In this document: positions 1 to 64,000 of the stretch, piece by piece
How the letters are laid out: the number at the start of each line of letters is the position of its first letter
Position numbering within the stretch: position 1 is the first letter of the stretch
Source of the DNA: Patescibacteria group bacterium
Lineage (GTDB): Bacteria > Patescibacteriota > Minisyncoccia > Phycocordibacterales > UBA9973
DNA: 64,000 nucleotides
Reading direction: 5' to 3'
Assembly (NCBI GenBank): GCA_040388575.1
Contig: JAZKBO010000001.1
Coordinates: forward strand, 6,549 to 70,548
The notes under the pieces: model-generated
What the model saw: the letters and a program-made list of their open reading frames with translations, nothing else
The model's database searches: none
What the model was told of the DNA's origin: nothing
Made by a program: the position numbers and the translations under genes

Positions 1-1
1 T

Positions 2-277
2 AAAGATTTACAAATATTTGCTGGTGGTTCTAAGAAGGCGGACTGGGATGTGGGCCTAGCGGTAGATGCTATTAAAATGGCTTCACGCCTCGACTCCGTA
101 GTAATAGTTTCCGGCGATGGCGACTTCGTGCCACTAGTGGAATATTTACAATCCATAGGTATCCAAGTAGAGGTAGTTTCCTTTGGTCAATCAACTTCCG
201 GCAAACTCCGTGAAGCGGTGGATGACTTCGTTGACCTATCGGATAACCCGAAGAAGTACTTACTCGGCACACGATAA
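2..277 (+). CDS. NYN/LabA-like (DUF88) domain protein, C-terminal part; the ORF continues upstream of the window
   Basis: Reading frame is open from position 2. The motif 'VVIVSGDGDFVPLVEYL' is typical of NYN/LabA-like nuclease folds. Confidence 0.5.
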   Translation, partial: KDLQIFAGGSKKADWDVGLAVDAIKMASRLDSVVIVSGDGDFVPLVEYLQSIGIQVEVVSFGQSTSGKLREAVDDFVDLSDNPKKYLLGTR

Positions 278-412
278 CTCCTCTGCAAGTTGTTTTTTTA
301 GATAAAAGTGCTAGTATAACTCATATTAATAGAGTTAATCGGTTCGCGTTCGGACATATAGTAATGTTCTCTTAATGAATAGAACATACTGCAGTTCGAA
401 CACGAGCTAACT

Positions 413-432
413 CTTCCGACGTTTCGGAAGAC
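413..432 (+). promoter_or_regulatory. Stable hairpin in the pnp leader (TCTTCCG-ACGTT-TCGGAAGA), 8 nt upstream of the pnp start codon
   Basis: Perfect 7-bp inverted repeat read directly from the sequence. pnp leaders are known to carry autoregulatory stem-loops in other bacteria. Confidence 0.25.
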
Positions 433-439
433 AAATATT

Positions 440-2572
440 ATGCAGAAAAAAGAATATAGTATCGAGATTGGTGGCAAAACTTTAACCGCTATGTTTACTG
501 ACTTGGCGGAGCAAGCAGGGGGCTCTGTTATGCTCAAATATGGGGAGACTATTGTGCTGGCCACGGCTTGTATGTCTAAAGACAAGCAAAATGGCTTGGG
601 ATTTTTTAATTTGACGGTGGATTATATCGAAAAGTTCTACGCCTCTGGTAAAATTTCCGGCTCTCGCTTCGTAAAGAGGGAAGGCAAGCCTTCGGAAGAC
701 GCTATCCTTGCCAGCCGAGTAATTGACCGTACCCTGCGCCCACTCTTCGACCAGGAAATCCGCCATGCGGTCCAAGTAATCGTCACCGTTATTTCCGTAG
801 ATGATAATGACTCGGTAATTTTAGCTATCAATGCAGCCTCACTTGCACTAGCAGTATCCAATATTCCTTGGGCTGGACCAATCGGGTCCGTACGTATTGG
901 TAAATATGCCGATGAAAATCTAGTAATCAACGCTCTCTCGAGTATGCGAGCAGAAGATGCGCATTATAAATTCGACCTAGCTGTTTGTGGTAAAGACGGT
1001 AATATCAATATGATCGAGGCTGCGGCCAGGCAGGTAAAGGAAGATGAATTGGAGCTGGCCCTCACGGCAGCAAGTGTGGAAATAACTCGCCTCGAGGACT
1101 TCCAGAAGAAGATTGTGAAGGAAATCGGCAAACCAAAGAGAGTTATTGAAAAAGAAACCATAAATCCTGAATCAGTAGAATTATTTAATAAAAATATTTT
1201 ACCCAAGATGGATGCCGCTATATTCGCTGGTCCAGGTAAGAAGGAAATTGATGAATTACATAGTGCCTGGAATAAATTAGTAAAAGAAAAGTACCCCGAT
1301 CGAGATGATTTTGCGCCGGAGGATAACCTATTTGACGACACTGAAAATAAAATCCTTCATGAAAAGGCAATAAAGGATGGTAAGCGTGCCGACGGCCGCG
1401 CGATGGATGGCCTACGTGACCTCTTTGCACAAGCCGGAGGAATCTCTACAATTTTGCATGGCTCTGGAATTTTCTACCGCGGTGGCACCCACGTACTTTC
1501 AGTACTTACACTCGGTGGCCCGGAAGACAGGCATATGATCGACGGCATGCAAACTAAGAGTGAAAAGAGATTCATGCATCATTACAACTTCCCACCATAT
1601 TCTGCGGGGGAGACGGGCCGCGCCGGATTTACCAACAGGCGTGAAGTCGGCCATGGCGCCCTCGCGGAAAAGGCATTAGCGATGGTCTTACCACCAGCGG
1701 AAAAATTCCCATACACTATCCGCGTAGTTTCTGAATCTATGGCATCCAACGGTTCCACATCTCAGGCATCTATCTGCGCCGGGAGCTTGGCACTGATGGA
1801 CGGCGGCGTACCGATACTTGCACCAGTTGCTGGTATCGCCATGGGCCTCATGTATCAAGATGATAAAAATTATAAAGTTCTAACTGACATTCAAGGACCG
1901 GAGGACCATCATGGTGACATGGATTTTAAAGTTGCTGGCACTCGCGAGGGTATCACTGCCATACAGCTGGATGTAAAGGTAGAAGGCGTACCGATAAAAA
2001 TATTGGGTGAGGCCATGAAGCAGTCGAGGGCCGCGCACTTAGCGATAATTGATAGAATTGAAAAGGAAATCCCAGCACCGCGAGCTGAAATTTCAGCCAA
2101 TGCGCCGAAGATAATCATGATTAAAATATATCCGGATCAAATAGGTATGGTTATCGGCAGTGGCGGCAAGGTAATTAAAGAAATCAAGGAGAAGTCTGGT
2201 GCAGAAATTACTATTGAAGATGACGGCACTGTGTACCTAACTGGTAAGGGTGATGCTCCAGAAAAAGCCAAGACAATTATTGAGGAAATGACTCATGAAT
2301 TTACTCCTGGCGAGGTCTTGAAGGGGGAAGTAGTCAAGATTGCGGACTTCGGTGCCTTTGTAAGATTGAATGACTTTACAGACGGCATGGTCCACATTTC
2401 CGAAATTGCGCCTTTCCGAGTTGAGCGAGTTAGCGATATAATAAAGGAAGGCATGATAGTGCCAGTGAAAGTGATCAAGATTGATCGTGAACGCGGTAAG
2501 ATCAGCCTCTCGATCAAAGAAGCAGACCCAAATTTCTTCAAGCCAAATGGACCAACCATTGGAACAAAATAA
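440..2572 (+). CDS. pnp: Polynucleotide phosphorylase (PNPase)
   Basis: 710 aa with two RNase PH-like cores and C-terminal KH and S1 domains (e.g. 'GPEDHHGDMDFKVAGT', 'GEVLKGEVVKIADFGAFV'). Confidence 0.95.
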   Translation: MQKKEYSIEIGGKTLTAMFTDLAEQAGGSVMLKYGETIVLATACMSKDKQNGLGFFNLTVDYIEKFYASGKISGSRFVKREGKPSEDAILASRVIDRTLRPLFDQEIRHAVQVIVTVISVDDNDSVILAINAASLALAVSNIPWAGPIGSVRIGKYADENLVINALSSMRAEDAHYKFDLAVCGKDGNINMIEAAARQVKEDELELALTAASVEITRLEDFQKKIVKEIGKPKRVIEKETINPESVELFNKNILPKMDAAIFAGPGKKEIDELHSAWNKLVKEKYPDRDDFAPEDNLFDDTENKILHEKAIKDGKRADGRAMDGLRDLFAQAGGISTILHGSGIFYRGGTHVLSVLTLGGPEDRHMIDGMQTKSEKRFMHHYNFPPYSAGETGRAGFTNRREVGHGALAEKALAMVLPPAEKFPYTIRVVSESMASNGSTSQASICAGSLALMDGGVPILAPVAGIAMGLMYQDDKNYKVLTDIQGPEDHHGDMDFKVAGTREGITAIQLDVKVEGVPIKILGEAMKQSRAAHLAIIDRIEKEIPAPRAEISANAPKIIMIKIYPDQIGMVIGSGGKVIKEIKEKSGAEITIEDDGTVYLTGKGDAPEKAKTIIEEMTHEFTPGEVLKGEVVKIADFGAFVRLNDFTDGMVHISEIAPFRVERVSDIIKEGMIVPVKVIKIDRERGKISLSIKEADPNFFKPNGPTIGTK

Positions 2573-3419
2573 AATACCCGAAGCACCTGACCAGCTACAA
2601 GATAAGCTGGTAAAAACCTATGCCACGGATATGGCAGAGGCTATGGGTGACAACCAGGGCGGCATGATAAAGAGTATCATTCGTGAAGAAGAAGCTAAAC
2701 AAAAAGAACATAGCAATCCGGAACTGATAAAAAATAGAATTTTCCTCGGCGCCGGAGTGTTGCTCATAATCGCAGCCTTAGTTACTCTCGGCTATTTCTA
2801 CTTTAGTAAAAAATCAATAGGTACAATACAAGTAGAAAATATTACACCGATGATCTTTACCGACAAATCCGAGAAGGTAGAAATTGCGGACTTAAACAAG
2901 GACCAAATAACTAAAGCTATTTGGGATAAAGCTGCGGGAGTAGATATGAAATACGGTGGGGTAGAAGAGCTCGCCGTGGTAAAGCAAGATAAAATGGTGG
3001 GCCTCCGGGAATTTATTCAAGCTATCAAGAGCCCGCTGGTTTTGAGCGGCAGGCAATTTGTGGATGATAATTTCCTTGTTGGGGTATATGCTTGGGAAAC
3101 AAAGAGTCCATTTATCCTTATCCGCATGCGCTCCATCCCGGATATTTTTACCAGCATGCACGATTGGGAGAGTAAAATGTTTTATGACTTGCACGGAATT
3201 TTCGGTACGGAAATAAATGCTGATACAAACTACCTACTGACTAAAGATTTTGAAGACGGCATTGTAGAAAATAAAAATTCGCGTATATTACACACGAATG
3301 AGGGTAATGTCGCCTTGATGTATGTCTTCCTAGATGACACTCACCTCATGATAGCCAATGACCTACAGGCCGTGCACGAAGTCGTGGTTCGCCTCGCTGG
3401 CAGCCGCATAAAACAATAA
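2547..3419 (+). CDS. Hypothetical single-pass membrane protein
   Basis: ORF 2481..3419 overlaps the pnp 3' end, so the start is more likely the internal Met at 2547 or 2631. One transmembrane helix ('IFLGAGVLLIIAALVTLGYFYF'). Confidence 0.45.
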   Translation: MDQPLEQNKIPEAPDQLQDKLVKTYATDMAEAMGDNQGGMIKSIIREEEAKQKEHSNPELIKNRIFLGAGVLLIIAALVTLGYFYFSKKSIGTIQVENITPMIFTDKSEKVEIADLNKDQITKAIWDKAAGVDMKYGGVEELAVVKQDKMVGLREFIQAIKSPLVLSGRQFVDDNFLVGVYAWETKSPFILIRMRSIPDIFTSMHDWESKMFYDLHGIFGTEINADTNYLLTKDFEDGIVENKNSRILHTNEGNVALMYVFLDDTHLMIANDLQAVHEVVVRLAGSRIKQ

Positions 3420-3421
3420 GA

Positions 3422-4228
3422 TTATTGAGTTACTGGAAGCTCCACATAGAATTGGGAGCCTTTGCCGGGGCCTTCACTCTCGCCCCATACTCGGCCATGA
3501 TGAGCTTCTGCAATAAGCTTGACGGAGAATAGGCCATAACCAGTGGAATCCACATTTACTTTAACGGAGTCCTTGCCGCGGCCGCCTTCAGTGAATAAAT
3601 TCTTTTTATCTTCATCGGTGATGCCGATGCCGGTGTCTTTTACTGAAAAAATTACTTTATTATCTTTCTTTTCTAGTCCCACAATCAATTTCCCAGCCTG
3701 TGTGTACTTGATAGAATTTTCAATTAAGTTATTTACTACCTCCTTGAGCCAGAAAGCATCGCCTGAAATCTTGTAGTCGCCCTCCTTTATATCTTCTTCA
3801 ATTTTTAGACCCTTAGCTTCCGCAGAAACAGTTTTCTCAGTGGCTGTTTTTTGGACGATTTCCTTTAAATCAATTTCCTTCATGTCATACTTCACCACCC
3901 CTTTTTGCATATTAGCTACGGAGAGTACGAGGTCCACCGTTTCGATACCCATGTTGTCACTTTCAAGACCTTGTTCGGCACGCCTCTTGACCTCATCATT
4001 TATTTCACCGAAGGTACCGTCAAGGATGCCGGCAAAAATATATTTAGAGCGGGTGAAGGAACCTTTAACTTTGTGAGTTACCAGGTGCACGAGGGATTCG
4101 CGTTGTTTGATAAGCTCACTAACTTGCTTATACAACCTCGCGAGTTCGAGGTTTTGTTTATACATGGCTTCCGTAACCTTTTTATATTCAGCTGGATCGA
4201 TAGGGCTGTTGTTTTCGTCGTTTGCCAT
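3422..4228 (-). CDS. Cytoplasmic sensor histidine kinase (HisKA-like H-box plus HATPase_c)
   Basis: H-box 'LVHLVTHKVKG'. ATPase N, G1 and G2 motifs 'NLIENSIKYT', 'KDTGIGI', 'GGRGKD...STGYGLFSVK'. No TM segment. Confidence 0.8.
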   Translation of the reverse strand: MANDENNSPIDPAEYKKVTEAMYKQNLELARLYKQVSELIKQRESLVHLVTHKVKGSFTRSKYIFAGILDGTFGEINDEVKRRAEQGLESDNMGIETVDLVLSVANMQKGVVKYDMKEIDLKEIVQKTATEKTVSAEAKGLKIEEDIKEGDYKISGDAFWLKEVVNNLIENSIKYTQAGKLIVGLEKKDNKVIFSVKDTGIGITDEDKKNLFTEGGRGKDSVKVNVDSTGYGLFSVKLIAEAHHGRVWGESEGPGKGSQFYVELPVTQ

Positions 4229-4238
4229 GAATTATTTA

Positions 4239-4517
4239 CTATTTTAAACTGGATGGCACTTCTGAATCCTTTAGGTCCACTATAAGTCCAGCAACGGCAT
4301 GCTTGCATACTTCATGGGAAGCTCTACCAAAGAGCCGTTCGTATTGAGCCACCAGTGCGTCTATCACTTCCTGCTTATTTGAAGAATCAATGCTAATAAC
4401 TCCCTGTTCGTGTACTCCGAGTGATGGAACTTTAGAAGCTTCAATCCAAGCAAGGGGCCCAATAATAAGCTCCTGTTCTTTGATTATTCTTATTACGATT
4501 TGTTCAAAGATGCTCAT
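4239..4517 (-). CDS. Hypothetical 92-aa protein in an operon between the membrane protein and the histidine kinase
   Basis: Clean ORF tightly spaced between neighbouring genes (4522 -> 4517, 4239 -> 4228). No recognisable domain. Confidence 0.4.
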   Translation of the reverse strand: MSIFEQIVIRIIKEQELIIGPLAWIEASKVPSLGVHEQGVISIDSSNKQEVIDALVAQYERLFGRASHEVCKHAVAGLIVDLKDSEVPSSLK

Positions 4518-4521
4518 AATT

Positions 4522-5343
4522 TTAACTGTTTTTGATTTTATAAAAATTCCACCCAGTATAAATCAAGGCCAACGACATAACAAAATATGAAACAAAATAT
4601 AAGTAGTCATCAATACCTCCGGTATACCATGTGCCATGGCCAACTTGATAAAGAAAAACAAAATCAGCTAAATAATCCATTACAAGTGCAAAAAGTAAAA
4701 AAAGTATCGGTTTTTTCATAATACCACCTAACATATTTCTAGAAATTAAAAATGCCAATATTGCTATTGATATATATAATGCTTGCCCAAGAGGGTACCC
4801 AAAATCTAGTAAGATTTTTAATTTGTTTGACCAATCAAATTCATACCCTTGCAAAAACAGGAAATAAGATATAAATAAAATTGCAACAGGTATTATAGCC
4901 GCCCAAATTTTGTTCTTAACTAATTTTAAAGAAAACTTACCACCTCCTATTTTAGAAAGTAAAAATGAAGAATAAATGTAGGCTAAAACACTACCGAAAA
5001 ATCCAATATCTCCAATGGAAGGGTATGGTATTTCAACTTTTTGAAAGATATTCCAGTAGCTATTAAAAAGTTGCCCAAATGTCTGAAGAAAAAGACCAAC
5101 AGACATAATTAGCATTGCTTTGCCTACCAGGCTTTTATAGCCACCCCAATTTCTGGAAACTTTCATCCCAGCAATACCTCCGAATAATGCCATTACAGTG
5201 TAAATCCCACCAAAAATTTGTCTTTGTTTAAGAGAAGAATCTACATCAAGACTATAAACATAGAAAAAGAATATCGAAATACCAACAAACAATATAATTG
5301 CAATCAGGAGTTCACGCTTATTATTTTTATTAGTTTCTAGCAT
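4522..5343 (-). CDS. Polytopic membrane protein, hypothetical
   Basis: 273 aa with about 8 hydrophobic helices. Directly upstream, on the same strand, of the small ORF and the kinase. Confidence 0.6.
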   Translation of the reverse strand: MLETNKNNKRELLIAIILFVGISIFFFYVYSLDVDSSLKQRQIFGGIYTVMALFGGIAGMKVSRNWGGYKSLVGKAMLIMSVGLFLQTFGQLFNSYWNIFQKVEIPYPSIGDIGFFGSVLAYIYSSFLLSKIGGGKFSLKLVKNKIWAAIIPVAILFISYFLFLQGYEFDWSNKLKILLDFGYPLGQALYISIAILAFLISRNMLGGIMKKPILFLLFALVMDYLADFVFLYQVGHGTWYTGGIDDYLYFVSYFVMSLALIYTGWNFYKIKNS

Positions 5344-5422
5344 GTATTTAATTATACCACCCTTCCTTTATTACTGTGCAAGTTGTTTATCAACATGGAT
5401 AACTTTCATTAAGGAAGATTTT

Positions 5423-6367
5423 CTAGGGAGTAGGTGGGGCAAATGTTCCCTCGGCCAACTTATAAGAGATTATATATTTTTTAAAAAAAGAGTGGTGTCT
5501 AAATTGAGTTTTTGCATTCCTTAAATTCTCTATACCAAGATCCTGTTCGTCGTTCATAAATTCTTTACCGAATGAGAAAATAATTTCAGCGTTTTTCTTT
5601 CGTAAGAAAGCATAAATTCCCGGGAGAGCTACCTCTGCTTTAGCGATCATGCCAAGACAATAATTTGAATTATTTAGTTCGTTGATAAAAAAAGCAACTA
5701 ATTTATTATCTATAAAAATTCCCACACTAATCAATTCTGCAACTTCATTAATAATAAATAATCTTTTAATAACCTCAAGTTCTTTGTGTTCAAAAGTGAA
5801 AAATAATTTTTCTATGATCTTATTTGTAATCCATTTTTTGTAAAGTTTAATAACATCAGATTGTGTTTTTTTGTCCCCTAAATGTAAAAGTCTAATTTCT
5901 GCTTTGGGATATTCTTTAATAAAGAACTCAGTTTGTGTAAGTTTCTTTTTTAATTTACTGCCATGTAATTTAGCTAGGGTTTCAGTATGATAAATGTAAT
6001 CAAAATGATCGCGATCTTCCACGATATTGTATTTTTTTGTATCTAAACCTAAAACTGAATCTTCAGGAACTAGCTTTAGTAGCATGTCTAATTTTTCATC
6101 TTTTGATAGAGAGAATAGTTTTTCCACAGTGGAATTAGTATTTTTATTTCCAAGGAAAGAATAGAAAGGTTTTCCAGTTATATAGTCTGCAAAGCGTACA
6201 ACTAAATTACCGTAGAGCTGCGAAATTCGCATTTCACCTTTTATATCCCAACTCCACATGGAGACAAAATTAAAATCAGAATAAGGGGGAAATTTTAGAG
6301 TAAATTTCTCTATATCCTTTTTATCAGTTAATTCAAGTTTTTTAAATTCAGGAAATTCAGGAATCAT
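5423..6367 (-). CDS. Hypothetical protein, possibly a DUF2156/FemAB-like (GNAT-fold) acyltransferase
   Basis: 314-aa ORF with a low-GC, lysine-rich composition typical of this genome. Similarity to the MprF C-terminal-like domain is a weak impression only. Confidence 0.3.
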   Translation of the reverse strand: MIPEFPEFKKLELTDKKDIEKFTLKFPPYSDFNFVSMWSWDIKGEMRISQLYGNLVVRFADYITGKPFYSFLGNKNTNSTVEKLFSLSKDEKLDMLLKLVPEDSVLGLDTKKYNIVEDRDHFDYIYHTETLAKLHGSKLKKKLTQTEFFIKEYPKAEIRLLHLGDKKTQSDVIKLYKKWITNKIIEKLFFTFEHKELEVIKRLFIINEVAELISVGIFIDNKLVAFFINELNNSNYCLGMIAKAEVALPGIYAFLRKKNAEIIFSFGKEFMNDEQDLGIENLRNAKTQFRHHSFFKKYIISYKLAEGTFAPPTP

Positions 6368-6454
6368 AAAAAATTAAGAAAACCCGCTCCTTTGCGACTC
6401 TCCGGTGTGTTAATATTTTAGCATAATAATATAAAGTTTAAAAAAGAGAAGGTC

Positions 6455-6482
6455 TTGCAAAAAATCTAAAATGATGTATAAT
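6455..6482 (+). promoter_or_regulatory. Sigma-70-like promoter (TTGCAA, 16-nt spacer, TGnTATAAT) at the AT-rich edge of high-GC island 1
   Basis: Motifs read directly: ttgcaa at 6455-6460, tgtataat at 6475-6482. Confidence 0.4.
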
Positions 6483-6537
6483 GATAATAAGGCAGCCCTT
6501 GTTTTTTGACACTTAAATAGGGCTAGGAGTTGACACT

Positions 6538-6975
6538 ATGGGTCGCGAGGATACGGTACGAACCCTACTGAACTCAATCCCGATTTTCACAAGTCGCGAC
6601 TGGGGCTCCGTGGAGAGAAATGGTAGGGCGGTAGAGCTGGCCAAATCCATTCGGGCAGCCGTCGATCAACGGGACGACGCCAAGATGAAAGAGTTGGCTA
6701 AGGAAATCGACTACTTCATGTCGCCAAGCTTTGTTCTCTTCAAGAGGATGGAGCGTCTCATCGAGAGACAGGGACAGAGGGTTTGGCGCGCCGAACAAGA
6801 CAACGCCGCTTGGCAGAGTCTGATCAGACGCACGTCGATCGTTACACGACGTCGTGATACTGCGGAGCTCGCAGAAATTGCGCCGCGCATCATTGCGTTT
6901 CTCAAGCAGAGGAACGAGCATGTCCTGGCTGGAAGCCTCGAAGAGGCCCTGGCTACATGCAAGGCTCGAAGATAG
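6538..6975 (+). CDS. Hypothetical protein, first gene of high-GC island 1
   Basis: 145-aa ORF. Coding-like composition at about 58% GC against an AT-rich backbone. Arg-rich, no recognised domain. Confidence 0.5.
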   Translation: MGREDTVRTLLNSIPIFTSRDWGSVERNGRAVELAKSIRAAVDQRDDAKMKELAKEIDYFMSPSFVLFKRMERLIERQGQRVWRAEQDNAAWQSLIRRTSIVTRRRDTAELAEIAPRIIAFLKQRNEHVLAGSLEEALATCKARR

Positions 6976-7001
6976 TTCACCCCTAGTAAGGACTAAAAGA
7001 G

Positions 7002-7490
7002 ATGTCGAAGCTGTATTTTACTCGCTCCGGCGCAGATAGAATAATGCGTCAGAAGCAGGCTTTATTTGACAAACTTAGGTCAATTCAAGGCCAGAAAGGA
7101 GAAGCCGCAGAGGTTGGAGGCAACCAGTGGCATGATAATTTCTCCTTCGAGCAACTGTCGCGTGACGAACAGATGGTTAACGCACAAATCACTGAAATCA
7201 ATCGAAAGATTGCCGACATGGTTGTGATTGACCAGCCGCCAGACGACACGAGCAAGCTTCGCATTGGACACATTGCGTTGCTTGATGTTAATGGAGAAAT
7301 CAAAACATATTTGGTGGGGGGCTTTGAAGACTCGGAGAGCTCCACTAAACCGCAGGTCATCAGCTATCTGGCTCCGCTCATCCGCCAATTCATCGGAAAA
7401 GAGCGGGGCTACACGACTTCAATCAAAATCGATGAGAAGACGGTTGAAGTCACGCTCGAGGAGATACAACTACAGAAGGAGGGGAAGTAG
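7002..7490 (+). CDS. GreA/GreB-family transcript-cleavage-factor homologue
   Basis: N-terminal coiled coil and C-terminal FKBP-like domain align with GreA ('NAQITEINRKIADMVVID', 'LRIGHIALLDVNGEIKTYLVGG...ISYLAPLIRQFIGKERGYTTSIKI'). Confidence 0.7.
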   Translation: MSKLYFTRSGADRIMRQKQALFDKLRSIQGQKGEAAEVGGNQWHDNFSFEQLSRDEQMVNAQITEINRKIADMVVIDQPPDDTSKLRIGHIALLDVNGEIKTYLVGGFEDSESSTKPQVISYLAPLIRQFIGKERGYTTSIKIDEKTVEVTLEEIQLQKEGK

Positions 7491-7492
7491 TC

Positions 7493-8047
7493 ATGATCGT
7501 AGCAGTAGAAGGGATTGACTGCGCCGGGAAAGGTGAAGCTTGCCCTAGACTGGCCAGAGCTCTTAATGCAATCTTGTTCAAGACTCCCCCTGAAAGCATG
7601 AGAGGGGAGCAGGATAAGGTCAACGCTACTGCCACGGATGAGGAGCATTATAGTTACTTTACTCGAGTCGTGCAAACGGCATCGAGGGAGTTAGCTGTTC
7701 TGGCTACGAACCGCAACGTGGTAGTAGATCGATATTGGATGACCACAGTGGTTTACCACCGGGTCATGGGAATTCCAGCCAAACTGGCGGATATGGGCAA
7801 CATTATCATTCCGGATATAACCGTCTACCTAACGGTGTCTCCGCAAGTCCAAGCAAAACGAATGGATGGTAGGGGCATGTCTCCGGGCGACAAGCGCATG
7901 GACGGCAGGCAACACCTCATTCGACAAATCTACGACGAAGTCCTGTCCACGGTGGACAAGGTGATTCGCGTAGATACCAGCAATCTTACCCCGGATCAGG
8001 TCATCGACCTGATTCTCGCGGGAATGCCCTCTGTCGACAGCGGCTGA
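7493..8047 (+). CDS. Thymidylate-kinase-like (dNMP kinase fold) protein with an atypical P-loop
   Basis: 'IVAVEGIDCAGKGEA' resembles the TMPK 'IEGxDGAGKST' motif but lacks the Ser/Thr. 'DRYWMTTVVYH' and 'PDITVYLTVSPQVQAKRMDGRG' match TMPK DRx and lid regions. Confidence 0.65.
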   Translation: MIVAVEGIDCAGKGEACPRLARALNAILFKTPPESMRGEQDKVNATATDEEHYSYFTRVVQTASRELAVLATNRNVVVDRYWMTTVVYHRVMGIPAKLADMGNIIIPDITVYLTVSPQVQAKRMDGRGMSPGDKRMDGRQHLIRQIYDEVLSTVDKVIRVDTSNLTPDQVIDLILAGMPSVDSG

Positions 8048-8114
8048 GGGCATTTACTTTTGCACTTACAATAATGTTATAATGGTTTTAATTATTTAAA
8101 TACAATAAATATCT

Positions 8115-8672
8115 ATGAATAACCGAGAGATAGAGGTAAGATTTTTAGAAATTGATAAACAACTTTTAATTAAAAAATTAAGCGATCTTGGGGCGCAAGA
8201 TCATGGAGAAGATTTATTGGAGGAAATTATTTTTTATGACAAGGATCATAAATGGCCAGACGAGGGTAAATTTGTAAGAATAAGAAAGGATAGTAAGGGT
8301 GTATTACTGTCCTACAAGCACCATCAGTCTGAAAATATTAATGGGGTAGAAGAAATTGAATTTGGTATTACAGACAGTGAACAAGCAAAAGTTTTTTTAG
8401 AAAAATTAGGACTAATAGTTTTTAGATACCAACAAAAAAAACGGCATTCGTTCACGTTAAACGGAGTAACTGTGGACATTGATACGTGGCCCAAAATCCC
8501 AACATATCTAGAGCTTGAGGGATCTTCTGAATTAGAACTAAAAGAAGCAGCGGGAAAGCTTCAATTGGATTGGCAGGAGGTAGTTTTTAAAAGCGCGAGA
8601 ACTATTATTGAAGAACAATACCATATACCAGTTAGCTCGATGAAGTGGTTTACTTTTGATAAATTTGAATAA
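8115..8672 (+). CDS. CYTH-domain protein (triphosphate tunnel metalloenzyme; class IV adenylyl cyclase / triphosphatase family)
   Basis: N-terminal 'EIEVRF' (ExExK) motif and C-terminal 'YLELEGSSELE' acidic motif, with matching size. Confidence 0.8.
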   Translation: MNNREIEVRFLEIDKQLLIKKLSDLGAQDHGEDLLEEIIFYDKDHKWPDEGKFVRIRKDSKGVLLSYKHHQSENINGVEEIEFGITDSEQAKVFLEKLGLIVFRYQQKKRHSFTLNGVTVDIDTWPKIPTYLELEGSSELELKEAAGKLQLDWQEVVFKSARTIIEEQYHIPVSSMKWFTFDKFE

Positions 8673-8679
8673 ATAAAAT

Positions 8680-10008
8680 ATGTTTAAATCAGGAAAAGAG
8701 TCTGGAGACTATCTAAGACAAATTGGAAACAGCGTCCCAGAAAAAATTGGCGTTATTGAAAAATCTTTAAATGACAGTAGTTTACCAAAAACTGCAGACG
8801 GAAAAATTAGAATTATTGAACTTGGTATTGGTGGGGGTGAGTCACTTAAGAGACTTAAAAAAAATTCATCTAGTGGTGTAGAATTGATTGCGGTAGATAT
8901 TATTCCAAAGCTAGTAGCTTCGATAAAAAAAGAAACTGGGGTTGATGCGGTAGCTGCAGATGCAGGCACATTGCCTTTTGCCGATATGTCAATTAGCGCC
9001 ATTAATGCATCTGCTATTTTTCATGAAATTAGTTCATACGGCATTGGTAGTAATTTAAAAGATGGGGGTAATTTATATGGAAAGGATGCCATAATCAGAA
9101 CACTTGGAGAATTTAATAGAGTATTACTACCTGAAGGAAAAATTGCTTATAGGGATGTTCTGGCGCCGTCAGAAAATTTAATGGGTGGAAAAAAAGTTAA
9201 CTACTCTCATAAATCGTGGAGGTTATATGCAAATTGGTTTTTAAGAGATTTTGTGAATCCGAGCTCTCGCTTTTACAAAAACATCAACCCAACTATAGAT
9301 GAGGCAGAGGATGGATTCGCTTTAACTGCTCCAGTAGGATTTCAGAGAGATTTTCAACGGCACTATATAATGCTCAGAGACTACCTAAGAAATGTAAAAC
9401 AAAAAGAGTTTGGTTTGACTATGGTCCGTTCGGATTGGTTAGATGAAAAACAAGGACTAAAATCCGTAACATTTTCTTTAGATGAGCGTTTGGGGTCTAT
9501 AATTGATTTGTCAGGTTTTGAAGTACATGATTCCATGGGGGAAAAAATTTATCGTGGTAATTCTGATCAATTTGATAAAATTTATGACGACCTAATGGAA
9601 TATTATTTCACTCAATTAAATAGTGGTTCTGTTGAAGGGAAGATTTTTGCTGAAATCATAAATACATGGAAAGAAAGAGAGGGTTTAGAGAACTATATAT
9701 ATGGAAACATTATTGACATATTGGATTTATCTTATGAGGCAACTAAAAGTAGTAATAGTGAGTGGGTACTTTTTCCTGAATCTACTTCAGATATAGAAAC
9801 CCCATTAAGATTTTATTACAATCGTTATTTAAAGGGTGTTGTAGACTACCCGGAACAGGACGGAAAGCAAATAATATCTTTTAAAAAAATGAAAAGAGAT
9901 CAAGCATTGGATTCACTTAATAAGCTTATGGAATCTCCTTGGTGTATTAAAAATTTAGGTGTTAAAGAAATGGAAAAACTGAGAGTTAAGATAGAACAAT
10001 TAAAATAG
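8680..10008 (+). CDS. Class I SAM-dependent methyltransferase with a ~240-aa C-terminal extension of unknown function
   Basis: Motif I 'IIELGIGGGESL', motif II 'LIAVDII', motif IV-like 'LPFADMSISAINASAIFHEI'. Confidence 0.65.
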   Translation: MFKSGKESGDYLRQIGNSVPEKIGVIEKSLNDSSLPKTADGKIRIIELGIGGGESLKRLKKNSSSGVELIAVDIIPKLVASIKKETGVDAVAADAGTLPFADMSISAINASAIFHEISSYGIGSNLKDGGNLYGKDAIIRTLGEFNRVLLPEGKIAYRDVLAPSENLMGGKKVNYSHKSWRLYANWFLRDFVNPSSRFYKNINPTIDEAEDGFALTAPVGFQRDFQRHYIMLRDYLRNVKQKEFGLTMVRSDWLDEKQGLKSVTFSLDERLGSIIDLSGFEVHDSMGEKIYRGNSDQFDKIYDDLMEYYFTQLNSGSVEGKIFAEIINTWKEREGLENYIYGNIIDILDLSYEATKSSNSEWVLFPESTSDIETPLRFYYNRYLKGVVDYPEQDGKQIISFKKMKRDQALDSLNKLMESPWCIKNLGVKEMEKLRVKIEQLK

Positions 10009-10031
10009 CTACTAAATTTAAATATATAAGA

Positions 10032-10433
10032 ATGAAAAAAACATTAAAAGCTGGGGCTATTATTTTAAGTAGCACAGATAAGAATAAAGTAGCTATCTTG
10101 TATAGCAGTAGGCAAAATGATTACTCTTTTCCAAAAGGACATGTAGAATCTGGCGAAAATGTAATGCAGGCAATGTTAAGGGAGGTAAAGGAAGAAACGG
10201 GATTAGATATAAAAATAATTCAAACTTTACCTGATATTAACTATGCCACCCCGAGTGGAGAAGCTGTTTTAATAAAAATGTTTTTAGTTAAGTCAGAGAA
10301 TGATTCCAAACTCAAACCGGAATTTGATAAAGATAAAATTGAGTGGGTACTTATTGAAGCAGTTACAGAAAAGCTCAGCTATAATAACTTAAAGGAATAT
10401 TTTAACTCGGTAAAACACTTTTTAAATAAATAG
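10032..10433 (+). CDS. NUDIX hydrolase
   Basis: Canonical Nudix box 'GHVESGENVMQAMLREVKEETGL'. Confidence 0.85.
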   Translation: MKKTLKAGAIILSSTDKNKVAILYSSRQNDYSFPKGHVESGENVMQAMLREVKEETGLDIKIIQTLPDINYATPSGEAVLIKMFLVKSENDSKLKPEFDKDKIEWVLIEAVTEKLSYNNLKEYFNSVKHFLNK

Positions 10434-11336
10434 TATTGCGCTCCCGATAATCATTATCGCGATAGCTATTACTTTCGGTAGTAGAATTTTCTTGTTTAAA
10501 TTTTCTTTTACTAAAGAGGGGAAAAATTTGGTGGCAAATAGGGTCATGAGGAGCACTATCGCTGGCTGGAAAGAGCCGACGAGGTAAACCATGGTGACAG
10601 GGGCTAGGAGGAATGCGTAATTAGTTAAAAGGTTACCGATAACTGTCAGGACTTCACTCAATGCATTGATGCCAAAGATGGGCTTGCCACCTTCCCGAAG
10701 CATTTGTAGAAATTCATTGCGGAATTTGGGAATAAATATAAAAATCAAAATGCCGAAGCCACCAAGCCCAGCGTACTCCCAGAAAGAAGACACCCAGAAA
10801 TTGCCACTAATGGTTACATATTTAAAAATGATTCCGGCGATGGATATAAGGAGGCATGCGCTGATCATATAGAGCGCCGGCTGCCATTTGATTTGCCGCT
10901 TTGTGTTTGAAAAGTCGATGGAAATTAAAAATACACCGAGGAGTGTAATTAGGGAGCCGAGGATTTGCTGCTGGGTTAGAGTTTCACCCAGAAAAATATT
11001 GCCGAGGATGTAGCCGAAAATAGGCACAGTCAGGAACCATGGCACCACTGCGGAAACTTCTTCAATTTCCAAAGTAAATAAATATAAAATCACCCAGGCG
11101 ATGGTGATGCCGCCAGCGATTATTAGAAGAAACTTATCCAAGAAGGGGATACTTGATACGTGAGGAGTAAATATACCTATCGGAATTGCCACGAATATAC
11201 CAATCAAACTCGAAAAGAGGACCAGCCCGCCTGACCCGCGCACTCCAGTGGAATATCGAGCAACCAAATACTGGTCAAAAATATTTGTAACTGCCCACAG
11301 AAACGGCGCCCCTAGAGCAATAAAAAACCAGTGCAT
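10422..11336 (-). CDS. EamA/DMT-family membrane transporter
   Basis: 304 aa, about 10 TM helices in two repeated halves. Confidence 0.65.
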   Translation of the reverse strand: MHWFFIALGAPFLWAVTNIFDQYLVARYSTGVRGSGGLVLFSSLIGIFVAIPIGIFTPHVSSIPFLDKFLLIIAGGITIAWVILYLFTLEIEEVSAVVPWFLTVPIFGYILGNIFLGETLTQQQILGSLITLLGVFLISIDFSNTKRQIKWQPALYMISACLLISIAGIIFKYVTISGNFWVSSFWEYAGLGGFGILIFIFIPKFRNEFLQMLREGGKPIFGINALSEVLTVIGNLLTNYAFLLAPVTMVYLVGSFQPAIVLLMTLFATKFFPSLVKENLNKKILLPKVIAIAIMIIGSAILFI

Positions 11337-11344
11337 ATGGGGTA

Positions 11345-11698
11345 TTATAGCAAACCTAGAATTGAATTACGAAAAACAAAAACTAGGAGAGTTAGGATAA
11401 AAACTCCAGCCACGCACCAAGCAGCCTTGTAATCTTCACAGCCATGCCAGGCTTCATCTTTTGTGCCTGGACCTTTTATTAAAATTACTGGTAACTCATC
11501 TAGAATTAGCCCTAAACTTATTGCAAACAACGTAATATTTTTTAAAAAAATTGCGACCAATATTAAAATTACTCCATACATATAATGCCTGACTCGAAAG
11601 CTTCCGAGCGTTGGGGCCTTTACTTTAAACGCCACAAAAAGCCGCGAGATTGCAATTGTTCCCAAAAATATTAAGAAGAAATAATCACCTTGAGACAT
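11345..11698 (-). CDS. Small hypothetical membrane protein
   Basis: 117 aa, 3-4 hydrophobic helices. Confidence 0.4.
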   Translation of the reverse strand: MSQGDYFFLIFLGTIAISRLFVAFKVKAPTLGSFRVRHYMYGVILILVAIFLKNITLFAISLGLILDELPVILIKGPGTKDEAWHGCEDYKAAWCVAGVFILTLLVFVFRNSILGLL

Positions 11699-11701
11699 AA
11701 T

Positions 11702-11992
11702 TTAAAAACCTATGCCATGCCTAAATGACATCAATATAAATAAGCTGAATATTGAATATAGAAGCCCTAATACTCCTATAGTTTCAAAAAATATCCATGT
11801 CCATTTATGTGTAGCGTCTTGTTTTCGATATTGATTATCGAAAAATATCAGGAGAAATGCTCCCCCAAACATAAAAATAGATCCTGTAGTCGCTGCTCCA
11901 ATACTTACTTCAATTTGTTTATTTAGTACAAAAATAGGTAAAAAATATGTAACAACTATTACAGCAATATTGAAGGTTATTTTCTTAGTCAT
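11702..11992 (-). CDS. Small hypothetical membrane protein
   Basis: 96 aa, 3 hydrophobic helices. Tightly linked to the neighbouring small membrane ORF. Confidence 0.4.
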   Translation of the reverse strand: MTKKITFNIAVIVVTYFLPIFVLNKQIEVSIGAATTGSIFMFGGAFLLIFFDNQYRKQDATHKWTWIFFETIGVLGLLYSIFSLFILMSFRHGIGF

Positions 11993-12006
11993 AAAATAAT
12001 TATATA

Positions 12007-14343
12007 CTACTTCAATCCGACCGTCACGGAATAAGTATTTCCGTCATCGAGTTTGACTGATATTTTGTACCAATATCCAGGAATTAGGCCTTTAGTACTC
12101 CAGTTATATATGTATTGAGATCCATCCCATTTAAAGGTATTGCCGCTAGTGGCAGCGTCAGAGTATACCGATTCATCCACCGCGGCGCTCATTTTAGAAC
12201 CTTGTAGCGGTGTGAGCCAAATCGGAGTTGTAGTTGCTTGAGTTATAGTGCCATCAAGTTTCTTTAGTTGAAACTTTACAGGCACTGTGCTGCCTGCCTT
12301 AAACACACTTGCAGTTTGATCCTTTTGGTGTCCAGTATCGTTTATTGGCTGTAAAAATCCAGAGAAAATATAAGGCATTTTAACAACACTATTAGGTATG
12401 CCCACTAGATTAAAATCAACAGTATTGTCACCATTAGTGTCTAATGTTAGTTTAGTTGTATTTTTTATGTCTAAATTTCCTTTAAGAGAAGTTGTTACTG
12501 GTATATCTTTATATATTTCAACTTCGCCTGCTTGATTATTTACTATGTGTGTATCGGTAAGCGTAAAGGTTCCGCTTCCAGTACCTTTCAGAGAAATAGT
12601 ATATGTCTGTCCACTATCGGTAGGAATATAAACGAATTTATGTTCACCCATAATTTCAAAATCAGCGTTGGGAATATTATTTTCAATTCCTCCTGATGAT
12701 AGCCCAGAGTGGTTGCCATTTTGATCTGTCACATCAATGTCTAGTGGACTGTAGACAGATATTAAATCTCCCACCAAGTCACACTCTGAGGGAGTTTGAG
12801 TAATGAGATTGCTATCAACATTTAAATTACTCCCAGAAATTATGTTTACAATTTCCTGCCTGATTCCATTATAACTCAACATTTTTCCATGATCACCCTG
12901 TAATGCAAAGAATTTATGTGTCACATCGATTGGTAAGTTGGTAGAGCTAGCGAGTGGCACCGTTCCATCTCCACTGACCTCTTCTGGTTGATCATATGAA
13001 GCGTTATATGGTACTACGCTAGTATTCCGTCTTTCAATAATTTTACCAATTGTCCCTGTTCTGCAGCCATTTATGCTATACAGATCCACGCCCGCAGTAC
13101 TAAGATCGAAGTTATCAAAATTAGCTGTGTGTAAATTATTTGCTTCAGCAACCCCTTGAGAATTTAACTGGTGGTCGCCAGTAAGAAAATTGTTGGCTTG
13201 ATTAAAGTTAAGGTCTTGTATGTTATTGATCGCTCCTTGGTTTATTATTTTTACATAACTTCCTTTTTGATCAAAATATTGCTGACTTGGTGCTAAATCA
13301 TAAACAGCAGGTAAATTTGATGCAATTTTTTTCATTTCTCCATCAGCTAACCACGGAATGCCAAAACCATCACCTTGGATAAGAACCTTGATAGCTTTTG
13401 GTGCTCCTGTGTTAGGGACCCCTACAAAAATTGCTTTATTAATATAATTATTAGTGAGATTATCAGCGACATATTTTTTAACTACCAGGCCTCCATTACT
13501 ATGTGCAATTATATCAACCTTAGAGACCCCTGTTTTGGTTTTTATATCTAATATTTTTTGCTTAAGTTGATTAACAAGATTGTCATTAACCCCATAACGC
13601 CAATCGTAAGGAAAAAGAAAGAGGTCTGTATTTAAAACGTATCCTTGATTTTGAAATTCTTTAATTAAACCATCCGTGTAATCAGATACAACAACCCTGC
13701 CAAAACCTAAATTAACAGTTTCTTTGCTAAGTACATTACCTAGACTCAAACCCATATTCAGGGGAAGTAAATTATTATCAAATTGCATTGGATCCATAAA
13801 CTGATCGCCAATATCTGTAAAATTTCGTCCTAGGTCAAGCCATAATTTTTGACCACTATTTAAAATTTCTGTTCCCAAAACTCCAGGAACAATTAAAACA
13901 GGATTATGGGTTGGTGGTTGGATGACTGGCACCCCAACCGAATCAATAACTCCATGAGTTACATGAAATAAAATATAATATTTCGGATCTAGAAATTGTT
14001 CGATGGTTGATCCATCACCAGCATTTATAACCATGAAGTTTCCTTGGCCATCAGGGTCGTGAGCCCAGGACCAGTCCCAAGAAAAATCAGAAAGATTACT
14101 TCGAACTTGAAAGCCACCCCAAGAGCGATCAGGTGGGTTGTTCGCCACATATATTACATCCCCAGGCTGGGTGGCTTGATCAAACTCAGGAGAAACAATA
14201 CATAAGGGGTCACAGTGGGTGCCTATGCTACCTGGCAACTGGGTGCCAGTAAAGGCGAAAGCTGAATGAGTAATGAGGAATAAAGTTGCCAAAAAGCCAA
14301 TAAATATAGCCAATTTAAGCATTTTTTTCATAATTAACCTCAT
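12007..14343 (-). CDS. Secreted alpha/beta-hydrolase, LCAT/PGAP1-like lipase with C-terminal beta-sandwich domains
   Basis: Signal peptide. 'PYDWRYG' (LCAT-family motif) and nucleophile elbow 'IIAHSNGGLV' (AxSxG as in Bacillus lipase). Confidence 0.7.
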   Translation of the reverse strand: MRLIMKKMLKLAIFIGFLATLFLITHSAFAFTGTQLPGSIGTHCDPLCIVSPEFDQATQPGDVIYVANNPPDRSWGGFQVRSNLSDFSWDWSWAHDPDGQGNFMVINAGDGSTIEQFLDPKYYILFHVTHGVIDSVGVPVIQPPTHNPVLIVPGVLGTEILNSGQKLWLDLGRNFTDIGDQFMDPMQFDNNLLPLNMGLSLGNVLSKETVNLGFGRVVVSDYTDGLIKEFQNQGYVLNTDLFLFPYDWRYGVNDNLVNQLKQKILDIKTKTGVSKVDIIAHSNGGLVVKKYVADNLTNNYINKAIFVGVPNTGAPKAIKVLIQGDGFGIPWLADGEMKKIASNLPAVYDLAPSQQYFDQKGSYVKIINQGAINNIQDLNFNQANNFLTGDHQLNSQGVAEANNLHTANFDNFDLSTAGVDLYSINGCRTGTIGKIIERRNTSVVPYNASYDQPEEVSGDGTVPLASSTNLPIDVTHKFFALQGDHGKMLSYNGIRQEIVNIISGSNLNVDSNLITQTPSECDLVGDLISVYSPLDIDVTDQNGNHSGLSSGGIENNIPNADFEIMGEHKFVYIPTDSGQTYTISLKGTGSGTFTLTDTHIVNNQAGEVEIYKDIPVTTSLKGNLDIKNTTKLTLDTNGDNTVDFNLVGIPNSVVKMPYIFSGFLQPINDTGHQKDQTASVFKAGSTVPVKFQLKKLDGTITQATTTPIWLTPLQGSKMSAAVDESVYSDAATSGNTFKWDGSQYIYNWSTKGLIPGYWYKISVKLDDGNTYSVTVGLK

Positions 14344-14373
14344 ACTAACAGCATAGTGAGAAAGAGCAAGGGT

Positions 14374-14402
14374 TGACTTTTGGACTATAATATGCTATAC
14401 TA
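14374..14402 (+). promoter_or_regulatory. Sigma-70-like promoter (TTGACT, 17-nt spacer, TATACT) at the AT-rich edge of high-GC island 2
   Basis: Read directly in the divergent intergenic region between the lipase gene and the island. Confidence 0.35.
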
Positions 14403-14458
14403 TATAGGATATCGGGTGGGATTTGCTCACTCGAAGTTCCTTGAGAAAGGGGACAGTC

Positions 14459-14890
14459 ATGCAGAAGAGCTTTCAGTTCGTCCTTGGAATTCTGGCCATC
14501 GCGATCATCATCCTGGCTTTCGCCGCTCCGGCGAAAGCGCAGACGCCGGCGCAGAAGGAGTCCGCGCAGGAGAAGCTCGCGGATGTCGCGATGCCTAACG
14601 AGATGCTGATCAAGGCGCCGACCATGTGCGCCGGCGAGGCGGGCATCCTGATCAAAGAGGTCCGGAACTTCTGCCTCGAGCTCGCACAGATGGAGAAGCA
14701 GCGTTCCATCGCAGCGGCGAAGGCGGCGTCTAAGGCAATCGCGCCGGACAGCACATCCTTCGGCAAGGCACTCCTTACCGGCGTCGCCATCAACGCCCTC
14801 GCACCGCGTGGCTACTACGAGAGCTACAACAGCTACGGGTACGGCGGCTATACTCCCTACATTAGCCCCAACCCCTACTTCCGGCGGTAA
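14459..14890 (+). CDS. Small secreted Ala-rich protein with a Tyr/Gly-rich C-terminus (high-GC island 2)
   Basis: Good SD (GAAAGGGGA) precedes the ATG at 14459. Signal peptide 'FVLGILAIAIIILAFAAPAKA'. The annotated ORF 14423.. is a longer alternative. Confidence 0.5.
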   Translation: MQKSFQFVLGILAIAIIILAFAAPAKAQTPAQKESAQEKLADVAMPNEMLIKAPTMCAGEAGILIKEVRNFCLELAQMEKQRSIAAAKAASKAIAPDSTSFGKALLTGVAINALAPRGYYESYNSYGYGGYTPYISPNPYFRR

Positions 14891-15099
14891 CTTCACCGGC
14901 AACTATCAACGGCGTCGTTTGCAGATCCTTTGGATCCTGCAGGCGGCGCTGTTTCGTTTTTAAGTGCAATTTTTTTATATTAGATTGAAAAACCTAGGTA
15001 TTTTGTAATAATTTATCCATATAAAGCGTCTCGTAAATGGAATATTTAAGCTTGTTGACTGACCCCATATATGTGGTAAAGTCAATTTAGGACGGCTTT

Positions 15100-15447
15100 T
15101 TGACAGCAGAATCCGGGCTGCTTACATATAGTAAGCCCGAGAAAGGAATAAAAGTGACAGGAAGGGCGGGGCTTGAACGACTTGGTGAAAAGCTCGCCCG
15201 CGAGATGGAAAGGATGTTTGACTGCCATCTGGGCGCAAACATACAAATCCTCTCTACCGTGGGAGAGCCCGAAGTAGGACGAGAAAAAATTTACGGGCGG
15301 CTGACCTTTACAATGGTTGACCGCTCACAAAAAAAAATAGAGGAGTGGACCATCGAAGGGGCTGCAAAAAGCTACCTCGATGTCGAGCCCGGGCTGAGGC
15401 CTGTGCTGGTGAATATTGTGTATAGAAGGGAGCAAGTAAATGAGTAA
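15100..15447 (+). CDS. Hypothetical protein, translationally coupled to the FtsZ-like gene
   Basis: 115-aa ORF whose stop overlaps the downstream ATG (ATGAGTAA). Confidence 0.5.
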   Translation: MTAESGLLTYSKPEKGIKVTGRAGLERLGEKLAREMERMFDCHLGANIQILSTVGEPEVGREKIYGRLTFTMVDRSQKKIEEWTIEGAAKSYLDVEPGLRPVLVNIVYRREQVNE

Positions 15448-17011
15448 CGCGGATACACGACCCGACAACGACACCCAAAATACTCAGGTAAACGTCCTCG
15501 TGGCGTCGCCTGGGCAGTTTGGCCTCAACAACGTGCCGATGTGGATGGAGGCAACACCACCGGAAATGGCACCAGGAATAAGTTTCTTGGTGTACGACGC
15601 CGACGGCCCCCTCGGGGGGGATCGATTCAAGCAAGGACATGACGGTCCGAGCCAAGCTATCCAAAAGTGGACTGGCGACAAGACTCGTTTCTCGAGGATC
15701 CAGATCACAGAGGTCATCGACCCCAATGCATCGCCGGCGAGTGAAGCCGGAGACGACTCGCAACCGAAACTCCCGCGAAAGTTTTTCGGGGCGGGCGGTG
15801 ACCCCGCGGTGGGCAAGAGGCTCATCGAGGGACACACCGACAAAATCCAGAACGCGATCCGCGGGAAAGACTTCGTGTTCAATTGGGGAGCGGGCGGCGG
15901 CGGCATCGGAACACCAGGCATGAGGAAGACTGCGGAATGTGCTACCGAAGTCGGCGTGCCCTACCTCTCCGTCCTTCACACTCCCTTCAACGTGGGGCAG
16001 CAAATTGGGATTGCTGAGCGGCTGCGGCTTGATCTGCGCAAGAAGGGGCGGCCCCTTCTCGTCTACAAAAACGCAAATCTTCCCGAGGCCAAACGCAAGA
16101 TGCCACCCAAACAGGTCCTGCGAACTATCAACGAGGCCTGCAGCCCGCTCTTTCGAACCTTCCACATGGCGACCCAGAGAGTCGGCAGTGCGTGGAATTT
16201 CGACCTCAACGATTTCATCACTGCGATGAAGTTCGGTCCCGACGGCTATCACGGCGCATACGACGCGCCGACGAAAGCGAGCGAGACTGAAGGCGAACGA
16301 AGGTTCGACGTGGCTGAATTGCCACAAGTCGTGACCGCTTTGATGTCTGATATCTTTCAGGATCACGACATCGTCGCGAAGGCGCTACTCTTCTGCTTCT
16401 GTGGTCCATGGACCATGGAAGAGATCGACATCATCGAGGCGGGGGTCCGTGAGAAGACTGGGTTCCCAACGCGGGGATTCATCAAGAGGCAAACAAACGA
16501 GGAAGAGACCGAGATGTGGGTTTCTGTCCTGGCATTCGGCACCTTCGCCAGTGAACTCAAGAAAAAAGAGGCACCGAAAGTTCCTGCACCAAGCGGAGTG
16601 CCGCGCCTTCTTTCGGAAAACAAGCCGACTGACGTAGAGTCACCAGCGCCGGTGAAAGAACCGGCAAACGACATACCTTCAATTGCGGCCCAAGCTGCAG
16701 TGAAGTCCGAACCCGCACTTACTCCCGGGTCGCCACAAGGCCCCCAGATGACAATCGCTTTCATCACTGAAAACGGAAGGCAAGTATCACATCAAGTGGA
16801 GACGGAATTGGGCCTCCGTTTCAAGAAGTTGTACCGGCACGGAACGAACCCGGAACTTCGAGAAGCTGTGTGTGAAGAAGTGAAAGTGGCAACAGGAGGC
16901 GATCGTCCCCCGAAATGGGGCGAAATGCCCCGATCCGAAACCCGCCCCTCGCGACTTCAGCAAATGAGGGAACGGCTCACTCGTCGATTCCAAGTTTCAA
17001 CAGGCAATTAG
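15440..17011 (+). CDS. Divergent FtsZ/tubulin-superfamily GTPase with a ~190-aa Pro/Ala-rich C-terminal tail
   Basis: Core aligns with FtsZ: 'FGAGGDPAVGKRL' ~ 'GLGAGANPEVGRN'; 'FVFNWGAGGGGIGTPGMRKTAECATEVGVPYLSVLHTPFN' ~ '[38 protein letters not shown]'; 'NFDLNDFITAMKFGPDGYHG' ~ 'NVDFADVRTVMSEMGYAMMG'. The N-terminal G-box is degenerate. Confidence 0.8.
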   Translation: MSNADTRPDNDTQNTQVNVLVASPGQFGLNNVPMWMEATPPEMAPGISFLVYDADGPLGGDRFKQGHDGPSQAIQKWTGDKTRFSRIQITEVIDPNASPASEAGDDSQPKLPRKFFGAGGDPAVGKRLIEGHTDKIQNAIRGKDFVFNWGAGGGGIGTPGMRKTAECATEVGVPYLSVLHTPFNVGQQIGIAERLRLDLRKKGRPLLVYKNANLPEAKRKMPPKQVLRTINEACSPLFRTFHMATQRVGSAWNFDLNDFITAMKFGPDGYHGAYDAPTKASETEGERRFDVAELPQVVTALMSDIFQDHDIVAKALLFCFCGPWTMEEIDIIEAGVREKTGFPTRGFIKRQTNEEETEMWVSVLAFGTFASELKKKEAPKVPAPSGVPRLLSENKPTDVESPAPVKEPANDIPSIAAQAAVKSEPALTPGSPQGPQMTIAFITENGRQVSHQVETELGLRFKKLYRHGTNPELREAVCEEVKVATGGDRPPKWGEMPRSETRPSRLQQMRERLTRRFQVSTGN

Positions 17012-17024
17012 AAAGGAGAAGTGC

Positions 17025-17798
17025 GTGAAGAAGATTTTCGCATGGCTCCTGCTCCTCTTCTTGTTCCTCCCGGGAACAGCAAGGGCGCAGACAGCCGAGA
17101 AGACACTTCACCTCGAAAGAGGAAGGTGGCTTTGGACACTCCTGATAAACGAAGGGTGTACCAAGGCGGAGACCGCCAAACTCTGGCCGAAAGTGGCCAC
17201 AGATAACGGTCTACCGCTCAATAAGGAGAAGGTTTGGCAACCCCAAACCCTCATCCTCAAGCGTGACTGTCGGGGGGAGTCCCTCGAAGTCATCGCGCTT
17301 CGGAAACAAGTCGCGGAGTTCCCAGGAAAGTTGCAGGAGCTCCAAGATAAGGCGGACAAGAGGCTCGCGGATGAGCTCGCCAAGAAGGACGCCGAAATCG
17401 CACAGCTTCGGAGAAGTGGCATTGTTCTTGGATTGCTAGGTCTGGCGGCTGGTGTAGGGATTGGATGGATTATTCGGGGGCGTCGTGTTCCCGAAATTAA
17501 ATCGGCGTCGCCACTTGTGGAAACGCTGGATCCGAAGATCGTGGCTGTACCGCGAGAAATCACGGTGGAGCACTGGGGTAAGGATTGGGGCTTTGTTCTA
17601 ACCCAACCTCAATATAAGTGCCCAGTCTGCGGGGAAGTTGTGGGCGACGAAGTCGAAGCCCGCGAACACCTGGAAGCTGAGCACAAAGAGGAGGGTCACA
17701 TTTCGTTCAAGACGACCGACCCTCTCCGTCCCGATTCCGAGTTTCCCGACGAAATGGTTGGCTCGCAGACGCGGCACTTTCCGCGAGGCGAGAAGTAG
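17025..17798 (+). CDS. Signal-peptide, coiled-coil, single-TM protein with a C-terminal C2H2-type zinc-finger-like motif
   Basis: Signal peptide 'LLLLFLFLPGTARA'. TM 'IVLGLLGLAAGVGIGWII'. 'YKCPVCGEVVGDEVEAREHLEAEH' fits C-x2-C...H-x4-H. Confidence 0.55.
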   Translation: MKKIFAWLLLLFLFLPGTARAQTAEKTLHLERGRWLWTLLINEGCTKAETAKLWPKVATDNGLPLNKEKVWQPQTLILKRDCRGESLEVIALRKQVAEFPGKLQELQDKADKRLADELAKKDAEIAQLRRSGIVLGLLGLAAGVGIGWIIRGRRVPEIKSASPLVETLDPKIVAVPREITVEHWGKDWGFVLTQPQYKCPVCGEVVGDEVEAREHLEAEHKEEGHISFKTTDPLRPDSEFPDEMVGSQTRHFPRGEK

Positions 17799-17846
17799 CT
17801 CTTCACAAGTAATTAGTTCTTCGTTTGTAACATCAACATCTAAAAA

Positions 17847-17878
17847 GGGCCCCGGCTGGAGATAGCGCGGGGCTTTTT
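17847..17878 (+). terminator. Rho-independent terminator closing high-GC island 2
   Basis: GGGCCCCGG...CGCGGGGC stem followed by TTTTT. Confidence 0.5.
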
Positions 17879-17911
17879 AATTTTCATAAAAATAATGTAT
17901 AATGACGAACA

Positions 17912-18421
17912 ATGGCAAGACCTGAAAGAGGCCCAACAAGCCTAAATTTACGAAACAATAAACCAGAAGAAACTCCTGAAAAGGAGGGGGGATTTTTACG
18001 CAAAGACGATGCTAAACTTGAAAACCTCAGTGAGCAAGATTTAAATAAAATGGCAACAGGAGTTCAAGCTAGGCTAAAAGCAATTGAGAAGGCTCTGTTG
18101 GAAATGGATGAAAAAGAAAAAGTTCTTGTAACGCCGCCAGTGAAGGAAATTAAAAAAAAGGAACCCGCACCCGTACTAGCTTTTGTTAAGCCAGAAGAAA
18201 AAGAAAAAAAATTATCTCCTGAAAATAAAGCAAAATTGGCTAAATTGCGTAAAGAAAGGGCTGGTCTACTTAAGATCATAAGGATTCGAAGGAAACGAAA
18301 TTTGCCTACCAGTGATATGGAGGGTCACGCTGCAAATGTAAAAAATGAAATTTCTGCGCTTGAAAATCTAGGAATAGACCCAGATAATTCTTTAGACTTT
18401 TTCAAATCTGAAGAAGAATAA
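17912..18421 (+). CDS. Hypothetical charged (Lys/Glu-rich) protein
   Basis: 169-aa ORF preceded by a TGnTATAAT element at about 17893. Confidence 0.5.
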   Translation: MARPERGPTSLNLRNNKPEETPEKEGGFLRKDDAKLENLSEQDLNKMATGVQARLKAIEKALLEMDEKEKVLVTPPVKEIKKKEPAPVLAFVKPEEKEKKLSPENKAKLAKLRKERAGLLKIIRIRRKRNLPTSDMEGHAANVKNEISALENLGIDPDNSLDFFKSEEE

Positions 18422-18426
18422 TTTAT

Positions 18427-21400
18427 ATGACCGAAGAAAAAAAGAATTTATTAAAAGAAAAAGGGGCACTTCTGCAAAAGCAGGCTGAAATAAATGCCGA
18501 GTTAGAAAGGCGCGAAATGGCCAGAAATGTAGAGGTTGCCTCTGACGCCGTAAGTAAGGGAGATTATAAAAAACAAGTACAGGCAATGGAGGATGCTTGG
18601 GATACTCCTGATAATTTGCGCCCTGAAATTGAACAACAAAAACTAATGGGTGAAATAGAAGTCTTAGAAGCTGAACTAGAAGGAATAAAATCAAAAATTG
18701 AAGAAAATAAAAATACTGGTAAAACCAGGATAGATCAAATTCTTGCAAGAAAAAAGAAGAGAATAAAAGACGAATTAACCGAAAAAAGAAAAAAGCTTAA
18801 TCTGCTAGGGAAAGCGACCCCAATTAAAAAAGGTTCAGTAAGCGCGAGAGGATATGTAGCATTGTCTAAGAGGCAAGGTAAAAAGTGGCAAAAATTTGCG
18901 GATCAAAGACTTCAAAAAGATGCAGATAGTGCTTTTACAGAAATTGATAAAAAAACTGCTGCAGAAGAAATTAAAAAAACATTGCGAGGCACAGACATTA
19001 GGCTACGTAAAGCTGAGGCAGCCCCAGTTAACATGAGTACGGAAACAGCCGAAGAAACGAGTGGAAATACACCTGAACCTTTATTGACGGAAGAGGAATT
19101 ATTAAATAAGAAAAAGGAGGAAATTCTATCGATACCAAAAATAAAGAAGTTTATTGAAGACCAATCTGGACTCCTAAACTCTTCAAATCACCAAGATAGG
19201 ATGGCGGCAGAAAGAAAATTAAAAGAGATAATGGCTGACCCACTGGCAGCAATTAGGGGGGATTATGACTATTTTGAGGAGGAATTAGCTAAAAACCCTA
19301 ACTCAAAAATACTCAAAAATCGTTTGGGAGAAGCCCGTAAATTGATCGATCAGATCGATGTAATAAATAATAAATATGAACGCCAGGAAGACGAAAGTGA
19401 CTTTGCAAAAACTTTTAAGAACACTTTATTACAAAAAATAGATAACATTCCAGAGGGATCGCCAATTACTGAATCGGTACAGCCTACTGAAAAAGAAAAA
19501 AAAGATTTACTGGAAATTGATAAGGAGATAGCATCATTACCAGCAAAGAAAAAGATGGAACTCGGAAAAGGAATACTCTCTTTTGGTTTTCGAGTTGAGA
19601 AATGGAAAAATTCATTCTGGGCAAATCGTTTCAATAATTTAGAGAAAAAATTTGATGATAGGAGTGATCAAGGTGACACTGTGTATCGTGGAGGAGAAAA
19701 ATTCAATGAAACAGGCGGCACCATGTATCGCTGGACTAAGGCACTTCAAAATAATTTTGAAAAACAGAAAGAAAAAGCGCAAAAACAAATAGATGAAATT
19801 TATGCGGATAAGGCTGGCTTGAAGACTAAAGCCATGAGCCAAGCTAAACTAGCTGGAAATATTTTAAAATATGGCCGGACTTTGTATGATGTGGGGAAGT
19901 GGACAACAGGTGCGCCTTGGAGGTTTATTATGGCCGGCGGTATGGCTATCAGTGCCGGATCCAAAGCAGGCGTTGAGGCAAGATTTGAAAATAAAGATTT
20001 AATAGAACAAACTAGGGTTCAAGACCAGGCGGTTGCCTATGAAGAAGCTTGGGCTCTACACGGCAGCTTTGAAATAAATAAGTCGAAAGAAGAGCTGGAG
20101 GCTGCCTACTTAGCAGCCCTACCTAAGGAGATTAAAAAAAGATTGGAAAATCCAGAAGCAGCCGTAAATTGGGTTCAAGGGGCGTATAAAGTAAGAATAG
20201 GGTATGCACTTGGAAATTTGGATAAAAAAATAAAAAAAATAGAGGGTAATTCGAAATTAAATGATGAGACCAAAAAGGAAAGAGTTGCGACATTACTAAA
20301 AAGTTATGGGGAAGTTTTGCGGGACTTTGATCGAATGCTTACTCAAGCTGGTACTATCGACCAGTGGGTATTGGCAGGTAAAGCCGGACAAGTAGCAGGT
20401 AAAGCTGTAATGGCAAGCTCTATTATACGTTTAGTCTACGATAAAGTAGAACATTTATTTTCACACGGGGTAGCTTCAACTGTGGAGGCTCATCATCCGG
20501 GCGCACTCGGTAACCATGAAGCTAGAATAAGTGGAGTAGGTCATACCGTAGATACACAACCTTCGGCGGCTGATGCAGCGGGAGGAGCCCCGCATGCCGA
20601 AGTGAGTGGAGCCATGAAAAGCGTAGAAATAAAATTTGATCACGGTAAGGGTGGCATCCAAGGAATTGTGGACCTCAAGCACCAGATTGTAGAAAAATAT
20701 GGAAGTATAGAAAAATCTCCGGCAGAGCTTCAGGAATTCTTGAAAGGCAGTTCCACTAAACAAGCAATGGAATTTGGGCTTTTTGATCCTAACCACGCCA
20801 ACGAGAGCGCACTTATCCATGAAGGCTCAACTTTGAAATTTGAAAATGGCCATTTAGTATTTCATGATGCAAAAACTGGTATAGATGTCACTAAATATGA
20901 AACAAAAATGGGAATGCTTGATTCCGACCACAGTGGTCAAGCTCCTGCGGTGGAGCATGCGGAAGCAAATCCCGTAGAGCACCCTGAAGCAGGCAGGTTT
21001 GAACACGCGACTAAAGGAATTAGATTTGATGCGGAGCATATTAAGGCCGGCATAGAATCCAAAATGGATGCGGCCACGCAGAGTATGCCCGGACACAGCG
21101 CAGCGGAGTCAGCTATGAATGCCAAGGAGTCAGCGCTGCGGGAAGTGATGGAGAATAGTGGTTATTCCAGTGTTTCCAAAGGAGTAGCAATTAATGAATA
21201 TAATTTATCTAAACTTTTCCCCAATAATTCATTGAATATGTGGGAAGCAGCTTCCAAGCAACTGCGCGCAATTGATATACTAAAAAACCCTACAATCGGA
21301 GTAAGTGAATTTAATAAACATACTCTTTATGGAAATATTTTCCATTACTTACAAAAAGTGCAAGAAGTGACTGGCCTTAAACCGAAGGGTGCAAGCATAT

Positions 21401-21501
21401 TCCACTGGAAGAGTGAAAGTGTGGCAAGTTATGCAGAAAGATGTCTAAAATTCATCGAAGAAAAGCATCCAGAAAGGCTTAAAGATCTAATTTTAAAATA
21501 A
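18427..21501 (+). CDS. Large hypothetical protein (1024 aa), coiled-coil/charged N-half and His-rich C-half
   Basis: Long uninterrupted ORF in host-like composition. No recognised catalytic motif. Confidence 0.6.
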   Translation: MTEEKKNLLKEKGALLQKQAEINAELERREMARNVEVASDAVSKGDYKKQVQAMEDAWDTPDNLRPEIEQQKLMGEIEVLEAELEGIKSKIEENKNTGKTRIDQILARKKKRIKDELTEKRKKLNLLGKATPIKKGSVSARGYVALSKRQGKKWQKFADQRLQKDADSAFTEIDKKTAAEEIKKTLRGTDIRLRKAEAAPVNMSTETAEETSGNTPEPLLTEEELLNKKKEEILSIPKIKKFIEDQSGLLNSSNHQDRMAAERKLKEIMADPLAAIRGDYDYFEEELAKNPNSKILKNRLGEARKLIDQIDVINNKYERQEDESDFAKTFKNTLLQKIDNIPEGSPITESVQPTEKEKKDLLEIDKEIASLPAKKKMELGKGILSFGFRVEKWKNSFWANRFNNLEKKFDDRSDQGDTVYRGGEKFNETGGTMYRWTKALQNNFEKQKEKAQKQIDEIYADKAGLKTKAMSQAKLAGNILKYGRTLYDVGKWTTGAPWRFIMAGGMAISAGSKAGVEARFENKDLIEQTRVQDQAVAYEEAWALHGSFEINKSKEELEAAYLAALPKEIKKRLENPEAAVNWVQGAYKVRIGYALGNLDKKIKKIEGNSKLNDETKKERVATLLKSYGEVLRDFDRMLTQAGTIDQWVLAGKAGQVAGKAVMASSIIRLVYDKVEHLFSHGVASTVEAHHPGALGNHEARISGVGHTVDTQPSAADAAGGAPHAEVSGAMKSVEIKFDHGKGGIQGIVDLKHQIVEKYGSIEKSPAELQEFLKGSSTKQAMEFGLFDPNHANESALIHEGSTLKFENGHLVFHDAKTGIDVTKYETKMGMLDSDHSGQAPAVEHAEANPVEHPEAGRFEHATKGIRFDAEHIKAGIESKMDAATQSMPGHSAAESAMNAKESALREVMENSGYSSVSKGVAINEYNLSKLFPNNSLNMWEAASKQLRAIDILKNPTIGVSEFNKHTLYGNIFHYLQKVQEVTGLKPKGASIFHWKSESVASYAERCLKFIEEKHPERLKDLILK

Positions 21502-21513
21502 TTGCGATAAAAG

Positions 21514-23559
21514 TTGTGCTATATTGGACAGGTGAGTACAGATATTCCGCATTTATTGGGTCTAAATAAAGAACAGAGGGAGGCGGCACTTCATATGAAG
21601 GGGCCGATTTTGATAGTGGCTGGCGCTGGGGCGGGTAAAACAAAGACTATCACTCATAGAATAGTGAATTTGATCAAGGAAGGCGTGGCGCCAGAGCAAA
21701 TCTTGGCAGTAACCTTTACTAATAAGGCTGCTAAAGAAATGCGGGAGCGGATAATACAAGCACTGGAAGATAACTTCGCCGGTGATCCTTTTACTCAGGT
21801 CCTCGGATCTCCGGGTCCCTATCCCGGCCAGACCGTTCCTAAAAGCATCACCGGCTTCGTAAAAAGCCAACCTTTTGTCAGCACTTTTCACTCTCTGGGG
21901 GTGCATATAATCAAGGAAAATGCAGGGTTATTGGGCTTAACCAAGTATTTTACGATTTTGGACGAGTCGGATTCAATTTCCATAATAAAAGAGGCTCAAA
22001 AGGAGCTCGGCATAGATCCGAAACAGTATGAACCCAAGAAAATAAAGGGTATTATCAGCCGGGAAAAGGGTAAATTCACCAATTTGGCGGATTATAGTGA
22101 GCGAGCAGGCGATTACATGGGTAAAATTGTGGCTCAGGTGTGGAATTTATATGAAAAGAAAAAAGCGCAAGAAAACAGCCTCGACTTTGATGATTTAATA
22201 TTAAAATCTACTAAATTACTGAAAGATGATGTAGAGGTGCGACAAATGTATCAGGATAGGTGGCAATATATCCACATAGATGAGTATCAGGATACAAATG
22301 AGGTGCAATATTTGATGTCCCGGCTCTTGTCAGAAAAATACAAAAACATCTGCGTGGTGGGGGATGCAGATCAAAATATTTATTCCTGGCGCGGGGCAAA
22401 TTTGAAAAATATTTTAAGCTTTGAGAAGGATTATCCGAATGCCAAGATTGTACTATTGGAGGAAAATTACCGCTCCACTCAAAACATATTGGAGGCGGCT
22501 AATGAAGTAATCAAAAAAAATAAGTATCGCCCTGATAAAAATTTATTTACTAAAAATTTAGTGGGAGATAAAATTTCCATCTATGAAGCATTGGATGAAA
22601 CTGATGAAGCCGAATTCGTAGCAACAAAACTTTTGGAAATTGCCGACGTAGTCGAGAAAAAAGGCTTCGCTTTGAGTGAAATTGCAGTTTTGTATCGTGC
22701 GAATTTTCAATCACGCGCGCTGGAAGAAGCGATGCTGCGATACAATATTCCATATCAGGTGCTGGGTGTTAAATTTTTCGAAAGAAAAGAAATTAAAGAC
22801 ACGTTGGCATATCTGCGCGCAGCATTAAATCCGGAGAGCTTGTCCGACATAAAAAGAATAATAAACTTTCCAACTAGGGGAATTGGTAAGACCACTATTG
22901 CTAAGATTTTTTCTAACGATATGGAAAGTCTACCGATAAAAATGAGGCTGAAAATTAATAATTTCTATAATTTATTAACTGAAATAAAAGAAAAAATTGA
23001 GGTACTACCTGCGAGCCAAGTGATAAAATTTGTAGTTAAACGCTCCGGAATTGAGGATGAATTAAGTGCTGGGGACGAGGAAGAAAAGGAAAGATTGGAG
23101 AACATAAAAGAGCTTGCAACCTTGGCACTCAAATATGAAAATTTGCCAAATAGTGCTGGAATTGAAAGGCTTTTAGAGGATGCGGCCCTAGCCTCTGACC
23201 AGGATTCCTTGATCGAGCGCGGTGAAAAAAAGGAAGTAAAAGATGCGGTTAAACTAATGACGGTGCATGCATCTAAGGGGCTAGAATTTAAAAATGTTTT
23301 TATCACTGGCCTGGAAGATGGGCTCTTCCCGCATTCGAAGAACGGTGAAATAAAAAATGCTGAAGACAGCGAGGAGGAGCGCAGATTATTCTATGTAGCG
23401 CTCACTCGAGCAAAAGAAAAATTATATTTATCCTTTGCAAACTTCCGCACAATATTCGGCTCACGCTCGATTAACGCGCCGTCAGAATTTCTAGGCGACA
23501 TCCCTGCAGACTTACTAGAAAAAGAAGGCGAACAGAAAATTAAAACCATCTACATCTAG
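21514..23559 (+). CDS. uvrD: UvrD/PcrA-family ATP-dependent DNA helicase
   Basis: Motif I 'AGAGAGKTKTITHRI', 'VTFTNKAAKEMRERI', motif II 'IHIDEYQDTN', 'VGDADQNIYSWRGA'. Carries the in-frame ~60-bp element (copy 1). Confidence 0.9.
   Translation: MCYIGQVSTDIPHLLGLNKEQREAALHMKGPILIVAGAGAGKTKTITHRIVNLIKEGVAPEQILAVTFTNKAAKEMRERIIQALEDNFAGDPFTQVLGSPGPYPGQTVPKSITGFVKSQPFVSTFHSLGVHIIKENAGLLGLTKYFTILDESDSISIIKEAQKELGIDPKQYEPKKIKGIISREKGKFTNLADYSERAGDYMGKIVAQVWNLYEKKKAQENSLDFDDLILKSTKLLKDDVEVRQMYQDRWQYIHIDEYQDTNEVQYLMSRLLSEKYKNICVVGDADQNIYSWRGANLKNILSFEKDYPNAKIVLLEENYRSTQNILEAANEVIKKNKYRPDKNLFTKNLVGDKISIYEALDETDEAEFVATKLLEIADVVEKKGFALSEIAVLYRANFQSRALEEAMLRYNIPYQVLGVKFFERKEIKDTLAYLRAALNPESLSDIKRIINFPTRGIGKTTIAKIFSNDMESLPIKMRLKINNFYNLLTEIKEKIEVLPASQVIKFVVKRSGIEDELSAGDEEEKERLENIKELATLALKYENLPNSAGIERLLEDAALASDQDSLIERGEKKEVKDAVKLMTVHASKGLEFKNVFITGLEDGLFPHSKNGEIKNAEDSEEERRLFYVALTRAKEKLYLSFANFRTIFGSRSINAPSEFLGDIPADLLEKEGEQKIKTIYI
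21788..21846 (+). mobile_element. Copy 1 of a ~60-bp GC-rich repeat with inverted ends, inserted in frame in uvrD (encodes '...TQVLGSPGPYPGQTVPKS...')
   Basis: Core 'CAGGTCCTCGGATCTCCGGGTCCC...GGCCAGACCGTTC' shared with copies at 53230, 61323 and 63574. Ends cttttacTCAGG / CCGTTCctaaaag are inverted. Confidence 0.7.
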
Positions 23560-23564
23560 AATAT

Positions 23565-24338
23565 ATGATGCAACAATACAGAGCAAAAAAATCATTGGGT
23601 CAAAATTTTCTAAAGTCCGAGCCAGCACTGCGGAAAATAATTGAAGCGGGTGAAATTAACACGGACGATGTAATTTTAGAAATTGGGCCGGGGAAGGGGG
23701 CGCTGACAGGGAAGCTTCTAGAAAAAGCTGGGCAAGTTATTGCAGTAGAAAAAGATCGAGAGCTTTTTGAATTTTTAAAGGAAAAGTTTAAAGAGCAAAT
23801 AGCTTCTGGAGCGCTAGTTCTAGAAAACAGCGACATTTTGGAATATAGAATTAAAAATTTAGAAATTCCTTCATATAAAATCATTGCAAACATCCCATAC
23901 AACATTACCGGAGCGATTTTAAAGAAATTTCTTACCGAAAGTCATCAACCTGAGAGGATGGTGCTTCTTGTCCAACATGAAGTTGCACAAAGGATAGTGG
24001 CTCGAGATGGGAAGGAGAGCATCCTTTCGATTTCCGTAAAGGCCTACGGAGAACCGAAGTTGGTTACAAAGGTACCGGCACGGTATTTTTCACCCGCTCC
24101 TAAAGTAGACTCAGCAGTGATCAGTATAAAAAATATTTCACGAAAAGCTTTTATCCAAGGTAAGGTAGATGAAGGGAAATTTTGGCAAATTGTCAAAGCA
24201 GGCTTTGCTCATAAGCGTAAAAAGCTCTCAGGAAACTTAAAAAATCTAATTTCCGCTCAAAATTTGGAAGAATTTAAAGACAAAAGAGCTGAAAATTTAA
24301 AGCTTTCTGAGTGGTTGGCACTCTCATCCAGTTATTAA
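23565..24338 (+). CDS. rsmA: 16S rRNA (adenine1518/1519-N6)-dimethyltransferase
   Basis: 'LGQNFL', 'ILEIGPGKGALT', 'IANIPYNIT' motifs. Confidence 0.9.
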   Translation: MMQQYRAKKSLGQNFLKSEPALRKIIEAGEINTDDVILEIGPGKGALTGKLLEKAGQVIAVEKDRELFEFLKEKFKEQIASGALVLENSDILEYRIKNLEIPSYKIIANIPYNITGAILKKFLTESHQPERMVLLVQHEVAQRIVARDGKESILSISVKAYGEPKLVTKVPARYFSPAPKVDSAVISIKNISRKAFIQGKVDEGKFWQIVKAGFAHKRKKLSGNLKNLISAQNLEEFKDKRAENLKLSEWLALSSSY

Positions 24339-24423
24339 GGTGGTTTCAGAGCTTGCATGCTCAAAAAAGTGATATAATAAAAGGATAATCAAGTTAAATT
24401 GGTTAAAAAATAAAAGGGCGCTT

Positions 24424-25320
24424 TTGATCGTGGCCGCGGTGGTTTTTCTTATCGTAATTTTTTCTATAAAAGGGCGCTCGGTATTTAATAATAACTCTTC
24501 CGATACAGGACTTTCAGATGGACTTAAGTACGACAGCTCTATCGTGGAAAATTTGGTGAGTAAAGATAGCGATAAAGATGGTGTACCAGACTGGGAGGAG
24601 GGTTTATGGGGCACAAATCCTAATAACAAGGACAGTAATGGTGATGGAGTGACCGATGATAAAGAAATTGCCAAGTTAAAAGCAGAATTAAAACAAAATA
24701 CGGATGGTTTAGTGGAGGATCCTAATTCAACGGGAGCTAGTCTAACTCAAACAGATAAATTCTCACAAGAATTGCTAACAACTTTGGCTGCAATAAATCA
24801 AACTGGTGACATGGACCCCGCTACAGCTCAAAAGTTGGGGGAAACTTTAGCAACACAGATAGAAAATTCGGCACCAAAGAAGGTTTACGGTGCGGGCGAT
24901 ATTAAAATAACAAAAGATGATAGTGCCGCAGCTATCCAAAAATATAACGAGGCTTTGGATAGCATTACTAGAAAATATCCAGCCAGCGGGAGCGCCATGG
25001 ATGTACTGCAGAAGTTCGCTGCCGATCAAAACAACGAGGATACAACAGTACTCTCGGAACTTGACCCGATAGTTACCCAAACAAATCAAATTATTGCTGG
25101 AATAGTTAAAACGAGCGTACCGCAATCATTAGCATCACTGCACTTAGCTTTTATAAATAGCTTGGAGAAGGTGTCGGAGAATCTAAATGACATCCAGCTT
25201 TACAATACGGATGCTGTCGTAGCCTTGGCAGCTATTAGTCAGTACGAGCAAAATACTGCAGATCTACAGGCGGCAGTGGACAACCTATCGAGTACCATTA
25301 ATCAGAAGTTGAGTAGCTAA
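24424..25320 (+). CDS. Membrane-anchored protein with thrombospondin-type-3-like Ca-binding Asp repeats
   Basis: N-terminal TM segment. 'DSDKDGVPDWEE' and 'DSNGDGVTDDKE' repeats. Confidence 0.5.
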   Translation: MIVAAVVFLIVIFSIKGRSVFNNNSSDTGLSDGLKYDSSIVENLVSKDSDKDGVPDWEEGLWGTNPNNKDSNGDGVTDDKEIAKLKAELKQNTDGLVEDPNSTGASLTQTDKFSQELLTTLAAINQTGDMDPATAQKLGETLATQIENSAPKKVYGAGDIKITKDDSAAAIQKYNEALDSITRKYPASGSAMDVLQKFAADQNNEDTTVLSELDPIVTQTNQIIAGIVKTSVPQSLASLHLAFINSLEKVSENLNDIQLYNTDAVVALAAISQYEQNTADLQAAVDNLSSTINQKLSS

Positions 25321-25345
25321 AAAGGCTTATAGATAAAGGATAAAA

Positions 25346-28300
25346 ATGAACTTTAAGAATCCACGAATTCAAAAGCTAACTTCCGCCCTCTTGGTTATTG
25401 CCGTTCTCGTTCCAGTATTATTATTTTTTTCAGCGCCTAAAAAAGTGGAGGCTCAAGGCTCTGGCTGGCCTCAATTTGTTCAGCTTGTTCTCATTGGAGG
25501 CAGTACGGGAAAATCACAGGTCACAGGGACAGCTTCGTTGGCTATCCAAATAAGACAGCAAGCCAAATTAGTGCTGGCTGAAGTATTGAAAGGCATCGCT
25601 CGCAGGCTTCTACAACAGATGACCAAGAGTACCATCAACTGGATCAATTCCGGTTTCCACGGCGCGCCGCTTTTCGTAGAAAATCCAAAATCATTTTTTG
25701 GTGATATTGAAAAGTATGAGGTAAGGAATTTCGTGGATCAGATCGGCTACGACTCCCTGCGGTTTCCATTCGGCAAAACTACCGCTTTAAATATCATTAA
25801 TACGTTCCGCCGCAGCCCAACCGCAGGATTAGAATACACTTTAAGTAACGTAATAAACGATCCGGTTTATCTAGAAAATTATAGAAATAATTTCAATGTC
25901 GGCGGCTGGAATGGCTTCCTAATAAATACCCAGTATCCGCAAAATAATGCAATTGGCTTCCGATTACTTGCAACTGAAGAAATATCTAAGAGGTTAGATA
26001 TAAATGACATCCACACAAATGCGGGGCAGATACAAAACACTCTCAATCAAGGACTTGGATTCCTCTCACCGCAAACCTGTCCATCTAATCCAAAATATAA
26101 TAATTTACAGAATCAATTTAATCAGCCAACATTTAAGTCTACAACTCCTTGGAATCCACCTCCAGAAATTAGCGACCAATGGAGCCCAGATGAGTACCCC
26201 GCTATACTCCAGCATTATACAGATACTTACAATCAAACAGTTGCAAATGAACGTGCAGACTGGCTTAGAAGTACAGGTTGCCCAGGCGGCTTGGTTAATA
26301 CTACCCCAGGATCTGCAGTAGGCGCAGCGCTCAATAAAGCCCTCGGCGGAAGCCAGGATCAAACCACGCTTGCAGCGGCAATGGGTAATAGTGTTTCCCA
26401 GATTGTGGACAGCCTCCTAAATCATTTCTTGCAGAAAGGCTTAAATGCACTCTCAAGCACAGTTAATCCACCCAAGCCCGTGGATGATTGGAGTTACGAC
26501 GGCCAGTCCCTCGGTACAGACATACCATCTAACAGTAGTGCTTGGGATGCGGGCCCAGATGAACTCGTGGTACTTGCTGACTTTAAACAAGGAGTAGTCG
26601 ACGGTATAAAAAATACTCAGGAGGAAATTGGCTTGATGGATAATAGAAATCCAAAAAATCCTGGCATCATTCAGGAAATAAACTTGATCTGGCCGCAAAT
26701 CAGGCAGCTCGACCAGTGTATTCCGGGTCCGGATGTAAAATGGGGAGATCGTTTGCAAACTGAGTGGGAAAGAAATGACCAAAAGTTCCAAGAGAAGGCA
26801 AGTGATCAAAATGGCGAAAAGGCTGCGCTGGCTAGAATCGCAAGCCAGGAATTGCAATATGCTGTCAAATCTTTTGAGGATTGGATAAAAAATAAAATGA
26901 TCCTCGCATTACCTGACTCCGTCAACTACATTGATGCAGTAGATGGTGCACTTGATCCGCTGAACAATCAGTCGAATGATTTATTGAATAGTAAAAGGGT
27001 CAGAATCCAATCATTAGCAAGATTGCAGTCCATTCAAGCAAATTTAAATCGCTTTACGACCGATCCTGCACCGAACTCAGGCGCAGCACAAGCCTTAATA
27101 AATCTATACAAGCAATACAAAGCAGTTCGACCAACAATATCGAGTAGTGAGAGTATCGAAGACTCCCGAAATGAACTCAACATGTTGAAAGAGCAATTGG
27201 TTAGTACGATAGATATGACCAAGCAATGTAAAACTGAAAGAACCCAGAACGGCTGGGGGCCAATAGACACGTCAGGCAAGGGCGGGGCCAGGGCTCCAGG
27301 CTCACAATCAGGACCATCTTCTACCCCATCCATATTCGGGGGGTCATCAGCACCATCGAGATCAACTGAAAAAGGATATTTCTGTGATAGCCCGATAGTG
27401 GGTGGATTTTCGCACGGCGAAGCCACTGTTACTTCTGGGGCTTTTGGTTTTAACAGCACTAATGATGAAGTGTTATTTAAACAACGAACTACTCCGCCTG
27501 CATATGGTAATGAGTTGCCGATGGTAAACGCTAGCAACGTTCCTTATAGCTGGGGAATTTTAGGGGACAAGAGGACTAATGTTGAGGTCAACTGCAAAAT
27601 ATTATTCAAGGCCAGTGTGCTCGATTACAAAGGAAGCATTAATGGGCTGACCACCATAAGTGATAATGGTGGAGGTGGTGCAGGATCAGGCTCTGGTGGT
27701 ACATGTGTTGATACAGGTCCGGCAACTCCACCAAAAATTGCGGCACCTACTAGTGTCTGGAATCCACCACCACAAACTATGGTGCCGGGGACCATCCATC
27801 CAGAAGCTTTGGTCAACAACGGCTGGTGGCCTCACTTATCACCAGATGGAAAATTCGTAGCCTATGGCAACTTCGGCGGCAGTTGGGTAAGCAACCTTTT
27901 AACTAAAAAAACTTACGACCTTACAAACCCGCCTGGTTTGCCGGCGGGGGGACGATGTTACAGTGGTTTTTGGTTACAAGATAGCAGCGTGATTTCAGAG
28001 TGGTGTGAAATCCCAGGAGGGGATTACTACAATCGATACATATGGACATACAATACTAGCCAGGACACTTGGACATCAACACCAACTGGCGAGAATCCTA
28101 ACCTTGTGGCAGGAAATTATTTCGGGGCAGATAAGGGCCACTGGTTCTCAGAATTGGCAGGCAAGAGAATAGTACTAGACGGCAAAGTCCTAGCGACTAC
28201 TCCACCTCCAGGCACAACCTCTGACCCTAACGACGTAGCTGGTTCGGCAATGGTCGGAACATCTATCTCTCAAGATGGTGATACCATCGTTCATGCTTGT

Positions 28301-29368
28301 AATAATACAAATCAGCAAATATGTGTATGGCATGGGTCTACTCTTGCCAACATTTATGATGTGCAAACACCAAACTATGGCACCACCACTTTAAATGGCT
28401 ACATTCTGTACGGCTTCAATGGCCCACTGCATGGTATCACTCCAGATGGTGAAGATGTGGACCTTACTGTTGCGCCTGGGGGGTTTGAACAGACCGGCAG
28501 GTTGTTTATGGTGAATGGTCAGCTTTGGGTGGCGTCCGGTGGTTATGAAAATCTAGGAACCGACACGGAAAAAGGATATGTGTTCCTAAGGCCTTGGGGC
28601 AGCCAGTCTGCCATAGCAGTAGCGGCAGATGTGGGCCGCGACCAATTGAGTGTGGCTGTTTCGGGTTCTAATTTTGTGATCGCGACTACCGAGGTAGTGG
28701 CAGGAACTTTAACAGTTCAAACTATACCGATAAATTCACCTCGAGGAGCTTTAGGAAATACTTGTACAACGGGGGACACCAGCGGTGACACGAGTGGGGA
28801 TGGTACTGGCACGGATGATGGTACCGGAACTGACACTTCACTTACGGGAGATGGAAGCACTTCCACCAGTGACCTTTCCTATGGCTCTCCAGCTCCAAGC
28901 ACTTCGACACCAACTCCAGCACCAGCACCGACAAAAAATCCAAGTTCAAGTACTGACTCCCAAATTTCATACAACACATATTCAGGCACAAGTCCTATCA
29001 CCAGTTCTGGCACTACTAGAATATTTGCCACTCAACCTTCCGGCGGTGGTAGTGGATCCCAATCAACCTCTTACAATAGCAACACTGGGACAAACCCAAC
29101 TTCAGGTGGAAGCACGAATGGTGACTTCGGTGGAAGTACGAGCGGAACTTCATATGATGACAGTGGCAGTAGAAGCTTCACAGTAACTCCAACGCCAAGT
29201 AACAACAGTGCACAAGAACCGCTTTACACCAACCAAGCAGGGGAAAATACTCCGAACGCGCCAGCAGCTACCGGCGGTAGTTCAAAGTGGTGGATTATTC
29301 TGGGAGTAATTTTCCTGGTGGCAATAGCAATGTTCGTGTGGTGGAGAATGCGAAATAGAAATCATTAA
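25346..29368 (+). CDS. Giant (1340 aa) cell-surface protein: signal peptide, Ser/Thr/Gly-rich low-complexity stalk, C-terminal TM anchor
   Basis: Signal peptide 'LLVIAVLVPVLLFFSAPKKVEA'. C-terminal 'WWIILGVIFLVAIAMFVWWRMRNRNH'. STG-rich repeats over 28740-29290. Confidence 0.6.
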   Translation: MNFKNPRIQKLTSALLVIAVLVPVLLFFSAPKKVEAQGSGWPQFVQLVLIGGSTGKSQVTGTASLAIQIRQQAKLVLAEVLKGIARRLLQQMTKSTINWINSGFHGAPLFVENPKSFFGDIEKYEVRNFVDQIGYDSLRFPFGKTTALNIINTFRRSPTAGLEYTLSNVINDPVYLENYRNNFNVGGWNGFLINTQYPQNNAIGFRLLATEEISKRLDINDIHTNAGQIQNTLNQGLGFLSPQTCPSNPKYNNLQNQFNQPTFKSTTPWNPPPEISDQWSPDEYPAILQHYTDTYNQTVANERADWLRSTGCPGGLVNTTPGSAVGAALNKALGGSQDQTTLAAAMGNSVSQIVDSLLNHFLQKGLNALSSTVNPPKPVDDWSYDGQSLGTDIPSNSSAWDAGPDELVVLADFKQGVVDGIKNTQEEIGLMDNRNPKNPGIIQEINLIWPQIRQLDQCIPGPDVKWGDRLQTEWERNDQKFQEKASDQNGEKAALARIASQELQYAVKSFEDWIKNKMILALPDSVNYIDAVDGALDPLNNQSNDLLNSKRVRIQSLARLQSIQANLNRFTTDPAPNSGAAQALINLYKQYKAVRPTISSSESIEDSRNELNMLKEQLVSTIDMTKQCKTERTQNGWGPIDTSGKGGARAPGSQSGPSSTPSIFGGSSAPSRSTEKGYFCDSPIVGGFSHGEATVTSGAFGFNSTNDEVLFKQRTTPPAYGNELPMVNASNVPYSWGILGDKRTNVEVNCKILFKASVLDYKGSINGLTTISDNGGGGAGSGSGGTCVDTGPATPPKIAAPTSVWNPPPQTMVPGTIHPEALVNNGWWPHLSPDGKFVAYGNFGGSWVSNLLTKKTYDLTNPPGLPAGGRCYSGFWLQDSSVISEWCEIPGGDYYNRYIWTYNTSQDTWTSTPTGENPNLVAGNYFGADKGHWFSELAGKRIVLDGKVLATTPPPGTTSDPNDVAGSAMVGTSISQDGDTIVHACNNTNQQICVWHGSTLANIYDVQTPNYGTTTLNGYILYGFNGPLHGITPDGEDVDLTVAPGGFEQTGRLFMVNGQLWVASGGYENLGTDTEKGYVFLRPWGSQSAIAVAADVGRDQLSVAVSGSNFVIATTEVVAGTLTVQTIPINSPRGALGNTCTTGDTSGDTSGDGTGTDDGTGTDTSLTGDGSTSTSDLSYGSPAPSTSTPTPAPAPTKNPSSSTDSQISYNTYSGTSPITSSGTTRIFATQPSGGGSGSQSTSYNSNTGTNPTSGGSTNGDFGGSTSGTSYDDSGSRSFTVTPTPSNNSAQEPLYTNQAGENTPNAPAATGGSSKWWIILGVIFLVAIAMFVWWRMRNRNH

Positions 29369-29369
29369 A

Positions 29370-31703
29370 ATGCGAAAATTTTTACCATTCATTTTAATAC
29401 TGGCAGTCTTGATGGGAACTTTCAGCCCAGCTATTAGTCCACGTGTCCAGGCATCCTCACAGAATCCGAACGAAAATTGTGTATATGGAGTTGGTGGAAT
29501 AATTCAAAATCGCCCTTGTCATGAAGTTAATCCTGGTACTGCACCTGTAGCTGGTAATGCTGGCGCAGATCAAAATGCAGTAGCATGTACCCCAGATGCA
29601 ACCGGAAAAATACCAGCTGGATGTAACCCAAACACAAAGAGTACTGATGTATATAGTAATATCGGCTGTGACTCCATAATGAGTGCAAGTGTGCTGGCAT
29701 GCCTGACCCGTGTAGTACAATTCTTTTTCATTACTCTGCCCAGTTTACTTACTACAATATCCGCCAGAATGTTCGACTTCCTAGCTGGGCTGACTTTGAG
29801 TAGTGAAATGTATAAATTCGACTTCATTGGAAATATTTGGGTTATTGTTAGAGACTTTTCCAATATTGCATTTATTCTGGTCCTGTTATATGCAGCCTTT
29901 CAAATGATTTTAGGTCTAGGGCACAGTGAAACAAAAAAGCTAATTGCTGGGGTTGTGGTGATGGCACTGATGGTTAACTTCAGTTTATTTTTCACCAGAG
30001 TGGTGGTGGACTCCGGTAATATTTTAGGACTTATTTTTTACAATAGAATTATAGTAGATGGAGCGCCGGAAGACCCTATCGCCGACCCAGGGGCAACTAA
30101 AGTGCAAGAAAAAAGTATCTCGAGGGCAATTGCTAATAGATTTGACATTACCAAAGTTCTAAACGCTGGAAGCTTCAAGACTGAAACAACAGCATCTGGA
30201 ACGGGTACTTTGGGTGCAGCGGGGGCGGGATGTGCTGCGGGTGCATTCCTTTTGGGTGTGGGTTGTGTAGGGGGGGCAGTTGTGGGCGGGCTATTTGGAT
30301 ATTTATTTTTAGGCTCAGAAACCTTAACTAATGAAAGCTACCTTTCCATAATGGGAATAATGGTTGCGTACGGATTGATATTGTATATGCTGGCATACTC
30401 CTTCCTAGTAGCGGCTTTTAGCTTCCTTGCCAGAATGCTGACACTGATCATGCTTATGGTCGTCTCGCCTTTTGCGTTTGTAAGTTATGCTGTGCCGGGC
30501 CTGAAGAAAATAGGCAAGGTAGGCTTTGATAGTTGGCTTTCCTCTCTTTTGTCAGCATCATTCATGGGAGCAGTGTTTATGTTCATACTTTATGTAGTTA
30601 CAACTATAATGAAGGCGGACATATTCACTCAAATATCGAAAAAAGATTTGCTTACGACTAACCCTGTAGGCTGGCTAGTGGTTGTTTTCGTCCCATCCAT
30701 CATGATTTGTATGCTCCTCCTAGCTGGAACTAAATATGCAAAAAAGGCATCGGGGGAAATTACGGGTGTGGTGATAAATGGAGCGAAAGTGTTAGCAGGA
30801 CTTGCAGTAGGCGGTGCGGCACTAGGAACTGCTGGAATACTAAGAGGTACCGTAGGTGCAGTTATGAAAAAATCTTCAACGGGAGATATTGCAGCTAATA
30901 GAATTGGTCAAAATCAGGCAAGAATTGCAGCTAATCAAGCCATCCTTAATAACGCAGCTACTCCTTGGTCTGCACGAGTTAAAGCTCGTACTGAAATAAG
31001 AAAAGCGAATGCGGATATAAGATTAGGAAATGTACAAAATGCAATAGGAATAGGCGATGCACAGCGAGCTATTGGTAGACAACTTAATGCTGACCAGCAA
31101 GGTGTAGCGCAGGCCGAACATGCTCGACGCGACCTCGACCAAATGGCAAGTAACATAACACACGGTAAAAAGAAAACATGGGAAGAATTAAATGGTGAAG
31201 AAAGAAGACAAGGTAGGAGGGATGTTGAGAGAGACAGGGAAAGAAGAGCACTGGGTTTTGGAAATGTAACTTGGGCAAACCTTAATCCTAACGTACAGGC
31301 TACGATTGATGCAGCGGTAAATCCACGCCTTGCAGCTGGCCAGACTTGGGTTGATCAACATATATTACCTGAGGCGATGAGAAAACAAGGTTCAGTGAGT
31401 AATTTTGTTCAGTCTACAGTTACTGGAAGTTATGATGTTCGTGGCCTAGCAAAAGTAATTGCAAAAGAACAAAGTACTGGCTTTGCAAAACTTACAATGG
31501 GCTTGACTGGAGCAATAGCAATGGGCATGCGGGGAGGATTTAAACAGCTTGGAGTTAATTATGGTGAGCCTCAACATGCTTTCTTGAAAGACCTAGGCCA
31601 TACAATTACTGAGGCATTAAAGAGCATGAAGGTTAATGTTGACCTTTCACACGTCGGTGAGCAGAAAAAGGAAGGGGATAAAGGTGGAGGTGGACATCAT
31701 TAA
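29370..31703 (+). CDS. Polytopic membrane protein, VirB6/TrbL-like component of a T4SS-like cluster
   Basis: Signal peptide, Cys-containing extracytoplasmic domain, then at least 6 TM helices and a long hydrophilic tail. Lies upstream of the VirB3/VirB4-like genes. Confidence 0.45.
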   Translation: MRKFLPFILILAVLMGTFSPAISPRVQASSQNPNENCVYGVGGIIQNRPCHEVNPGTAPVAGNAGADQNAVACTPDATGKIPAGCNPNTKSTDVYSNIGCDSIMSASVLACLTRVVQFFFITLPSLLTTISARMFDFLAGLTLSSEMYKFDFIGNIWVIVRDFSNIAFILVLLYAAFQMILGLGHSETKKLIAGVVVMALMVNFSLFFTRVVVDSGNILGLIFYNRIIVDGAPEDPIADPGATKVQEKSISRAIANRFDITKVLNAGSFKTETTASGTGTLGAAGAGCAAGAFLLGVGCVGGAVVGGLFGYLFLGSETLTNESYLSIMGIMVAYGLILYMLAYSFLVAAFSFLARMLTLIMLMVVSPFAFVSYAVPGLKKIGKVGFDSWLSSLLSASFMGAVFMFILYVVTTIMKADIFTQISKKDLLTTNPVGWLVVVFVPSIMICMLLLAGTKYAKKASGEITGVVINGAKVLAGLAVGGAALGTAGILRGTVGAVMKKSSTGDIAANRIGQNQARIAANQAILNNAATPWSARVKARTEIRKANADIRLGNVQNAIGIGDAQRAIGRQLNADQQGVAQAEHARRDLDQMASNITHGKKKTWEELNGEERRQGRRDVERDRERRALGFGNVTWANLNPNVQATIDAAVNPRLAAGQTWVDQHILPEAMRKQGSVSNFVQSTVTGSYDVRGLAKVIAKEQSTGFAKLTMGLTGAIAMGMRGGFKQLGVNYGEPQHAFLKDLGHTITEALKSMKVNVDLSHVGEQKKEGDKGGGGHH

Positions 31704-31714
31704 AAAATAAAAAT

Positions 31715-32749
31715 ATGAATCCAGAAGAATTACAAAAGAATATCGCACTATATTACTCCAAGCTCCCAAAGGAAGCGCAGGAAGTATTTGCCAAGATGGA
31801 TTGGCTGGAAAGATTAAAGTCGCTGACGGCGATGTATGGCTTAACTGGGCAGCAGCAGGAAATTCTTGGTACTGAAACTACTCTAATACTTCTTGGTATG
31901 ATTAATCAGGGGGAATACGAAGCAACTTTAACGAATGAAATGGGTTTGAAACCAGATTTGATTGATAAAATTTTAGTTGAAATAAACAACGGTATTTTAA
32001 AACCCATCGCTCCACAACTTACTGCAACTTACCAAAAAAATAATGTGGAGAATGTGCCAATAGATACAGATCGAGGAGGAATAGAAGAGAAGTTGGATGA
32101 GCGATTTAAAAAATTACCACAAAATATCCAGAATGCTATCGGCCAATCCAATTACCAAACAGCGCTCTATGATATATACAAGGAGTACAAGCTCACTATC
32201 GAGCAAGTTGGTATGCTGGAAGATACGTTAATAGAGGTAATGCTAACAAATATCTCCGCGGGAGAGTTCGAGAGAGAGATCCGTAATAAGTTGAGGTTAG
32301 ATGATGATAAAACTAAAGATTTGATAGTAGCCATTAATGAAAAAATAATAAAAAAAGTCAGGCAAAACATGGCGGCAAGTGCACCGGCACAAATACAGGA
32401 TGAAGAGATGAAGGTTTTAGATAGTGCGGGTATAAGTATAATTGAACCGTGGAAAAAGGAAGCTCCCGCCCCCAGTGCACCGATGGAGGTAAAGCCAGCT
32501 CAAGTGGTTAAAGAAGTAAAGGAGATTAAGCCCAACCTCTCAATCCCAGAGCTACCAGTTGGAGATGTTCCAGCTCCAACACCTGCCGCTATGACTGCGC
32601 CAGCACCTTCAATATTGAAGCAAAAGTTTTCAGACACTTTCCAAATTCCAACAGTTACCACCCAACATGGGGAAAGTGAACCCGTAATCCCAGATCGGAA
32701 TTCGTACCCGAAAGGGACAGATCCATATCGAATTTCACCTGAAGAATAA
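31715..32749 (+). CDS. Hypothetical protein with a Pro/Ala-rich C-terminus (T4SS-like cluster)
   Basis: 344-aa ORF, co-oriented and tightly spaced in the cluster. Confidence 0.5.
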   Translation: MNPEELQKNIALYYSKLPKEAQEVFAKMDWLERLKSLTAMYGLTGQQQEILGTETTLILLGMINQGEYEATLTNEMGLKPDLIDKILVEINNGILKPIAPQLTATYQKNNVENVPIDTDRGGIEEKLDERFKKLPQNIQNAIGQSNYQTALYDIYKEYKLTIEQVGMLEDTLIEVMLTNISAGEFEREIRNKLRLDDDKTKDLIVAINEKIIKKVRQNMAASAPAQIQDEEMKVLDSAGISIIEPWKKEAPAPSAPMEVKPAQVVKEVKEIKPNLSIPELPVGDVPAPTPAAMTAPAPSILKQKFSDTFQIPTVTTQHGESEPVIPDRNSYPKGTDPYRISPEE

Positions 32750-32750
32750 T

Positions 32751-33224
32751 ATGCAATTCAAAGTACCACAATTTTTAGAAATAGAAGACAAGATATTTGG
32801 TCCTTTTACCTTCAGGCAATTTATTTACCTTATCGGTGGGGCAGGGGTATGCTTCGTCCTATATAGACTACTAGGATTCTGGTGGGGGGTTCTGCCTATT
32901 ATACTTTTGGCTGCTTTTTCTTTAGCACTAAGCTTCTACAAACCAAACAATAAACCATTTATCTTCATGGTTGAAGCTGCTTTCCATTATACATTACAAA
33001 GTAAATTGTATATCTGGAAAAAACCAGAGAATAGAGAGCGGAATAAAAAGGAAGAGGGAAGGGCAGCAGATAAAGCGGACAAAGCGCAGCAGGATTTTTA
33101 CGCAGCCATGGGTGGTGGTAAATTAAGTGGTAGTAAATTGCGGGATCTGGCGTGGAGTTTAGACGTGCTGGATTTAAATAAGCAGTCGAGTAATACCGGA
33201 GGGGAACCGATAATGAGGAAATAA
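32751..33224 (+). CDS. Small two-TM membrane protein, VirB3-like (by position and topology)
   Basis: 157 aa with two adjacent hydrophobic helices, immediately upstream of VirB4-like ORFs. Confidence 0.4.
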   Translation: MQFKVPQFLEIEDKIFGPFTFRQFIYLIGGAGVCFVLYRLLGFWWGVLPIILLAAFSLALSFYKPNNKPFIFMVEAAFHYTLQSKLYIWKKPENRERNKKEEGRAADKADKAQQDFYAAMGGGKLSGSKLRDLAWSLDVLDLNKQSSNTGGEPIMRK

Positions 33225-33238
33225 TATATAATAAAATT

Positions 33239-33889
33239 ATGGCACTAAACGCAAAAGCAACTCAAGAGTTCATGCCCATCAAGGAAGTCCGTGATGGTAT
33301 TGTAGTACTCAAAGATGGTGACCTACGCGCAGTGGTGCTAGCCAACTCCATCAACCTTTCTTTAAAATCCGCTGATGAGCAGCGCGCAACCATTCTACAG
33401 TTTCAAAACTTCCTAAATACTTTAGATTTCTCTATTCAGATATCAGCAGAGTCTAGGCGCCTGGACATACGGCCATATCTTTTCATATTAGAGAACAGAA
33501 TGAAGGTACAAAATGAGCCATTAATTAAACTCCAAACCCGAGAATATATTGAATTTATAAGGAATTTTACGGATTCGGTTAGTATAATGACTAAAAGCTT
33601 TTTCGTAGTAGTCCCGTACGGCAACATTGGGTTGAAGCCAGCCACAGGGTTGTTCAGCCGCTTATTCGGCGGTAGAAATAAAGCACAGACCCAAGTAGCC
33701 GAGCAGGTGGACTTCGAAGAAAAGAGGTCCCAGTTGGAGCAGCGAGTAAGTGTTATTCAACAAGGACTCTCCCGTTGCGGGATTAATTCCGCTCAGTTAG
33801 GAACGGAAGAAGTGGTGGAGGTATTTTATAAAGTTTTCAACCCAGGAGAGTTAGAAGGTAAAATTAATTTGGACCAAAACGTGCAGTAA
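33239..33889 (+). CDS. VirB4/TrbE-family N-terminal domain encoded as a separate ORF
   Basis: 'IKEVRDGIVVLKDGDLRAVVLANSINLSL...EQRATILQFQNFLNTLDFSIQI' resembles the VirB4/TrbE N-terminus. Ends 8 nt before the ATPase ORF, in a different frame. Confidence 0.5.
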   Translation: MALNAKATQEFMPIKEVRDGIVVLKDGDLRAVVLANSINLSLKSADEQRATILQFQNFLNTLDFSIQISAESRRLDIRPYLFILENRMKVQNEPLIKLQTREYIEFIRNFTDSVSIMTKSFFVVVPYGNIGLKPATGLFSRLFGGRNKAQTQVAEQVDFEEKRSQLEQRVSVIQQGLSRCGINSAQLGTEEVVEVFYKVFNPGELEGKINLDQNVQ

Positions 33890-33897
33890 ATAAATTT

Positions 33898-35814
33898 ATG
33901 TCTATATTTGATACATTATTAGGAAGAAGTGGGGGGAGTAAGACTGGAAAAGATTCCGAGTCTAGAGCGTCGGTGCTAGCAGTCATGCCGGAGAAGATTT
34001 ACCAAGATGCAAACTTGGAGCTTCAAGACGTCATCGCTCCATCGGCACTTAAAGTAGAGCCGAAATCCCTGAACTTGGGAGATAAAATTGCTCGCACCTT
34101 CTTTATCATATCGTATCCTAGGTATTTAACAGACAACTGGTTCTCGCCGATAATAAATTTGGATAAAATTTTTGATATTTCGATTTTTATTCACCCGATT
34201 GATACCTCACTTATCTTACGCCAGTTCCAAAAGAAAGTGGCCGAGGTAGAGAGTCAAATAAATGTACGGGAAGCCCGTGGAATGGTCCGCGACCCAATGC
34301 TTGATACCGCTTATCAGGACCTAGAAGGGCTGCGGGACAGCTTGATCCAGGCCCAAGAGAAGATGTTTGACGTTGGAATTTATATCACTATCTATGCGGA
34401 CAACGAACTCGAGCTCTTTAAGGTGGAGAATGAAATTAAATCCATGTTCGAATCCAAACTTATATACATTAAACCAGCACTATTCCAACAAGAGGAGGGT
34501 TTCAAAAGTGTAATACCACTCAATACGGACTTGTTAGGCATTCACCAAAAGCTAAACTCCGAGCCACTATCTTCGGTATTCCCATTTGTTTCCTTTGACC
34601 TAACGTCCGACAAAGGCATACTCTATGGAGTAAATAGGCATAACTCCAGCTTAGTTATTTTCGACAGATTTTCATTAGAAAACTATAATTCCGTAACTTT
34701 TGCTAAAGCTGGCTCTGGTAAATCCTACGCCACCAAGCTTGAAATCCTCCGCTCACTTATGTTCGATATTGATGTCATTGTTATCGACCCAGAGAGGGAA
34801 TATGAGTACTTAGCTGAAGCCGTGGGTGGCAGATATTTTAATATCTCACTTTCCTCCGACCACCACATCAACCCTTTTGACTTACCAATTCCACGTGAAG
34901 ATGAAACTGCGGAGGATGTGTTGCGCTCTAATATAATTAATCTAGTTGGCCTCTTCCGCTTAATGCTGGGGGGCCTAACTCCAGAAGAGGATTCAATGGT
35001 GGACCGGGCAATTTCAGAGACCTATGCAATAAAAGACATCACTCCAGAGTCTGACTTTGCTAATATTGAGCCGCCGCTTCTGGCAGACTTTGAAATGGTG
35101 CTCTCGGGTATGGACGGTAGCGACTCTGTAGTTCAGCGCTTAGCTAAATATACTCGTGGTTCCTGGGCAACCTTCCTAAATCGCCCCAGTAATGTGGATA
35201 TAAATAAAAAGTTCGTGGTTTTTTCTATCCGCGACATGGAGGATGAACTTAAGCCGGTAGCTATGTATATAGTCATGCACTATATATGGAATGCTATCCG
35301 CCGGAATTTGAAAAAGCGCCTCCTGGTAGTAGATGAGGCTTGGTGGATGATGAAGTCTGAAGATACCGCTTCCTTCCTTTATTCTATTGCAAAGCGCGGG
35401 CGCAAATATTATCTAGGCCTTGCGACTATCACCCAAGACGCAGCTGACTTTATGAACTCGCCTTACGGTGTGCCTATTGTCACCAACTCTTCTATCCAAT
35501 TACTCTTGAAACAGTCACCAGCGACAATTGATATATTGCAGAAAACTTTCAACCTCACCGATGAAGAAAAGTATTTACTTTTGGAATCCGGAATTGGAGA
35601 GGGGATATTCTTTGCCGGATTGAAGCACGTGGCCATAAAAATCGTGGCTTCTTATACAGAAGATCAGATAATTACCTCAGACCCTTCACAAATTTTATCC
35701 AATAGAAAAGCCAAAATAGAGCTCGAAGAGGGCAAGGTTGAGGATGAAAATCCTTGGAAGAGAATTGGCCTACCGAAAGAAGGTGAGGTCAAGGCTGAAG
35801 TGAAAAAGCCGTAA
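33898..35814 (+). CDS. VirB4/TraC/TrbE-like T4SS ATPase (C-terminal ATPase portion)
   Basis: Walker A 'AKAGSGKSYATK', Walker B 'LLVVDEAWWMM', 'LGLATITQD' motif. Confidence 0.85.
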   Translation: MSIFDTLLGRSGGSKTGKDSESRASVLAVMPEKIYQDANLELQDVIAPSALKVEPKSLNLGDKIARTFFIISYPRYLTDNWFSPIINLDKIFDISIFIHPIDTSLILRQFQKKVAEVESQINVREARGMVRDPMLDTAYQDLEGLRDSLIQAQEKMFDVGIYITIYADNELELFKVENEIKSMFESKLIYIKPALFQQEEGFKSVIPLNTDLLGIHQKLNSEPLSSVFPFVSFDLTSDKGILYGVNRHNSSLVIFDRFSLENYNSVTFAKAGSGKSYATKLEILRSLMFDIDVIVIDPEREYEYLAEAVGGRYFNISLSSDHHINPFDLPIPREDETAEDVLRSNIINLVGLFRLMLGGLTPEEDSMVDRAISETYAIKDITPESDFANIEPPLLADFEMVLSGMDGSDSVVQRLAKYTRGSWATFLNRPSNVDINKKFVVFSIRDMEDELKPVAMYIVMHYIWNAIRRNLKKRLLVVDEAWWMMKSEDTASFLYSIAKRGRKYYLGLATITQDAADFMNSPYGVPIVTNSSIQLLLKQSPATIDILQKTFNLTDEEKYLLLESGIGEGIFFAGLKHVAIKIVASYTEDQIITSDPSQILSNRKAKIELEEGKVEDENPWKRIGLPKEGEVKAEVKKP

Positions 35815-35839
35815 AGTTTTACGTGATATAATTAAACCA

Positions 35840-36805
35840 ATGCGTTTCAAAATTAAAATACTAAATTTATTACTGGTGAGTTTAATACTTTTTGTATCTT
35901 CTGTTTCGTATGCAGCTTCACCATCCTCTATTGGAGTGACGGTAACCCCTGAAAATCCTGCTCCAAATGAGAATGTTACTATTTCAGTAAACAGTTATTT
36001 AAATAACTTAGACAGTGTCTCCATAACCTGGATGCTCAACGGCGCCACAGTATTATCCGGAGTCGGTAAAAAAAGCTATTCCTTTAATGCCCCAGCCGCA
36101 GGCTCCCAAAGCACAGTAAGGGTTAGGGTAGCATTACCGGAAGGGCCAGTGGAGACCAGTGTACTGATCAAACCCAATAATATGATCCTCCTGTGGGAGG
36201 CCACGGATTCATATGTGCCACCTTTTTATAAAGGTAAGGCCCTGGCGACGACCGATAGTGAGATAAAAATAGTAGCTATGCCTGAGGTAAAAGGCATCAG
36301 CCCAAAAAATATGGTTTATGCCTGGAAAAAGGACTATACCCCAGACCAGGAAGCCTCTGGGTATAGTAAAAATTACTATATCTACACCAACGACTACTTA
36401 GAAAACGCAAATAATATCTCCGTCGTGGCTTCCACCACAGACGGTGCATCATCGGAGTCTGACATTAGCGTAGGTGCAGTAAATCCTAGAATTGTTTTCT
36501 ATAAACAAGATAATAATTTAGGCATTGCTTGGGAAAATGCGCTAGGGGACGGCCACCGGATAGAAGGTGAGGAGATATTGGTGGCAATTCCTTACTTTAT
36601 TTCACCAAAAACTTTATCACACCCCAGTTTAGTATGGAATTGGTCCATTAATAATAGCGCGGTAGACGTGCAGGGATTTAAGAAAAACTTTTTCCCAATT
36701 AAAATAGATCCAGGAACTTCCGGTACTTCAAATATCGGCCTACAAATTGAAAATAAGGATCGACTTTTCCAAAATGTAAGTAGTCAAATAAGTGTCCAAT
36801 TTTAA
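35840..36805 (+). CDS. Secreted hypothetical protein (T4SS-like cluster)
   Basis: Signal peptide 'LLVSLILFVSSVSYAAS'. Beta-rich composition. Confidence 0.5.
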   Translation: MRFKIKILNLLLVSLILFVSSVSYAASPSSIGVTVTPENPAPNENVTISVNSYLNNLDSVSITWMLNGATVLSGVGKKSYSFNAPAAGSQSTVRVRVALPEGPVETSVLIKPNNMILLWEATDSYVPPFYKGKALATTDSEIKIVAMPEVKGISPKNMVYAWKKDYTPDQEASGYSKNYYIYTNDYLENANNISVVASTTDGASSESDISVGAVNPRIVFYKQDNNLGIAWENALGDGHRIEGEEILVAIPYFISPKTLSHPSLVWNWSINNSAVDVQGFKKNFFPIKIDPGTSGTSNIGLQIENKDRLFQNVSSQISVQF

Positions 36806-37916
36806 AATGAAATTATTTAAATATTTTTTAATAATAATTGCTTTTCTGGGATTATTTGGTCAGGGAATTACATTATATGCCCAAACACCAAGTCCAAATG
36901 ACAGAGGAACATGTGTAACTCCGTCAACGAATATATTTGGTAAGCCTTCTACAATAACTACACTTACAACTAGGGGTAATTGTAGTGGTCCAAATCAAAG
37001 ATTTTCTCCTAATTCAGCCGGAGTTCAAGGTGCAGAGGCCGTAACAACACAGGTACAAACACAAGCAGAAGCGCAAGCGCAAAATCCACCTTCTACTCCG
37101 GTTTATACAACCGATAATTATACACTTCTAGCACCGCTGCCGTGTGGTAAAAATACGCCTGCGACAGGATGTGAAGGTGGTCTACAAAAAAATATTGACC
37201 CAACAAAAGGCCTGGGTGCATATTTGAATATAATGATTAAGATTTTTATTGGCCTGTGCGCTGTAATGGCGGTGGTTATGATCGTTATGGGTGGCATTGA
37301 ATACATGACCAGCGAACTTATTTCGAGCAAGGAAGCTGGAAGGGACAGAATTACGAATGCGGTCCTTGGTCTTATCTTAGCTCTTGGTTCTTATGCTCTC
37401 CTTTATACAATAAATCCGGATTTACTAAATACGGATGTAAATGTAGCAGATGTACACATTGCGTTTCAAGAAGATGTACCCCAAGCACCCATAAATGGAA
37501 CATTCCCTGATGGAAGTGTCTATAATACTCCTTGGAATGATACCACTGGCCCCCTAACTCCTATGGTTCCACATATTACATCTAAGCAGCCAGAATGTAC
37601 TTTTATCGGGCAATCAAACTGTACGTCAACCAGGGTACTTAACCTTAGTAGTGCAATAAATGTACAAAGAGGTTGCAATTGCGACATAGTCATTACTGGG
37701 GGAACCGAAACTTGGCTACACGGCGGAGCAACCGGCCACACCTCCCACCGACTCCAGTCTTCAACTATTGACCTTAGAAGGCTTCCTCAAACAGCGGAAA
37801 CAATTAAATTAGATAACTATCTTTCGGGTGGAAAACCGCTTGTTATGGATACCTGGTACCCATCATCAACCACCCAATATTTTTATTTTGAAGGAGATCA
37901 TTGGCACGTAAAATAA
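36792..37916 (+). CDS. Secreted/membrane protein with an internal two-helix hairpin reminiscent of VirB2/TrbC pilins
   Basis: Signal peptide, Cys-rich segment, then 'IKIFIGLCAVMAVVMIVMGGIEYM...AVLGLILALGSYALLYTI' (two hydrophobic helices). Confidence 0.35.
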   Translation: MSNFKMKLFKYFLIIIAFLGLFGQGITLYAQTPSPNDRGTCVTPSTNIFGKPSTITTLTTRGNCSGPNQRFSPNSAGVQGAEAVTTQVQTQAEAQAQNPPSTPVYTTDNYTLLAPLPCGKNTPATGCEGGLQKNIDPTKGLGAYLNIMIKIFIGLCAVMAVVMIVMGGIEYMTSELISSKEAGRDRITNAVLGLILALGSYALLYTINPDLLNTDVNVADVHIAFQEDVPQAPINGTFPDGSVYNTPWNDTTGPLTPMVPHITSKQPECTFIGQSNCTSTRVLNLSSAINVQRGCNCDIVITGGTETWLHGGATGHTSHRLQSSTIDLRRLPQTAETIKLDNYLSGGKPLVMDTWYPSSTTQYFYFEGDHWHVK

Positions 37917-37920
37917 TTTT

Positions 37921-39258
37921 ATGTCAAAAAGAAATTTTATAATCTTAATAATAGTTCTCCTGGTGGTAATCCTTGGTGCACTTTTAGCATTTTCGTACCT
38001 GCGAACTCCAACCGCAACCACTACTACTGAAGGCAACAATTTCCTTGCCAGATTTAATCCGTTTAAAACTACTCCTGCCCCAGCGCCAGCGCCTACCCCG
38101 AGCCCCACAACCCCAGGCAGTGGGGATTTGGGAGGAGGAACAACTGCAGCTGGGAGGCTAAAGCTCATCTCCAGTGTGCCTGTAGCAGGTTATACCGTAT
38201 TTCAAAAGGAAAGGCTGAAGGAGGTGCCTACGGTGGTGCCACCAACGCCTGCTGTAGAAGGAGCAACCACCACAAAAACTTCAAAACCTGTCACCCCCGC
38301 AACTGAGTTTGCGCCAGCGCTACGCTACGTGGATCGAATTACAGGTAATATTTATCAAACTTTTGCAGATAAAATAGATGAGCGAAAATTTACCAATACT
38401 GTAATTCCAAAGGTTTATGAAGCACTATTTGGTAATAAAGGCACCACAGTAATAATGCGCTATCTCAAGACAGATGATGCAACAATTCAAACATTCGTTG
38501 GAATTCTACCAAAAGAGTTCTTAGGCGCCGACACAGGAGACAATACAGTTAAGGGAACATTCCTACCGGACAATATAACTGATTTAAGCTTATCGCCAGA
38601 CACCACTAAACTATTTTATCTATTTAATATGGGAACTAGTAATGAAATTGCAGTAGGCACCACTATGGACATATTAACTGGTAAAAAGGTTCAAGTTTTT
38701 GGAAATAATTTTACCGAGTGGCTATCGGGTTGGTCAAATAGTAAAACTATAACTCTAACAACCAAGCCTTCCGCCACGGTGCCGGGTTATATGTATAATT
38801 TAGATCCTAATACTAAGAGTTTTGGTAGAGTTTTTGGTGAAATCAATGGGTTAACGACCCTAGCTAGTCCAAATGGTAAGTTAATTCTTTATACAGACAA
38901 CACCCTTGCCTTATACCTTTATCATACTGATTCCAAAGTTTCAGATTTGCTTGGGGTAAAAACCATGCCTGAAAAGTGTGCATGGGGGGCTGCCAGCGAC
39001 ACTATATATTGTGCGGTACCTACTAATGCAACAGGTAGTAATTATCCAGACCCTTGGTACACTGGAGAAGTCTCGTTCACTGATCAGATTTGGCAGATAG
39101 ATGTGGTAGGTGGAACTACAAGTATGATTCTAGATCCAGGGCAAGAGCCTAGTGGGGAAGCTATAGATGGAATTAAGTTATCGCTGGATGATGGAGGTAA
39201 TTATCTATTTTTTGTAAATAAAAAGGACTCTTCGCTCTGGGAGTTGAATCTAAAGTAA
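37921..39258 (+). CDS. Membrane-anchored Thr/Pro-rich extracytoplasmic protein (T4SS-like cluster)
   Basis: N-terminal TM 'FIILIIVLLVVILGALLAF', then a TTTT/PAPAPTP linker. Confidence 0.5.
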   Translation: MSKRNFIILIIVLLVVILGALLAFSYLRTPTATTTTEGNNFLARFNPFKTTPAPAPAPTPSPTTPGSGDLGGGTTAAGRLKLISSVPVAGYTVFQKERLKEVPTVVPPTPAVEGATTTKTSKPVTPATEFAPALRYVDRITGNIYQTFADKIDERKFTNTVIPKVYEALFGNKGTTVIMRYLKTDDATIQTFVGILPKEFLGADTGDNTVKGTFLPDNITDLSLSPDTTKLFYLFNMGTSNEIAVGTTMDILTGKKVQVFGNNFTEWLSGWSNSKTITLTTKPSATVPGYMYNLDPNTKSFGRVFGEINGLTTLASPNGKLILYTDNTLALYLYHTDSKVSDLLGVKTMPEKCAWGAASDTIYCAVPTNATGSNYPDPWYTGEVSFTDQIWQIDVVGGTTSMILDPGQEPSGEAIDGIKLSLDDGGNYLFFVNKKDSSLWELNLK

Positions 39259-39266
39259 AGATGGGG

Positions 39267-39746
39267 TTAGATAGCACCGATGTATTTAATAATTACTCGG
39301 CGGTCCCGCCCGAAACCAGTGGACTCGGTTTTGAGGTCAGTAGCATCAGAGAGAAATTCATGGATGATGCGGCGCTCGAAGGCTGACATTGGATCAACCT
39401 CTACACTTGATTTGAAATACCGGGCGCGCTCGGCCATCATGTGGGCAACTGCACGGACATTTTCCACTCTCTTTTTTTGGAAACCATTTATATCTATAAG
39501 GAAGGATGCCTCTGGCAGAATTGCTCCATCTGTGGCGGGCGATTTAGATTCAATAATTTTACGCACGAGGTGGTTAAGGGCCAGTAGGGCCTCACCATCG
39601 CGAAGAGTAAAAAAATGCGGCTCGCTTACTTCCACACTGTACCAGGTATTAGTTGGGCCGTCTTCAGTAATAACAACATCTTTCACTGAGAGGGTTGTTT
39701 TTTCTATTAATTCCTTTATTAAATTTTGAATTTCTGCCTTTTTCAT
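39267..39746 (-). CDS. khpB: Jag/KhpB (Jag_N + KH + R3H) RNA-binding protein
   Basis: C-terminal R3H 'FERRIIHEFLSD...TESTGFGRDRRVIIKY'. Conserved position next to yidC. Confidence 0.8.
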   Translation of the reverse strand: MKKAEIQNLIKELIEKTTLSVKDVVITEDGPTNTWYSVEVSEPHFFTLRDGEALLALNHLVRKIIESKSPATDGAILPEASFLIDINGFQKKRVENVRAVAHMMAERARYFKSSVEVDPMSAFERRIIHEFLSDATDLKTESTGFGRDRRVIIKYIGAI

Positions 39747-39748
39747 AT

Positions 39749-40492
39749 CTATTTTATAACCTTTGCTTCTTCAATTAACACCGTCCTCTCTGTTTTATTC
39801 ACGTAAATTTGTTGACCTATAGCAAAAAGGTTACTAGTAATTAAATATAATGCAACCGCTCCGGAATATTTATAGGCAATGAAGACTATAAGGAGGGGGA
39901 GGATGTATTTCATTTGCATACTCATGCTTTTAGTAAGACTGGCCTGGAATGAGTCCATAGATACTCCAGTTGGGACGGGGGGCTTGGGCATAAAATGTGC
40001 TTGGAAATATTGAGACACTCCAGCGAGGATTGCTAAGACAATACTTGTTTTAGTTAGATCAACAAATCCTAGGAAAAGCATATTGACGTGCTCGGGCGCA
40101 TGAATAAAAGAATATAGCATTGAGCTATCAAAATTAATTCCTTTAATAAAAACCCGGTATAGCGCGATGAGCACAAAGATGGTCGGGATAATTACTAAGC
40201 ATCCTGAAAGGGGGTTAGTTTTATGTTTTTTATAAAGCTCAAAGGTTTGCTTGGCTTGTTCTTCTTTTGAAGCGCCACTAGCCTTTATTTTATTAAGCTC
40301 GGGCGTTAGGATGTTCATTGCCGCCTGGTTTCGGATCTGGCGCTCAGTGAGGGGAAAGAGGATGAGTTTAACGATAATAGTGAGTAAAATAACGGCAATT
40401 CCAATGTCTCCCCCTGGAATTACAGATACTAAGAAGGCCAATCCGTTGAGTAAGGGCTTATATAAAATGAGGTTCCAAAGAAAAGATAGCAT
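39749..40492 (-). CDS. yidC: Membrane protein insertase YidC (short form)
   Basis: 247 aa, 5 TM helices. 'LLTIIVKLILFPLT' and conserved synteny with rnpA/yidD. Confidence 0.85.
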   Translation of the reverse strand: MLSFLWNLILYKPLLNGLAFLVSVIPGGDIGIAVILLTIIVKLILFPLTERQIRNQAAMNILTPELNKIKASGASKEEQAKQTFELYKKHKTNPLSGCLVIIPTIFVLIALYRVFIKGINFDSSMLYSFIHAPEHVNMLFLGFVDLTKTSIVLAILAGVSQYFQAHFMPKPPVPTGVSMDSFQASLTKSMSMQMKYILPLLIVFIAYKYSGAVALYLITSNLFAIGQQIYVNKTERTVLIEEAKVIK

Positions 40493-40538
40493 TTCCTCAT
40501 TCTATATGAAAATAAGGGAAAACGCTAGAATTTAAGAA

Positions 40539-40754
40539 TTATGGGACAGGGTCAAAGTGATTTTTTTGCCAAGGGTGGCAGCGCAAGATACGAAGAAATC
40601 CCAAGGAACTTCCTTTAAGTACTCCATATTTTTTTAAAGATTGTTTAGTGTATTCCGAGCAGGTGGGATAAAATTGACATCTACCTCCAAAAACTGCCGA
40701 GATGTATTTCTGGTAAAGATCAATTAATTTTATTAAGTATAGTCTTAATTTCAT
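40539..40754 (-). CDS. yidD: Membrane protein insertion efficiency factor YidD
   Basis: 'CQFYPTCSEYTKQSLKKYG...RILRCHPW' matches the YidD Cys/His pattern. Confidence 0.8.
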   Translation of the reverse strand: MKLRLYLIKLIDLYQKYISAVFGGRCQFYPTCSEYTKQSLKKYGVLKGSSLGFLRILRCHPWQKNHFDPVP

Positions 40755-41058
40755 TTTCGATTTCGGAAATGTTGCTTTGTGGGGTTTTAAAAACTAGTGT
40801 GCCCTGGATTCCAAGAGGGAAGCGGCTTAAATACTTTTCTAGCGCTTTGTAGCCACGGCGACGCAATGAATTACGCTTTACTGCACTTCCCGCAATGCTT
40901 TTTGGAGCAATAAAGGAAATTTGTGGTTTGCTGGGGCTATTATTTAGAAGAAATTTAAAGCTTAGGTTGGTTGAATTAACAAAACGCCCTCTTTTAAAAA
41001 TTTCGTCTACAACTTTAGTATTTGCTCTGTTTTTTTTGGGAAGCATAAATTCTCCCAA
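40720..41058 (-). CDS. rnpA: RNase P protein component
   Basis: Basic, ~110 aa. 'RLKKRGYKALEKY'-type RNR-like motif ('KRNSLRRRGYKAL'). Between rpmH and yidD. The start may be the Met at 41046. Confidence 0.8.
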   Translation of the reverse strand: MGEFMLPKKNRANTKVVDEIFKRGRFVNSTNLSFKFLLNNSPSKPQISFIAPKSIAGSAVKRNSLRRRGYKALEKYLSRFPLGIQGTLVFKTPQSNISEIENEIKTILNKIN

Positions 41059-41064
41059 GGGAGA

Positions 41065-41199
41065 TTATACTGAGAGTTTGGCTCGGCCTTTTCTCCTTCG
41101 GCGTAGGAGCACTTTTTTACCAGTTTTACTTCTAGAGCGCACTAAAAACCCGTGAGAACGGGCTCTTTTTCGCTTTTTAGGTTGATATGTAAATGACAT
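41065..41199 (-). CDS. rpmH: 50S ribosomal protein L34
   Basis: Hand-translated 44 aa '[44 protein letters not shown]', below the ORF-track length cutoff. Canonical rpmH-rnpA arrangement. Confidence 0.9.
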
Positions 41200-41345
41200 A
41201 TTCATAGCATACTAGAAAACTTGGTTTAAGTCAAAGAAGAAAAATGAGTAAAGAAATTGGGTTGAATACTTATCAACAGATTATCAACACGGTTAATAAG
41301 TTTTAGCAATTTGATTTTTACCGATAGGGAGTATAATGTGAAACT
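41200..41345. promoter_or_regulatory. oriC segment upstream of dnaA, with two tandem DnaA-box-like 9-mers TTATCAACA (41270-41278, 41281-41289)
   Basis: Direct reading. Divergent rpmH/dnaA intergenic region. Confidence 0.5.
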
Positions 41346-42695
41346 ATGAATGTGGAACAACTGTGGAAGAACTGTTTAGTTGAAATTGAAGGTGGACTCT
41401 CAAAAGCCAACTTCAGTACCTGGTTTAAAAACACATCTATTCTAAAGGAGGACACTGGTATAATTTACATTGGGGTGCCAAATGAGTTCGTTCGTGACTG
41501 GTTACGCAACAAATACCACAAGCTCATCACTAAAACTATTGCCGACGCTTACGAAAACATGCGTGCGGTAGAGTATATTATTACTAAAATAGAGGCTGAA
41601 AAGCATGAATTACCCCCTGGCACTAACAATGAGGTCTATGTAAACAAGGAATTACCTTTAAAAGACCTGTATATCAACCAGGAGGACAATTTAAACCCTC
41701 GTTACCACTTCAAGTCCTTTATCGTGGGTACTTTTAATGAGCTTGCGTATGCCGCATCCCAAGCTATCATCGACAGCCCTGGGACTAAGTACAATCCTTT
41801 CTTCGTTTACGGTGGCACTGGCCTCGGTAAGACTCATTTGATTCAGGCAGTTGGTAATGCAATAAAGGATAAGTATCCAAACAAGAAAGTTCATTATATG
41901 ACCTTAGAAAAGTTCGCTACCGACTTTATCAATGCCATTCAAAACAATAAAGCTAACACTTTTAAAGAAAAATACCGCAAATACGACCTCTTGATCATTG
42001 ATGATATCCAATTTATTGGGAAAATGGAGAAGATTCAGGAAGAACTTTTCCACACATTTAACACTTTTCACGAAAACAATAAGCAAATCATCTTCTCGAG
42101 TGATAAACACCCTAATTACATCCCAGAGTTAGCCGATCGGCTAAAGTCTCGATTTTCTGCGGGGATGATTGTGGATATCTCTGAGCCTGAGTATGAGTCC
42201 CGCCTAGCGATACTTAAGGTTAAGCTACGGGAGTTAAATATCGATTTAGACCCTGAAATTGTTGATTATATTGCTTCAACAGTGGATGGTAACGTGCGAG
42301 AGTTAGAGGGGAGTCTAAACACCATTGTTCTACAATATCGTTTAAAGAATAGACCCCTGCCACTTACTGAAGTAAAAAATTTACTTAAGAATAATTTACG
42401 TCCGAAGAAAAATATCGCAATAAAGGATGTAGTTAAGATCGTAAGCGGTTACTATAAGCTTGAGGAAACTTCTATTTATGAAAAAACTAGAAGGAAAGAG
42501 ATAGTTAAGGCTCGCCAAGTGGTAATGTACCTACTTCGGGAGGATTTTAATGTATCTTATCCACTTATTGGGCAAAAGATAGGTGGGAAAGATCATACAA
42601 CCGTCATCCATTCTTGTTTAAAAATAAAAACTGATCTGAAAAACGACCCACAACTTTTACAAGAATTAGAACAGATAAGAGTTATGTTTAAGTAA
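41346..42695 (+). CDS. dnaA: Chromosomal replication initiator DnaA
   Basis: Walker A 'GGTGLGKTHL', 'LLIIDDIQFI', and C-terminal HTH 'VKARQVVMYLLRE...IGQKIGGKDHTTVIH'. Confidence 0.95.
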   Translation: MNVEQLWKNCLVEIEGGLSKANFSTWFKNTSILKEDTGIIYIGVPNEFVRDWLRNKYHKLITKTIADAYENMRAVEYIITKIEAEKHELPPGTNNEVYVNKELPLKDLYINQEDNLNPRYHFKSFIVGTFNELAYAASQAIIDSPGTKYNPFFVYGGTGLGKTHLIQAVGNAIKDKYPNKKVHYMTLEKFATDFINAIQNNKANTFKEKYRKYDLLIIDDIQFIGKMEKIQEELFHTFNTFHENNKQIIFSSDKHPNYIPELADRLKSRFSAGMIVDISEPEYESRLAILKVKLRELNIDLDPEIVDYIASTVDGNVRELEGSLNTIVLQYRLKNRPLPLTEVKNLLKNNLRPKKNIAIKDVVKIVSGYYKLEETSIYEKTRRKEIVKARQVVMYLLREDFNVSYPLIGQKIGGKDHTTVIHSCLKIKTDLKNDPQLLQELEQIRVMFK

Positions 42696-42828
42696 CCTAA
42701 AGTTATCCCTGTGAAATCAAAAATTTTTAAAGCAAAAAACCTTTATAAATAAAAGTAAAACAGATTTATCCACTTACACACACACCTAATAGTACTAATA
42801 GATTAAATATATAAACTATAAACATATT
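42696..42828. promoter_or_regulatory. oriC segment between dnaA and dnaN: DnaA boxes TTATCCCTG (42704-42712) and TTATCCACT (42766-42774) flanking an AT-rich unwinding stretch
   Basis: Direct reading. Classic dnaA-dnaN intergenic origin. Confidence 0.5.
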
Positions 42829-43926
42829 ATGAAGTTGGAATGTGAAATAGAAAAAATTAAAAACGGTTTCTCTCAAGCTGAAAGAATTACAGGTAAGAAC
42901 TTAACACTACCAGTTCTAAATTCAATTCTTTTAATAGCTTCTAATAAATCACTGAAATTGAGAGCTACAAACTTGAGCCTTGGAGTTGAGATAGAAATAC
43001 CAGCTAAGATAGAAAAAGAGGGAATAGTGGCAATATCTGGGTCAGTACTTTCTGGAATTTTTTCAAATGTTGCCGAGGGAGGCACTGTAAAACTAGAAGA
43101 TAGTGATGGGAATCTAGTTGTTAAAACAAAAAAGAGTAATATAAAACTCAAAGGCCAACCCCACGATGATTTTCCCACCATCCCCACCGTGACTGGTAAA
43201 ACCATTGAAATAGAAGCTAAAAAGCTCGTAGACGGGATTAAATCCGTTTATTATAGTTCCTCACCTTCAGATATTAAGCCTGAAATTTCAAGTGTTTATA
43301 TATATACCAACGAAGATAACTTAGTGTTTGTTTCTACAGATTCTTTTCGACTTGCGGAGAAAAAAATAAAAACCAAAAAACAAGAAGAAGTTCCAGGGAT
43401 ATTAATTCCATTTAAAAATATACCCGAAATTCTAAGAATCTTCGGAGAAATTTCAGGTAATATTAAAGTTTGTTTTAATAAAAACCAAATCTCTTTTTCT
43501 GGAGAGAATATTTATCTAACATCTAGGGTAATAGATGGAATTTTTCCAGACTATCGCCAGATCGTTCCAAAAGAAAGTACTACTGAGGTTGTGCTTTTAA
43601 AACAAGATTTACTAAATGCACTAAAACTCTCGAATATTTTTTCCGATAAATTTAACCAAGTTAATTTAACTGTAAATCCAAAAGAAAAACTTTTTGAACT
43701 TTCTTCCGCCAACAACGACATCGGAGAAAACAAAACTTACTTAGACGCTGCCATAAAAGGGGAGGCTATCGAGCTTGGGTTTAATTATCGATACTTTTTA
43801 GACTGTTTTCAGTCAATCAATTCTGATAGTATCTCCATTAAACTAAACGGCGCCTCTAAACCCATACTAATATCACCAGTTGGTGACAACTCCTTTACTT
43901 ACCTCATAATGCCGATGAATAGATAA
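42829..43926 (+). CDS. dnaN: DNA polymerase III beta sliding clamp
   Basis: 365 aa with three-domain clamp architecture, directly downstream of dnaA. Confidence 0.9.
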   Translation: MKLECEIEKIKNGFSQAERITGKNLTLPVLNSILLIASNKSLKLRATNLSLGVEIEIPAKIEKEGIVAISGSVLSGIFSNVAEGGTVKLEDSDGNLVVKTKKSNIKLKGQPHDDFPTIPTVTGKTIEIEAKKLVDGIKSVYYSSSPSDIKPEISSVYIYTNEDNLVFVSTDSFRLAEKKIKTKKQEEVPGILIPFKNIPEILRIFGEISGNIKVCFNKNQISFSGENIYLTSRVIDGIFPDYRQIVPKESTTEVVLLKQDLLNALKLSNIFSDKFNQVNLTVNPKEKLFELSSANNDIGENKTYLDAAIKGEAIELGFNYRYFLDCFQSINSDSISIKLNGASKPILISPVGDNSFTYLIMPMNR

Positions 43927-43928
43927 AG

Positions 43929-44186
43929 ATGATTGAAATCAAGGATTTACTTCTTCGATTTTCCAACCTACTTCTCTCAGAAGAGATTAAAAAGGAATCC
44001 ATCCGCCAGATTATCTCCGATGCGATCGGCTCCCCAATAAGCCTCAAAGATATCAAAATAAAAACCAATACGGTTTATTTAAACATTAAACCAATATACA
44101 AAAACGAAATCCTTAGGAAGAAAGATAAAATCTCTGCCAGCCTAGAGGCTTCCCTGGGCCAGCACTTTCCAAAGAATATAAGGTAA
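43929..44186 (+). CDS. Small protein, possibly DUF721/DciA-like
   Basis: 85 aa immediately after dnaN. 'KTNTVYLNIKPIYKNEILRKKDKISASL' loosely fits the DUF721 pattern. Weak call. Confidence 0.3.
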   Translation: MIEIKDLLLRFSNLLLSEEIKKESIRQIISDAIGSPISLKDIKIKTNTVYLNIKPIYKNEILRKKDKISASLEASLGQHFPKNIR

Positions 44187-46772
44187 TTAATTTTTTACCT
44201 TAAAAGTAGAGTCAACCTCTCCGCGATTAAATGCAGAATCATAGAAAATTATTTTCAAATCATTTTCACTTTTTAAGTTATCTAATTCACTCGGAACGAA
44301 GGAAAAGTTGAATGGAGCTTGAGAGGTGCCCAGGTACACATCGTTAACAAATATCTCAATCTTCTGTAGCGGATATGGGCCAAAACTCGATATATTTAAA
44401 GATATTTTGTCATTTGGATTATATACCGTGTTCTCATTAGGCTCTATTATAGACACAGATGGACTGGAACTATTTGTGTGGACATCATCTAATGAAGTAG
44501 GTTTATCAGCCTCAGTCACAACAGGGTATTTATACTTATTTTGAGCCCACCAGTTTTGGATTGGCACTTCCCAGTGCTGGAACTGCACATTGTCTTCGGG
44601 GTTGCTTGGTGGGGGGCCAGTAATATCACTTCTATCTACCCAATATAAAATAGAATGAACATTGGTTATCACTTTTTCCTCCCTAGTTTCTTTAGGAGTG
44701 TTTTCCGTTGCTAGCTTGCCCGAAATTTTATCAATAAAGAAGTTGTCATTACCTTGCCAGTAGCCACGCAGCACTGGCTTCACTGTAGTTGGGTCCACTT
44801 CCAAGTTTGGTGCTTCAAATTGTTCATTCGGCATTATTTTAAGAGCCTCATTCATAAATTTATTCCAAATCGGGCCAGCAACCGCCGAACCTCCCTTTTT
44901 CATTGGCACATTGTCATTGTTTCCTGCCCAAACTCCAACTGCGATGGATGGTGTGTAGCCGATAGTCCACGCATCTTTATTATTATTTGTAGTTCCAGTT
45001 TTTACTGCCACGTCCTTACCAGGAATATTAAGAACTGAATTAGCGCCGAAGGTCGGGGTGCGGGCAACATTATCGGACAAAATATCGGAAATAGTTAGTG
45101 CAGTATTTTTAGGTAATACTTCCTTAGTATCAGGTGTATATTCTTCCAATAAATTTCCACTCGCGTCTTCAACTTTCAGAATTCCAGTATAAGGATTTTT
45201 TACACCACTATTTGCAAATACACTGTAAGCCGACGTCATATCAAGTAAGGATACTTCACCACCTCCGATAACCAATGTAAGGCCGTATCTACTAGTGTCG
45301 GTTAAAGTGGTGATACCCATCTCTTCTGCAGTGCGCAGAGCATCCCCGAGCCCTACTAGATAGAAAAGTTTGACCGCCGGGATGTTGATCGATTGAGCCA
45401 GCGCATCCCGTAGCTTCATTGGCCCACGGAAGAGCCCATCATAATCATCCGGCTTGTAACAGTCAGCTTGGTTGTGTCCAGGTAGAGCCTTGCCATAAGG
45501 GTCACAGGTGCTCTGAAATTCAGTTGGTAGGTCAAAGAGTACTGTATCAGGGGTAAAGCCCTTGTTGAAGGCGGTAGCGTAAATAAAGGGCTTAAAGGAA
45601 GAGCCTGGCTGACGGGATGCGGTGGCGACGTTGAAGTTACCATCTATATTTTTATCGAAATAGTCTCGTGAGCCCACCATAGTTAAGATTTGCCCAGTTT
45701 TCGGATCAATGGCAACCAGGGCTGCGTTTTTACCATTCCAATCCTTTTCATTTTGTAGGGCTCCGGCCTTAACTATCTCCTCACCCTTGCCTTGCAGGTC
45801 GGCGTCGAGGGTGGTGGTGACTTTTAAACCACCATTTTCCACCATCTCTGCGCCATATTTTTGCTCTAAGTAGTCCTTAATAAAAAATACAAAGTGAGGG
45901 GCGATAATACCTTGGGTTGCCTGCGGCATGAAGGCCACTTGTTCACTTTTAGCTTGGTCATACTCTTCTTGGCCGATAAATTTCAGGTCTAGCATTCTCT
46001 TTAGTACTAAATTTTTTCTTTCTTCTAATTTGTCTCTATTTTTTCCATACGGCGACAAAGTAGTAGGGGACTGTGGGATAGCGGCTAGATATGCAGCTTC
46101 AGCTAAAGATAAATCTACCGCCTTTTTACCAAAGTACATTTTACTCGCTTCCTCAATGCCGTAAACATTGCCTCCATAAGGTGCTTCATTCAAATAATAT
46201 TCGAGGATTTTATCTTTTGGCATGGAGCGGTCTACCTTTATTGCCAAAACCCACTCCTTGATTTTTCTAGTGTAAGTTTTCTTTTGAGTTAGGAGTGTAT
46301 TTTTGACTAATTGTTGGGTGATAGTGGAGCCGCCTTGAGTTTGACTACCACCAATTATGTTAGACAACACTGCGCGGATAATAGAGGTAACTCTGATGCC
46401 CCCGTGATTATAAAATTCCGAGTCCTCAATGGCTACAGTCGCGTTTTTAATATTCGGACTCATTTGATCGAATGTTATGTAGGTCCTGCGAATATCCTGA
46501 TGAATGTCGTATAAAAGAACATCCCCAGTGCGGTCATATATTTTTGTAGAGTTAACCACCTTACGGTTTTCAAAAGAGTGAAAGTCAGGAATTGTAAGAG
46601 AAGAAACCCAAACAGCGGCCAAACCAACGAAAATTATAAAAACCCCAGCGCAAAAGAAGAGAGCATTCTTCCAGAAGTGATTACTGCCTCTGATCTTTTT
46701 AATGATTTTAAATACCCATTTGTCGAATATTTCGCTTGTTGCCTTGAATTTTAACCATATTTCTTGAATCAT
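44187..46772 (-). CDS. Class A penicillin-binding protein (glycosyltransferase + transpeptidase) with a C-terminal extension
   Basis: GT51 motifs 'IEDSEFYNHGGI', 'GGSTITQQLVKN'. TPase 'SSFKPF' (SxxK) and 'KTGTT'. N-terminal TM anchor. Confidence 0.9.
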   Translation of the reverse strand: MIQEIWLKFKATSEIFDKWVFKIIKKIRGSNHFWKNALFFCAGVFIIFVGLAAVWVSSLTIPDFHSFENRKVVNSTKIYDRTGDVLLYDIHQDIRRTYITFDQMSPNIKNATVAIEDSEFYNHGGIRVTSIIRAVLSNIIGGSQTQGGSTITQQLVKNTLLTQKKTYTRKIKEWVLAIKVDRSMPKDKILEYYLNEAPYGGNVYGIEEASKMYFGKKAVDLSLAEAAYLAAIPQSPTTLSPYGKNRDKLEERKNLVLKRMLDLKFIGQEEYDQAKSEQVAFMPQATQGIIAPHFVFFIKDYLEQKYGAEMVENGGLKVTTTLDADLQGKGEEIVKAGALQNEKDWNGKNAALVAIDPKTGQILTMVGSRDYFDKNIDGNFNVATASRQPGSSFKPFIYATAFNKGFTPDTVLFDLPTEFQSTCDPYGKALPGHNQADCYKPDDYDGLFRGPMKLRDALAQSINIPAVKLFYLVGLGDALRTAEEMGITTLTDTSRYGLTLVIGGGEVSLLDMTSAYSVFANSGVKNPYTGILKVEDASGNLLEEYTPDTKEVLPKNTALTISDILSDNVARTPTFGANSVLNIPGKDVAVKTGTTNNNKDAWTIGYTPSIAVGVWAGNNDNVPMKKGGSAVAGPIWNKFMNEALKIMPNEQFEAPNLEVDPTTVKPVLRGYWQGNDNFFIDKISGKLATENTPKETREEKVITNVHSILYWVDRSDITGPPPSNPEDNVQFQHWEVPIQNWWAQNKYKYPVVTEADKPTSLDDVHTNSSSPSVSIIEPNENTVYNPNDKISLNISSFGPYPLQKIEIFVNDVYLGTSQAPFNFSFVPSELDNLKSENDLKIIFYDSAFNRGEVDSTFKVKN

Positions 46773-46825
46773 AGATAGAACGCTAATTATAGCAAAAAAC
46801 GAGCTTTTATGTAATAATTTCGGGT

Positions 46826-47998
46826 ATGGATAAGATAGAAGAGCTGCTAACTCGCGGAGTAGATAAAATTTACCCCTCTAAGGAGGCACTAGAGGAATTG
46901 CTGCGATCTGGTAAAAAATTAAAGTTATACCAAGGCTTTGACCCTACGGGCGACAAACTACATATAGGGCATATGGTAGGTCTACGTAAACACAGACAAT
47001 GGCAAGATCTAGGCCATGAGGTTATTTTCCTTATCGGCGATGGCACGGGTGAAGCAGGTGACCCAACCGGCAAAAAGAAAACCAGAGAAAAATTCTTCAC
47101 TAGTGAAGAGTTGCGCGCCAACGCAAAAGATTACCTTACTCAAGCTTCCAAGGTTGTACGTTTTGACGGGGCTAATCCAATTAAAATAATGTACAACGGA
47201 GAATGGTTAAATAAATTAACCAAGACCGAAATTTTAAATATTGCGGAACATTTTTCAGTACAGCAATTGATTGAGAGGGATATGTTTCAAGAACGTTTAA
47301 AGGCAGGTGAATCCATAAACCTTCGAGAATTCTTATATCCTTTACTTCAGGCTTATGACTCTGTGGTGTTGGAAGTAGACCTAGAGTTGGGGGGATCCGA
47401 CCAGACATTTAATATGTTGGCCGGACGTATGCTAGCCCGCGCGATGAAAGGCAAAGAAAAATTAGTTATGACCACCCCACTCCTTTCTGACTCTAAAGGA
47501 GTAAAAATAGGTAAAAGTGAAAATAATGTAATTGGTTTAACGGATCAAGCTCCTGACTTGTTCGGTAAAATAATGTCTCTAAGTGACGATGTTATTATCC
47601 CAATGTTTGAATATTTAACAGATGTACCGATGGCTGAGGTTAAATCCTTTAATCTTAAGAAGGATGCCATGAGCCTAAAAAAGAAAGTCGCTCATCTTAT
47701 TGTCGCACAGCTTCACGATGAAAAATCGGCCCAGGAAGCAGAAGATAACTTCAGTAACACTTTTCAAAAAGGAAAAATACCGGAAGTTATGGCTGAACTT
47801 GGGGGGAATAGTGAGAGCTTAATGGATATTTTAGTAAAAACTAAAAGTCTATCTTCTAAGAGTGAATATCGCCGCTTAGTAAAAGAAGGTGCAGTCACTG
47901 ATTTGGAATCTGATGAAAAAATATCTGACCCTGATTTTATTCCCAAAGAAGGACAAAGCTTTAAGATAGGTAAAAAAACATTTATTAAAATAATCTAA
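46826..47998 (+). CDS. tyrS: Tyrosyl-tRNA synthetase
   Basis: 'HIGH' ('LHIGHMVGL'), KMSKS-like 'KIGKS', and C-terminal S4-like domain. Confidence 0.85.
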   Translation: MDKIEELLTRGVDKIYPSKEALEELLRSGKKLKLYQGFDPTGDKLHIGHMVGLRKHRQWQDLGHEVIFLIGDGTGEAGDPTGKKKTREKFFTSEELRANAKDYLTQASKVVRFDGANPIKIMYNGEWLNKLTKTEILNIAEHFSVQQLIERDMFQERLKAGESINLREFLYPLLQAYDSVVLEVDLELGGSDQTFNMLAGRMLARAMKGKEKLVMTTPLLSDSKGVKIGKSENNVIGLTDQAPDLFGKIMSLSDDVIIPMFEYLTDVPMAEVKSFNLKKDAMSLKKKVAHLIVAQLHDEKSAQEAEDNFSNTFQKGKIPEVMAELGGNSESLMDILVKTKSLSSKSEYRRLVKEGAVTDLESDEKISDPDFIPKEGQSFKIGKKTFIKII

Positions 47999-48007
47999 CT
48001 AAACAAA

Positions 48008-48033
48008 ACACCCCGAGCGGGGTGTTTTGTTTA
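48008..48033. terminator. Bidirectional rho-independent terminator (AAAACACCCCGAGCGGGGTGTTTTGTTT)
   Basis: Perfect 7-bp GC stem flanked by A-run and T-run. Sits between tyrS (+) and a small minus-strand ORF. Confidence 0.7.
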
Positions 48034-48171
48034 GTGGTCTTTGTCGGGGTCGTCGTCGGTATCCTCATCAAATCTAAAGTCATTGATGGCACCCTCCTCT
48101 AAGGGTTCCAGTAATTCATCATCACCGTCGCCCTCTACTTTAAACCCTGCATCGTCATCGTCGTAACTCAT
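48031..48171 (-). CDS. Possible 46-aa highly acidic small protein
   Basis: Hand-translated 'MSYDDDDAGFKVEGDGDDELLEPLEEGAINDFRFDEDTDDDPDKDH'. The stop overlaps the terminator stem. No homology support. Confidence 0.25.
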   Translation of the reverse strand: MSYDDDDAGFKVEGDGDDELLEPLEEGAINDFRFDEDTDDDPDKDH

Positions 48172-48267
48172 TTAAAATAAAAGTTAATTTATAAGTTTTG
48201 CTAACTTTTACTTTGTAGCAAAATCTAAAAAGCTTAGCAAGATAATGTGTGGATAACTCTAGAAAGC

Positions 48268-48753
48268 TTACTGCCGTAGGTGGGCGAAGGCGGTAATAGC
48301 AATAGCGATAGCATCTAATTCATCGTCGGAGGCCTTGGATTCATCGATATCTACTAGCATTTTAACCATCCTATTTATCTGTTTTTTATCCGAGCGACCG
48401 TAGCCAGTGGTGGCTATCTTTATCTGGGGAGGGGAAGCTTCAAAAACTTGAAGGCCTGCTTGTTTTGCTTCATATATAACCACCCCACGAGCTTCCGCCA
48501 CATGCATTACTGTCTTTTGGTTGGTATTTAAAAATAATGTCTCAATAGATAGTACTTCCGGTTTGTATTTTTTAATTATTTTTTTAACTTCATCTCCAAT
48601 CAAACATAACCTATCCGCAAATTCTAACTTTGCTGACGTTTTAAAACACTGTGAAAATATTACTTGCTCTTTTTTATCCCCCTTTTCTTTTTCTAATACC
48701 GCCACCCCCAATCGCTCAAACCCGGGGTCAATTCCTAAAATTCTCATACCCAA
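48268..48753 (-). CDS. ruvC: Holliday junction resolvase RuvC
   Basis: 'MRILGIDPGFERLGVAVLE', conserved acidic catalytic residues, 161 aa. Confidence 0.9.
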   Translation of the reverse strand: MGMRILGIDPGFERLGVAVLEKEKGDKKEQVIFSQCFKTSAKLEFADRLCLIGDEVKKIIKKYKPEVLSIETLFLNTNQKTVMHVAEARGVVIYEAKQAGLQVFEASPPQIKIATTGYGRSDKKQINRMVKMLVDIDESKASDDELDAIAIAITAFAHLRQ

Positions 48754-48864
48754 AGTTTAACACTTTTAATCACACTTAATTATCCACAAGGCTTATTGCC
48801 ATTCAATATTACTTGTAATACCATATAAATGACGCAGCTCCTTGGTAAAGTAAGTGCTCCATTC

Positions 48865-49100
48865 ACCCGAATCCCGGGAGGCTGCGTCACAACGAGGTGA
48901 CGAATGACCCGAACGACCACGGCCACGCGCGGAGCTCCGAAGATGGCGGCCAGCTCCACCCATGCGAATGCGAACCAGGTCCGGCAGGCGAAGCAGGGCG
49001 GCGGCACGAACGAGGCGACGGGCACCACGAAGGCGGCGTAGCCAAGCCGGGGCGGGGGAGGCCATCGGGCTTCCCCTCGCCTCGGCGAGGTACAGTATTC
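48865..49100 (+). ncRNA. ffs: Candidate signal recognition particle RNA (long, Bacillus-type form), GC-rich structured RNA
   Basis: A ~65% GC stretch of about 230 nt in an AT-rich genome with no convincing ORF. It contains 'CCAGGTCCGGCAGGCGAAGCAGG', close to the universal SRP RNA domain IV 'CCAGGUCCGGAAGGAAGCAGC'. Terminal segments are complementary (cgggaggc / gcctcgg). Confidence 0.45.
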
Positions 49101-49209
49101 TTCCTGTCTGAAGAAAATCGCTGATTAATTTCAGCACTTAGGGTCGCAAGTTGATCCTTTCACTGTAAAGTGTCCTTGCGGCCCTTTTCAATTGTCTTTT
49201 TGTGCCTTT

Positions 49210-50229
49210 TTATAAAAGTTTATCTTGCTTGTCACTAGTCTTCATTCCTAAATGCGCGTAGGCTTTCTTAGTAGCTACTCGCCCGCGGGCGGTGCGCTCG
49301 AGAAGGCCGAGCTGGATTAAGTAGGGTTCAATAACTTCCTCAATTGTTGCCTCCTCTTCCGACATCGCCGCGCCTATTGTTTTCAAGCCTACCGGTCCAC
49401 CTTCGAATTTTTTAATAAGTACTTCTAAAAATTTTCTATCCGATGCGTTAAGCCCAATATCATCCACTGAAAGCATCTCTAAGGCCTCTTGCACTGTCTT
49501 TTGATCCAAACTTTTTTTATTTACTTGCGCAAAGTCACGCACACGCTTCAAGAAATAGTTGGCAGTGCGCGGAGTAAAGCGGCTGCGCTTAGCAATTTCT
49601 TGCAGCGCCCCTTGATCTAATTTTATTTCTAAAAGTTTACTGGACCTATCTACAATTTTTGCGATCTCATCATCGGAATAAAATTCTAAACGGAAAACCC
49701 CACCAGAGAATCGCGAGCGAAGAGGGGAGGAGATAAGTGCCACTCGAGTTGTAGCTGCGATTAATGTAAAAGGTGGCAGGTCGAGCTGAATAGTACGAGC
49801 GGAGGGGCCCTTGCCGATAATAATGTCGAGCACACCGGATTCCATCGCCGGATACAATATTTCCTCCACCATTTTATTGAGGCGGTGGATCTCATCTATA
49901 AAAAGGATGTCGCCAGAGGCAAGGTTGGTAAGTATAGAGGCCAAGTCACCCACTTTTTCTATTGCAGGACCCGAAGTTATCTTCATTTGGCGCCCAGTTT
50001 CCTTGGCTATTAGGTGCGCTAACGTGGTCTTGCCAAGCCCAGGCGGCCCATAGAAGAGGATGTGCTCTGGGATGTGTTTACGCTCCTCGGCAGCCCTAAG
50101 GAGGATTTTAACGTTGTCTTTTATGTGTTTTTGGCCAATATACTCATCCCAGCGGGTAGGGCGCAGGGTTTGGTCTAGAAAGGCTTCATCCATTGGTTCT
50201 TTTGGTTTTTTTGTTTTTTCGCTTGACAT
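49210..50229 (-). CDS. ruvB: Holliday junction branch-migration ATPase RuvB
   Basis: Walker A 'GPPGLGKTTLA', Walker B 'ILFIDEIHRL', sensor 'TTR'. Confidence 0.95.
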   Translation of the reverse strand: MSSEKTKKPKEPMDEAFLDQTLRPTRWDEYIGQKHIKDNVKILLRAAEERKHIPEHILFYGPPGLGKTTLAHLIAKETGRQMKITSGPAIEKVGDLASILTNLASGDILFIDEIHRLNKMVEEILYPAMESGVLDIIIGKGPSARTIQLDLPPFTLIAATTRVALISSPLRSRFSGGVFRLEFYSDDEIAKIVDRSSKLLEIKLDQGALQEIAKRSRFTPRTANYFLKRVRDFAQVNKKSLDQKTVQEALEMLSVDDIGLNASDRKFLEVLIKKFEGGPVGLKTIGAAMSEEEATIEEVIEPYLIQLGLLERTARGRVATKKAYAHLGMKTSDKQDKLL

Positions 50230-50537
50230 CAGCTTTATATTATGCTATACTAGCAAAGTAAGGGATTTATCAACATGCTATCAACATAGCTATGCACATT
50301 ATAGCATTTGCTGATATTGGCATCATAGTATACTTCCTTAGTAAGTTCTTTGAGGAGTTTTTTTAAGAAGGCATTAATCTCTAAGCAATCAGCCACCGGT
50401 TATACGGATTTGCATAGGACGTTCTGGTTACTTTAATTAGTTTACTGGAGCTATCCTCTAATAATTTGTTACTCTTGGGGCCTAGCCCCGAAAGGATTGT
50501 TTAGAGATTAGTGCTTTTTTTATTTAAGTAACACTAA

Positions 50538-52232
50538 CTATTCTTCGATTAGATCTACCGCACCTTGAACCTCGTCAAAGGAGGTAATACCACCTAGAAT
50601 TTTTATTAGGCCATCTTGGCGCATAGAGAGTATGCCTTGAGTCTTGGCAACTTTTTTAATTTCACGCTCACTTGGATTCTCTAGAATTATTTTTTCAATA
50701 TTTTCGTCAGTTTGGATAGCTTCGAAGATTCCTATTTGTCCGGAGTAGCCAGTCATATTACATTTCTCACAACCAACAGGGAAGAAGAGCTTCGCAGGCA
50801 CTTCATGAAGATTAAACTTAGCTAAATCTTTACCCTCTTCCTTCATTCCTGTCACAATAGCTTGCAGTATTTTAATTTCAGATCCTCCTGGCTCCTTTTC
50901 AGTTTTACATTCTTTACACAAACGGCGCACGAGTCGCTGAGCCATTGATAGGGATAACGCGGAACCCATTATTTTAGGATTAACACCAAGGTCAATCAAG
51001 CGGGGGATGACGCCAGCAGCGTTGTTAGTGTGGAGGGTGGAGAAGACCATGTGGCCAGTGAGTGCTGACTGCACTGCAATCTCTGCAGTGTCATTGTCAC
51101 GGATTTCACCCACCATTATCACATCCGGGTCCTGGCGCAGCGCCGAGCGTAGTCCTTCCGGAAAAGTGTAGCCTTTATTAAGGTTAACTTGGGTTTGGGT
51201 TATGCCAGGCAGGTGGTACTCAACAGGGTCCTCAATGGTAATGATGTTAATCTCGGTAGAATAAATTTTACGCAAGAATGCGTATAAAGTCGTAGTCTTA
51301 CCGGAGCCAGTGGGGCCGGTTACTAGGATAAGACCATTCGGCTTCTTTATTTCTTTTTCAATAAGGCTAAATAGGTACGGCTCTATTCCAAGCTGTTCAA
51401 TAGGTACTTGAATAGATTTAGGGTCAAGTATACGCATAACCATAGACTCACCATATGTACCAGGGATGAGTGAGGTACGCACATTTATCTCTTCATCACC
51501 CTCCGTAATACTAAAGCGTCCATCTTGGGAAGTTTTAGAAGTAAGTTTCATGCCAGAGAGGAGCTTGATGCGAGAGTTTAGAAGATGATAAATATCCATA
51601 CCAAAAAATCCTACATCTTGGAGGATACCGTCTAGGCGCAAGCGCAACTTACCTTGCTCCTTTTCTGGTTCGATATGAATGTCGGAAGCTTTAATAGCAA
51701 TTGCGCCTGCTAAAATAACTTCAAGCAAGCGAGTAATTTTATGAATTTTGTTTTCCTTCAATACTTCAGTCATTAAATTACTGATGTCTTGCATCTTATG
51801 AATATCTTTGGCTGTGTTTCTTAAAATTTCTACCGAAATATCCACCCCACCTACCTGTGAGCTTTCCGCCATGGAGAGTTCTTGATAGCGCTCCCATACT
51901 TTTTCGAGGGAGGCGAGAGATGCCATATAAAAAGTAGGTAATAAATTCTTTCGCTCCAACATTTCTTTAATTTTTGCAAAAAGGTCATCTTGGGGGGAGC
52001 GCACCGCGATTAAAATATTTTTACCAGAGAGTTTAAAAGGAGCCACTTTCATAGCTCGCGCATCATCCTCTGGGATTGCCCTTAGGGCTTCGTTATCCAC
52101 CACATAATGATAGAGGTTAATATAAGGGAGGCCGTATTTAGAAGTTGCTAAAGTTTCTACCAATTGTTCCTCTTCAGTTTTATGTAGTTCATCCAGCTCC
52201 TTATTCTGCTTTTCTTCGTCGAAGTCTGCCAT
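50538..52232 (-). CDS. pilB: Type IV pilus / type II secretion assembly ATPase (PilB/GspE family)
   Basis: GSPII_E N-domain, Walker A 'GPTGSGKTTTL', Asp box, His box, and tetracysteine 'CKECK...CEKCN'. Confidence 0.9.
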   Translation of the reverse strand: MADFDEEKQNKELDELHKTEEEQLVETLATSKYGLPYINLYHYVVDNEALRAIPEDDARAMKVAPFKLSGKNILIAVRSPQDDLFAKIKEMLERKNLLPTFYMASLASLEKVWERYQELSMAESSQVGGVDISVEILRNTAKDIHKMQDISNLMTEVLKENKIHKITRLLEVILAGAIAIKASDIHIEPEKEQGKLRLRLDGILQDVGFFGMDIYHLLNSRIKLLSGMKLTSKTSQDGRFSITEGDEEINVRTSLIPGTYGESMVMRILDPKSIQVPIEQLGIEPYLFSLIEKEIKKPNGLILVTGPTGSGKTTTLYAFLRKIYSTEINIITIEDPVEYHLPGITQTQVNLNKGYTFPEGLRSALRQDPDVIMVGEIRDNDTAEIAVQSALTGHMVFSTLHTNNAAGVIPRLIDLGVNPKIMGSALSLSMAQRLVRRLCKECKTEKEPGGSEIKILQAIVTGMKEEGKDLAKFNLHEVPAKLFFPVGCEKCNMTGYSGQIGIFEAIQTDENIEKIILENPSEREIKKVAKTQGILSMRQDGLIKILGGITSFDEVQGAVDLIEE

Positions 52233-52269
52233 CGGATTAAATTATATCTTAAATGGTATAATTTCCATA

Positions 52270-54720
52270 ATGAAAAAGAATGATAAAAAGAGCTCGCAGA
52301 CGCTGGTTTTGCTGGATGCGCATGCCATAATTCACCGCGCATACCATGCCTTGCCGGACTTCATGTCATCTCGCGGGGAGCCTACCGGGGCCCTGTATGG
52401 ACTTTCGAGTATGTTGATGAAGATTATCCCAGAGCTAAAACCGGATTACATAGTGGCTTGTTATGATTTGCCGGGGAAAACCTTTCGGCATGAGGCCTAT
52501 GATGATTATAAGGCTGGCCGAGCTAAGACGGATGAAGCCCTCATAGCTCAATTGAAAAAGTCTAGGCAGATTTTCGAGGCTTTTAATATACCCATTTACG
52601 ACGCTCCCGGATTTGAAGCGGATGACGTGCTCGGCACCATTGTAGAAAAATTAAAAAAAGATAAAACCAAAAATATTATCATCGCCTCGGGAGACATGGA
52701 CACCATGCAGCTGGTAGATGATAAAAAAGTGCAGATATATACATTGAAAAAGGGGATTACAGACACCATTTTATATGATGAGGACAAAGTAGTAGAGAGG
52801 TTTGGCTTTAAGCCATTACTTTTGCCAGACTATAAAGGCTTGCGTGGAGACCCGTCTGACAACATTATTGGTATTAAGGGCATAGGTGAAAAAACTGCCA
52901 CTACGCTCATTACCCAATTTGGCACCATTGAGGAAATTTATAAAAAAATTAAGAAGGAACCGGAAAGTTTTGCTAAAGCAGGGTTAAGCCCACGACTAAT
53001 TGAGCTTATTAAAAATAATGAAGAAGAGGCTATTTTTTCCAAAACTCTAGCAAAAATACGACGTGATGCGCCAGTAGACTTCAAAATACCAGACAAAACA
53101 TTCTGGGAAGCCGCCGATCTTAAAAAAATTGAAAAGATGTTTGCAGATTTTGAATTTCGATCCCTCTTTACTCGCTTGAAAAACTTTTTCGGCAAAGGCG
53201 AGAAGCAAAACCCGGGAGCGAATTTAGCAGAATTTTCTCAGGTCCTCGGATCTCCGGGGCCCCACACCCCGGCCAGACCGTTCCAAAATTCTCTAAATTC
53301 GCTCCCGGAAAAAAAAGTTGACGCTACTAAACTTCAAGAAGCGAGTATCGCCTTGTGGCTTATTAATTCCGACATAGCCAACCCGACATTGGAGGATATT
53401 TTTCTTTTTTCTAGAACTGAAGTATTCGAAGATGCGTACGAATTTATTTTTAAAAAGTTAAAGGAGAATAACTTAACCCTGGTATATGAAGAAATAGAAA
53501 AACCAATAATGCCTGTGGTGGAGGCAATGCAGGACTACGGAGTTTTGATTGATCAAAAATATTTTGAAAAACTATCTACAGAATATCATAAAGAGCTGGA
53601 CCTACTAACGGCTAAGATTTATAAAATGGCGGGAACGGAGTTCAATATCAACTCGCCCAAGCAATTAGGGGAGGTGCTATTCGGCAAAATGGGCTTGAAA
53701 ACTAAGAAGAAAGGAGCAAATGGGGCATTCTCGACCAAGATTTCAGTCTTAGAAGAGCTAGAAGAAGGCAACCCAATCATTAGTGAAATCATGGCTTACC
53801 GCGAGCTTCAAAAGTTACTTTCAACCTATATCGATGTCATCCCGAAGATGGTATCTCCCGATGGACGCTTGCATGCTAAGTTTATCCAAAATGGGTCTAC
53901 TACCGGCAGATTTTCTTCCCAAGATCCGAATTTGCAAAATTTACCAATCAAAAGTGAACTCGGTAAAAGAATCCGCGGTGGGTTCGTGGCGGCAAAGGGC
54001 TATAAACTTTCAGCTTTTGATTACAGCCAGATTGAACTGCGAGTTGCGGCGATGCTCTCGGGTGATAAAAACATGACTCAAATTTTTAAAGATAGGAAGG
54101 ACATTCATGCGGGTGTAGCCTCCCGCGTTTTCGGCGTGCCGATAGATAAAATAGATGCGGAAATGCGTCGTCAAGCAAAAGTTATAAACTTCGGTATCAT
54201 TTATGGCATGGGCGTTACTGCACTGCGTAAAAACTTGGGTGGCACCCGTGAAGAAGCGCAAAAATTTTACGATAATTACTTCAATCAATTTTCTGGCGTT
54301 AGGGAATACATGGAAGAAGTTAAAAAGTTTGCAGTTGAGCATACATATACTGAGACGTTGTTTGGTAGGCGTAGATATTTCCCCAACATTCGATCCCGAA
54401 TTCCATTCCTAAAAAATATGGCAGAGCGTACTGCTACTAATGCACCACTACAAGGTACCGCTGCGGATATTATCAAGCTGGCTATCAGATATGCCAATGA
54501 AGATATTATAAAAGCTGGGTTACAAGACAAGGTCCACCTCATACTTCAAATCCACGATGAGTTGGTATATGAAATAAAAGACGAGGCATTAAGTGAAGCT
54601 GACGCAATAATAAAAAAAGCCATGGAGGCTGTGTTGCAAAGCTCATATTTGCATTACAAAACCGATATTCCACTCATTGTTCACTCCGGTTCCGGCAATA
54701 ATTTAGAGGAGGTAAAATAG
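52270..54720 (+). CDS. polA: DNA polymerase I (5'-nuclease plus polymerase domains; short, 3'-5' exo region likely reduced)
   Basis: 5'-nuclease 'LLDAHAIIHRAYHA'. Pol motifs 'DYSQIELR', 'RRQAKVINFGIIYG', 'QIHDELVYE'. Carries in-frame element copy 2. Confidence 0.9.
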   Translation: MKKNDKKSSQTLVLLDAHAIIHRAYHALPDFMSSRGEPTGALYGLSSMLMKIIPELKPDYIVACYDLPGKTFRHEAYDDYKAGRAKTDEALIAQLKKSRQIFEAFNIPIYDAPGFEADDVLGTIVEKLKKDKTKNIIIASGDMDTMQLVDDKKVQIYTLKKGITDTILYDEDKVVERFGFKPLLLPDYKGLRGDPSDNIIGIKGIGEKTATTLITQFGTIEEIYKKIKKEPESFAKAGLSPRLIELIKNNEEEAIFSKTLAKIRRDAPVDFKIPDKTFWEAADLKKIEKMFADFEFRSLFTRLKNFFGKGEKQNPGANLAEFSQVLGSPGPHTPARPFQNSLNSLPEKKVDATKLQEASIALWLINSDIANPTLEDIFLFSRTEVFEDAYEFIFKKLKENNLTLVYEEIEKPIMPVVEAMQDYGVLIDQKYFEKLSTEYHKELDLLTAKIYKMAGTEFNINSPKQLGEVLFGKMGLKTKKKGANGAFSTKISVLEELEEGNPIISEIMAYRELQKLLSTYIDVIPKMVSPDGRLHAKFIQNGSTTGRFSSQDPNLQNLPIKSELGKRIRGGFVAAKGYKLSAFDYSQIELRVAAMLSGDKNMTQIFKDRKDIHAGVASRVFGVPIDKIDAEMRRQAKVINFGIIYGMGVTALRKNLGGTREEAQKFYDNYFNQFSGVREYMEEVKKFAVEHTYTETLFGRRRYFPNIRSRIPFLKNMAERTATNAPLQGTAADIIKLAIRYANEDIIKAGLQDKVHLILQIHDELVYEIKDEALSEADAIIKKAMEAVLQSSYLHYKTDIPLIVHSGSGNNLEEVK
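53230..53291 (+). mobile_element. Copy 2 of the ~60-bp GC-rich inverted-end repeat, in frame in polA (encodes '...SQVLGSPGPHTPARPFQNS...')
   Basis: Same core as the other copies. Ends GAATTTTCTCAGG / CCGTTCCAAAATTC are mutually inverted. Confidence 0.7.
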
Positions 54721-54743
54721 TTAAATTATGCTACAATTAGGGC

Positions 54744-55229
54744 ATGAATCCTGAAAGTGCAGAGGAAAACAAGCCGGGAGAGGATGCATTTACTATTCAC
54801 CACGTATTGGCGCATTCTTACTTATTTTATTTCCTACTTTTCCTTTTCGGCACGATATTAGACTTTTTTATCCCTATAAGCCTCTTTAATAATCCTGTTT
54901 TTAGGCCGATTGGTTTTGTCATTCTAGTTTTAGCATCGCTTCTAATTATCTGGGCTCAAAGGACATCTATTGCTTTGAGAAAAATTGAAAAGATTAACAA
55001 AGAGGCCTTTTGCCGGGGGCCATATTGCTACACCAGGAGCCCAACCCATTGGGGCCTATTCCTATTAATGTTAGGTTTTAGCATTATTGCTAATGCAGGA
55101 TTTGTGGCGATGTTTACTATCGTTGCTTTTGCGGTTACTAAATTCGTATTCCTGCGTAAAGAAGAAGCTATCCTGGCTGCTAAATATGGAACGCCCTACC
55201 TCGAATATAAAAAATTTGTAAAGTTCTAG
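54744..55229 (+). CDS. Isoprenylcysteine carboxyl methyltransferase (ICMT/PEMT-family) membrane protein
   Basis: 'GPYCYTRSPTHWG' signature and 4 TM helices. Confidence 0.65.
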   Translation: MNPESAEENKPGEDAFTIHHVLAHSYLFYFLLFLFGTILDFFIPISLFNNPVFRPIGFVILVLASLLIIWAQRTSIALRKIEKINKEAFCRGPYCYTRSPTHWGLFLLMLGFSIIANAGFVAMFTIVAFAVTKFVFLRKEEAILAAKYGTPYLEYKKFVKF

Positions 55230-55232
55230 CCA

Positions 55233-55880
55233 ATGATTTACCTTTTTGCCGGAGACGATACCAAGAAGAAGCTTAGTAATTACGAAGATTTTATGAAATC
55301 TGTGCCGACTAGCACCGAAATTTTCTCCATCGGTCGCAATAATTTTAATAAGAATCAAATAGAGAGTTTATACAGCGGGTCAGGACTCTTTTTCAATAAA
55401 AGCGCCGCAATATTTGAAAGTATACTAGAGAGGGAAGAACATCGGGATTTTGTTATGGACAAGATGCTGCTGATGGGGGAGTCTACAAATAACTTTATTT
55501 TCCTGGAAAGTAAATTAAATAAACCTATCTTGGACTTATTTAAAAAGTCTCGCGCCCAAATAAATATATTTGAATTACCAAAAGAAAAGAAAGAAAAATT
55601 CGATAATTTTCTAGTGGCGAATGCTTTTGCGGCTAAAGACAAGCTGAATCTTTGGATATATTTCCGCCAAGCTACCGATCTAGGCGTAGCCATGGAAGAG
55701 TTAACCGGGGTAATCTTTTGGAAAATTAAAGATATGATCCTACGTAAGAACTTTAGTAAATTTACAGAAGAAGAATTAAAGAAATTTGCTGGCAAACTAT
55801 CATACCTGCTACCTGAAGCTCGCAAGGAAGGCCGCGATGCAGAAGCAGCGATGGAACAATTTCTCCTGGAAGTTTTTTAA
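55233..55880 (+). CDS. Possible short DNA polymerase III delta subunit (HolA-like)
   Basis: N-terminus 'MIYLFAGDD' resembles HolA starts. Only 215 aa, so a weak assignment. Confidence 0.3.
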   Translation: MIYLFAGDDTKKKLSNYEDFMKSVPTSTEIFSIGRNNFNKNQIESLYSGSGLFFNKSAAIFESILEREEHRDFVMDKMLLMGESTNNFIFLESKLNKPILDLFKKSRAQINIFELPKEKKEKFDNFLVANAFAAKDKLNLWIYFRQATDLGVAMEELTGVIFWKIKDMILRKNFSKFTEEELKKFAGKLSYLLPEARKEGRDAEAAMEQFLLEVF

Positions 55881-55903
55881 AAATCTGGTATTATGAGCAA
55901 CAC

Positions 55904-55976
55904 GCGCCCGTAGCTCAGTCGGTAGAGCAGATCCCTTTTAAGGATAAGGTCGTTGGTTCGATCCCAACCGGGCGCA
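55904..55976 (+). tRNA. tRNA-Lys (anticodon TTT)
   Basis: Hand-folded cloverleaf. Acceptor GCGCCCG/CGGGCGC, D-arm GCTC-AGTCGGTA-GAGC, anticodon loop CTTTTAA, T-arm GTTGG-TTCGATC-CCAAC, discriminator A. No encoded CCA. Confidence 0.9.
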
Positions 55977-55982
55977 CATTGA

Positions 55983-56537
55983 TTACCCTTGTTTTTTAAG
56001 CCAGTCAATCATTTTCTGGTATGTTGTTGGGCCAGTTTGGCCGTCGGCTTTGAGACCCACGGCTTTTTGAAATGCAATTACATTAGCCGTAGTAGACTTT
56101 CCAAAGTCGTTATCTACCTTATTTGAGGTTTTATTGTAAATATTGAAGAAGGTTTGTAAGGTTCCTACGCGAGTGCCTTGTGATTTTTCCTTCATTACCA
56201 CTTTATCAGTAATGAGCTTTTGTAAATCATTTATTAAACTTTGGTATTTATAGGTAGTAGTGGTTTTAGCTGGCGTTGGGGAGGGAGTTGGCGCAGGCGC
56301 AGGAGTTGGGGCCACCACGGGAGTAGGTGTGGGTGCCGGAGGCTGGATAGCTGCCAATTGATCTTGCAGTTTCAAAACTTGATCTTTCAGAGTTTGGTTT
56401 TCTTCCTCCAGGGCCTTCTCTTTTTGCCTGGTGGCATGGATATCACCTGGTTCAATGCTGAGTACTGCCCAGTAGCCGACTAAGCCAATGATTGCCAGGG
56501 TTATTATGGAGAAAAGAATAAATTTTACATTAGCCAT
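55983..56537 (-). CDS. Membrane-anchored coiled-coil protein with Pro-rich linker and C-terminal peptidoglycan-binding domain (PG_binding_1)
   Basis: N-terminal TM. 'PAPTPTPVVAPTPAPAPTPSPTP' linker. 'FGKSTTANVIAFQKAVGLKADGQTGPTTYQKM' fits the PG-binding repeat. Confidence 0.7.
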   Translation of the reverse strand: MANVKFILFSIITLAIIGLVGYWAVLSIEPGDIHATRQKEKALEEENQTLKDQVLKLQDQLAAIQPPAPTPTPVVAPTPAPAPTPSPTPAKTTTTYKYQSLINDLQKLITDKVVMKEKSQGTRVGTLQTFFNIYNKTSNKVDNDFGKSTTANVIAFQKAVGLKADGQTGPTTYQKMIDWLKKQG

Positions 56538-56758
56538 GGGTATATTATAGCAAAAAAACCAAAGAGGGGTATAATATAAGTATGTTCAAAATTTCCGAGC
56601 TTAATCGAACACTCCTGTTTATGCTCATTTTCACAGTAATTAGCTCAGCTATCGCGTTTCATATTATAGTTACCGGTTATAGTACTATTTTTGATCTAGC
56701 ATCTGCTGCTCAATAAAGTCTTTCTCAATATTTCTTTTGATTGTGATAGGATAGGTAA

Positions 56759-58870
56759 ATGGCCAGTATTTTTAGGGTTTTTAAATTACATAATCCATTT
56801 AAACCTGCTGGGGATCAACCCGCAGCTATTTCCAAGCTGATGGAGGGTTTAAATAAAGGTTTGCAAAAACAAACGTTGCTAGGCGCTACAGGTACCGGTA
56901 AGACTTTCACCATGGCTAATGTTATTGCGCAGCATGGTAAGCCTACGTTGGTAATAGCCCACAATAAAACTCTGGCCGCGCAGCTGGCACAAGAGTTCCG
57001 AGAATTTTTTCCAGATTCTGCAGTTCATTACTTCGTTTCTTACTATGACTACTATCAGCCAGAGGCCTACATGCCCGTTACGGATACTTATATTGAAAAG
57101 GATGCGCAGATAAATAAAGAAATCGACCGCCTGCGCCATGCTTCCACTCAAGCACTTCTTACACGCCCGGATGTTATCATCGTAGCTTCAGTTTCCTGTA
57201 TTTATGGCTTGGGTTCACCGGAGGAGTATGAAAAAGTAAATTTAAAACTTGAAGTTGGGATGAAAATGGACCGCCTAACTCTAATGAAACGCTTGATTGA
57301 AATACGTTTCGAGCGCACTAATGCGGACCTTACCCCGGGTACCTTCCGCGCCATGGGCTCGCGAGTGGAATTTATGCCGGTATCGGAGACCATTACATAC
57401 CAAATAGAAATGTTGGGTGGTACAATTTCAAAAATAAATAAAGTTGACCCAATTTCTTCCCACATTATCTCCGAGGAACAAAATATTTTTATTTTCCCCG
57501 CCAAACATTTTATAACCCAGGACTCATATTTAAAAACAGCGCTTGCGAACATAAAAAAAGAACTGTCAGCTCAATTAAAAAAGTTCGAAAAAGAAGGCAA
57601 GTTGCTGGAGGCAGAGAGAATTAAACGTCGCACCAATTACGACCTCGCCATGATTAAAGAAGTTGGCTATTGTAGTGGTATTGAAAATTATTCTCGTCAT
57701 TTGTCAGGTAAAAAAGAGGGTGAACCACCAGAGACATTACTCTCATACTTTCCCCACAAGGCCGATGGTAGTGCAGATTTCTTAACTATCATTGATGAAT
57801 CCCACGTTACCTTGCCGCAACTGCATGCCATGTATGCTGGCGACCAAGCCCGCAAAAATACCCTTGTGGAATACGGCTTCCGCCTACCATCTGCCAAAGA
57901 CAACCGGCCTCTTAAATATGAGGAATTTAGTGCACGTGTAGGCCAGGTTATTTACACTAGTGCTACTCCTGGGGATGACGAAAGGGAAGAAAAGATAGTA
58001 GAGCAAATAATCCGCCCGACAGGATTAGTGGACCCACAGACTATTGTGCGTGGGGTCAGTGAAACAGGGGAGTATAAGGGCCAGATTACGGATTTTATTA
58101 GTGAAACAGAAAAAACTATAAAAAATGGCTGGAGAGTTCTAGCTACAACGCTGACAAAAAAGATGGCAGAAGACCTGACAACGTATTTAAAAGACAAGAA
58201 AATTAAAGCGGAGTATTTACATAGTGATATTAAAACAATTGAAAGAATTCAAATTCTAACTCAGTTCAGGAAAGGTAAATTTGATGTGTTGGTGGGGGTG
58301 AACTTGCTCCGTGAAGGCTTGGATTTACCGGAAGTTGCACTTATCGGGATACTGGATGCAGACAAGGAAGGCTTTCTGCGTTCGGAAACATCCCTCATTC
58401 AAACCATCGGCCGTGCAGCACGCAATAGTGAAGGTAAAGTCATCCTTTATGCGGACAGCATTACTGGCTCGATGGAACGGGCCCTGAAGGAGACGACTCG
58501 CCGCCGCAATATCCAGCTGGCATACAACAAAGAGCATGGTATTACTCCCAAAACAATTGCTAAAAAGATTCATGATATTACCGAGGAGCTTGAGAGTGAG
58601 CATGGTAAAGCCGTAAATGCGGAATTAACTTTGGACCTGGAAGTATTCCGCCGGGCGTATAAAAAAGAAAAAGCTAAACCTTTCAAGCCCGTTGGGCTAG
58701 GGGAGAGCCACTTCTCTGACGAAGAGATCGAGGTGATGATGTATGAGAAGATAATAAAAATGAAGGAAAAAGAAATGAATAAAGCTGTCAAAGAACTCGA
58801 CTTCGAAACCGCCGCTATTTTAAGGGATGAAATAATTGTGCTTAAAACAAAGACAGAGCACAAAGTTTGA
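56759..58870 (+). CDS. uvrB: Excinuclease ABC subunit B
   Basis: 'LLGATGTGKTFTMANVI', helicase motifs, C-terminal UVR domain. Confidence 0.95.
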   Translation: MASIFRVFKLHNPFKPAGDQPAAISKLMEGLNKGLQKQTLLGATGTGKTFTMANVIAQHGKPTLVIAHNKTLAAQLAQEFREFFPDSAVHYFVSYYDYYQPEAYMPVTDTYIEKDAQINKEIDRLRHASTQALLTRPDVIIVASVSCIYGLGSPEEYEKVNLKLEVGMKMDRLTLMKRLIEIRFERTNADLTPGTFRAMGSRVEFMPVSETITYQIEMLGGTISKINKVDPISSHIISEEQNIFIFPAKHFITQDSYLKTALANIKKELSAQLKKFEKEGKLLEAERIKRRTNYDLAMIKEVGYCSGIENYSRHLSGKKEGEPPETLLSYFPHKADGSADFLTIIDESHVTLPQLHAMYAGDQARKNTLVEYGFRLPSAKDNRPLKYEEFSARVGQVIYTSATPGDDEREEKIVEQIIRPTGLVDPQTIVRGVSETGEYKGQITDFISETEKTIKNGWRVLATTLTKKMAEDLTTYLKDKKIKAEYLHSDIKTIERIQILTQFRKGKFDVLVGVNLLREGLDLPEVALIGILDADKEGFLRSETSLIQTIGRAARNSEGKVILYADSITGSMERALKETTRRRNIQLAYNKEHGITPKTIAKKIHDITEELESEHGKAVNAELTLDLEVFRRAYKKEKAKPFKPVGLGESHFSDEEIEVMMYEKIIKMKEKEMNKAVKELDFETAAILRDEIIVLKTKTEHKV

Positions 58871-58921
58871 CTAAATCCTTAAAAGTTGTAGATTTCTTTG
58901 TGAAGGGAACATGGAGGGAAC

Positions 58922-59230
58922 ATGGACAAAAGCTTGAAACCACTCATGTACGTCGGCCTGGCGTTTCTACTCTCGATAGCGACGCTTGCTGTCGGAGCTG
59001 ACTACGTTGACAGGAATCGGGATTACAGCCCCGAGATCGCAATTGCTCGCACGCTCATCGAAGGCGGCACCGTGTCGGGGGAATTTAATGGCTTCCGACA
59101 GACTGCCTGCTCAGGCGACAGCATCACGAAGTTCTTTCTGAAACAGGCCGCGGCAGATGGTCTTGACCCAGAAAAGATTAAACGTCTTTGCAAAGAGACG
59201 GAAATGATCTGGCCTGGAGCGAGGCGCTAG
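58922..59230 (+). CDS. Small secreted protein (high-GC island 3)
   Basis: 102 aa with signal peptide 'LMYVGLAFLLSIATLAVGA' and ~58% GC. Confidence 0.45.
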   Translation: MDKSLKPLMYVGLAFLLSIATLAVGADYVDRNRDYSPEIAIARTLIEGGTVSGEFNGFRQTACSGDSITKFFLKQAAADGLDPEKIKRLCKETEMIWPGARR

Positions 59231-59396
59231 TTTGTGCTTGGGGCGAGAACAATAGTCTCGGAAAGGGAAGAGCTCGACTCGCCCCGCCGAGACTTTTCCA
59301 TTTTATATATGATTTTAAATATTTGACAAAAGGGTTTAAAAGTGCTAGAATTCTAAATAGATTTTGAAATAAAAATGGTCTAGGAGGCCACCGTAG

Positions 59397-59870
59397 ATGG
59401 CTAAAACAGCACTGATGATGACCGGAGCGGGCTCGTTCAGCCATGCCCTTGGCGCAATGCTAAAGGTAAACGGCTGGAAGATCCTTGCCTCCTCGGGCAC
59501 AACTCTCTTCTTGCGTGAGCAGAGTGTAGAGGCAGCCGATGTATATGACGGCAAGGCGAAAGGCACTGGCGAGCGCGAGCTCGCAGCCTGTGACATCGCC
59601 AAGGCGATTCTCGGCGACAAAGCCGAGCTCACCAAGCTCGGCGTCGACTCGATCGATCTCGTGGCGGTGACTCTCACTCGTCGCGTCGATCACTCCATCG
59701 ACTTTGGAGGAACCACCATCTTGCTCGCTGCTCTACATGGCGGGAAGATGGTGGTTAATGAAGACACGGAGCACGCAGCAATACTGACCTGCTTACGTGA
59801 AGAAATGACCCCTTTTGTACGAGTCAATCTCCACATCGAAGCCCGCAAACAACTCGCCAACCACTGCTGA
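59397..59870 (+). CDS. Stand-alone MGS-like / IMP-cyclohydrolase (PurH N-terminal domain)-like protein
   Basis: 'ILASSGTT' ~ PurH 'LLSTGGTA'; 'IDLVAVTLTRR' ~ 'IDLVVVNLYPF'; 'IDFGGTTILLAALHGG' ~ 'IDIGGPTMVRSAAKNH'. High-GC island 3. Confidence 0.45.
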   Translation: MAKTALMMTGAGSFSHALGAMLKVNGWKILASSGTTLFLREQSVEAADVYDGKAKGTGERELAACDIAKAILGDKAELTKLGVDSIDLVAVTLTRRVDHSIDFGGTTILLAALHGGKMVVNEDTEHAAILTCLREEMTPFVRVNLHIEARKQLANHC

Positions 59871-59901
59871 CCTAAGCCACCCCAGCTCAACCATCCCGCC
59901 C

Positions 59902-59937
59902 AGCGACGCCCACGTCAGCTGGGCGTCGCTATTTCTG
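59902..59937 (+). terminator. Rho-independent terminator after the IMPCH-like gene
   Basis: AGCGACGCCCA-cgtcagc-TGGGCGTCGCT followed by ATTTCT. Confidence 0.5.
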
Positions 59938-60055
59938 TAAATAATAAAAATAGAGTCTTTAAAAATACTTTAATATAAAAAGAGAAAGACGGCAGGAAGT
60001 GATGCGCGCCTGCGCGTTCTTCTCTGCCGTCGCTTGCTGTTTCGAACAGGCGCCA

Positions 60056-60355
60056 TCATTCGTTCGTGAAGAGCTCCTTACAAACCTGCTCGAGTACAGG
60101 ATTGATCTTTGCGAGCGCCGCCGAAACTTGTTCCTTTGCCGCCGCGGGCGCCGGAATCGTGCCTCGAGAGTAACCCATTTCCATCCGATAGACCATGTCC
60201 TGAATGGGGAACAAGACTCCTGTGGAGACGTCGGCCATTTCTACTTTGGGCTCAAGCTTGAGAAAGGCCGTCCCTGAGTGAGTAAACACGGAGCGTAAGA
60301 CGCCTGTGACCAGATCACGAAGTGCCAGGTTGGCTTCTTCAGGTGACATTTTCAT
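60056..60355 (-). CDS. Hypothetical 99-aa protein, possibly a roadblock/LC7-like fold (high-GC island 3)
   Basis: ORF with a GC-rich stem (gacggcag...ctgccgtc, 59988-60031) plus T-run terminator downstream on the minus strand. Fold assignment is a guess. Confidence 0.4.
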   Translation of the reverse strand: MKMSPEEANLALRDLVTGVLRSVFTHSGTAFLKLEPKVEMADVSTGVLFPIQDMVYRMEMGYSRGTIPAPAAAKEQVSAALAKINPVLEQVCKELFTNE

Positions 60356-60507
60356 TTTGAGTTCTCCTGTTGACTTCCGGGCTTACATTACCACTTTTTA
60401 GAAATTCGTCAATTTGGAAATTTTGTGATACAATATAGATAATTAAATATTGATACACACCCCAATAGAAGCAGGCGGGGTGTAATTGTGTTGTATAGTG
60501 AAAAACC

Positions 60508-63183
60508 ATGAAAAAGCAAGAAAATATAGATAAAATAACGATAAAGGGAGCCAGAACGCACAACCTAAAGAATGTGGATGTGGAAATGCCACGCAATAAA
60601 ATGATTGCGATTACGGGCGTTTCAGGGAGTGGCAAAAGCTCACTCGCTTTTGATACAATTTTCGCCGAAGGGCAACGCAGATATGTAGAGTCGCTATCTT
60701 CTTACGCACGCCAATTTCTAAACCAAATGCCTAAGCCGGATGTGGATGAAATAACTGGCCTCTCACCAGCAATTTCTATCGATCAAAAATCTCGCTCCAA
60801 TAACCCGCGTTCCACGGTGGCTACAATTACAGAAATTTATGATTACCTTCGCGTCATGTACGCACGTATCGGGCACCCACATTGCCCTATCTGCGGCGAG
60901 GAGATTAAAAAGCTTTCGAATGAGCAAATCCTTAATTTTATTTTAGATAAAGTAAAAACTTTTGAAAAAGGTAAGAAAAGAAAAGTTATGGGTGTAGAGT
61001 GGGATGAAACGGAGATAAGTATTTACTCGCCGGTGGTGCGCGGCAGGAAAGGGGAATATTATCAATTGCTGTACGATTTACTCGGGAAAGGATTTTCTGA
61101 AATTCGCCTTGATGGCGTAAAAAAGAAGCTCCGCGAGCAAATCACCCTTTCTAAGAATAAAGCGCACAATATTGATATCCTTGTGGATCATTTTGCAGTG
61201 CATGAATTTACAGACAATAAAGAAAGCAGCCGGATGCGCTTGGCGGAAGCTGTGGAAAGGGCGCTTATTGAGTCTGATGGATTGGTAACAATTGCTTTCG
61301 GTAATCCTGCGCAGAAGAACACCTTTTCTTCAGGTCCTCGGATCTCTGGGTCCCTCCCCCAGCCAGACCGTTCAGAAAAGCTTTCTTCTGCTCCGGAAGA
61401 GTTCGTTATGTCCGCCAAATTTGCCTGCAAGAATGATGGCTTTTCTTTTCCAGAAGTGGAGCCGCGCCTTTTCTCTTTCAACTCACCTTACGGTGCGTGT
61501 CCTGCATGTAACGGCCTCGGTACAAAATATTTCGGCGGCGATGAACCATGTGAATCTTGCCATGGTGCCCGCCTGCGCCCGGAGGCACTAAATGTTTTCA
61601 TTTCTACCGGGCATACTCGCAAAAATATTCTGGATTTAGCGGAGCTATCAATTGCTGACGCTCATGAATTTTTTAAAAATCTTAAACTTTCCGACCAAGA
61701 AAAGGAAATTTCCGTGCCAGTGGTGAAGGAGATTGAAGCCCGGCTGGAGTTCATGCTCGATGTTGGACTCGACTATTTACAGTTATCTCGTAAGGCTAAC
61801 ACGCTCTCGGGCGGGGAAGCCCAGAGAATAAGGCTGGCTTCCCAACTGGGCTCTAGGCTCGTAGGGGCACTATATGTGCTGGATGAGCCTACGATTGGAC
61901 TACATCAGCGGGACAATGACCGCTTAATAAAAACCTTGCTGCATTTGCGCGACTTAGGGAACACAATTTTAATTGTGGAGCACGATGAAGACACAATTTA
62001 CGCTTCGGATTACATAGTGGACATCGGGCCTAAGGCCGGAGTGCATGGGGGTAAAATAATTGTCTCTGGATATTTAGATGAGCTTCTAACTGCCAAAAAG
62101 AATACAAATAATTCTAGAACTCTCGCATACTTGCGAGGTGAAGAAAAAATAGAAGTACCTAAAAAACGCCGGGAAGCTAAGGGTCAGTTGCGAATCGTTG
62201 GCGGTAAAGCATTTAATATTAAAAATATGAATGTGGAAGTGCCGCTTGGCGTGATGACTTCTATCACTGGCGTGTCAGGCTCGGGTAAAAGCTCCTTAAT
62301 GTATGAAATTTTATATAAAAACCTACAAGCACGTTATGAGCGCAAGTATCGTACTGCTCAAACATTCAATTGTGCGAGTTTTTCAGGGACAGAATACTTA
62401 ACAAGAGCAATTTTGATCGATCAGTCACCAATTGGCCGCACACCGCGCTCCAATATTGCAACCTACACTGGAACTTTTACACACATTCGTGATTTGTTTG
62501 CCACTACTGAAGAAGCGCGGCTACGTGGCTGGAAGGCAAACCGCTTTTCTTTCAATGTTCGTGGTGGCCGCTGTGAAGCGTGTGAAGGTAATGGTGAGAT
62601 AGCAGTAGAGATGCACTTCCTGCCCACGGTTTACGTTACCTGTGATGTTTGTGATGGTAAACGCTTTGATAAAGAAACTTTGACGGTAAAATACAAAAAG
62701 AAAAATATTTATGAAGTGTTAAAAATGACAGTGGAAGAGGGGCTTACATTCTTTAAAGATATCCCAGCTGTTTCTGATAGATTACAAACACTCATTGATG
62801 TGGGGCTGGGCTACCTCGAGCTCGGGCAGAGCGCCACCACACTCTCGGGTGGGGAAGCGCAGCGAGTAAAAATCTCCAGCGAGTTATTCCGTCCTCATTA
62901 TGAAAAGACCATTTATTTACTGGATGAGCCCACAGTAGGGCTACATTATGACGATGTGCAAAAGCTCCTGGAAGTGCTCAATAAGCTTGTAAACAAAGGG
63001 CATACCGTCGTCTTGATCGAACACAACCTCGACATAGTTAAAAGCTCGGATTACATTATAGACATAGGGCCCGAGGGAGGCGTAAAGGGTGGGCACTTGG
63101 TAGCAAAAGGTACACCAGAGGAAGTGGCCAATAATCCTAAAAGTTATACCGGAAAGTATCTTAAAAAGGTATTGAGGAAATGA
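60508..63183 (+). CDS. uvrA: Excinuclease ABC subunit A
   Basis: Two ABC modules ('GVSGSGKSSLAFDT', 'LSGGEAQRIRLA', 'GVSGSGKSSLMYE', 'LSGGEAQRVKIS') and zinc modules. Carries in-frame element copy 3. Confidence 0.95.
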   Translation: MKKQENIDKITIKGARTHNLKNVDVEMPRNKMIAITGVSGSGKSSLAFDTIFAEGQRRYVESLSSYARQFLNQMPKPDVDEITGLSPAISIDQKSRSNNPRSTVATITEIYDYLRVMYARIGHPHCPICGEEIKKLSNEQILNFILDKVKTFEKGKKRKVMGVEWDETEISIYSPVVRGRKGEYYQLLYDLLGKGFSEIRLDGVKKKLREQITLSKNKAHNIDILVDHFAVHEFTDNKESSRMRLAEAVERALIESDGLVTIAFGNPAQKNTFSSGPRISGSLPQPDRSEKLSSAPEEFVMSAKFACKNDGFSFPEVEPRLFSFNSPYGACPACNGLGTKYFGGDEPCESCHGARLRPEALNVFISTGHTRKNILDLAELSIADAHEFFKNLKLSDQEKEISVPVVKEIEARLEFMLDVGLDYLQLSRKANTLSGGEAQRIRLASQLGSRLVGALYVLDEPTIGLHQRDNDRLIKTLLHLRDLGNTILIVEHDEDTIYASDYIVDIGPKAGVHGGKIIVSGYLDELLTAKKNTNNSRTLAYLRGEEKIEVPKKRREAKGQLRIVGGKAFNIKNMNVEVPLGVMTSITGVSGSGKSSLMYEILYKNLQARYERKYRTAQTFNCASFSGTEYLTRAILIDQSPIGRTPRSNIATYTGTFTHIRDLFATTEEARLRGWKANRFSFNVRGGRCEACEGNGEIAVEMHFLPTVYVTCDVCDGKRFDKETLTVKYKKKNIYEVLKMTVEEGLTFFKDIPAVSDRLQTLIDVGLGYLELGQSATTLSGGEAQRVKISSELFRPHYEKTIYLLDEPTVGLHYDDVQKLLEVLNKLVNKGHTVVLIEHNLDIVKSSDYIIDIGPEGGVKGGHLVAKGTPEEVANNPKSYTGKYLKKVLRK
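61323..61384 (+). mobile_element. Copy 3 of the ~60-bp GC-rich inverted-end repeat, in frame in uvrA (encodes '...FSSGPRISGSLPQPDRSEKLSS...')
   Basis: Near-identical to copy 4 including the ends CTTTTCTTCAGG / CCGTTCAGAAAAGCTTT. Confidence 0.75.
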
Positions 63184-64000
63184 AATCTGAATTTTTAAAA
63201 AAACAGAACAAAGGAAAAGGTTTGCCAGACAAGCCCGGAGTGTATTTCTTTTTGCAAGATAAAAAAATAATCTATATTGGTAAAGCTACATCACTGCGGA
63301 GCCGGACCAAAAGTTATTTTAGTCCGGATTTAATAAATACTCGCGGGCCGGTAACACTAGAGATGGTATTCAAGGCCAATAATATTAAATGGCAGGAGAC
63401 GGATTCCGTATTAGAAGCGTTAATCCTCGAAGCGAACCTGATAAAAAAATACCAACCTTATTACAATATTAAAGAAAAGGATGATAAAAGTTGGAACTAT
63501 GTTTGCATAACTCGTGAAAAATTACCCAAAGTTCTTATTCTTCGTGCTAAGCAGCTCGTGATCTTCAAAGGAAAAAGCTTTTCTTCAGGTCCTCGGATTC
63601 CTGGGTCCCTCCCCCAGCCAGACCGTTCAGAAAAGCTTTATTCCTTCTCCGCTTGTTACGGTCCGTATACTAGCGGTCCGCAACTACAGGAAGCAATGAA
63701 GATAATTAGGCGGATTTTTCCATACCTGGATGATAAAAGTAAAAATTATCTGCAATTTTATAAACAAATTGACCTAGTGCCGGACCTAGAGGATAGAAAA
63801 AAATATTTAAGAAATATTAAAAACTTAAAACTATTCTTCGAAGGAAAGAAAAAAAGAATTTTGAGTAATCTTAAAAAAGAAATGAAAGCTTATGCCAAAG
63901 TGCGTGCTTTCGAAAAAGCAGGGGAAGTAAAGAAACAAATTTTTGCACTCGAGCACATTAATGATGTTGCACTCCTTAAAGAGGATAAAAATATAACTTC
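63180..64000 (+). CDS. uvrC: Excinuclease ABC subunit C, N-terminal part (continues beyond the window)
   Basis: ATG overlaps the uvrA stop (ATGA). GIY-YIG 'KPGVYFFLQDKKIIYIGKATSLRSR'. Carries in-frame element copy 4. Confidence 0.9.
   Translation, partial: MKSEFLKKQNKGKGLPDKPGVYFFLQDKKIIYIGKATSLRSRTKSYFSPDLINTRGPVTLEMVFKANNIKWQETDSVLEALILEANLIKKYQPYYNIKEKDDKSWNYVCITREKLPKVLILRAKQLVIFKGKSFSSGPRIPGSLPQPDRSEKLYSFSACYGPYTSGPQLQEAMKIIRRIFPYLDDKSKNYLQFYKQIDLVPDLEDRKKYLRNIKNLKLFFEGKKKRILSNLKKEMKAYAKVRAFEKAGEVKKQIFALEHINDVALLKEDKNIT
63574..63639 (+). mobile_element. Copy 4 of the ~60-bp GC-rich inverted-end repeat, in frame in uvrC (encodes '...FSSGPRIPGSLPQPDRSEKLYS...')
   Basis: AAAGCTTTTCTTCAGGTCCTCGGATTCCTGGGTCCCTCCCCCAGCCAGACCGTTCAGAAAAGCTTT with perfect 11-bp terminal inverted repeats. 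Confidence 0.75.

Follow-up and report, generated by a model that had tools for sequence, protein, structure and literature searches.

The factors that reach the catalytic center of bacterial RNA polymerase (RNAP) through its secondary channel, which are GreA/B, DksA, Gfh1, Rnk, and TraR, form a small and well-studied set. DksA belongs to a different fold family and carries a zinc-finger globular domain. The tip residues of secondary-channel factors are functionally important, and DksA works with ppGpp; the DksA/ppGpp system (and TraR) joins a coiled-coil secondary-channel factor to a nucleotide effector, which has dedicated enzymes for its synthesis and degradation (PMC4598747). Gfh1 and Rv3788, the Gre-fold inhibitors of RNAP catalysis, retain conserved acidic tip residues, which in Rv3788 are critical for inhibition, and the review reports no kinase, CYTH, or methyltransferase partners for these proteins (PMC4598747). 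Rnk, a Gre-family protein annotated as regulating nucleoside diphosphate kinase, binds RNAP and is a competitor of the Gre factors and of DksA (PMC4598747). The locus analyzed here, in a stretch of 64,000 nucleotides (the window), carries a Gre-like gene next to a nucleotide kinase gene, and the following features were located in it:

6455..6482, + strand: sigma-70-like promoter candidate, TTGCAA-16 nt-TATAAT, upstream of orf145 (10/12 positions match)
6538..6975, + strand: orf145, small protein rich in Arg; its family is very rare, with homologues directly upstream of related Gre-like genes
7002..7490, + strand: Gre-like protein, 162 aa, GreA/Gfh1 fold (profile alignment, AlphaFold model)
7092..7157, + strand: coiled-coil tip motif QKGEAAEVGGNQWHDNFSFEQL, residues 31-52 of the Gre-like protein, where conservation within the family is highest
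7493..8047, + strand: TMPK-like P-loop nucleotide kinase, 184 aa (PF02223, 51.6 bits)
7511..7540, + strand: variant Walker A, GIDCAGKGEA, with Gly in place of Ser/Thr, specific to clade A
8018..8063, + strand: strong hairpin that spans the stop codon of the kinase gene, with UUUACUUUU after it (dG -23.8 kcal/mol, z -4.5)
8115..8672, + strand: CYTH/triphosphate-tunnel metalloenzyme, 185 aa, low GC (PF01928, 48.6 bits)
8680..10008, + strand: class I SAM methyltransferase, 442 aa (profile and model)
10032..10433, + strand: NUDIX hydrolase, 133 aa, fifth enzyme of the module, facultative (PF00293, 56.5 bits)

An earlier note on this DNA had described three abutting genes, which correspond to + strand ORFs at 6538-6975, 7002-7490, and 7493-8047 (145, 162, and 184 aa). 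The first of them is Arg-rich as stated (14.5% Arg), and the kinase ATG lies 2 nt past the stop codon of the Gre-like gene, to which the kinase is probably translationally coupled. The unit named in that note was drawn too small, and the low-GC CYTH, methyltransferase, and NUDIX genes at 8115-10433 also belong to it.

The second gene had been assigned to the GreA/GreB family with both of its domains. Both domains are present, but the protein scores under every curated Gre threshold: it reached 20.9 against PF01272 (threshold 26.9), 38.3 against TIGR01462 (greA; cut-off 139), and 14-36 bits against the greA/greB equivalogs of NCBIfam (cut-offs 145-234), and PF03449, the N-terminal Gre Pfam domain, was undetected. 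A profile alignment with E. coli GreA extended over residues 1-156 (1grj; E 7e-13), and full-length profile matches to Gfh1 and GreB were also obtained. The AlphaFold model (pLDDT 91) gave TM values of 0.67-0.74 against RNAP-bound Gfh1, GreB, and GreA; the best PDB match was RNAP-bound Gfh1 (3aoi_X, TM 0.74), followed by GreB and GreA. The modeled coiled coil is of GreA length, with helices at 8-37 and 42-71, and the modeled C-terminal globular domain is beta-rich. The helix positions, which are as in GreA, distinguish the protein from Rnk, with which it shares membership in the Gre family and a functional association with a nucleotide kinase; the partner here is a TMPK-like P-loop kinase and not Ndk. 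Gre factors have a C-terminal SP[LI]xxxxIG motif, which is retained here. The protein resembles GreA and GreB (PF03449 + PF01272; 1grj and, for GreB, 2p4v) in its two-domain fold, equal coiled-coil length, SP[LI]...IG motif, and conservation that is highest at the tip, while it differs from them in its sub-threshold scores, a tip insertion, the loss of the first catalytic Asp, and an invariant Trp-His.

The tip of the Gre-like protein reads GGNQWHDNFSFE, where GreA has GDxxENAEY, and it carries a 2-residue insertion relative to GreA. Across 38 sequences, with overall identity down to 26%, residues N41, W43, H44, D45, N46, F49, and E50 do not vary, and WHDN is found at the tip in 48/48 non-redundant loci. 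As to the acidic tip residues singled out in the earlier note, E44 of E. coli GreA is kept as the invariant D45, but D41 is lost and corresponds to G40 or the invariant N41, so that one of the two canonical carboxylates is retained and the D41 + E44 pair is incomplete. The protein may be likened to Gfh1 and Rv3788 as a Gre fold for which cleavage activity is not expected; in contrast to them, its tip composition is unlike that of both Gre and Gfh1, with one of the two acidic residues replaced. WHDN-tip Gre-like genes were also observed in housekeeping contexts without kinase, CYTH, or methyltransferase neighbors (L048, L051, and L058), and therefore the tip may be no more than an alternative cleavage-competent design, and such proteins may be the usual Gre factor in certain lineages.

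The TMPK-like assignment of the third gene was borne out, because the protein passes the Pfam thymidylate kinase threshold (PF02223, 51.6 bits vs. 27). Its score against the dTMP-kinase equivalog TIGR00041 was 50.7, under the cut-off of 83.25, and its best PDB match was Tmk, at 48.6 bits only. The likeness to Tmk (PF02223/TIGR00041) consists in the P-loop NMP-kinase fold, the DR[Y] motif, and the Arg-rich lid, and the best solved relatives are Tmk proteins. The differences are the score below the equivalog cut-off and the family-specific motifs YKTPP, HYxYF, and RGMSxGDxR, which are absent from Tmk. In the family alignment, G12, K13, D79, R80, R123, D133, and R135 are invariant across both types of Walker A sequence described below, and Y81 and R127 are nearly invariant, so that the DR[YH] motif and an Arg-containing lid are in place. 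The dN/dS of the kinase is low. The kinase also matched PADLOC model PDC-M51B with 82 bits over almost its whole length (relatives up to 109), and the family matched VakA with 40-70 bits, both of them better than the match to Tmk. Component B of PDC-M51 is thus matched by the kinase, but the system as defined in PADLOC is not present, because no other protein of the module matches any PADLOC model.

The GIDCAGKGEA P-loop is present as it had been read, and the Tmk-type Walker A pattern GxxxxGK[ST] is not found in the window kinase. Run SRR26324622 was assembled independently in Logan, with 100% identity across 7,944 bp, and the same GKGE occurs in about 20 homologues; for these two reasons the variant is not a sequencing or assembly error, and an intact P-loop did not emerge from the independent data. 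Walker A is GKG[E/S/A/T] in the clade of the window protein and GK[ST][TS] in more distant members. The earlier suggestion of a degenerate P-loop with altered or lost kinase chemistry is unsupported as far as loss is concerned, because this is a clade-specific variant in a family whose other catalytic residues are invariant, and because the PPK2-family protein 3czp has GKGE in domain 1 (and GKGG in domain 2). The PPK2 profile PF03976 scored 24.5 (vs. 22.3) on the kinase, with the match restricted to kinase residues 2-96 and model positions 33-112 only, whereas the full PPK2 domain has about 229 positions, with polyP-binding residues. Judged from the sequence, the PPK2-resembling Walker A of this clade may reflect a changed phosphate donor and not a dead enzyme.

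The CYTH protein passes its domain threshold (PF01928, 48.6 vs. 23.2) and scores slightly below the cut-off of TIGR00318 (cyaB; 52.2 vs. 57.95), and its nearest solved relatives are archaeal CYTH/TTM proteins. In the plant proteins TTM1/TTM2, a P-loop uridine-kinase-like domain is fused to CYTH. The module resembles these plant proteins in coupling a P-loop nucleotide kinase to a triphosphate-tunnel enzyme, and differs from them in that the kinase and CYTH are separate genes, which are accompanied by the Gre-like factor, the large methyltransferase, and NUDIX. The methyltransferase model (pLDDT 91) matched PDB entries in its Rossmann core only (TM 0.35 or less), the C-terminal ~270 aa being without a structural match in the PDB, and the structure gave no functional clue beyond a generic class I core. 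A NUDIX gene lies near the module or is fused within it in several lineages. A methyltransferase-CYTH pair was also found without a Gre-like gene on an actinomycete integrative element, and therefore this half can act independently of RNAP. The 220-aa and 115-aa neighbors of that pair were considered as hidden Gre and kinase homologues and rejected, as they have no similarity to them.

The first gene, orf145 (GC 0.555, GC3 0.63), has no match in Pfam, PHROG, or PADLOC, and six homologues were found among 1.84 billion representatives. In two of the six cases the next gene downstream is Gre-like with an FHDN tip, and NUDIX adjoins; L013, the closest module, lacks orf145. The possibility that orf145 is spurious or unrelated was rejected on the grounds that the rare homologues are likewise paired with Gre-like genes, and gene context thus marks orf145 as a module partner and not a bystander. 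At the other end of the block, none of 200 shuffles was as stable as the hairpin at 8018..8063, which coincides with inverted repeat I4. A consensus terminator scan made no call at this hairpin, which is likely a terminator or attenuator dividing two transcription units.

The earlier note had called the pairing of the two genes non-standard; it is, and it is also conserved, as seen in a set of 48 non-redundant homologous loci. In 26 of these loci, plus one at 126 nt, the TMPK-like gene is found directly downstream from the Gre-like gene, abutting it at -17 to +9 nt, and such a kinase partner distinguishes the Gre-like gene from greA and greB. A non-orthologous P-loop kinase replaces the TMPK-like gene in L023, L024, and L049. 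CYTH and methyltransferase are both present in 23/48 loci. Gene fusions were found of the TMPK-like gene with the methyltransferase (L055), of NUDIX with the methyltransferase and CYTH (L063), and of NUDIX with the methyltransferase (L032), and at the level of gene organization they confirm the link among the module enzymes. The identity matrices of the Gre-like, kinase, CYTH, and methyltransferase proteins agree with r values of 0.85-0.95, and all four proteins are under purifying selection.

Instead of the ubiquitous housekeeping pair that would have spoken against the earlier reading, the search revealed a rare and patchy one, with 13 loci in 185,579 species genomes, a number that is a lower bound because clade-specific patterns were used in the scan. 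The module is found mainly in CPR lineages, and also in bins labeled as Chloroflexi, Bdellovibrionales, and Gammaproteobacteria. Its neighbors vary among loci and are mostly housekeeping genes (LigA, DnaX, NusA, GatC, and BipA). Canonical greA and tmk were found neither in the 64-kb window nor in loci L001-L024. The literature search found no paper on the gene combination, the WHDNF motif, PDC-M51, or VakA; the module is rare and uncharacterized, with no published description found.

The GC content, which had been put at ~58%, was measured as 0.509 in 6455-8050 and 0.519 in the coding block, with a peak of 0.555 in a 200-bp window. The composition step is nevertheless real, since the flanks have GC of 0.31 and 0.33, and 3.8% of 1.5-kb windows reach 0.52. 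An rRNA or other RNA gene as the source of the high GC was rejected, because Rfam gave a single tRNA in the window, at 55904, as was a preference for C-ending codons behind the high GC3, because C3 and G3 are both raised. Insertion of a mobile element was also rejected; the block has no meaningful flanking direct or inverted repeats, and the module has no relatives on IMG/VR viral contigs. Of the proposed upstream promoter, TTGCAA-16-TATAAT is present, but the TGn extended -10 is absent, because TG directly abuts TATAAT. The site at 6455..6482 is the best promoter-like site of the region, in which such sites are not enriched versus shuffles (13 vs. 10.7), and the 5′-UTR structure upstream of orf145 is not more stable than shuffles (z 0.07).

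The description of the block as a foreign-composition island holds for its atypical composition but is too simple, because the GC split between the module halves recurs in many genomes. GC3 is higher in the Gre/kinase half than in the CYTH/methyltransferase half in 26/28 loci, despite saturated dS, and the window is colinear with L013 from 7011 to 9920, with 74% DNA identity. Simple recent horizontal transfer of the Gre/kinase pair was therefore rejected: it is insufficient for the GC split, because the split recurs, synonymous divergence is saturated, and the divergence patterns of all four genes match. The GC3 contrast may reflect selection on the nucleotide composition of the Gre/kinase-half genes themselves, and it is left without explanation by the nucleotide-module model set out below.

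The earlier note had also spoken of a regulatory or nucleotide-sensing module, and given the conserved pairing a regulatory, nucleotide-linked module is a reasonable description. The reading that we prefer, tentatively and at somewhat less than an even chance, is that the island belongs to a conserved nucleotide module of five to six genes and is its RNAP-facing half, a secondary-channel factor being coupled in this module to the synthesis and breakdown of a nucleotide effector. A first transcription unit with orf145, the Gre-like gene, and the kinase would run from the promoter-like site at 6455 to the hairpin at 8018-8063, and a second one would comprise CYTH, methyltransferase, and NUDIX. 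From its fold and conservation pattern, the Gre-like protein is expected to dock in the RNAP secondary channel, where it would sense or position a nucleotide at the active center and would not act as a classical Mg-dependent cleavage factor. The kinase would make a nucleoside polyphosphate effector, the methyltransferase might methylate it, CYTH and NUDIX would degrade it, and this effector would be the ligand of the Gre-like factor. Such an arrangement would be analogous to ppGpp with DksA, the ligand being hypothetical and the enzymes being a P-loop kinase, CYTH, methyltransferase, and NUDIX instead of RelA/SpoT. RNAP binding, the ligand, and the enzyme substrates are, on sequence grounds, candidate assignments only. 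Arguments against this reading are the WHDN-tip genes in housekeeping contexts, the methyltransferase-CYTH pair that occurs without a Gre-like gene, the methyltransferase model, which offers no hint of a substrate, the GC3 contrast, and the phage-defense candidate PDC-M51B as the kinase's top match in the profile libraries. A fuller version of the proposal, which we regard as doubtful, is that CPR and a few other lineages have a Gre-fold factor with an Asn/Trp/His/Asp tip together with a methylated nucleoside polyphosphate, which is made and destroyed by its own kinase, CYTH, methyltransferase, and NUDIX and is either an alarmone-like cofactor (a counterpart of ppGpp with DksA) or a non-canonical initiating nucleotide capping transcripts, the higher GC3 of the RNAP-facing half being a second oddity.

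It is unlikely, though compatible with the better matches of the kinase family to the phage-defense candidate PDC-M51B (82-109 bits) and to VakA (40-70 bits) than to Tmk, that this is an anti-phage or conflict system, in which the enzymes make a toxic or chain-terminating modified nucleotide, or deplete nucleotides, and the Gre-like factor protects or reprograms the host RNAP, for example by excising the analog from the RNA 3′ end. Prokaryotic viperins often neighbor nucleotide kinases, which also counts in this direction, as do the rare and patchy distribution, the variable genomic contexts, the atypical composition, and the two small unannotated genes beside the actinomycete methyltransferase-CYTH pair, which are toxin/immunity-like by impression only. 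However, PADLOC gave no match for the Gre-like protein, orf145, CYTH, or the methyltransferase, the PDC-M51A partner was not found, the neighbors are chiefly the housekeeping genes listed above and not defense islands, the IMG/VR viral contigs are without the module, and the module lacks a nuclease, a membrane disruptor, or any similar effector. Divergent housekeeping genes are a slightly less likely explanation still. The pair would then be the lineage's own GreA-type cleavage factor and its kinase for thymidylate or another NMP, sharing an operon with enzymes of nucleotide salvage, and the high GC would reflect horizontal replacement. Scores far under the equivalog cut-offs (greA 38 vs. 139; dTMP kinase 50.7 vs. 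83) argue against this, as do the 13 loci only in 185,579 species genomes, a lower bound from clade-specific scan patterns, the kinase family's own invariant motifs (YKTPP, HYxYF, and RGMSxGDxR), and the linkage of CYTH, methyltransferase, and NUDIX with fusions, which is no known housekeeping arrangement. On the other hand, both proteins have housekeeping folds, one canonical acidic tip residue is retained, WHDN-tip Gre-like genes lie beside Pth or DnaJ in some genomes, the window lacks canonical greA and tmk, and CPR bacteria rely on scavenged nucleotides and nucleotide salvage.

The enzyme set could also point to RNA 5′-end (cap-like) chemistry tied to transcription, where a non-canonical initiating nucleotide would be synthesized, methylated, and taken off again by the enzymes, or the 5′ triphosphate would be remodeled by them, and the Gre-like factor would aid the use of that nucleotide by RNAP or tether the enzymes to RNAP. 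Cet1-type RNA triphosphatases share the triphosphate-tunnel fold with CYTH, and NUDIX enzymes decap RNA. The triphosphate-tunnel enzyme, methyltransferase, NUDIX, and P-loop kinase thus mirror capping, recapping, and decapping activities, NUDIX, methyltransferase, and CYTH are tied by fusions, and their linkage to a secondary-channel-type factor is close. This explanation is nonetheless improbable, as the module has no guanylyltransferase or other nucleotidyltransferase, its CYTH is nearer to archaeal CyaB-like/TTM proteins than to RNA triphosphatases, its methyltransferase core is equally like small-molecule methyltransferases and Bud23-type m7G enzymes, and the secondary channel is directed at the 3′ end of the RNA and at incoming NTPs and not at the 5′ end of the elongating RNA; in its favor, NpnN, both methylated and unmethylated, serves E. 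coli RNAP for initiation, and such caps are taken off by the NUDIX enzyme RppH (PMC7044304). Quite improbable, finally, is a role of the Gre-like protein away from RNAP, in which it would serve the kinase as a structural or regulatory subunit, its coiled coil being an adaptor in a nucleotide-metabolizing complex. The adjacency and likely translational coupling of the two genes suggest a stoichiometric complex, and the N-terminal Gre Pfam domain is undetected and the C-terminal one sub-threshold, but the whole protein aligns with GreA, Gfh1, and GreB, its model is nearest to the RNAP-bound Gfh1 conformation, the SP[LI]xxxxIG motif is kept, and the position of highest conservation is precisely the tip of the coiled coil, which is also the case for genuine secondary-channel factors (PMC4598747).

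If the preferred reading of a secondary-channel factor coupled to a nucleotide effector is real, this further family would represent a new wiring of nucleotide metabolism to the catalytic center of RNAP, because its tip is invariant but non-canonical, it has a kinase partner, and genetic links join it to CYTH, methyltransferase, and NUDIX enzymes. Its CPR hosts have minimal genomes. The module might lead to the enzymes behind methylated nucleotide polyphosphates or caps in bacteria, and it suggests a role for CyaB-like CYTH proteins. The PPK2-type Walker A in a TMPK-like fold raises the question of a changed phosphate donor, and researchers of base composition have a puzzle of their own in the lasting GC3 contrast between the halves of a single co-evolving module.

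The Gre-like protein of the window fell under all curated Gre thresholds, scoring 20.9 against PF01272 (cut-off 26.9) and 38 against TIGR01462 (cut-off 139), and PF03449, the Gre N-terminal Pfam domain, gave no match. Despite these scores its Gre fold is secure. The family profile aligned to residues 1–156 of E. coli GreA (E 7e-13), and also to Gfh1 and GreB, while the AlphaFold model (pLDDT 91) contains helices 8–37 and 42–71 and a beta-rich C-terminal domain, with RNAP-bound Gfh1 (TM 0.74), GreB (0.69) and GreA (0.67) as its closest PDB structures. The protein differs from Rnk (PMC4598747) in having a full-length coiled coil. When 38 family members with identity down to 26% were compared, the invariant residues N41, W43, H44, D45, N46, F49 and E50 clustered at the tip, inside QKGEAAEVGGNQWHDNFSFEQL. 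The profile alignment showed a 2-residue insertion in the tip relative to GreA, whose canonical tip reads GDxxENxEY. Secondary-channel factors have "two functionally important acidic residues" (PMC4598747), and the earlier note had proposed using them to distinguish Gre from Gfh-type inhibitors. One of the two is kept (D45, which aligns with GreA E44), the other is replaced (GreA D41 aligns with G40 or the invariant N41), and an invariant Trp-His is added. The tip is thus neither a decayed Gre tip nor acidic in the manner of Gfh1, but a distinct design under strong selection. Gre-like proteins with a WHDN tip also exist without kinase, CYTH or methyltransferase partners, beside Pth, DnaJ and similar genes, and these are nearer to GreA by score (63–79 bits).

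The genes surrounding the Gre-like gene in the window are as follows.

Features of the island and of the genes downstream from it
6455-6482, 5′ of orf145: promoter-like site TTGCAA-16 nt-TATAAT, matching at 10 of 12 positions
6538-6975, + strand: orf145, 145 aa, 14.5% Arg
7002-7490, + strand: Gre-like gene, 162 aa
7493-8047, + strand: TMPK-like kinase gene, 184 aa, beginning 2 nt past the Gre-like stop
8115-8672: CYTH gene
8680-10008: SAM methyltransferase gene
10032-10433: NUDIX gene, after the methyltransferase gene

The ORF coordinates bear out the earlier description of three abutting genes with the third starting directly after the Gre-like stop. The promoter described with them stands as to its two hexamers and their spacing, but not as to the TGn extension, because the TG abuts the -10 element directly; such sites are not enriched in this AT-rich region (13 versus 10.7 in shuffles). 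The kinase stop codon falls within a very stable hairpin (8018-8063; dG -23.8 kcal/mol, z -4.5), and a U-rich run, UUUACUUUU, comes directly behind it. A consensus terminator scan made no call at this hairpin, which probably divides an orf145-Gre-kinase unit from a CYTH-methyltransferase-NUDIX unit.

To follow the gene neighborhood, loci from genomes (13) and metagenomes (37), with 48 non-redundant Gre-like genes, were surveyed. The data showed that the pairing pointed out earlier is recurrent, with a TMPK-like gene directly 3′ of the Gre-like gene (gap -17 to +9 nt) in 26 of the 48, and at 126 nt in one more. Among closer relatives with sufficient downstream sequence, all but the locus L032 have the Gre-like and then the TMPK-like gene, while in three loci (L023, L024, L049) a different P-loop kinase (AAA_17/dNK-like) takes the TMPK-like position. 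Most loci also carry a CYTH gene and a SAM methyltransferase of 370–513 aa alongside the pair, in three orders: Gre-kinase-CYTH-methyltransferase, CYTH-methyltransferase-Gre-kinase, and methyltransferase-CYTH-Gre-kinase. The functional link among these genes is clinched by domain fusions. In L055 (192-2384) two tandem Gre-like genes precede a TMPK-like+methyltransferase fusion, in L063 (693-3296) Gre-like and TMPK-like genes precede a NUDIX+methyltransferase+CYTH fusion, and in L032 (6968-8971), where no kinase was detected, a NUDIX+methyltransferase fusion directly follows the Gre-like gene. The identity matrices of the four core proteins agree (Pearson 0.85–0.95), and this congruence indicates that the module evolves as a unit. 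Two further arrangements were seen, an APH-family phosphotransferase after the Gre-like gene (L062, 7085-7963) and a second CYTH gene 3′ of the kinase (L019, 9611-10138).

A search of 1.84 billion representative proteins yielded only 6 homologs of orf145. Genomic context was usable for two of them; both lie immediately 5′ of a Gre-like gene whose tip reads FHDNFAYEE, with a NUDIX gene adjoining, and because of this adjacency orf145 is regarded as a partner, if a rare one, of the Gre clade rather than a bystander. In these two loci (L065, 5001-8713; L066, 67-3837) the orf145 homolog and the FHDN-tip gene stand beside NUDIX and sugar-nucleotide-type enzymes, among them a DegT-type aminotransferase and a GFO/IDH/MocA oxidoreductase; in L065 the GC3 of these neighbors is far lower (0.22–0.23 versus 0.43).

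The clade is rare, comprising 63 protein clusters and, in a scan with clade-specific patterns, at least 13 loci among 185,579 species-representative genomes. The hosts are mostly CPR bacteria (Nomurabacteria, Saccharibacteria, Doudnabacteria, Magasanikbacteria and Falkowbacteria), with a few members in bins labeled Chloroflexi, Bdellovibrionales and Gammaproteobacteria; a search of IMG/VR found none. Genomic contexts vary among genomes and are mostly housekeeping. Carriers of the module include CP060222.1 (1.03 Mb) and the 588-kb contig CAVYIK010000003.1. Distant methyltransferase relatives with a downstream CYTH gene occur in Saccharopolyspora on an actinomycete integrative element (RepSA, FtsK/SpoIIIE, WhiB, HTH_31). 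This locus (L025, 8001-11010, Saccharopolyspora antimicrobica RBXX01000002.1) has neither a Gre-like gene nor the kinase; after CYTH come 220-aa and 115-aa proteins of no assigned family, which give the impression of a toxin/immunity pair.

The kinase passed the Pfam thymidylate-kinase threshold (51.6 versus 27) but not that of the dTMP-kinase equivalog (50.7 versus 83.25), and the nearest solved structures were Tmk proteins at merely ~48 bits. A better match was PDC-M51B, a PADLOC phage-defense-candidate profile, at 82 bits (up to 109 for relatives). The family has invariant motifs of its own, YKTPP, HYxYF, DRYW and RGMSxGDxR. The replacement of the Walker A Ser/Thr by Gly (GKGE), from which altered or lost kinase chemistry had been suggested, is real and limited to one clade, consisting of the window, the loci L012–L016 and L027, and most close database matches. 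Remaining members have GKST or GKTT, with GKGT, GKGA, GKSG and GKSE as intermediates. The loss of chemistry is not supported by the sequences, since G12, K13, D79, R80, R123, D133 and R135 are invariant in both Walker A types and dN/dS is low; a changed phosphate donor or substrate is possible. The sole PDB match to the N-terminal 45 residues was the PPK2-family protein 3czp, whose two domains have the Walker A loops GIEGAGKGET and GNDAAGKGGA. The PPK2 family belongs to the thymidylate-kinase superfamily (PMC4748334), and a GKG(E/G) loop therefore occurs in a PPK2-family protein of this superfamily.

The base composition of the island was also analyzed. The GC island is genuine, although the ~58% GC stated earlier was too high: GC is 0.509 for 6455-8050 and 0.519 for the coding block, the highest 200-bp window reaches 0.555, and the flanks have 0.31 and 0.33. 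Just 3.8% of 1.5-kb windows across the 64 kb reach 0.52. An independent Logan assembly was 100% identical over 7.9 kb, and the 130-kb source contig, from a Patescibacteria (CPR) MAG, also carries PNPase, UvrABD, PolA, PBP1 and type-IV-secretion-like genes. Very large ORFs (1024, 1340 and 777 aa) without Pfam match stand in the window beside a TraG/VirB4-like P-loop ATPase.

Run of large ORFs and ATPase in the window, which may be a CPR type-IV secretion, pilus or conjugation-like cluster
18427-21501
25346-29368
29370-31703
33898-35814

Within the window, orf145 and the Gre-like and kinase genes have a GC3 of 0.57–0.63, against 0.24–0.28 for CYTH, methyltransferase and NUDIX and ~0.40 for typical genes. 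The flanking genes at 4522-6367 (a membrane protein and a stand-alone LPG_synthase_C-domain protein) also have 0.24–0.28, so that the island, with 8115-10433 on its other side, sits in a low-GC patch and not in average backbone. The same split recurs in 26 of 28 non-redundant loci, where GC3 is higher in the Gre+kinase half than in the CYTH+methyltransferase half (mean difference +0.12, maximum +0.41 in L013; Wilcoxon p 2.5e-7, with loci not corrected for phylogeny). C-ending and G-ending codons are both raised in the former. GC3 follows that of the host flank with rho 0.77 for CYTH+methyltransferase and 0.49 for Gre+kinase. In all pairs tested, each of the four core genes has reached saturation at synonymous sites, and across the module the window is colinear with L013, its closest relative, with a DNA identity of 74%. 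Hence, while the GC step behind the suggestion of a foreign island is real, the recurrent split, the saturation and the colinearity are not easily explained by a Gre/kinase cassette recently acquired from a foreign source. Possible explanations are that selection acts on the composition of the transcripts, that gene conversion is biased, or that the two halves have been exchanged unequally. The genome of the window does acquire GC-rich genes, or keep them. A second island at 14345-17798 (GC 0.56–0.575, GC3 0.53–0.64, sharp borders, no rRNA) codes for three proteins, one of 523 aa whose similarity to Tubulin/FtsZ GTPases is weak and sub-threshold (24.9 bits versus 33), one of 257 aa and one of 185 aa with no family, and an isolated third gene at 59397-59870 (GC 0.56, GC3 0.64), between uvrB and uvrA, has a weak MGS-like match as its sole domain match.

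The observations comprise the Gre fold, a non-canonical invariant tip, an intact-looking kinase, tight gene coupling, and linkage to CYTH, methyltransferase and NUDIX by neighborhood and fusion. We tentatively propose that the Gre-like factor would dock in the RNAP secondary channel and there sense or position a nucleotide, and that the partner enzymes would make, methylate and destroy the nucleoside polyphosphate sensed, the two together being a functional analog of ppGpp with DksA. The similarity of the kinase to the PADLOC profile and the patchy distribution would also suit a defense system acting via a nucleotide analog, with the Gre-like factor shielding the host RNAP; other defense hallmarks are absent, however, and we consider this rather unlikely. 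That the genes are simply divergent housekeeping GreA and Tmk is unlikely as well. A system for cap-like or non-canonical initiating nucleotides, for which the methylated NpnN caps and NUDIX decapping of E. coli (PMC7044304) offer a comparison, is quite improbable, and it is very improbable that the Gre-like protein serves the kinase as a subunit and has nothing to do with RNAP.

A literature search turned up no paper on this combination of genes or on the tip motif, and none on the PADLOC candidates. What is new is a Gre-fold factor of secondary-channel type, a kind of fold already known, with a new class of tip and a new enzyme partnership. A dedicated ligand or cap, if demonstrated, could make the module more than a variant of the Gre fold.

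What the first reader, a model, noticed from the sequence alone, without database searches (positions are those of the whole stretch)
8115..10433. CYTH triphosphatase, SAM methyltransferase with an unknown 240-aa extension, and a NUDIX hydrolase as a possible RNA 5'-end capping/decapping-like module
Three co-oriented, tightly spaced genes combine a triphosphate-tunnel metalloenzyme (CYTH), a class I SAM methyltransferase carrying a large uncharacterised C-terminal domain, and a NUDIX hydrolase. CYTH is the fold of RNA 5'-triphosphatases such as Cet1. NUDIX is the fold of decapping enzymes and RppH. Together these are the enzymatic logic of building and removing a methylated 5' cap or other nucleotide-derived end modification. 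The methyltransferase C-terminal extension could hold the missing transferase activity. Alternatively the trio could be a cyclic or oligonucleotide signalling cassette. Either reading would be a non-standard system.
Basis: inference. Interest (0 to 1): 0.55.

Follow-up and report, generated by a model that had tools for sequence, protein, structure and literature searches.

The report
Nucleotide-methylating module linked to RNA polymerase
The three genes are real, but the conserved unit is an uncharacterised methyltransferase with a novel-fold domain that always travels with a nucleotide-triphosphate hydrolase, and often with a nucleotide kinase and an RNA-polymerase-channel factor; this looks like a pathway for making a methylated nucleotide, not an RNA-capping machine.

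Summary
Observation confirmed: CYTH (8115-8672), a class I SAM methyltransferase with a ~265-aa extra region (8680-10008) and NUDIX (10032-10433) are co-oriented, 7 and 23 nt apart, in a Patescibacteria genome.

The capping reading is only partly supported. The extra region is confidently folded (pLDDT 92.5), holds most of the family's invariant residues, and matches no solved or viral structure, so it is not a guanylyltransferase. By published motif rules the CYTH is a hydrolase, not a cyclase. A directly adjacent NUDIX occurs in 0 of 80 related species loci.

The conserved unit is different. Methyltransferase and CYTH are adjacent in 68 of 80 loci, from CPR bacteria to actinomycetes at ~26% identity. 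In CPR, a Tmk-like kinase (7493-8047) and a Gre-like factor with a remodelled W-H-D-N tip (7002-7490) join them in at least five gene orders. Distant relatives are fused to a P-loop kinase or to a GreA C-terminal domain. In other lineages MazG or NUDIX takes the place of CYTH.

Best explanation (inferred): a rare, horizontally mobile pathway that methylates a nucleotide, with its own kinase and triphosphate hydrolase, coupled in CPR to the RNA polymerase secondary channel. The nearest analogues are viperin-kinase systems and phage T4 nucleotide-pool modification. The substrate is unknown.

The parts
7002..7490 (+). Gre-like RNA polymerase secondary-channel factor (162 aa) with a remodelled coiled-coil tip, invariant W43-H44-D45-N46
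   Evidence: It matches GreA weakly over its full length (TIGR01462 38 bits, far below the 139-bit cut-off; PF01272 20.9 bits). It aligns to E. coli GreA 1GRJ over residues 7-150. W-H-D-N is invariant in 21 of 21 module-linked homologs and also in the Gre-like gene next to the distant methyltransferase-kinase fusion. The family has only 63 clusters and sits largely on the same contigs as the methyltransferase. It is linked to the methyltransferase in 17 of 24 low-GC loci in several gene orders. A GreA C-terminal domain is fused to the methyltransferase in P0203.
7493..8047 (+). Tmk-like NMP-kinase-fold protein (184 aa), a dedicated partner and not a canonical dTMP kinase
   Evidence: PF02223 scores 51.6 bits, but the TIGR00041 equivalog scores 50.7, below its 83.25 cut-off. 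Its best PADLOC hits are PDC-M51B (8.6e-24) and VakA (1.1e-10). Invariant TPP, HY, DRYW and RGMSxGDxRM motifs replace Tmk's TREPGGT. The family has only 36 clusters, on the same contigs as the methyltransferase. The start codon lies 2 nt after the Gre-like stop codon. P-loop kinases are fused to the methyltransferase in P0191, P0210, P0237 and P0243.
8048..8114 (+). 67-nt spacer where GC3 drops from about 0.58 to about 0.26; carries an extended -10-like TGTTATAAT (possible internal promoter)
   Evidence: Sequence read. The consensus scan lists no full -35/-10 site here, so this is a pattern match only, read directly from the sequence.
8115..8672 (+). CYTH / triphosphate tunnel metalloenzyme (185 aa), predicted triphosphate hydrolase
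   Evidence: PF01928 E=1.1e-12. Its closest solved relatives are 1YEM, SaTTM 7NS8 and 2DC4. The tunnel residues E5, E7, R55, R57, K68, E80, K108, R110, D123, E133, E135 and R162 are each conserved in at least 75 of 78 methyltransferase-linked homologs. It has no HF motif, both arginines of xRxR and both glutamates of ExE, which by the criteria of PMC8233210 marks a hydrolase and not a class IV cyclase.
8680..9207 (+). Methyltransferase, N-terminal class I SAM-binding Rossmann part (residues 1 to about 176)
   Evidence: PF08241 and PF13649 are above their cut-offs. Motif I E47-L-G-x-G51-G-G53 is invariant, as are S111, H115-E116, Y120 and Y157-R-D159. The AF2 model has pLDDT 92.4 and pTM 0.90. 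Foldseek matches only small-molecule class I methyltransferases such as PsmD, RebM, PfPMT and GNMT.
9208..10008 (+). Methyltransferase, extra region of about 265 aa with a novel fold (residues 177-442), the probable substrate-binding or catalytic cap
   Evidence: It holds the invariant residues R223, Q226-R227-H228, R233-D234, W253, G259, K261, D299, W330, R333-E334, E337, Y339, R377, Y379-Y380 and K396. The model of the isolated region has pLDDT 92.5. No structural match was found in the PDB (best E=0.026, TM<=0.17) or BFVD, and no sequence match in the PDB. The region is found in only 182 clusters among 1.84 billion representatives, always attached to a methyltransferase domain in the 18 sequences tested.
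10032..10433 (+). NUDIX hydrolase (133 aa): a facultative, lineage-specific addition to the module
   Evidence: PF00293 E=3.7e-15 and an intact NUDIX box (read). It starts 23 nt after the methyltransferase and shares its low GC3 (0.28). It is not adjacent in any of 80 related loci. However, a likely ortholog (37.5% identity over the full length, E=9e-26) lies near the module in L093, and a NUDIX replaces CYTH in L095/L096.

Best explanation
Window positions 7002-10433 encode a rare, horizontally mobile module for modifying a nucleotide. Its core is a SAM-dependent methyltransferase ('MT-X') whose roughly 265-aa novel-fold region forms the substrate site. MT-X is always paired with an enzyme that hydrolyses nucleoside or organic triphosphates; here that is a hydrolase-type CYTH, with a NUDIX as an extra. 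Proposed mechanism: the phosphohydrolase and the dedicated Tmk-like kinase move a nucleotide between its mono-, di- and triphosphate forms; MT-X methylates it at one of those stages; the resulting methylated nucleotide acts at RNA polymerase, or is kept away from it, through the Gre-like factor, whose remodelled W-H-D-N tip reaches the active site via the secondary channel. Shown here: the domain identities; the conservation of active-site residues in CYTH and MT-X; the gene linkage across phyla; the MT-X-kinase and MT-X-GreA-C fusions; and the replacement of CYTH by MazG or NUDIX. Inferred: that the substrate is a nucleotide, that methyl transfer is the chemistry, the order of the steps, and the connection to RNA polymerase.
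For: (1) Linkage. CYTH is adjacent to MT-X on the same strand in 68 of 80 species-level loci, covering CPR lineages and actinomycetes whose MT-X is only 25-28% identical to the window's. The Gre-like gene is present in 17 of 24 low-GC loci and the kinase in 16 of 24, in at least five different gene orders. That pattern indicates selection for linkage, not inherited synteny. (2) Rosetta-stone fusions. MT-X is fused to a P-loop kinase in P0191, P0210, P0237 and P0243, and to a GreA_GreB C-terminal domain in P0203. The kinase fusion is followed 24 nt later by a W-H-D-N Gre-like gene. (3) Replacement by unrelated enzymes in the hydrolase slot. A MazG-like gene lies 12 nt after the MT-X-GreC fusion, and a NUDIX overlaps a short MT-X by 8 nt and is followed by a Tmk-like kinase. 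What CYTH, MazG and NUDIX share is hydrolysis of NTP-type substrates (established knowledge of these families). (4) The partners are dedicated families, not housekeeping genes. The kinase family has 36 clusters and the Gre-like family 63, in a database of 5.8 billion, on the same contigs as MT-X. Both fall far below the NCBIfam equivalog cut-offs for Tmk and GreA. (5) The enzymes look active. CYTH keeps its full tunnel residue set and a hydrolase-type signature. MT-X keeps its SAM motif I and has 19 invariant polar or aromatic residues in the extra region, many of them Arg, Lys, His or Tyr, as expected for a phosphate and base pocket. (6) MT-X is acidic overall (median pI 5.5), which fits a small-molecule substrate better than a polymer. 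(7) Precedent. Viperins, SAM-using enzymes that make NTP analogues, are linked or fused to CMPK2/Tmk-superfamily kinases, and in 4 cases to a 'triphosphatase or cyclase' domain. The window's kinase hits defence-candidate kinase models in PADLOC. In one lineage the SAM-cycle genes AdoHcyase and MetK directly follow MT-X.
Against: There is no direct evidence for the substrate or for methyl transfer, and no structural neighbour to guide either. TTM-type CYTH enzymes typically remove the gamma-phosphate, whereas MazG and NUDIX cut between alpha and beta, so the three 'replacements' are not chemically identical. The actinomycete loci (56 of 80) have neither kinase nor Gre-like gene, so the RNA polymerase link cannot be essential to the core pair. 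The window's kinase subgroup lacks the Ser/Thr after the P-loop lysine (GIDCAGKGE) and may be impaired or atypical. The window's Gre-like protein scores below Pfam's cut-off for the C-terminal domain (20.9 against 26.9 bits), and RNA polymerase binding is assumed from homology only. CYTH, MT-X and the Gre-like protein have no PADLOC hit. MT-X is absent from 50,697 phage records.
Confidence: 0.45

Rival explanations
1. RNA 5'-end capping/decapping-like module. CYTH removes the gamma-phosphate of 5'-ppp RNA, the methyltransferase with its extension transfers and methylates a cap nucleotide, and NUDIX removes the cap.
For: The three domain families are those used in eukaryotic and viral capping and decapping (yeast Dcp2 NUDIX domains are among the better PDB sequence matches of the NUDIX at E~1e-9). 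The link to an RNA polymerase factor would fit a co-transcriptional process. Alphavirus nsP1 shows that one methyltransferase-like protein can both methylate and transfer (own knowledge, not tested here).
Against: The extra region matches no guanylyl- or nucleotidyltransferase fold, or any other fold. The CYTH is of the small CyaB/ThTPase/SaTTM type. The top structural matches of the Rossmann part are small-molecule methyltransferases, not cap methyltransferases. An adjacent NUDIX occurs in 0 of 80 loci. A dedicated NMP kinase has no role in capping. MT-X is acidic. Gre factors bind the secondary channel, far from where the RNA 5' end emerges (established knowledge).
Confidence: 0.06
2. MT-X methylates a macromolecule at RNA polymerase: a polymerase subunit, the Gre-like factor itself, or the RNA 3' end in backtracked complexes. 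It is recruited by the Gre-like C-terminal domain, and the kinase and triphosphatase act as regulators or energy-sensing accessories.
For: The MT-X-GreA-C fusion (P0203) replaces the first coiled-coil helix and tip with MT-X, which would tether the enzyme to the rim of the secondary channel. Some fused kinase domains have degenerate P-loops (P0219, P0212: GRIATRK, GRLATKK), as expected of regulatory pseudo-kinases.
Against: The core MT-X-CYTH pair exists without any Gre-like gene in 56 actinomycete loci. This model does not explain why three unrelated NTP hydrolases interchange. MT-X is acidic.
Confidence: 0.15
3. The MT-X-CYTH pair acts on a non-nucleotide organic or inorganic triphosphate, for example a thiamine-triphosphate-like cofactor or polyphosphate, and the links to the Gre-like factor and kinase are regulatory or incidental.
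For: CYTH enzymes act on PPPi, thiamine triphosphate and polyphosphate. The window's subgroup has an aromatic residue (F53) at the ThTPase-defining W/Y position of W/YxRxR. The archaeal SaTTM operon links a TTM with SAM metabolism.
Against: MazG and NUDIX substitute for CYTH, and the partner kinases have the NMP-kinase fold. Both point to nucleotides. The fusions to kinase and GreA-C argue against incidental linkage.
Confidence: 0.12
4. Cyclic-nucleotide signalling cassette: CYTH works as a class IV adenylyl cyclase, and the methyltransferase and NUDIX modify or degrade the signal.
For: The NCBIfam class IV cyclase model TIGR00318 is the best hit (52.2 bits), though below its 57.95 cut-off.
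Against: All three cyclase signatures defined in PMC8233210 are absent. There is no HFxxxxExExK; the first Arg of xRxR is kept (R55); and the second Glu of ExE is kept (E135) where cyclases have Ala. SaTTM, a close solved relative, makes no cyclic nucleotides.
Confidence: 0.03
5. There is no functional unit: the Gre-like and kinase genes are the organism's housekeeping greA and tmk, kept next to an unrelated methyltransferase-CYTH pair by inherited synteny in CPR genomes.
For: The window's 64 kb holds no second GreA or Tmk. CPR genomes are small, and some bacteria have GreA as their only secondary-channel factor. GC3 differs sharply between the two gene pairs.
Against: At least five different gene orders keep the four genes together. 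There are fusions of MT-X to both partner types. Both partner families are tiny and share their distribution with MT-X. They have divergent signature motifs and sub-threshold equivalog scores.
Confidence: 0.07

Closest known systems
Viperin (pVip/RSAD2) with CMPK2-family kinase: antiviral NTP-analogue synthesis
   Same: A SAM-using enzyme that acts on nucleotides, linked by neighbourhood and by fusion to an NMP kinase of the Tmk/CMPK2 superfamily and sometimes to a triphosphatase or cyclase domain. Sporadic, transfer-prone distribution. The window's kinase hits PADLOC kinase models VakA and PDC-M51B.
   Different: MT-X is a class I Rossmann methyltransferase, not a radical-SAM enzyme. The phosphohydrolase partner is nearly obligatory here. 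A Gre-like RNA polymerase factor is part of the CPR version. No defence phenotype is known, and MT-X, CYTH and the Gre-like protein are absent from PADLOC.
Phage T4-type nucleotide-pool modification (dCTPase gp56, dCMP hydroxymethylase gp42, dNMP kinase gp1, plus the RNA-polymerase-directed Alc)
   Same: The same logic of NTP (pyro)phosphatase, then an enzyme that modifies the monophosphate, then a dedicated NMP kinase, plus a factor acting on RNA polymerase. CYTH and MazG triphosphatases have been proposed for this role in jumbo phages. The T4 pathway itself is cited from own knowledge.
   Different: The module is cellular: MT-X has no match in 50,697 phage records. The methyl donor would be SAM, not folate. 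The modifying enzyme is unrelated to ThyA. The polymerase-directed partner is a Gre homolog.
Eukaryotic/viral mRNA capping apparatus and NUDIX decapping (Cet1, Ceg1, Abd1; Dcp2/RppH)
   Same: The CYTH, class I methyltransferase and NUDIX domain families co-occur.
   Different: There is no guanylyltransferase. The CYTH is not Cet1-like. NUDIX is not conserved. The kinase and Gre-like partners have no counterpart in capping.
Secondary-channel factors GreA/GreB, Gfh1/Rv3788, Rnk, and DksA with ppGpp
   Same: The Gre-like partner has the GreA two-domain layout. Gfh1/Rv3788 and DksA-ppGpp show that such factors can inhibit or re-programme RNA polymerase, in one case together with a nucleotide ligand. 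Rnk is named as a regulator of nucleoside diphosphate kinase.
   Different: The tip is remodelled to [D/N]-x-W-H-D-N with a 2-residue insertion, and in the window the D41-equivalent acidic residue is lost. It is encoded with nucleotide-metabolising enzymes, and its C-domain is fused to a methyltransferase in one lineage. As far as the library searches show, this has not been described.
SaTTM operon of Sulfolobus (TTM Saci_0718, SAM hydrolase Saci_0719, NMN adenylyltransferase Saci_0720)
   Same: A small hydrolase-type CYTH, among the closest solved relatives of the window's CYTH, sits in a conserved operon with a SAM-consuming enzyme and a nucleotide-handling enzyme.
   Different: The SAM enzyme there is a hydrolase of another fold. 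There is no methyltransferase, kinase or Gre-like gene.

Membership tests
mRNA capping apparatus (triphosphatase, guanylyltransferase, cap methyltransferase) | A guanylyltransferase: covalent nucleotidyltransferase fold with the KxDG lysine | tested here: not met
   The extra region of the methyltransferase matches no solved fold (Foldseek PDB best E=0.026, TM<=0.17; BFVD; profile against PDB sequences gives 0 hits). No other candidate gene lies in the locus.
mRNA capping apparatus (triphosphatase, guanylyltransferase, cap methyltransferase) | An RNA 5'-triphosphatase of the Cet1-like CYTH branch | tested here: inconclusive
   The CYTH fold is present, but the best matches are small CyaB/ThTPase/TTM-type proteins (TIGR00318; 1YEM, 7NS8, 2DC4). 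Activity on RNA ends cannot be decided from sequence.
mRNA capping apparatus (triphosphatase, guanylyltransferase, cap methyltransferase) | Conserved co-occurrence of the components (here CYTH, methyltransferase and NUDIX) | tested here: not met
   Methyltransferase plus CYTH: 68 of 80 loci. A directly adjacent same-strand NUDIX: 0 of 80; within 2.6 kb on either strand: 9 of 80.
Class IV adenylyl cyclase (CyaB, AC-IV) | HF motif four residues before ExExK; first Arg of xRxR replaced by a small residue; ExA instead of ExE on beta-8 (criteria of PMC8233210) | tested here: not met
   The N-terminus is MNNR-E5-I-E7, leaving no room for HF. R55 and R57 are both present, as are E133 and E135; these are conserved in at least 77 of 78 relatives. 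TIGR00318 scores 52.2, below its 57.95 cut-off.
Triphosphate tunnel metalloenzyme hydrolases (CYTH, PF01928) | ExExK metal and substrate motif, basic tunnel residues (RxR, K, KxR) and acidic ExE | tested here: met
   PF01928 scores 48.6 bits against a 23.2 cut-off. E5, E7, R55, R57, K68, K108, R110, E133 and E135 are conserved. One deviation: the window's subgroup has ExExR (R9) where others have K.
Class I SAM-dependent methyltransferases | Rossmann fold with the glycine-rich motif I and an acidic residue for SAM binding | tested here: met
   PF08241 scores 32.0 against 21.2, and PF13649 scores 27.8 against 27. E47-x-G49-x-G51-G-G53 is invariant. The model has pLDDT 92.4 and aligns to many class I methyltransferases at Foldseek probability 1.00. 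Catalysis itself is not testable here.
GreA/GreB transcript-cleavage factors | Two conserved acidic residues at the coiled-coil tip (E. coli D41 and E44) | tested here: not met
   In the alignment to 1GRJ the D41 position is G/N in the window and E44 corresponds to D45, with a 2-residue insertion. The tip motif is [D/N]-x-W-H-D-N. The functional importance of the tip residues is stated in PMC4598747.
GreA/GreB transcript-cleavage factors | GreA/GreB C-terminal RNA-polymerase-binding domain (PF01272) | tested here: inconclusive
   The window protein scores 20.9 bits, below the 26.9 cut-off. Family members pass it (L007 47.3 bits; L091 56.3 bits). TIGR01462 aligns over 6-155 of the protein.
Thymidylate kinase (Tmk, dTMP kinase) | Equivalog-level match and the canonical P-loop GxxGxGK[ST] | tested here: not met
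   TIGR00041 scores 50.7, below its 83.25 cut-off. The window's P-loop is GIDCAGKGE, although other subgroups have GSGKST. TPP replaces the TREPGGT region (the canonical motif is from own knowledge). No Tmk is among the PDB sequence hits at E<=1e-3. The Pfam domain-level match PF02223 is met (51.6 bits).
Viperin-kinase type nucleotide-analogue defence systems | A radical-SAM viperin enzyme | tested here: not met
   There is no radical-SAM domain in the locus. The SAM enzyme is a class I methyltransferase.
Viperin-kinase type nucleotide-analogue defence systems | Genetic linkage or fusion of the nucleotide-modifying enzyme with an NMP kinase | tested here: met
   A kinase lies within 2.6 kb in 16 of 24 low-GC loci. 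Fusions exist in P0191, P0210, P0237 and P0243. The precedent is described.
Viperin-kinase type nucleotide-analogue defence systems | Protection against phage | not testable with these tools
   This needs phage challenge of a host expressing the module. PADLOC recognises only the kinase (PDC-M51B, VakA) and the NUDIX (PDC-S07).
NUDIX hydrolases | NUDIX box GX5EX7REUXEEXGU | tested here: met
   PF00293 scores 56.5 bits. The box reads G-HVESG-E-NVMQAML-R-E-V-K-E-E-T-G-L in the translation.

The most novel reading that the evidence does not exclude
MT-X makes a methylated NTP analogue that targets transcription, for example a ribose-O-methyl or base-methyl NTP that blocks or marks RNA synthesis. 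This would be a non-radical-SAM counterpart of viperin. The kinase feeds the pathway. CYTH, MazG or NUDIX limits self-toxicity or switches the product off. The W-H-D-N Gre-like factor either protects the cell's own RNA polymerase, by excising or excluding the analogue through the secondary channel, or uses the analogue as a co-ligand in the way DksA uses ppGpp. The exchange of the module between Saccharibacteria and actinomycetes would then reflect a conflict or immunity function shared by epibiont and host.
Probability: 0.15. Interest if true: 0.88.

Novelty: new variant of a known kind. Interest (0 to 1): 0.62.

Why it matters
If the inference holds, this is a previously undescribed way for bacteria to make a modified nucleotide. 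It would use a SAM methyltransferase with a substrate domain of unknown fold, its own kinase and triphosphate hydrolase, and a genetic (and, through fusion, physical) tie to the RNA polymerase secondary channel. That would add a new class of secondary-channel factor, one encoded with the enzymes that probably make its ligand or its problem substrate. It would also add a new enzyme family for nucleotide chemistry, and possibly a viperin-like antiviral or regulatory nucleotide in the little-understood CPR bacteria and in actinomycetes. The hypotheses are directly testable because the actinomycete versions occur in cultivable Streptomyces, Nocardia and Saccharopolyspora. Even on the cautious reading, the work corrects the module's boundaries, removes the capping and cyclase interpretations, and defines three uncharacterised protein families with diagnostic motifs.

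Tried and rejected
- **Guanylyltransferase or other known fold in the extra region:** rejected. I ran two AF2 models, Foldseek against the PDB and BFVD, phmmer and a profile hmmsearch against PDB sequences. The weak phmmer hit of residues 243-307 to T7 gene 1.2 protein (E=0.13) is treated as chance.
- **Known defence system:** PADLOC recognises only the kinase and the NUDIX. PHROGs gives only generic kinase and NUDIX hits.
- **Phage or plasmid cargo:** no phage match and one Streptomyces plasmid.
- **Extra conserved genes in actinomycete loci:** clustering of neighbours, with shadow ORFs filtered by GC3, found only a divergent XRE/HTH_31 regulator (27 of 56 loci) and nothing else consistent. 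The 220-aa gene after CYTH in Saccharopolyspora is an orphan.
- **orf145 (6538-6975) as a module member:** no homolog in any related locus.
- **RNA elements:** Rfam and tRNA scans found only tRNA-Lys at 55904.
- **Literature:** searches for this gene combination, PDC-M51 and VakA returned nothing relevant.
- **P0044 context look-up:** failed.
- **Not possible with these tools:** Only flanks of related contigs are held, so I could not check whether genomes with the module also have canonical greA, tmk or thyA.

Full report
**1. What is there**

The window comes from a Patescibacteria (CPR) metagenome-assembled genome. The 442-aa protein is 100% identical to an NCBI protein from a 'Patescibacteria group bacterium', on a 130-kb contig.

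At the stated coordinates there are three co-oriented ORFs: 8115-8672 (185 aa), 8680-10008 (442 aa) and 10032-10433 (133 aa). They are separated by 7 and 23 nt. The last one overlaps a convergent EamA transporter gene by 12 nt.

Pfam confirms all three domain calls above its curated cut-offs:
- CYTH, E=1.1e-12.
- Methyltransf_11/25, at residues 45-155 of the 442-aa protein.
- NUDIX, E=3.7e-15, with an intact NUDIX box.

The remaining ~265 aa of the methyltransferase match nothing in Pfam, NCBIfam, PADLOC or PHROGs.

**2. The extra region of the methyltransferase**

I aligned 53 family members spanning 23-67% identity. The region after residue ~177 is the best-conserved part of the protein. Invariant residues are R223, Q226-R227-H228, R233-D234, W253, G259, K261, D299, W330, R333-E334, E337, Y339, R377, Y379-Y380 and K396.

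AlphaFold2 models are confident:
- Whole protein: pLDDT 92.4, pTM 0.90.
- Isolated region: pLDDT 92.5.

Structure and sequence comparisons gave the following:
- The whole model matches only generic small-molecule class I methyltransferases, through its Rossmann part (TM relative to the query <=0.34).
- The isolated region has no significant neighbour in the PDB (best E=0.026, TM<=0.17) or among viral models.
- Sequence profiles find nothing in the PDB.

So the region is neither a guanylyl/nucleotidyltransferase nor a TPR or dimerisation module. It is a novel-fold domain with the conservation pattern of an active site or ligand pocket.

An exhaustive profile search finds it in only 182 clusters among 1.84 billion representative proteins. 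In all 18 distant hits scanned with Pfam it is attached to a methyltransferase domain. I call the protein MT-X.

**3. Which neighbours are conserved**

Context look-ups and a scan of one genome per species (80 loci) were analysed with iterated profiles seeded from the window's own proteins.

| Feature near MT-X | All 80 loci | Low-GC (CPR) | Actinomycete |
|---|---|---|---|
| CYTH adjacent (<=200 bp, same strand) | 68/80 | 16/24 | 52/56 |
| Gre-like gene within 2.6 kb | 17/80 | 17/24 | 0/56 |
| P-loop kinase within 2.6 kb | 16/80 | 16/24 | 0/56 |
| Divergent XRE/HTH_31 regulator | 28/80 | 1/24 | 27/56 |
| NUDIX directly adjacent, same strand | 0/80 | 0/24 | 0/56 |
| NUDIX within 2.6 kb, either strand | 9/80 | 2/24 | 7/56 |

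The actinomycete genera include Nocardia, Streptomyces, Saccharopolyspora, Kitasatospora, Actinoplanes and Nocardiopsis. Their MT-X is only 25-28% identical to the window's.

In the window the two extra CPR genes are the ORFs just upstream, 7002-7490 (Gre-like) and 7493-8047 (kinase). Across lineages the four genes occur in at least five orders:
- Gre-kinase-CYTH-MT (the window).
- CYTH-MT-Gre-kinase.
- MT-CYTH-Gre-kinase.
- Gre-MT-kinase-CYTH.
- Gre-MT-CYTH-kinase.

Genes that are shuffled but stay together are the signature of functional linkage.

The window's closest relatives (66-67% identity) lack the NUDIX.

**4. Fusions and replacements**

A second tier of hits to the MT-X-specific profile turned out to be fusion proteins:
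- MT-X with a C-terminal P-loop kinase: P0191, P0210, P0237 and P0243. P0219 and P0212 carry degenerate P-loops.
- MT-X with a GreA/GreB C-terminal domain: P0203.

Their contexts are informative:
- The kinase fusion is followed 24 nt later by a Gre-like gene with the same tip motif.
- The Gre fusion is followed 12 nt later by a MazG-like NTP pyrophosphohydrolase, with no CYTH.
- A short 343-aa MT-X (30% identical to the window's, E=4e-51) is overlapped by 8 nt by an upstream NUDIX and followed by a Tmk-like kinase, again with no CYTH.

So the slot next to MT-X is filled by CYTH, MazG or NUDIX in different lineages. What these three families have in common is hydrolysis of nucleoside-triphosphate-type substrates.

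In the window it is most likely a facultative second hydrolase. A probable ortholog (37.5% identity over the full length, E=9e-26) lies close to the module in a Magasanikbacteria genome.

**5. The partners are specialised families**

*Kinase.* It matches Pfam Thymidylate_kin (51.6 bits) but fails the dTMP-kinase equivalog (50.7 against 83.25). It has invariant TPP, DRYW and RGMSxGDxRM motifs. It has only 36 clusters in 5.8 billion proteins, on the same contigs as MT-X. Its best PADLOC hits are kinase models of candidate defence systems (PDC-M51B 8.6e-24, VakA 1.1e-10). The window's subgroup has an unusual P-loop, GIDCAGKGE.

*Gre-like protein.* It aligns along the whole of E. coli GreA but scores 38 bits against a 139-bit cut-off. 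Its family has 63 clusters. At the coiled-coil tip, where Gre factors carry two functionally important acidic residues, it has an invariant W-H-D-N (21 of 21 sequences). There is a two-residue insertion, and in the window the first acidic residue is lost.

*CYTH.* It keeps the complete tunnel residue set in at least 75 of 78 sequences. By the motif rules of Vogt et al. (PMC8233210) it has no HF motif, both arginines of xRxR and both glutamates of ExE. That marks a triphosphate hydrolase, not a class IV adenylyl cyclase, which removes the cyclic-nucleotide alternative.

**6. Mechanism**

Shown: an apparently active triphosphate hydrolase, a SAM-binding methyltransferase with a conserved novel pocket domain, an NMP-kinase-fold protein and a Gre homolog are genetically coupled across phyla and are fused in some lineages.

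Inferred:
- The combination of an NTP hydrolase, a modifying enzyme and a dedicated NMP kinase is the logic of known nucleotide-pool modification pathways. Examples are phage T4 (own knowledge; CYTH and MazG were proposed for this role in jumbo phages) and viperin-CMPK2 systems. In the latter, a SAM-using enzyme that makes NTP analogues is linked or fused to Tmk-superfamily kinases and occasionally to a triphosphatase/cyclase domain.
- I therefore propose that MT-X methylates a nucleotide. The kinase and the hydrolase set its phosphorylation state, for supply, activation or detoxification.
- In CPR bacteria the product meets RNA polymerase through the Gre-like factor, whose Trp-His-containing tip would sit near the active site.

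Three further observations fit this. MT-X is acidic overall (median pI 5.5), which favours a small-molecule substrate. SAM-cycle genes directly follow MT-X in one lineage. The module is rare and patchy, and often lies next to toxin-antitoxin, integrase or conjugative-element genes, which suggests accessory status.

Weak points:
- The substrate is unknown.
- CYTH and MazG/NUDIX cut triphosphates at different positions.
- Actinomycetes lack the kinase and the Gre-like gene.
- Binding to RNA polymerase is assumed from homology.

I put 0.45 on this explanation as a whole.

**7. Comparison with known systems and novelty**

The module is not a capping apparatus: the guanylyltransferase test failed and the trio is not conserved. 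It is not a class IV cyclase cassette. It is not a canonical GreA or Tmk. It is not a recognised defence system.

It works most like viperin-kinase or T4-type nucleotide modification, but with a different SAM enzyme and, uniquely, a secondary-channel factor. Library searches found no description of this gene combination.

I rate it a new variant of a known kind, namely nucleotide-modifying pathways with a dedicated kinase and NTPase. It contains three uncharacterised protein families, one of which has a fold without a solved relative.

**8. Verdict**

The system is non-standard and centred on nucleotides, the C-terminal domain matters, and NUDIX is a legitimate though optional partner.
- The capping/decapping mechanism and the three-gene boundaries are not supported. 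The functional unit in the window spans 7002-10433.
- Interest is 0.62. The evidence for a new module is strong and the polymerase link is surprising, but the chemistry is still inferred.

Noticed in passing
window 6538-8047 versus 8115-10433; also L001, L005, L007, L010, L034: The Gre-like and kinase genes have much higher GC3 (0.57-0.58; orf145 0.63) than CYTH, the methyltransferase and NUDIX (0.24-0.28). The same split recurs in many lineages whatever the gene order (L005 0.64-0.70 vs 0.35-0.39; L007 0.77 vs 0.36; L034 0.82 vs 0.50), but not in L011, L012, L008 or L020. Two sub-cassettes with separate histories, or strong codon selection on one pair; unexplained.
   Followed up: partly
L007, L029, L033, L034, L054, L059, L072, L073 versus actinomycete loci: Saccharibacteria copies of the methyltransferase are up to about three times closer (mean 154-408 bits) to actinomycete copies than to other CPR copies (108-124 bits). 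This suggests gene transfer between Saccharibacteria and actinomycetes, their known hosts (the host relationship is from own knowledge). The Saccharibacteria versions keep the Gre-like and kinase genes; the actinomycete versions do not.
   Followed up: partly
L003 7354-10369: In one CPR lineage the methyltransferase is directly followed by S-adenosylhomocysteine hydrolase, an AAA_28 (NadR-like) kinase and SAM synthetase, a complete SAM-regeneration set in the same operon-like array. This hints at high methyl flux through the methyltransferase.
   Followed up: no
L006 1-5408 (Saccharopolyspora antimicrobica): The methyltransferase-CYTH pair and its XRE regulator lie next to RepSA, FtsK/SpoIIIE and WhiB genes, which are typical of an actinomycete integrative conjugative element. 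CPR loci often have HicA, Gp49/HTH, ParE/RelE/PhdYeFM, T4SS-pilin or integrase genes nearby.
   Followed up: no
L093 3725-4405 and 6187-7235: In a Magasanikbacteria genome the methyltransferase is truncated to 226 aa, ending right after the RExQRHY motif, while CYTH, the Gre-like gene and the kinase remain intact. A GNAT acetyltransferase plus NUDIX pair lies just downstream on the opposite strand, as also seen in L003.
   Followed up: partly
window 6538-6975: A 145-aa basic (pI 10.2), GC-rich orphan ORF sits directly upstream of the Gre-like gene on the same strand, preceded by a promoter-like TTGCAA-16-TATAAT at 6455-6482. It has no family hit and no homolog in any related locus. Separately, NCBI's annotation starts the Gre-like protein later (148 aa instead of 162).
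   Followed up: partly
window 1-64000: GC content is very patchy for a single small genome: 0.33-0.34 at 4-6 kb, 8-10 kb and 42-44 kb, against 0.52-0.54 at 14-18 kb. This suggests either mosaic origin or strong gene-specific composition.
   Followed up: no
window 9406-9600 (methyltransferase residues 243-307): There is a weak phmmer similarity (E=0.13) between this beta-hairpin segment and phage T7 gene 1.2 protein, the inhibitor of the host dGTP triphosphohydrolase (PDB 2MDP, 7U65). It is probably chance, but it is curious given the nucleotide theme.
   Followed up: no
window 18427-39258: A long, uninterrupted array of co-oriented plus-strand ORFs, including proteins of 1024, 681, 1340, 777 and 638 aa. 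Not examined.
   Followed up: no
L022, L023, L025 (Gottesmanbacteria-type loci): A subgroup of full-length methyltransferase homologs (about 31% identity) stands alone, with no CYTH, kinase or Gre-like gene within 2.6 kb. This is the one clear exception to the pairing rule.
   Followed up: no

Follow-up and report, generated by a model that had tools for sequence, protein, structure and literature searches.

The locus under study is a GC-rich island within a window of 64,000 nucleotides of Patescibacteria DNA (the whole stretch analysed), and it encodes a divergent relative of FtsZ next to two smaller proteins. This raises the question of whether it represents a DNA-segregation cassette, a piece of foreign DNA, the division FtsZ of its host or a cytoskeletal system of another kind. 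As detailed below, we consider it fairly probable that positions 15055-17880 form a three-gene operon which is conserved through a branch of the FtsZ family specific to Patescibacteria (CPR) and works as a membrane-associated cytoskeletal module.

Composition and layout of the island

The original prediction, made from the sequence alone, described a GC-rich block in a backbone of about 40% GC, and the composition bears this out: positions 14420-17880 have 55.0% GC versus 41.1% in the remaining window and, relative to non-overlapping 3.46-kb windows (mean 41.2%, sd 2.9, maximum 47.5), the island lies at z = 4.8. The 57-60% GC then given lies a little above the value of the block as a whole but fits its coding parts, which have 59.7% at 14420-14960 and 55.8% at 15100-17800, with local peaks of 62-64%; a spacer of 29.5% GC (14961-15099) divides the island. 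The GC3 values of the four genes are, in order, 0.83, 0.52, 0.64 and 0.62, most backbone genes being at 0.25-0.46. The window has other, smaller GC-rich pockets, among which this island is the largest.

All four genes and the motifs quoted for them are present (Table 1). They had been taken as a single block running from promoter to terminator, and a promoter-like site and a GC-rich terminator followed by a U-run are indeed found at its ends, but a hairpin closes the first gene and is followed by another promoter-like site, so that the island comprises two transcription units. The upstream site sits in a divergent intergenic region shared with an LCAT-like lipase gene, and this junction is kept in the independent contig L093 at 84% nucleotide identity. 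The nested palindrome at the operon promoter is a possible operator. The first unit holds only the Ala-rich protein, whose start is lengthened to a TTG at 14423 in the list of open reading frames; a single relative was found for it (P0166, 80% identity), and no homologue adjoins the other operon loci. Originally counted as a member of the module, this gene is a separate passenger within the GC island, outside the conserved operon.

Table 1. Positions of the features of the island and its flanks in the window.
Feature	Position	Strand	Basis or remark
Promoter-like site TTGACT-17-TATACT, upstream TG	14373..14401	+	10/12 matches; serves the first, monocistronic gene
Ala-rich, Tyr/Gly-tailed secreted orphan protein, 143 aa, signal peptide (NCBI V4486_00135)	14459..14890	+	GC 0.62, GC3 0.83
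Hairpin ending the first transcription unit, then UUUCGUUUUU	14916..14945	+	-22.8 kcal/mol, z = -4.1; kept in L093
Operon promoter-like site TTGACT-16-TAAAGT (15055-15082) within 31-nt nested palindrome TTGACTGACCCCATATATGTGGTAAAGTCAA	15055..15085	+	identical in L093
Small accessory protein, 115 aa from TTG, or 97 aa from GTG at 15154 after GAAAGGA	15100..15447	+	ORF reading
Divergent FtsZ-fold GTPase (predicted), 523 aa (NCBI V4486_00145)	15440..17011	+	profile searches, AF2 model, Foldseek
Variant T1 loop ASPGQFGLNNVP	15503..15538	+	subfamily consensus PG(N/Q)xGxNN; GGGGGNA in FtsZ
Family-specific T2-T3 insertion, residues 58-113: extra helix with Trp77 and disordered loop	15611..15778	+	alignment, AF2 secondary structure
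T4 signature loop WGAGGGGIGTPG, GGGTGTG Thr to Ile	15884..15919	+	GAGGGGIGTPG = residues 150-160
T7 synergy loop AWNFDLNDF	16190..16216	+	NFDLNDF = residues 253-259
Disordered Pro/Ala/Ser/Glu/Lys-rich linker, residues 375-435	16562..16744	+	pLDDT 37-63
Family-specific C-terminal module: beta-beta-alpha-alpha domain (436-484) and basic terminal helix RLQQMRERLTRRF (505-519)	16745..16996	+	pLDDT 79-96
Bitopic partner, 257 aa	17025..17798	+	signal peptide 1-21, TM helix 131-152, C2H2-like finger
Intrinsic terminator of the operon: GC-rich hairpin, then UUUUUAAUUUU (U-run)	17844..17878	+	-22.6 kcal/mol, z = -3.3
169-aa and 1024-aa Lys/Glu-rich proteins, host-like GC	17912..21501	+	candidate lineage-specific operon extension

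The FtsZ-like protein and its two partners

Profile and structure comparisons place the 523-aa protein inside the FtsZ/tubulin superfamily, with FtsZ as its nearest family, in agreement with the proposal that it is a very divergent member. On its own it matches Pfam Tubulin with E = 2.9e-5 (24.9 bits, cut-off 33), TIGR00065 with 41 bits (cut-off 295) and FtsZ in the PDB with E = 2e-8, Pfam FtsZ_C being undetected; the family profile reaches FtsZ with E = 2.7e-28, covering both domains. The AF2 model (pLDDT 85.3, pTM 0.71) matches FtsZ in Foldseek with E = 4e-21 and TM 0.77-0.84, and it shows both domains of the FtsZ fold in full, with T3, T4, T6 and T7 retained and a variant T1. It thus shares with canonical FtsZ (TIGR00065; Pfam Tubulin and FtsZ_C) the fold, the T3 GAGGDPxVG, the T4 glycines, the T6 Asn and the T7 NxDxxD, as well as the succession of a globular core, a disordered linker and a short basic/hydrophobic C-terminal peptide. 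Indeed, residues of the catalytic and polymerisation motifs are conserved (G117, G119, G153-155, N211, N253, D255 and D258), those of T7 (N253, D255, D258) being fully or almost invariant in the family, and T4 and T7 read as originally quoted.

Unlike canonical FtsZ, the family has an altered T1, an insertion of 28-79 residues between T2 and T3 (15-20 in canonical FtsZ) with a conserved Trp, and an extra folded C-terminal domain, and its gene lies outside the dcw cluster with two partner genes of its own. The N-terminal glycine loop is degenerate, as had been claimed, reading PGQFGLNN; in addition, the window protein has Ile in place of the T4 Thr and lacks the T5 Glu, most relatives having kept that Thr and a Glu-Gly in T5. 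For these reasons nucleotide handling may be altered in the 523-aa protein. The insertion, which marks the cluster apart from canonical FtsZ, carries its Trp in most insertion-bearing members compared, with Leu instead in P0034 and P0121. As to the Pro/Ala-rich tail of about 190 aa described originally, only some 60 residues form a disordered linker, variable in length and sequence across the family, and what follows is a confidently folded, conserved domain and a basic helix. This C-terminal module is kept across 20 aligned family members and gave no significant match in the PDB. The terminal helix resembles the FtsZ C-terminal peptide.

The stop codon of the small protein overlaps the start of the FtsZ-like gene by 8 nt, as had been noticed, and the GTG start giving 97 aa is more likely than the TTG start giving 115 aa. 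The protein has an alpha-beta-beta-alpha-beta pattern of secondary structure and matches its L002 orthologue with E = 2e-6 (tblastn); every aligned locus has an orthologue upstream of the FtsZ-like gene, and Pfam, NCBIfam, PHROG and PDB returned zero matches.

The 257-aa partner has all the parts attributed to it, namely signal peptide, coiled coil, single TM helix and CPVC...HLEAEH motif. An invariant Gln22 follows the cleavage site and precedes a predicted extracytoplasmic head (Cys45...Cys82), after which come the coiled coil, the TM helix, an RGRR stretch and a cytoplasmic part with an HWG motif and the C2H2-like finger (C199, C202, H215 and H220, within 199-220). The protein matches its L002 counterpart with E = 8e-15 (tblastn). 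Its profile reaches classical C2H2 fingers with E = 1e-4, a short match attained only by summing tandem fingers, and zf-Di19 is matched weakly (E = 0.0034); neither partner protein received a significant assignment in family and domain searches. Across lineages the invariant part is the CxxC...H...H finger, normally joined by a single TM helix to a coiled coil and a Cys-bracketed head outside the cytoplasm. L001 retains only the soluble zinc-finger domain, which points to this domain as the functional core of the partner.

Distribution of the operon and competing explanations

The order small protein, FtsZ-like protein and CxxC...H...H finger protein is found in ten independent lineages (the window; the P0006 locus; L002-4; L005-7; L008/9; L010; L011; L001; L094 with L095; and L097-99), and as both partner genes accompany the FtsZ-like gene in every lineage examined, they are rightly called dedicated. 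Stop and start codons overlap or abut at several loci, the FtsZ-like gene being often translationally coupled to that of the small protein. An exhaustive search delimits a small family, with 10 representatives at E < 1e-30 and a further group of matches at 1e-17 to 1e-8, the named sources being solely Patescibacteria, Parcubacteria and Giovannonibacteria. The flanking genes differ among lineages, so that the neighbourhood does not constrain the biological role; one chromosomal flank is common to L001 and L010, a sign of vertical descent. The two genes downstream of the terminator are possibly a lineage-specific extension of the operon: at P0006 the operon is followed by genes for 165 and 1145 aa, similar to the 169-aa/1024-aa pair by size and order only, and no counterparts lie downstream at the other loci.

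Among the alternatives to a separate cytoskeletal module, the one that survives best, although we consider it unlikely, is that the 523-aa protein is the main cell-division FtsZ, a fast-evolving replacement anchored by a zinc-finger membrane protein instead of FtsA, ZipA or SepF. In fact, FtsZ is its nearest family by a wide margin, several members have an F/L-x-R-R-type tail like that of the FtsZ C-terminal peptide, several are publicly annotated as 'cell division protein FtsZ', and the L006/L007 copies lie near cell-wall genes (D-Ala-D-Ala carboxypeptidase and a MraY-family transferase). The 64-kb window holds no canonical ftsZ, which tells little since it covers less than 10% of a typical genome. 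However, the operon is outside dcw-type clusters in all loci examined, and CPR including Paceibacteria own a canonical-motif FtsZ in dcw context (PMC9871819).

Less probable still is a degenerate, non-polymerising FtsZ-fold pseudo-GTPase or regulator, acting with the zinc-finger protein as a scaffold or sensor. The T1, T4 and T5 changes described above and scores far under the FtsZ model thresholds would fit such a loss, whereas the T7 residues, which matter only at the polymer interface, are (nearly) invariant, conservation extends to the T3/T4 glycines and the T6 Asn, and most relatives keep the T4 and T5 residues that the window protein lacks. The G-Q/N-x-G-x-N form of T1 resembles the tubulin T1 loop GQCGNQ, which would likewise speak against such a loss.

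A TubZ/PhuZ-like segregation cassette of an integrated mobile element, with the small protein or the zinc finger as DNA-binding adaptor, is largely refuted and very improbable. Like TubZ-TubR-tubC and PhuZ, the operon has a tubulin-superfamily GTPase gene after a small-protein gene, in an order that mimics tubR-tubZ, and a flexible C-terminal tail for putative partner binding; the block is compositionally foreign, its chromosomal location differs between lineages and a palindrome lies at its promoter. Yet the family profile matches TubZ/RepX only with E = 1e-3, far from its match to FtsZ, and phage tubulins give TM 0.57-0.67 at 10-13% identity, so membership of TubZ/PhuZ fails. Moreover, zero matches were obtained in 50,697 phage records, 72,556 plasmid records and IMG/VR, neither iteron arrays nor centromere-like repeats were found, all copies are without adjacent integrase, replication or tRNA-att features, the operon resides in chromosomal CPR DNA with the vertical descent seen at L001/L010, and the finger protein is normally a membrane protein with a secreted head. 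The TubZ/PhuZ-like logic put forward originally is therefore not supported.

A chimeric assembly, or contamination with high-GC DNA from Actinobacteria for instance, is scarcely credible as the origin of the island: sharp GC steps at both ends and the metagenome-assembled source would allow it, but the left junction and GC contrast recur at 84% identity in L093, from an unrelated run, the intergenic DNA within the island is AT-rich with host-type promoter signals, orthologous operons lie within low-GC CPR contigs of several independent assemblies, L002, L003 and L004 (three different samples) are identical across the GC-rich to GC-poor junction, and relatives with a named source are all CPR, none Actinobacteria. 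The same distribution speaks against the Actinobacteria-type, host-derived origin suggested at first. The GC3 gap of the operon in this genome (+0.30) makes a horizontal acquisition plausible here; a similar excess occurs in several other low-GC hosts whose copies are just 37% identical, and this recurrence, with the left junction shared by the 84%-identical relative, indicates that the operon did not arrive by one simple transfer or by a recent one. The best reading of the compositionally foreign operon is exchange among CPR lineages differing in GC content, a reading that does not account for the recurrence of the GC3 excess in other hosts.

Relation to described systems and proposed mechanism

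No published description of this three-gene FtsZ-like/zinc-finger module was found, and the module is lineage-specific and apparently undescribed, being neither a plasmid or phage TubZ-like system nor Actinobacteria DNA. Santana-Molina et al. (2023, PMC9871819) described a 'divergent copy of FtsZ' from certain CPR genomes (Paceibacterales), for which an origin from CPR FtsZ was proposed; it is likewise a long-branch FtsZ in Patescibacteria. However, the sequences in the supplement of that study (PIS34807.1, PIR58248.1 and others) keep a GGGGG T1, normal T2-T3 spacing, PFSFEG and INLDF(A/S)DF, and so represent a different group; the T1 strings of the present family are absent from the supplementary files compared, and no partner genes are described for that copy. 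FtsZl1 and FtsZl2 (Makarova & Koonin 2010, PMC2875224) are also divergent members of the superfamily outside the division cluster, carrying inserts specific to their families between T1 and T4 and C-terminal regions other than that of FtsZ; membrane remodelling with membrane-associated operon partners was proposed for them. FtsZl1 is without recognisable T6-H7-T7, has a long coiled coil and associates with vWA proteins, P-loop GTPases and OmpA proteins, and the proteobacterial FtsZl2 is without conserved neighbours (PMC2875224). Membership of either fails, as the 523-aa protein has an intact T7 and FtsZ C-terminal activation domain, no Pfam Tubulin_2 match and other partners, a zinc-finger membrane protein and a small protein. 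Membership of CetZ fails as well.

The predicted role of the 257-aa partner, linking FtsZ-type filaments to the membrane, is that of the FtsZ tethers FtsA, ZipA, SepF and EzrA, and it resembles ZipA and EzrA in crossing the membrane once and in having its gene beside or close to that of the filament protein. No sequence relationship to the tethers was detected, the matches to EzrA, DivIC and FtsB (E ~0.1-0.7) being coiled-coil noise; unlike ZipA, its predicted topology is reversed, with the N-terminus outside and the zinc finger inside, and we found no described precedent for a C2H2-like finger as a cytoskeletal docking domain.

Returning to the cytoskeletal module, its most likely mode of action is the formation of GTP-dependent filaments held to the envelope via the zinc-finger partner. 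The FtsZ-like protein would bind GTP and polymerise head-to-tail, the T7 aspartates of one subunit completing the active site of the next, and its linker and C-terminal module would dock on the cytoplasmic zinc-finger domain. Such docking would tether the filaments to the membrane, and the dimeric coiled coil could couple them mechanically to the cell wall or surface, the small protein being a putative stoichiometric adaptor or regulator. Filaments docked on the partner, together with the small adaptor, would thus constitute an FtsZ-derived, membrane-associated cytoskeletal machine which, if so, would serve division or envelope remodelling and be specific to these ultra-small bacteria.

Genomic setting of the GC-rich block

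The window is ordinary chromosomal DNA from a metagenome-assembled genome of the Patescibacteria (CPR); its 523-aa protein has the NCBI identifier V4486_00145 and comes from a 130-kb contig deposited for a 'Patescibacteria group bacterium'. Housekeeping genes lie around the block (PNPase, UvrD, KsgA, PBP1, TyrRS, RuvC/RuvB, PilB, PolA, UvrB and UvrA), and the window also contains a T4SS/pilus-like cluster together with the Jag-YidC and DnaA-DnaN genes that probably mark the origin region; one tRNA is the only Rfam match, and no canonical ftsZ or ftsA is present within the 64 kb. The cluster, of a kind frequent in CPR genomes, encodes a type IV secretion or pilus-like system, and the chromosomal origin probably lies in the segment that follows it. 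Across the window the cumulative GC skew rises near-monotonically, with no clear switch.

The GC-rich island of the original prediction is real: the block has 55.0% GC against 41.1% for the remainder (z = 4.8), and windows of the same size elsewhere in the 64 kb reach at most 47.5%. In the order of its four genes, GC3 amounts to 0.83, 0.52, 0.64 and 0.62, compared with 0.25-0.46 in most neighbours, so that the difference sits in synonymous sites and not in amino-acid content alone. The four ORFs, the 8-nt stop/start overlap and the quoted motifs were likewise all found in place. The bounds stood in part: there is a strong terminator at the end of the operon as proposed, but the block, which had been described as running from a promoter to a terminator, consists of two transcription units. 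A promoter-like site and a stable hairpin delimit the Ala-rich secreted gene separately, and the spacer before the three-gene operon (29.5% GC) carries a second promoter-like site. The -35 and -10 of the latter are covered by a 31-nt nested palindrome, TTGACTGACCCCATATATGTGGTAAAGTCAA, which is unchanged in L093, a 910-bp contig from an unrelated sequencing run that is 84% identical to the window over the junction; this conservation makes it a candidate operator, and the same sequence was not seen upstream of the operons in other lineages. Beyond short chance matches, neither direct repeats nor att-like sites were found at the borders of the island, nor iterons upstream of the operon, and a defence-system origin was dismissed as PADLOC gave no hits.

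Further compositional pockets are observed in the window. In two GC-rich ones (GC3 0.57-0.64) lie genes for an unknown 145-aa protein, a GreA-like protein and a thymidylate kinase, along with a 157-aa gene whose MGS-like match is weak, and there are two AT-rich stretches as well. The genome is thus a mosaic, in which the FtsZ-like island is the largest anomaly and not the sole one. The lipase-like gene that is divergent from the island has 41-48% GC at its 5' coding end, against 32-35% deeper in the gene.

Features of the window and of related contigs, with their coordinates
Contig	Position	Strand	Feature
Window	4522-6367		AT-rich stretch, 30-34% GC
Window	6538-8047		GC-rich pocket
Window	8115-10433		AT-rich stretch, 30-34% GC
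Window	12007-14343	-	778-aa secreted LCAT/lipase-like alpha/beta hydrolase
Window	~13900-14300		5' coding end of the lipase-like gene
Window	14179-15086		Segment matched by L093
Window	14420-17880		GC-rich block
Window	14459-14890		Ala-rich secreted gene (143 aa)
Window	15055-15085		Nested palindrome, candidate operator
Window	15100-15447		Small protein of the operon
Window	15440-17011		FtsZ-like protein (523 aa)
Window	16745-16909		C-terminal domain profile (residues 436-490 of the FtsZ-like protein)
Window	17025-17798		Partner with a putative zinc finger (257 aa)
Window	17844-17878		Strong intrinsic terminator of the operon
Window	17912-21501		Two Lys/Glu-rich genes (169 aa, 1024 aa), host-like GC
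Window	25346-39258		1340-aa and 777-aa proteins without known domains, PrgI-family protein, TraG/VirB4-like ATPase, T4SS-pilin-like protein
Window	39267-43926		Jag-like R3H protein, YidC, gap, DnaA, DnaN
Window	59397-59870		GC-rich pocket
L001	7645-9817		Operon with a 92-aa finger-only partner; the uncalled small-protein frame enters the N-terminal extension annotated for the FtsZ-like gene
L002	777-2289		Stretch compared with L003 (operon 100% identical, segment just upstream inverted)
L003	1-1854		Counterpart of the L002 segment
L008	3536-4563		Partner gene broken by Ns and by HNH-like sequence (CWNCH)
L009	2234-3097		Partner gene intact, otherwise identical to the L008 copy

A divergent FtsZ-like protein and its family

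The 523-aa protein had been proposed to belong to the FtsZ/tubulin superfamily, and profile and structure comparison both place it inside. In single-protein searches Pfam PF00091 (Tubulin) is matched at E = 2.9e-5 and 24.9 bits, under the cut-off of 33, and residues 101-269 match FtsZ structures in the PDB at E ~2e-8. PF00091 is matched by each of the 26 family members in alignment A1, and the profile of the close family matches FtsZ structures at E = 2.7e-28, spanning both FtsZ domains, against E = 0.3 for tubulin/BtubA. We have modelled the protein with AlphaFold (AF2) using a 94-sequence alignment, which gave a confident prediction (pLDDT 85.3, pTM 0.71); a single-sequence run (pLDDT 35) was discarded. 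In Foldseek comparisons the core of the model (residues ~10-380) matches FtsZ entries of the PDB with E = 4e-21 and a TM (target) of 0.77-0.84 over about 305 residues, the predicted structure having a complete two-domain FtsZ fold, with a Rossmann-like nucleotide-binding domain, helix H7 and a C-terminal activation domain. The core is followed by a disordered linker (residues 375-435), a confidently folded beta-beta-alpha-alpha domain (residues 436-484) that is conserved in 20 members, and, at the C-terminal end, a basic helix reminiscent of the FtsZ C-terminal peptide. A ubiquitin-like nature of this C-terminal domain was considered and set aside, the sub-threshold match (the ubiquitin helix and a GIPPDQ segment) being probably due to chance: a single ubiquitin is matched by the domain profile at E = 0.54, and the low E-values of polyubiquitin are summation artefacts.

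Among the loops that bind nucleotide or form the polymer interface in FtsZ, several are retained. T3 (GAGGDPAVG) and Asn211 of T6 are conserved, T4 (GGGGIGTPG, the superfamily signature being GGGTG(S/T)G) keeps its glycines with a Thr to Ile replacement, and at least 90% of the 94 aligned sequences share N253, D255 and D258 of T7 (NFDLND); the acidic residues of T7 that serve GTP hydrolysis in the neighbouring subunit are thus present in the sequence, and the corresponding activity is predicted. The T1 loop reads SPGQFGLNN as compared with GGGGxGxN in FtsZ, so that G25, G28 and N30 are kept and two glycines are lost; this variant is common to the subfamily as PG(N/Q)xGxNN. The 523-aa protein has also lost the T5 glutamate. 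Between T2 and T3 there is an insertion of 28-79 residues with a conserved tryptophan (W77 in the 523-aa protein), which is missing from every canonical FtsZ in the alignment.

The word-index homologue searches, with the single protein as well as with a profile of 11 sequences, yielded nothing beyond the query itself and canonical FtsZs, so that an exhaustive HMMER scan of 1.84 billion representatives was needed. Only ten representatives, at 24-44% identity, are found at E < 1e-30, followed by a second tier at 1e-17 to 1e-8, beyond which canonical FtsZs match over the T3-T7 core only. The members are often annotated automatically as 'cell division protein FtsZ', and in a rough neighbour-joining tree the proteins with the Trp insertion stand apart from canonical FtsZ, the 523-aa protein being placed beside its relatives P0004 and P0151. 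All named sources are CPR (Patescibacteria-group bacterium, Parcubacteria GW2011_GWA1_59_11 or Candidatus Giovannonibacteria). A metagenome scan added one short contig, and in a scan of GTDB genomes the close-family patterns retrieved nothing and the wider-family patterns were saturated by canonical FtsZ.

We have compared the family with the known branches of the superfamily. Canonical FtsZ is the nearest, and the 523-aa protein may be likened to an FtsZ with a dedicated membrane tether; it differs, however, in reaching 41.1 bits on the FtsZ equivalog TIGR00065 against a cut-off of 295.2, in the undetected FtsZ_C domain (PF12327, present in only two of the 26 sequences, both canonical) and in its context, as no dcw genes (ftsA/ftsQ cluster) flank it in the window or at any homologous locus. 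In the literature searched, a divergent CPR FtsZ is mentioned in PMC9871819 alone. The proteins of that clade (PIS34807.1, PIR58248.1, PIR91708.1, OGZ80043.1 and GBD33795.1) have a GGGGG T1 loop and no T2-T3 insertion and thus form a different clade; the T1 strings of the Trp-insertion family are absent from the supplementary alignments of PMC9871819, and a link by accession prefix to the divergent CPR FtsZ of its supplement gave no match. As for FtsZl1 and FtsZl2, both have Tubulin_2 domains, FtsZl1 having lost T6-T7 and having a long coiled coil and vWA/GTPase/OmpA neighbours, and FtsZl2 being restricted to Proteobacteria (PMC2875224); the 523-aa protein has no PF13809 hit, retains T7 and the FtsZ C-domain, has other neighbours and occurs in CPR hosts. 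CetZ structures (4b45, 3zid, 4b46) are matched at E = 1e-11 to 1e-5, 17 to 23 orders weaker than FtsZ. The TubZ/PhuZ-like cassette of the original prediction was not borne out: RepX/TubZ is matched at E = 9.5e-4 against 2.7e-28 for FtsZ, phage tubulins (PhuZ-type) superpose on the model with a TM of 0.57-0.67 and 10-13% identity, searches of 50,697 phage records, 72,556 plasmid records and IMG/VR gave no member of the family, there is no upstream iteron array, and the context is chromosomal. Full-text literature searches outside subscription journals returned nothing on the Trp-insertion family or its operon, and we provisionally regard both as undescribed.

The three-gene operon and its partners

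In every lineage retrieved, a small gene lies 5' of the FtsZ-like gene, which is followed by a gene for a protein of 225-306 aa, with tight spacing or overlap. The loci comprise that of P0006, L002-L004, L005-L007, L008/L009, L010, L011, L094, L095, the Giovannonibacteria loci L097-L099, and L001, where both partner genes are present though uncalled in the annotation. The three-gene arrangement is invariant, often with translational coupling. The Ala-rich secreted gene, which had been counted with the module, drops out of it: it has a separate promoter-like site and hairpin, its product has one relative (80% identity), and it is never found beside the other operons.

The downstream proteins are homologous to one another, the 257-aa partner being matched by tblastn at E = 8e-15 to L002 and at 5e-6 to L011. 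They begin with a signal peptide, whose cleavage site is directly followed by an invariant Gln, and continue with a head of about 60 aa between two invariant cysteines, a coiled coil of variable length, one TM helix with basic residues after it, and a domain with a (H)WG motif and an invariant CxxC...H...H. In this predicted topology the putative zinc finger is cytoplasmic, and the coiled coil and the head are outside. C199, C202, H215 and H220 are invariant in the partner alignment A6, and the motif occurs in 10 of 10 orthologues. Against classical C2H2 fingers the partner profile gives E = 1e-4 by summing tandem fingers and E ~1 for a single finger, and zf-Di19 matches the 257-aa partner at E = 0.0034, under its cut-off. 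A LysM-like extracytoplasmic head, suspected from the sequence pattern, was unsupported by the Pfam and PDB profile search. In L001 the partner is a soluble protein of 92 aa, consisting of the finger domain only and overlapping the FtsZ-like stop codon, which singles out the finger domain as the indispensable part. At the same locus the small-protein frame enters the annotated extension of the FtsZ-like gene, and the published start of that gene may thus be wrong.

Among the small upstream proteins the relationship is weak but can be recognised (E = 2e-6 against L002; alignment A8), and some of them have an N-terminal TM helix. Pfam, NCBIfam, PHROGs and the PDB gave no relatives of the small protein.

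Some loci show local peculiarities. A segment of about 1.3 kb just upstream of the operon is inverted between L002 and L003 (94.7% identity), reflecting either a strain-level rearrangement or an assembly difference. The broken partner gene of L008 probably stems from an error of assembly or scaffolding, or else from an insertion. The two Lys/Glu-rich genes after the operon in the window may be a lineage-specific extension of the module; at the P0006 locus genes for 165-aa and 1145-aa proteins follow the operon in the same order, the likeness being one of size and order only.

Origin of the operon and its proposed working

A source in Actinobacteria, which the GC content had suggested, finds no support, as every named source is a Patescibacteria-group bacterium, Parcubacteria or Giovannonibacteria. 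A chimeric misassembly is unlikely: L093 repeats the junction of lipase, secreted gene and promoter, with a gene GC of 0.60 and flanks of 0.35-0.40, and L002, L003 and L004, which come from three different samples, are identical across the junction from GC-rich to GC-poor sequence.

At nine loci the GC3 of the operon was compared with that of the genes flanking it, and its excess amounts to +0.35 in L002, +0.30 in the window, +0.22 in L001, +0.16 in L011, +0.10 in L094, +0.06 in both L005 and L008, +0.02 in L010 and -0.01 in L095. It is never clearly negative and is large only in low-GC hosts, and as the proteins of the window and of L002 are just 37% identical it does not result from one recent event. 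Repeated transfer from GC-richer CPR lineages is the simplest reading, and a family member is indeed found in a Parcubacterium of 59% GC; a process that keeps the operon GC-rich is a possible alternative. L001 and L010 have the same chromosomal flank, which indicates vertical inheritance within at least one lineage.

These results define a CPR-specific, FtsZ-derived three-gene module. In its proposed working, the FtsZ-like protein would form GTP-dependent protofilaments and its C-terminal module would dock on the finger domain of the partner, so that the filaments would be tethered to the membrane and coupled to the envelope, with the small protein as a putative adaptor or regulator. The module could aid division, remodel the envelope or position surface structures, and as the flanking genes differ at every locus they give no clue to its role. 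We tentatively entertain, as a possibility that we hold to be rather doubtful, a wider reading: an undescribed, CPR-wide cytoskeleton derived from FtsZ, whose cytoplasmic filaments would be coupled to the cell surface via a transmembrane protein that offers a zinc-finger dock in the cytoplasm and a coiled coil outside the cell. It would act as a second, division-independent machine beside the canonical divisome, and could for instance remodel the envelope or place surface or attachment structures in these ultra-small episymbionts; it would also be unusually prone to exchange between CPR lineages.

The Patescibacteria account for a large share of bacterial diversity, and their cell biology is almost unknown since few have been cultured and the cells are tiny. 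A dedicated and widely conserved operon that combines a remodelled FtsZ with a membrane-spanning partner bearing a putative zinc finger offers a concrete, testable entry point to the organization of division or envelope in these organisms. Should the filaments dock on the finger domain, the known membrane tethers of FtsZ would be joined by one of a new type. A separate question of evolution is posed by the GC excess that recurs in the operons of low-GC hosts, for which repeated transfer or a local bias in substitution may be responsible.
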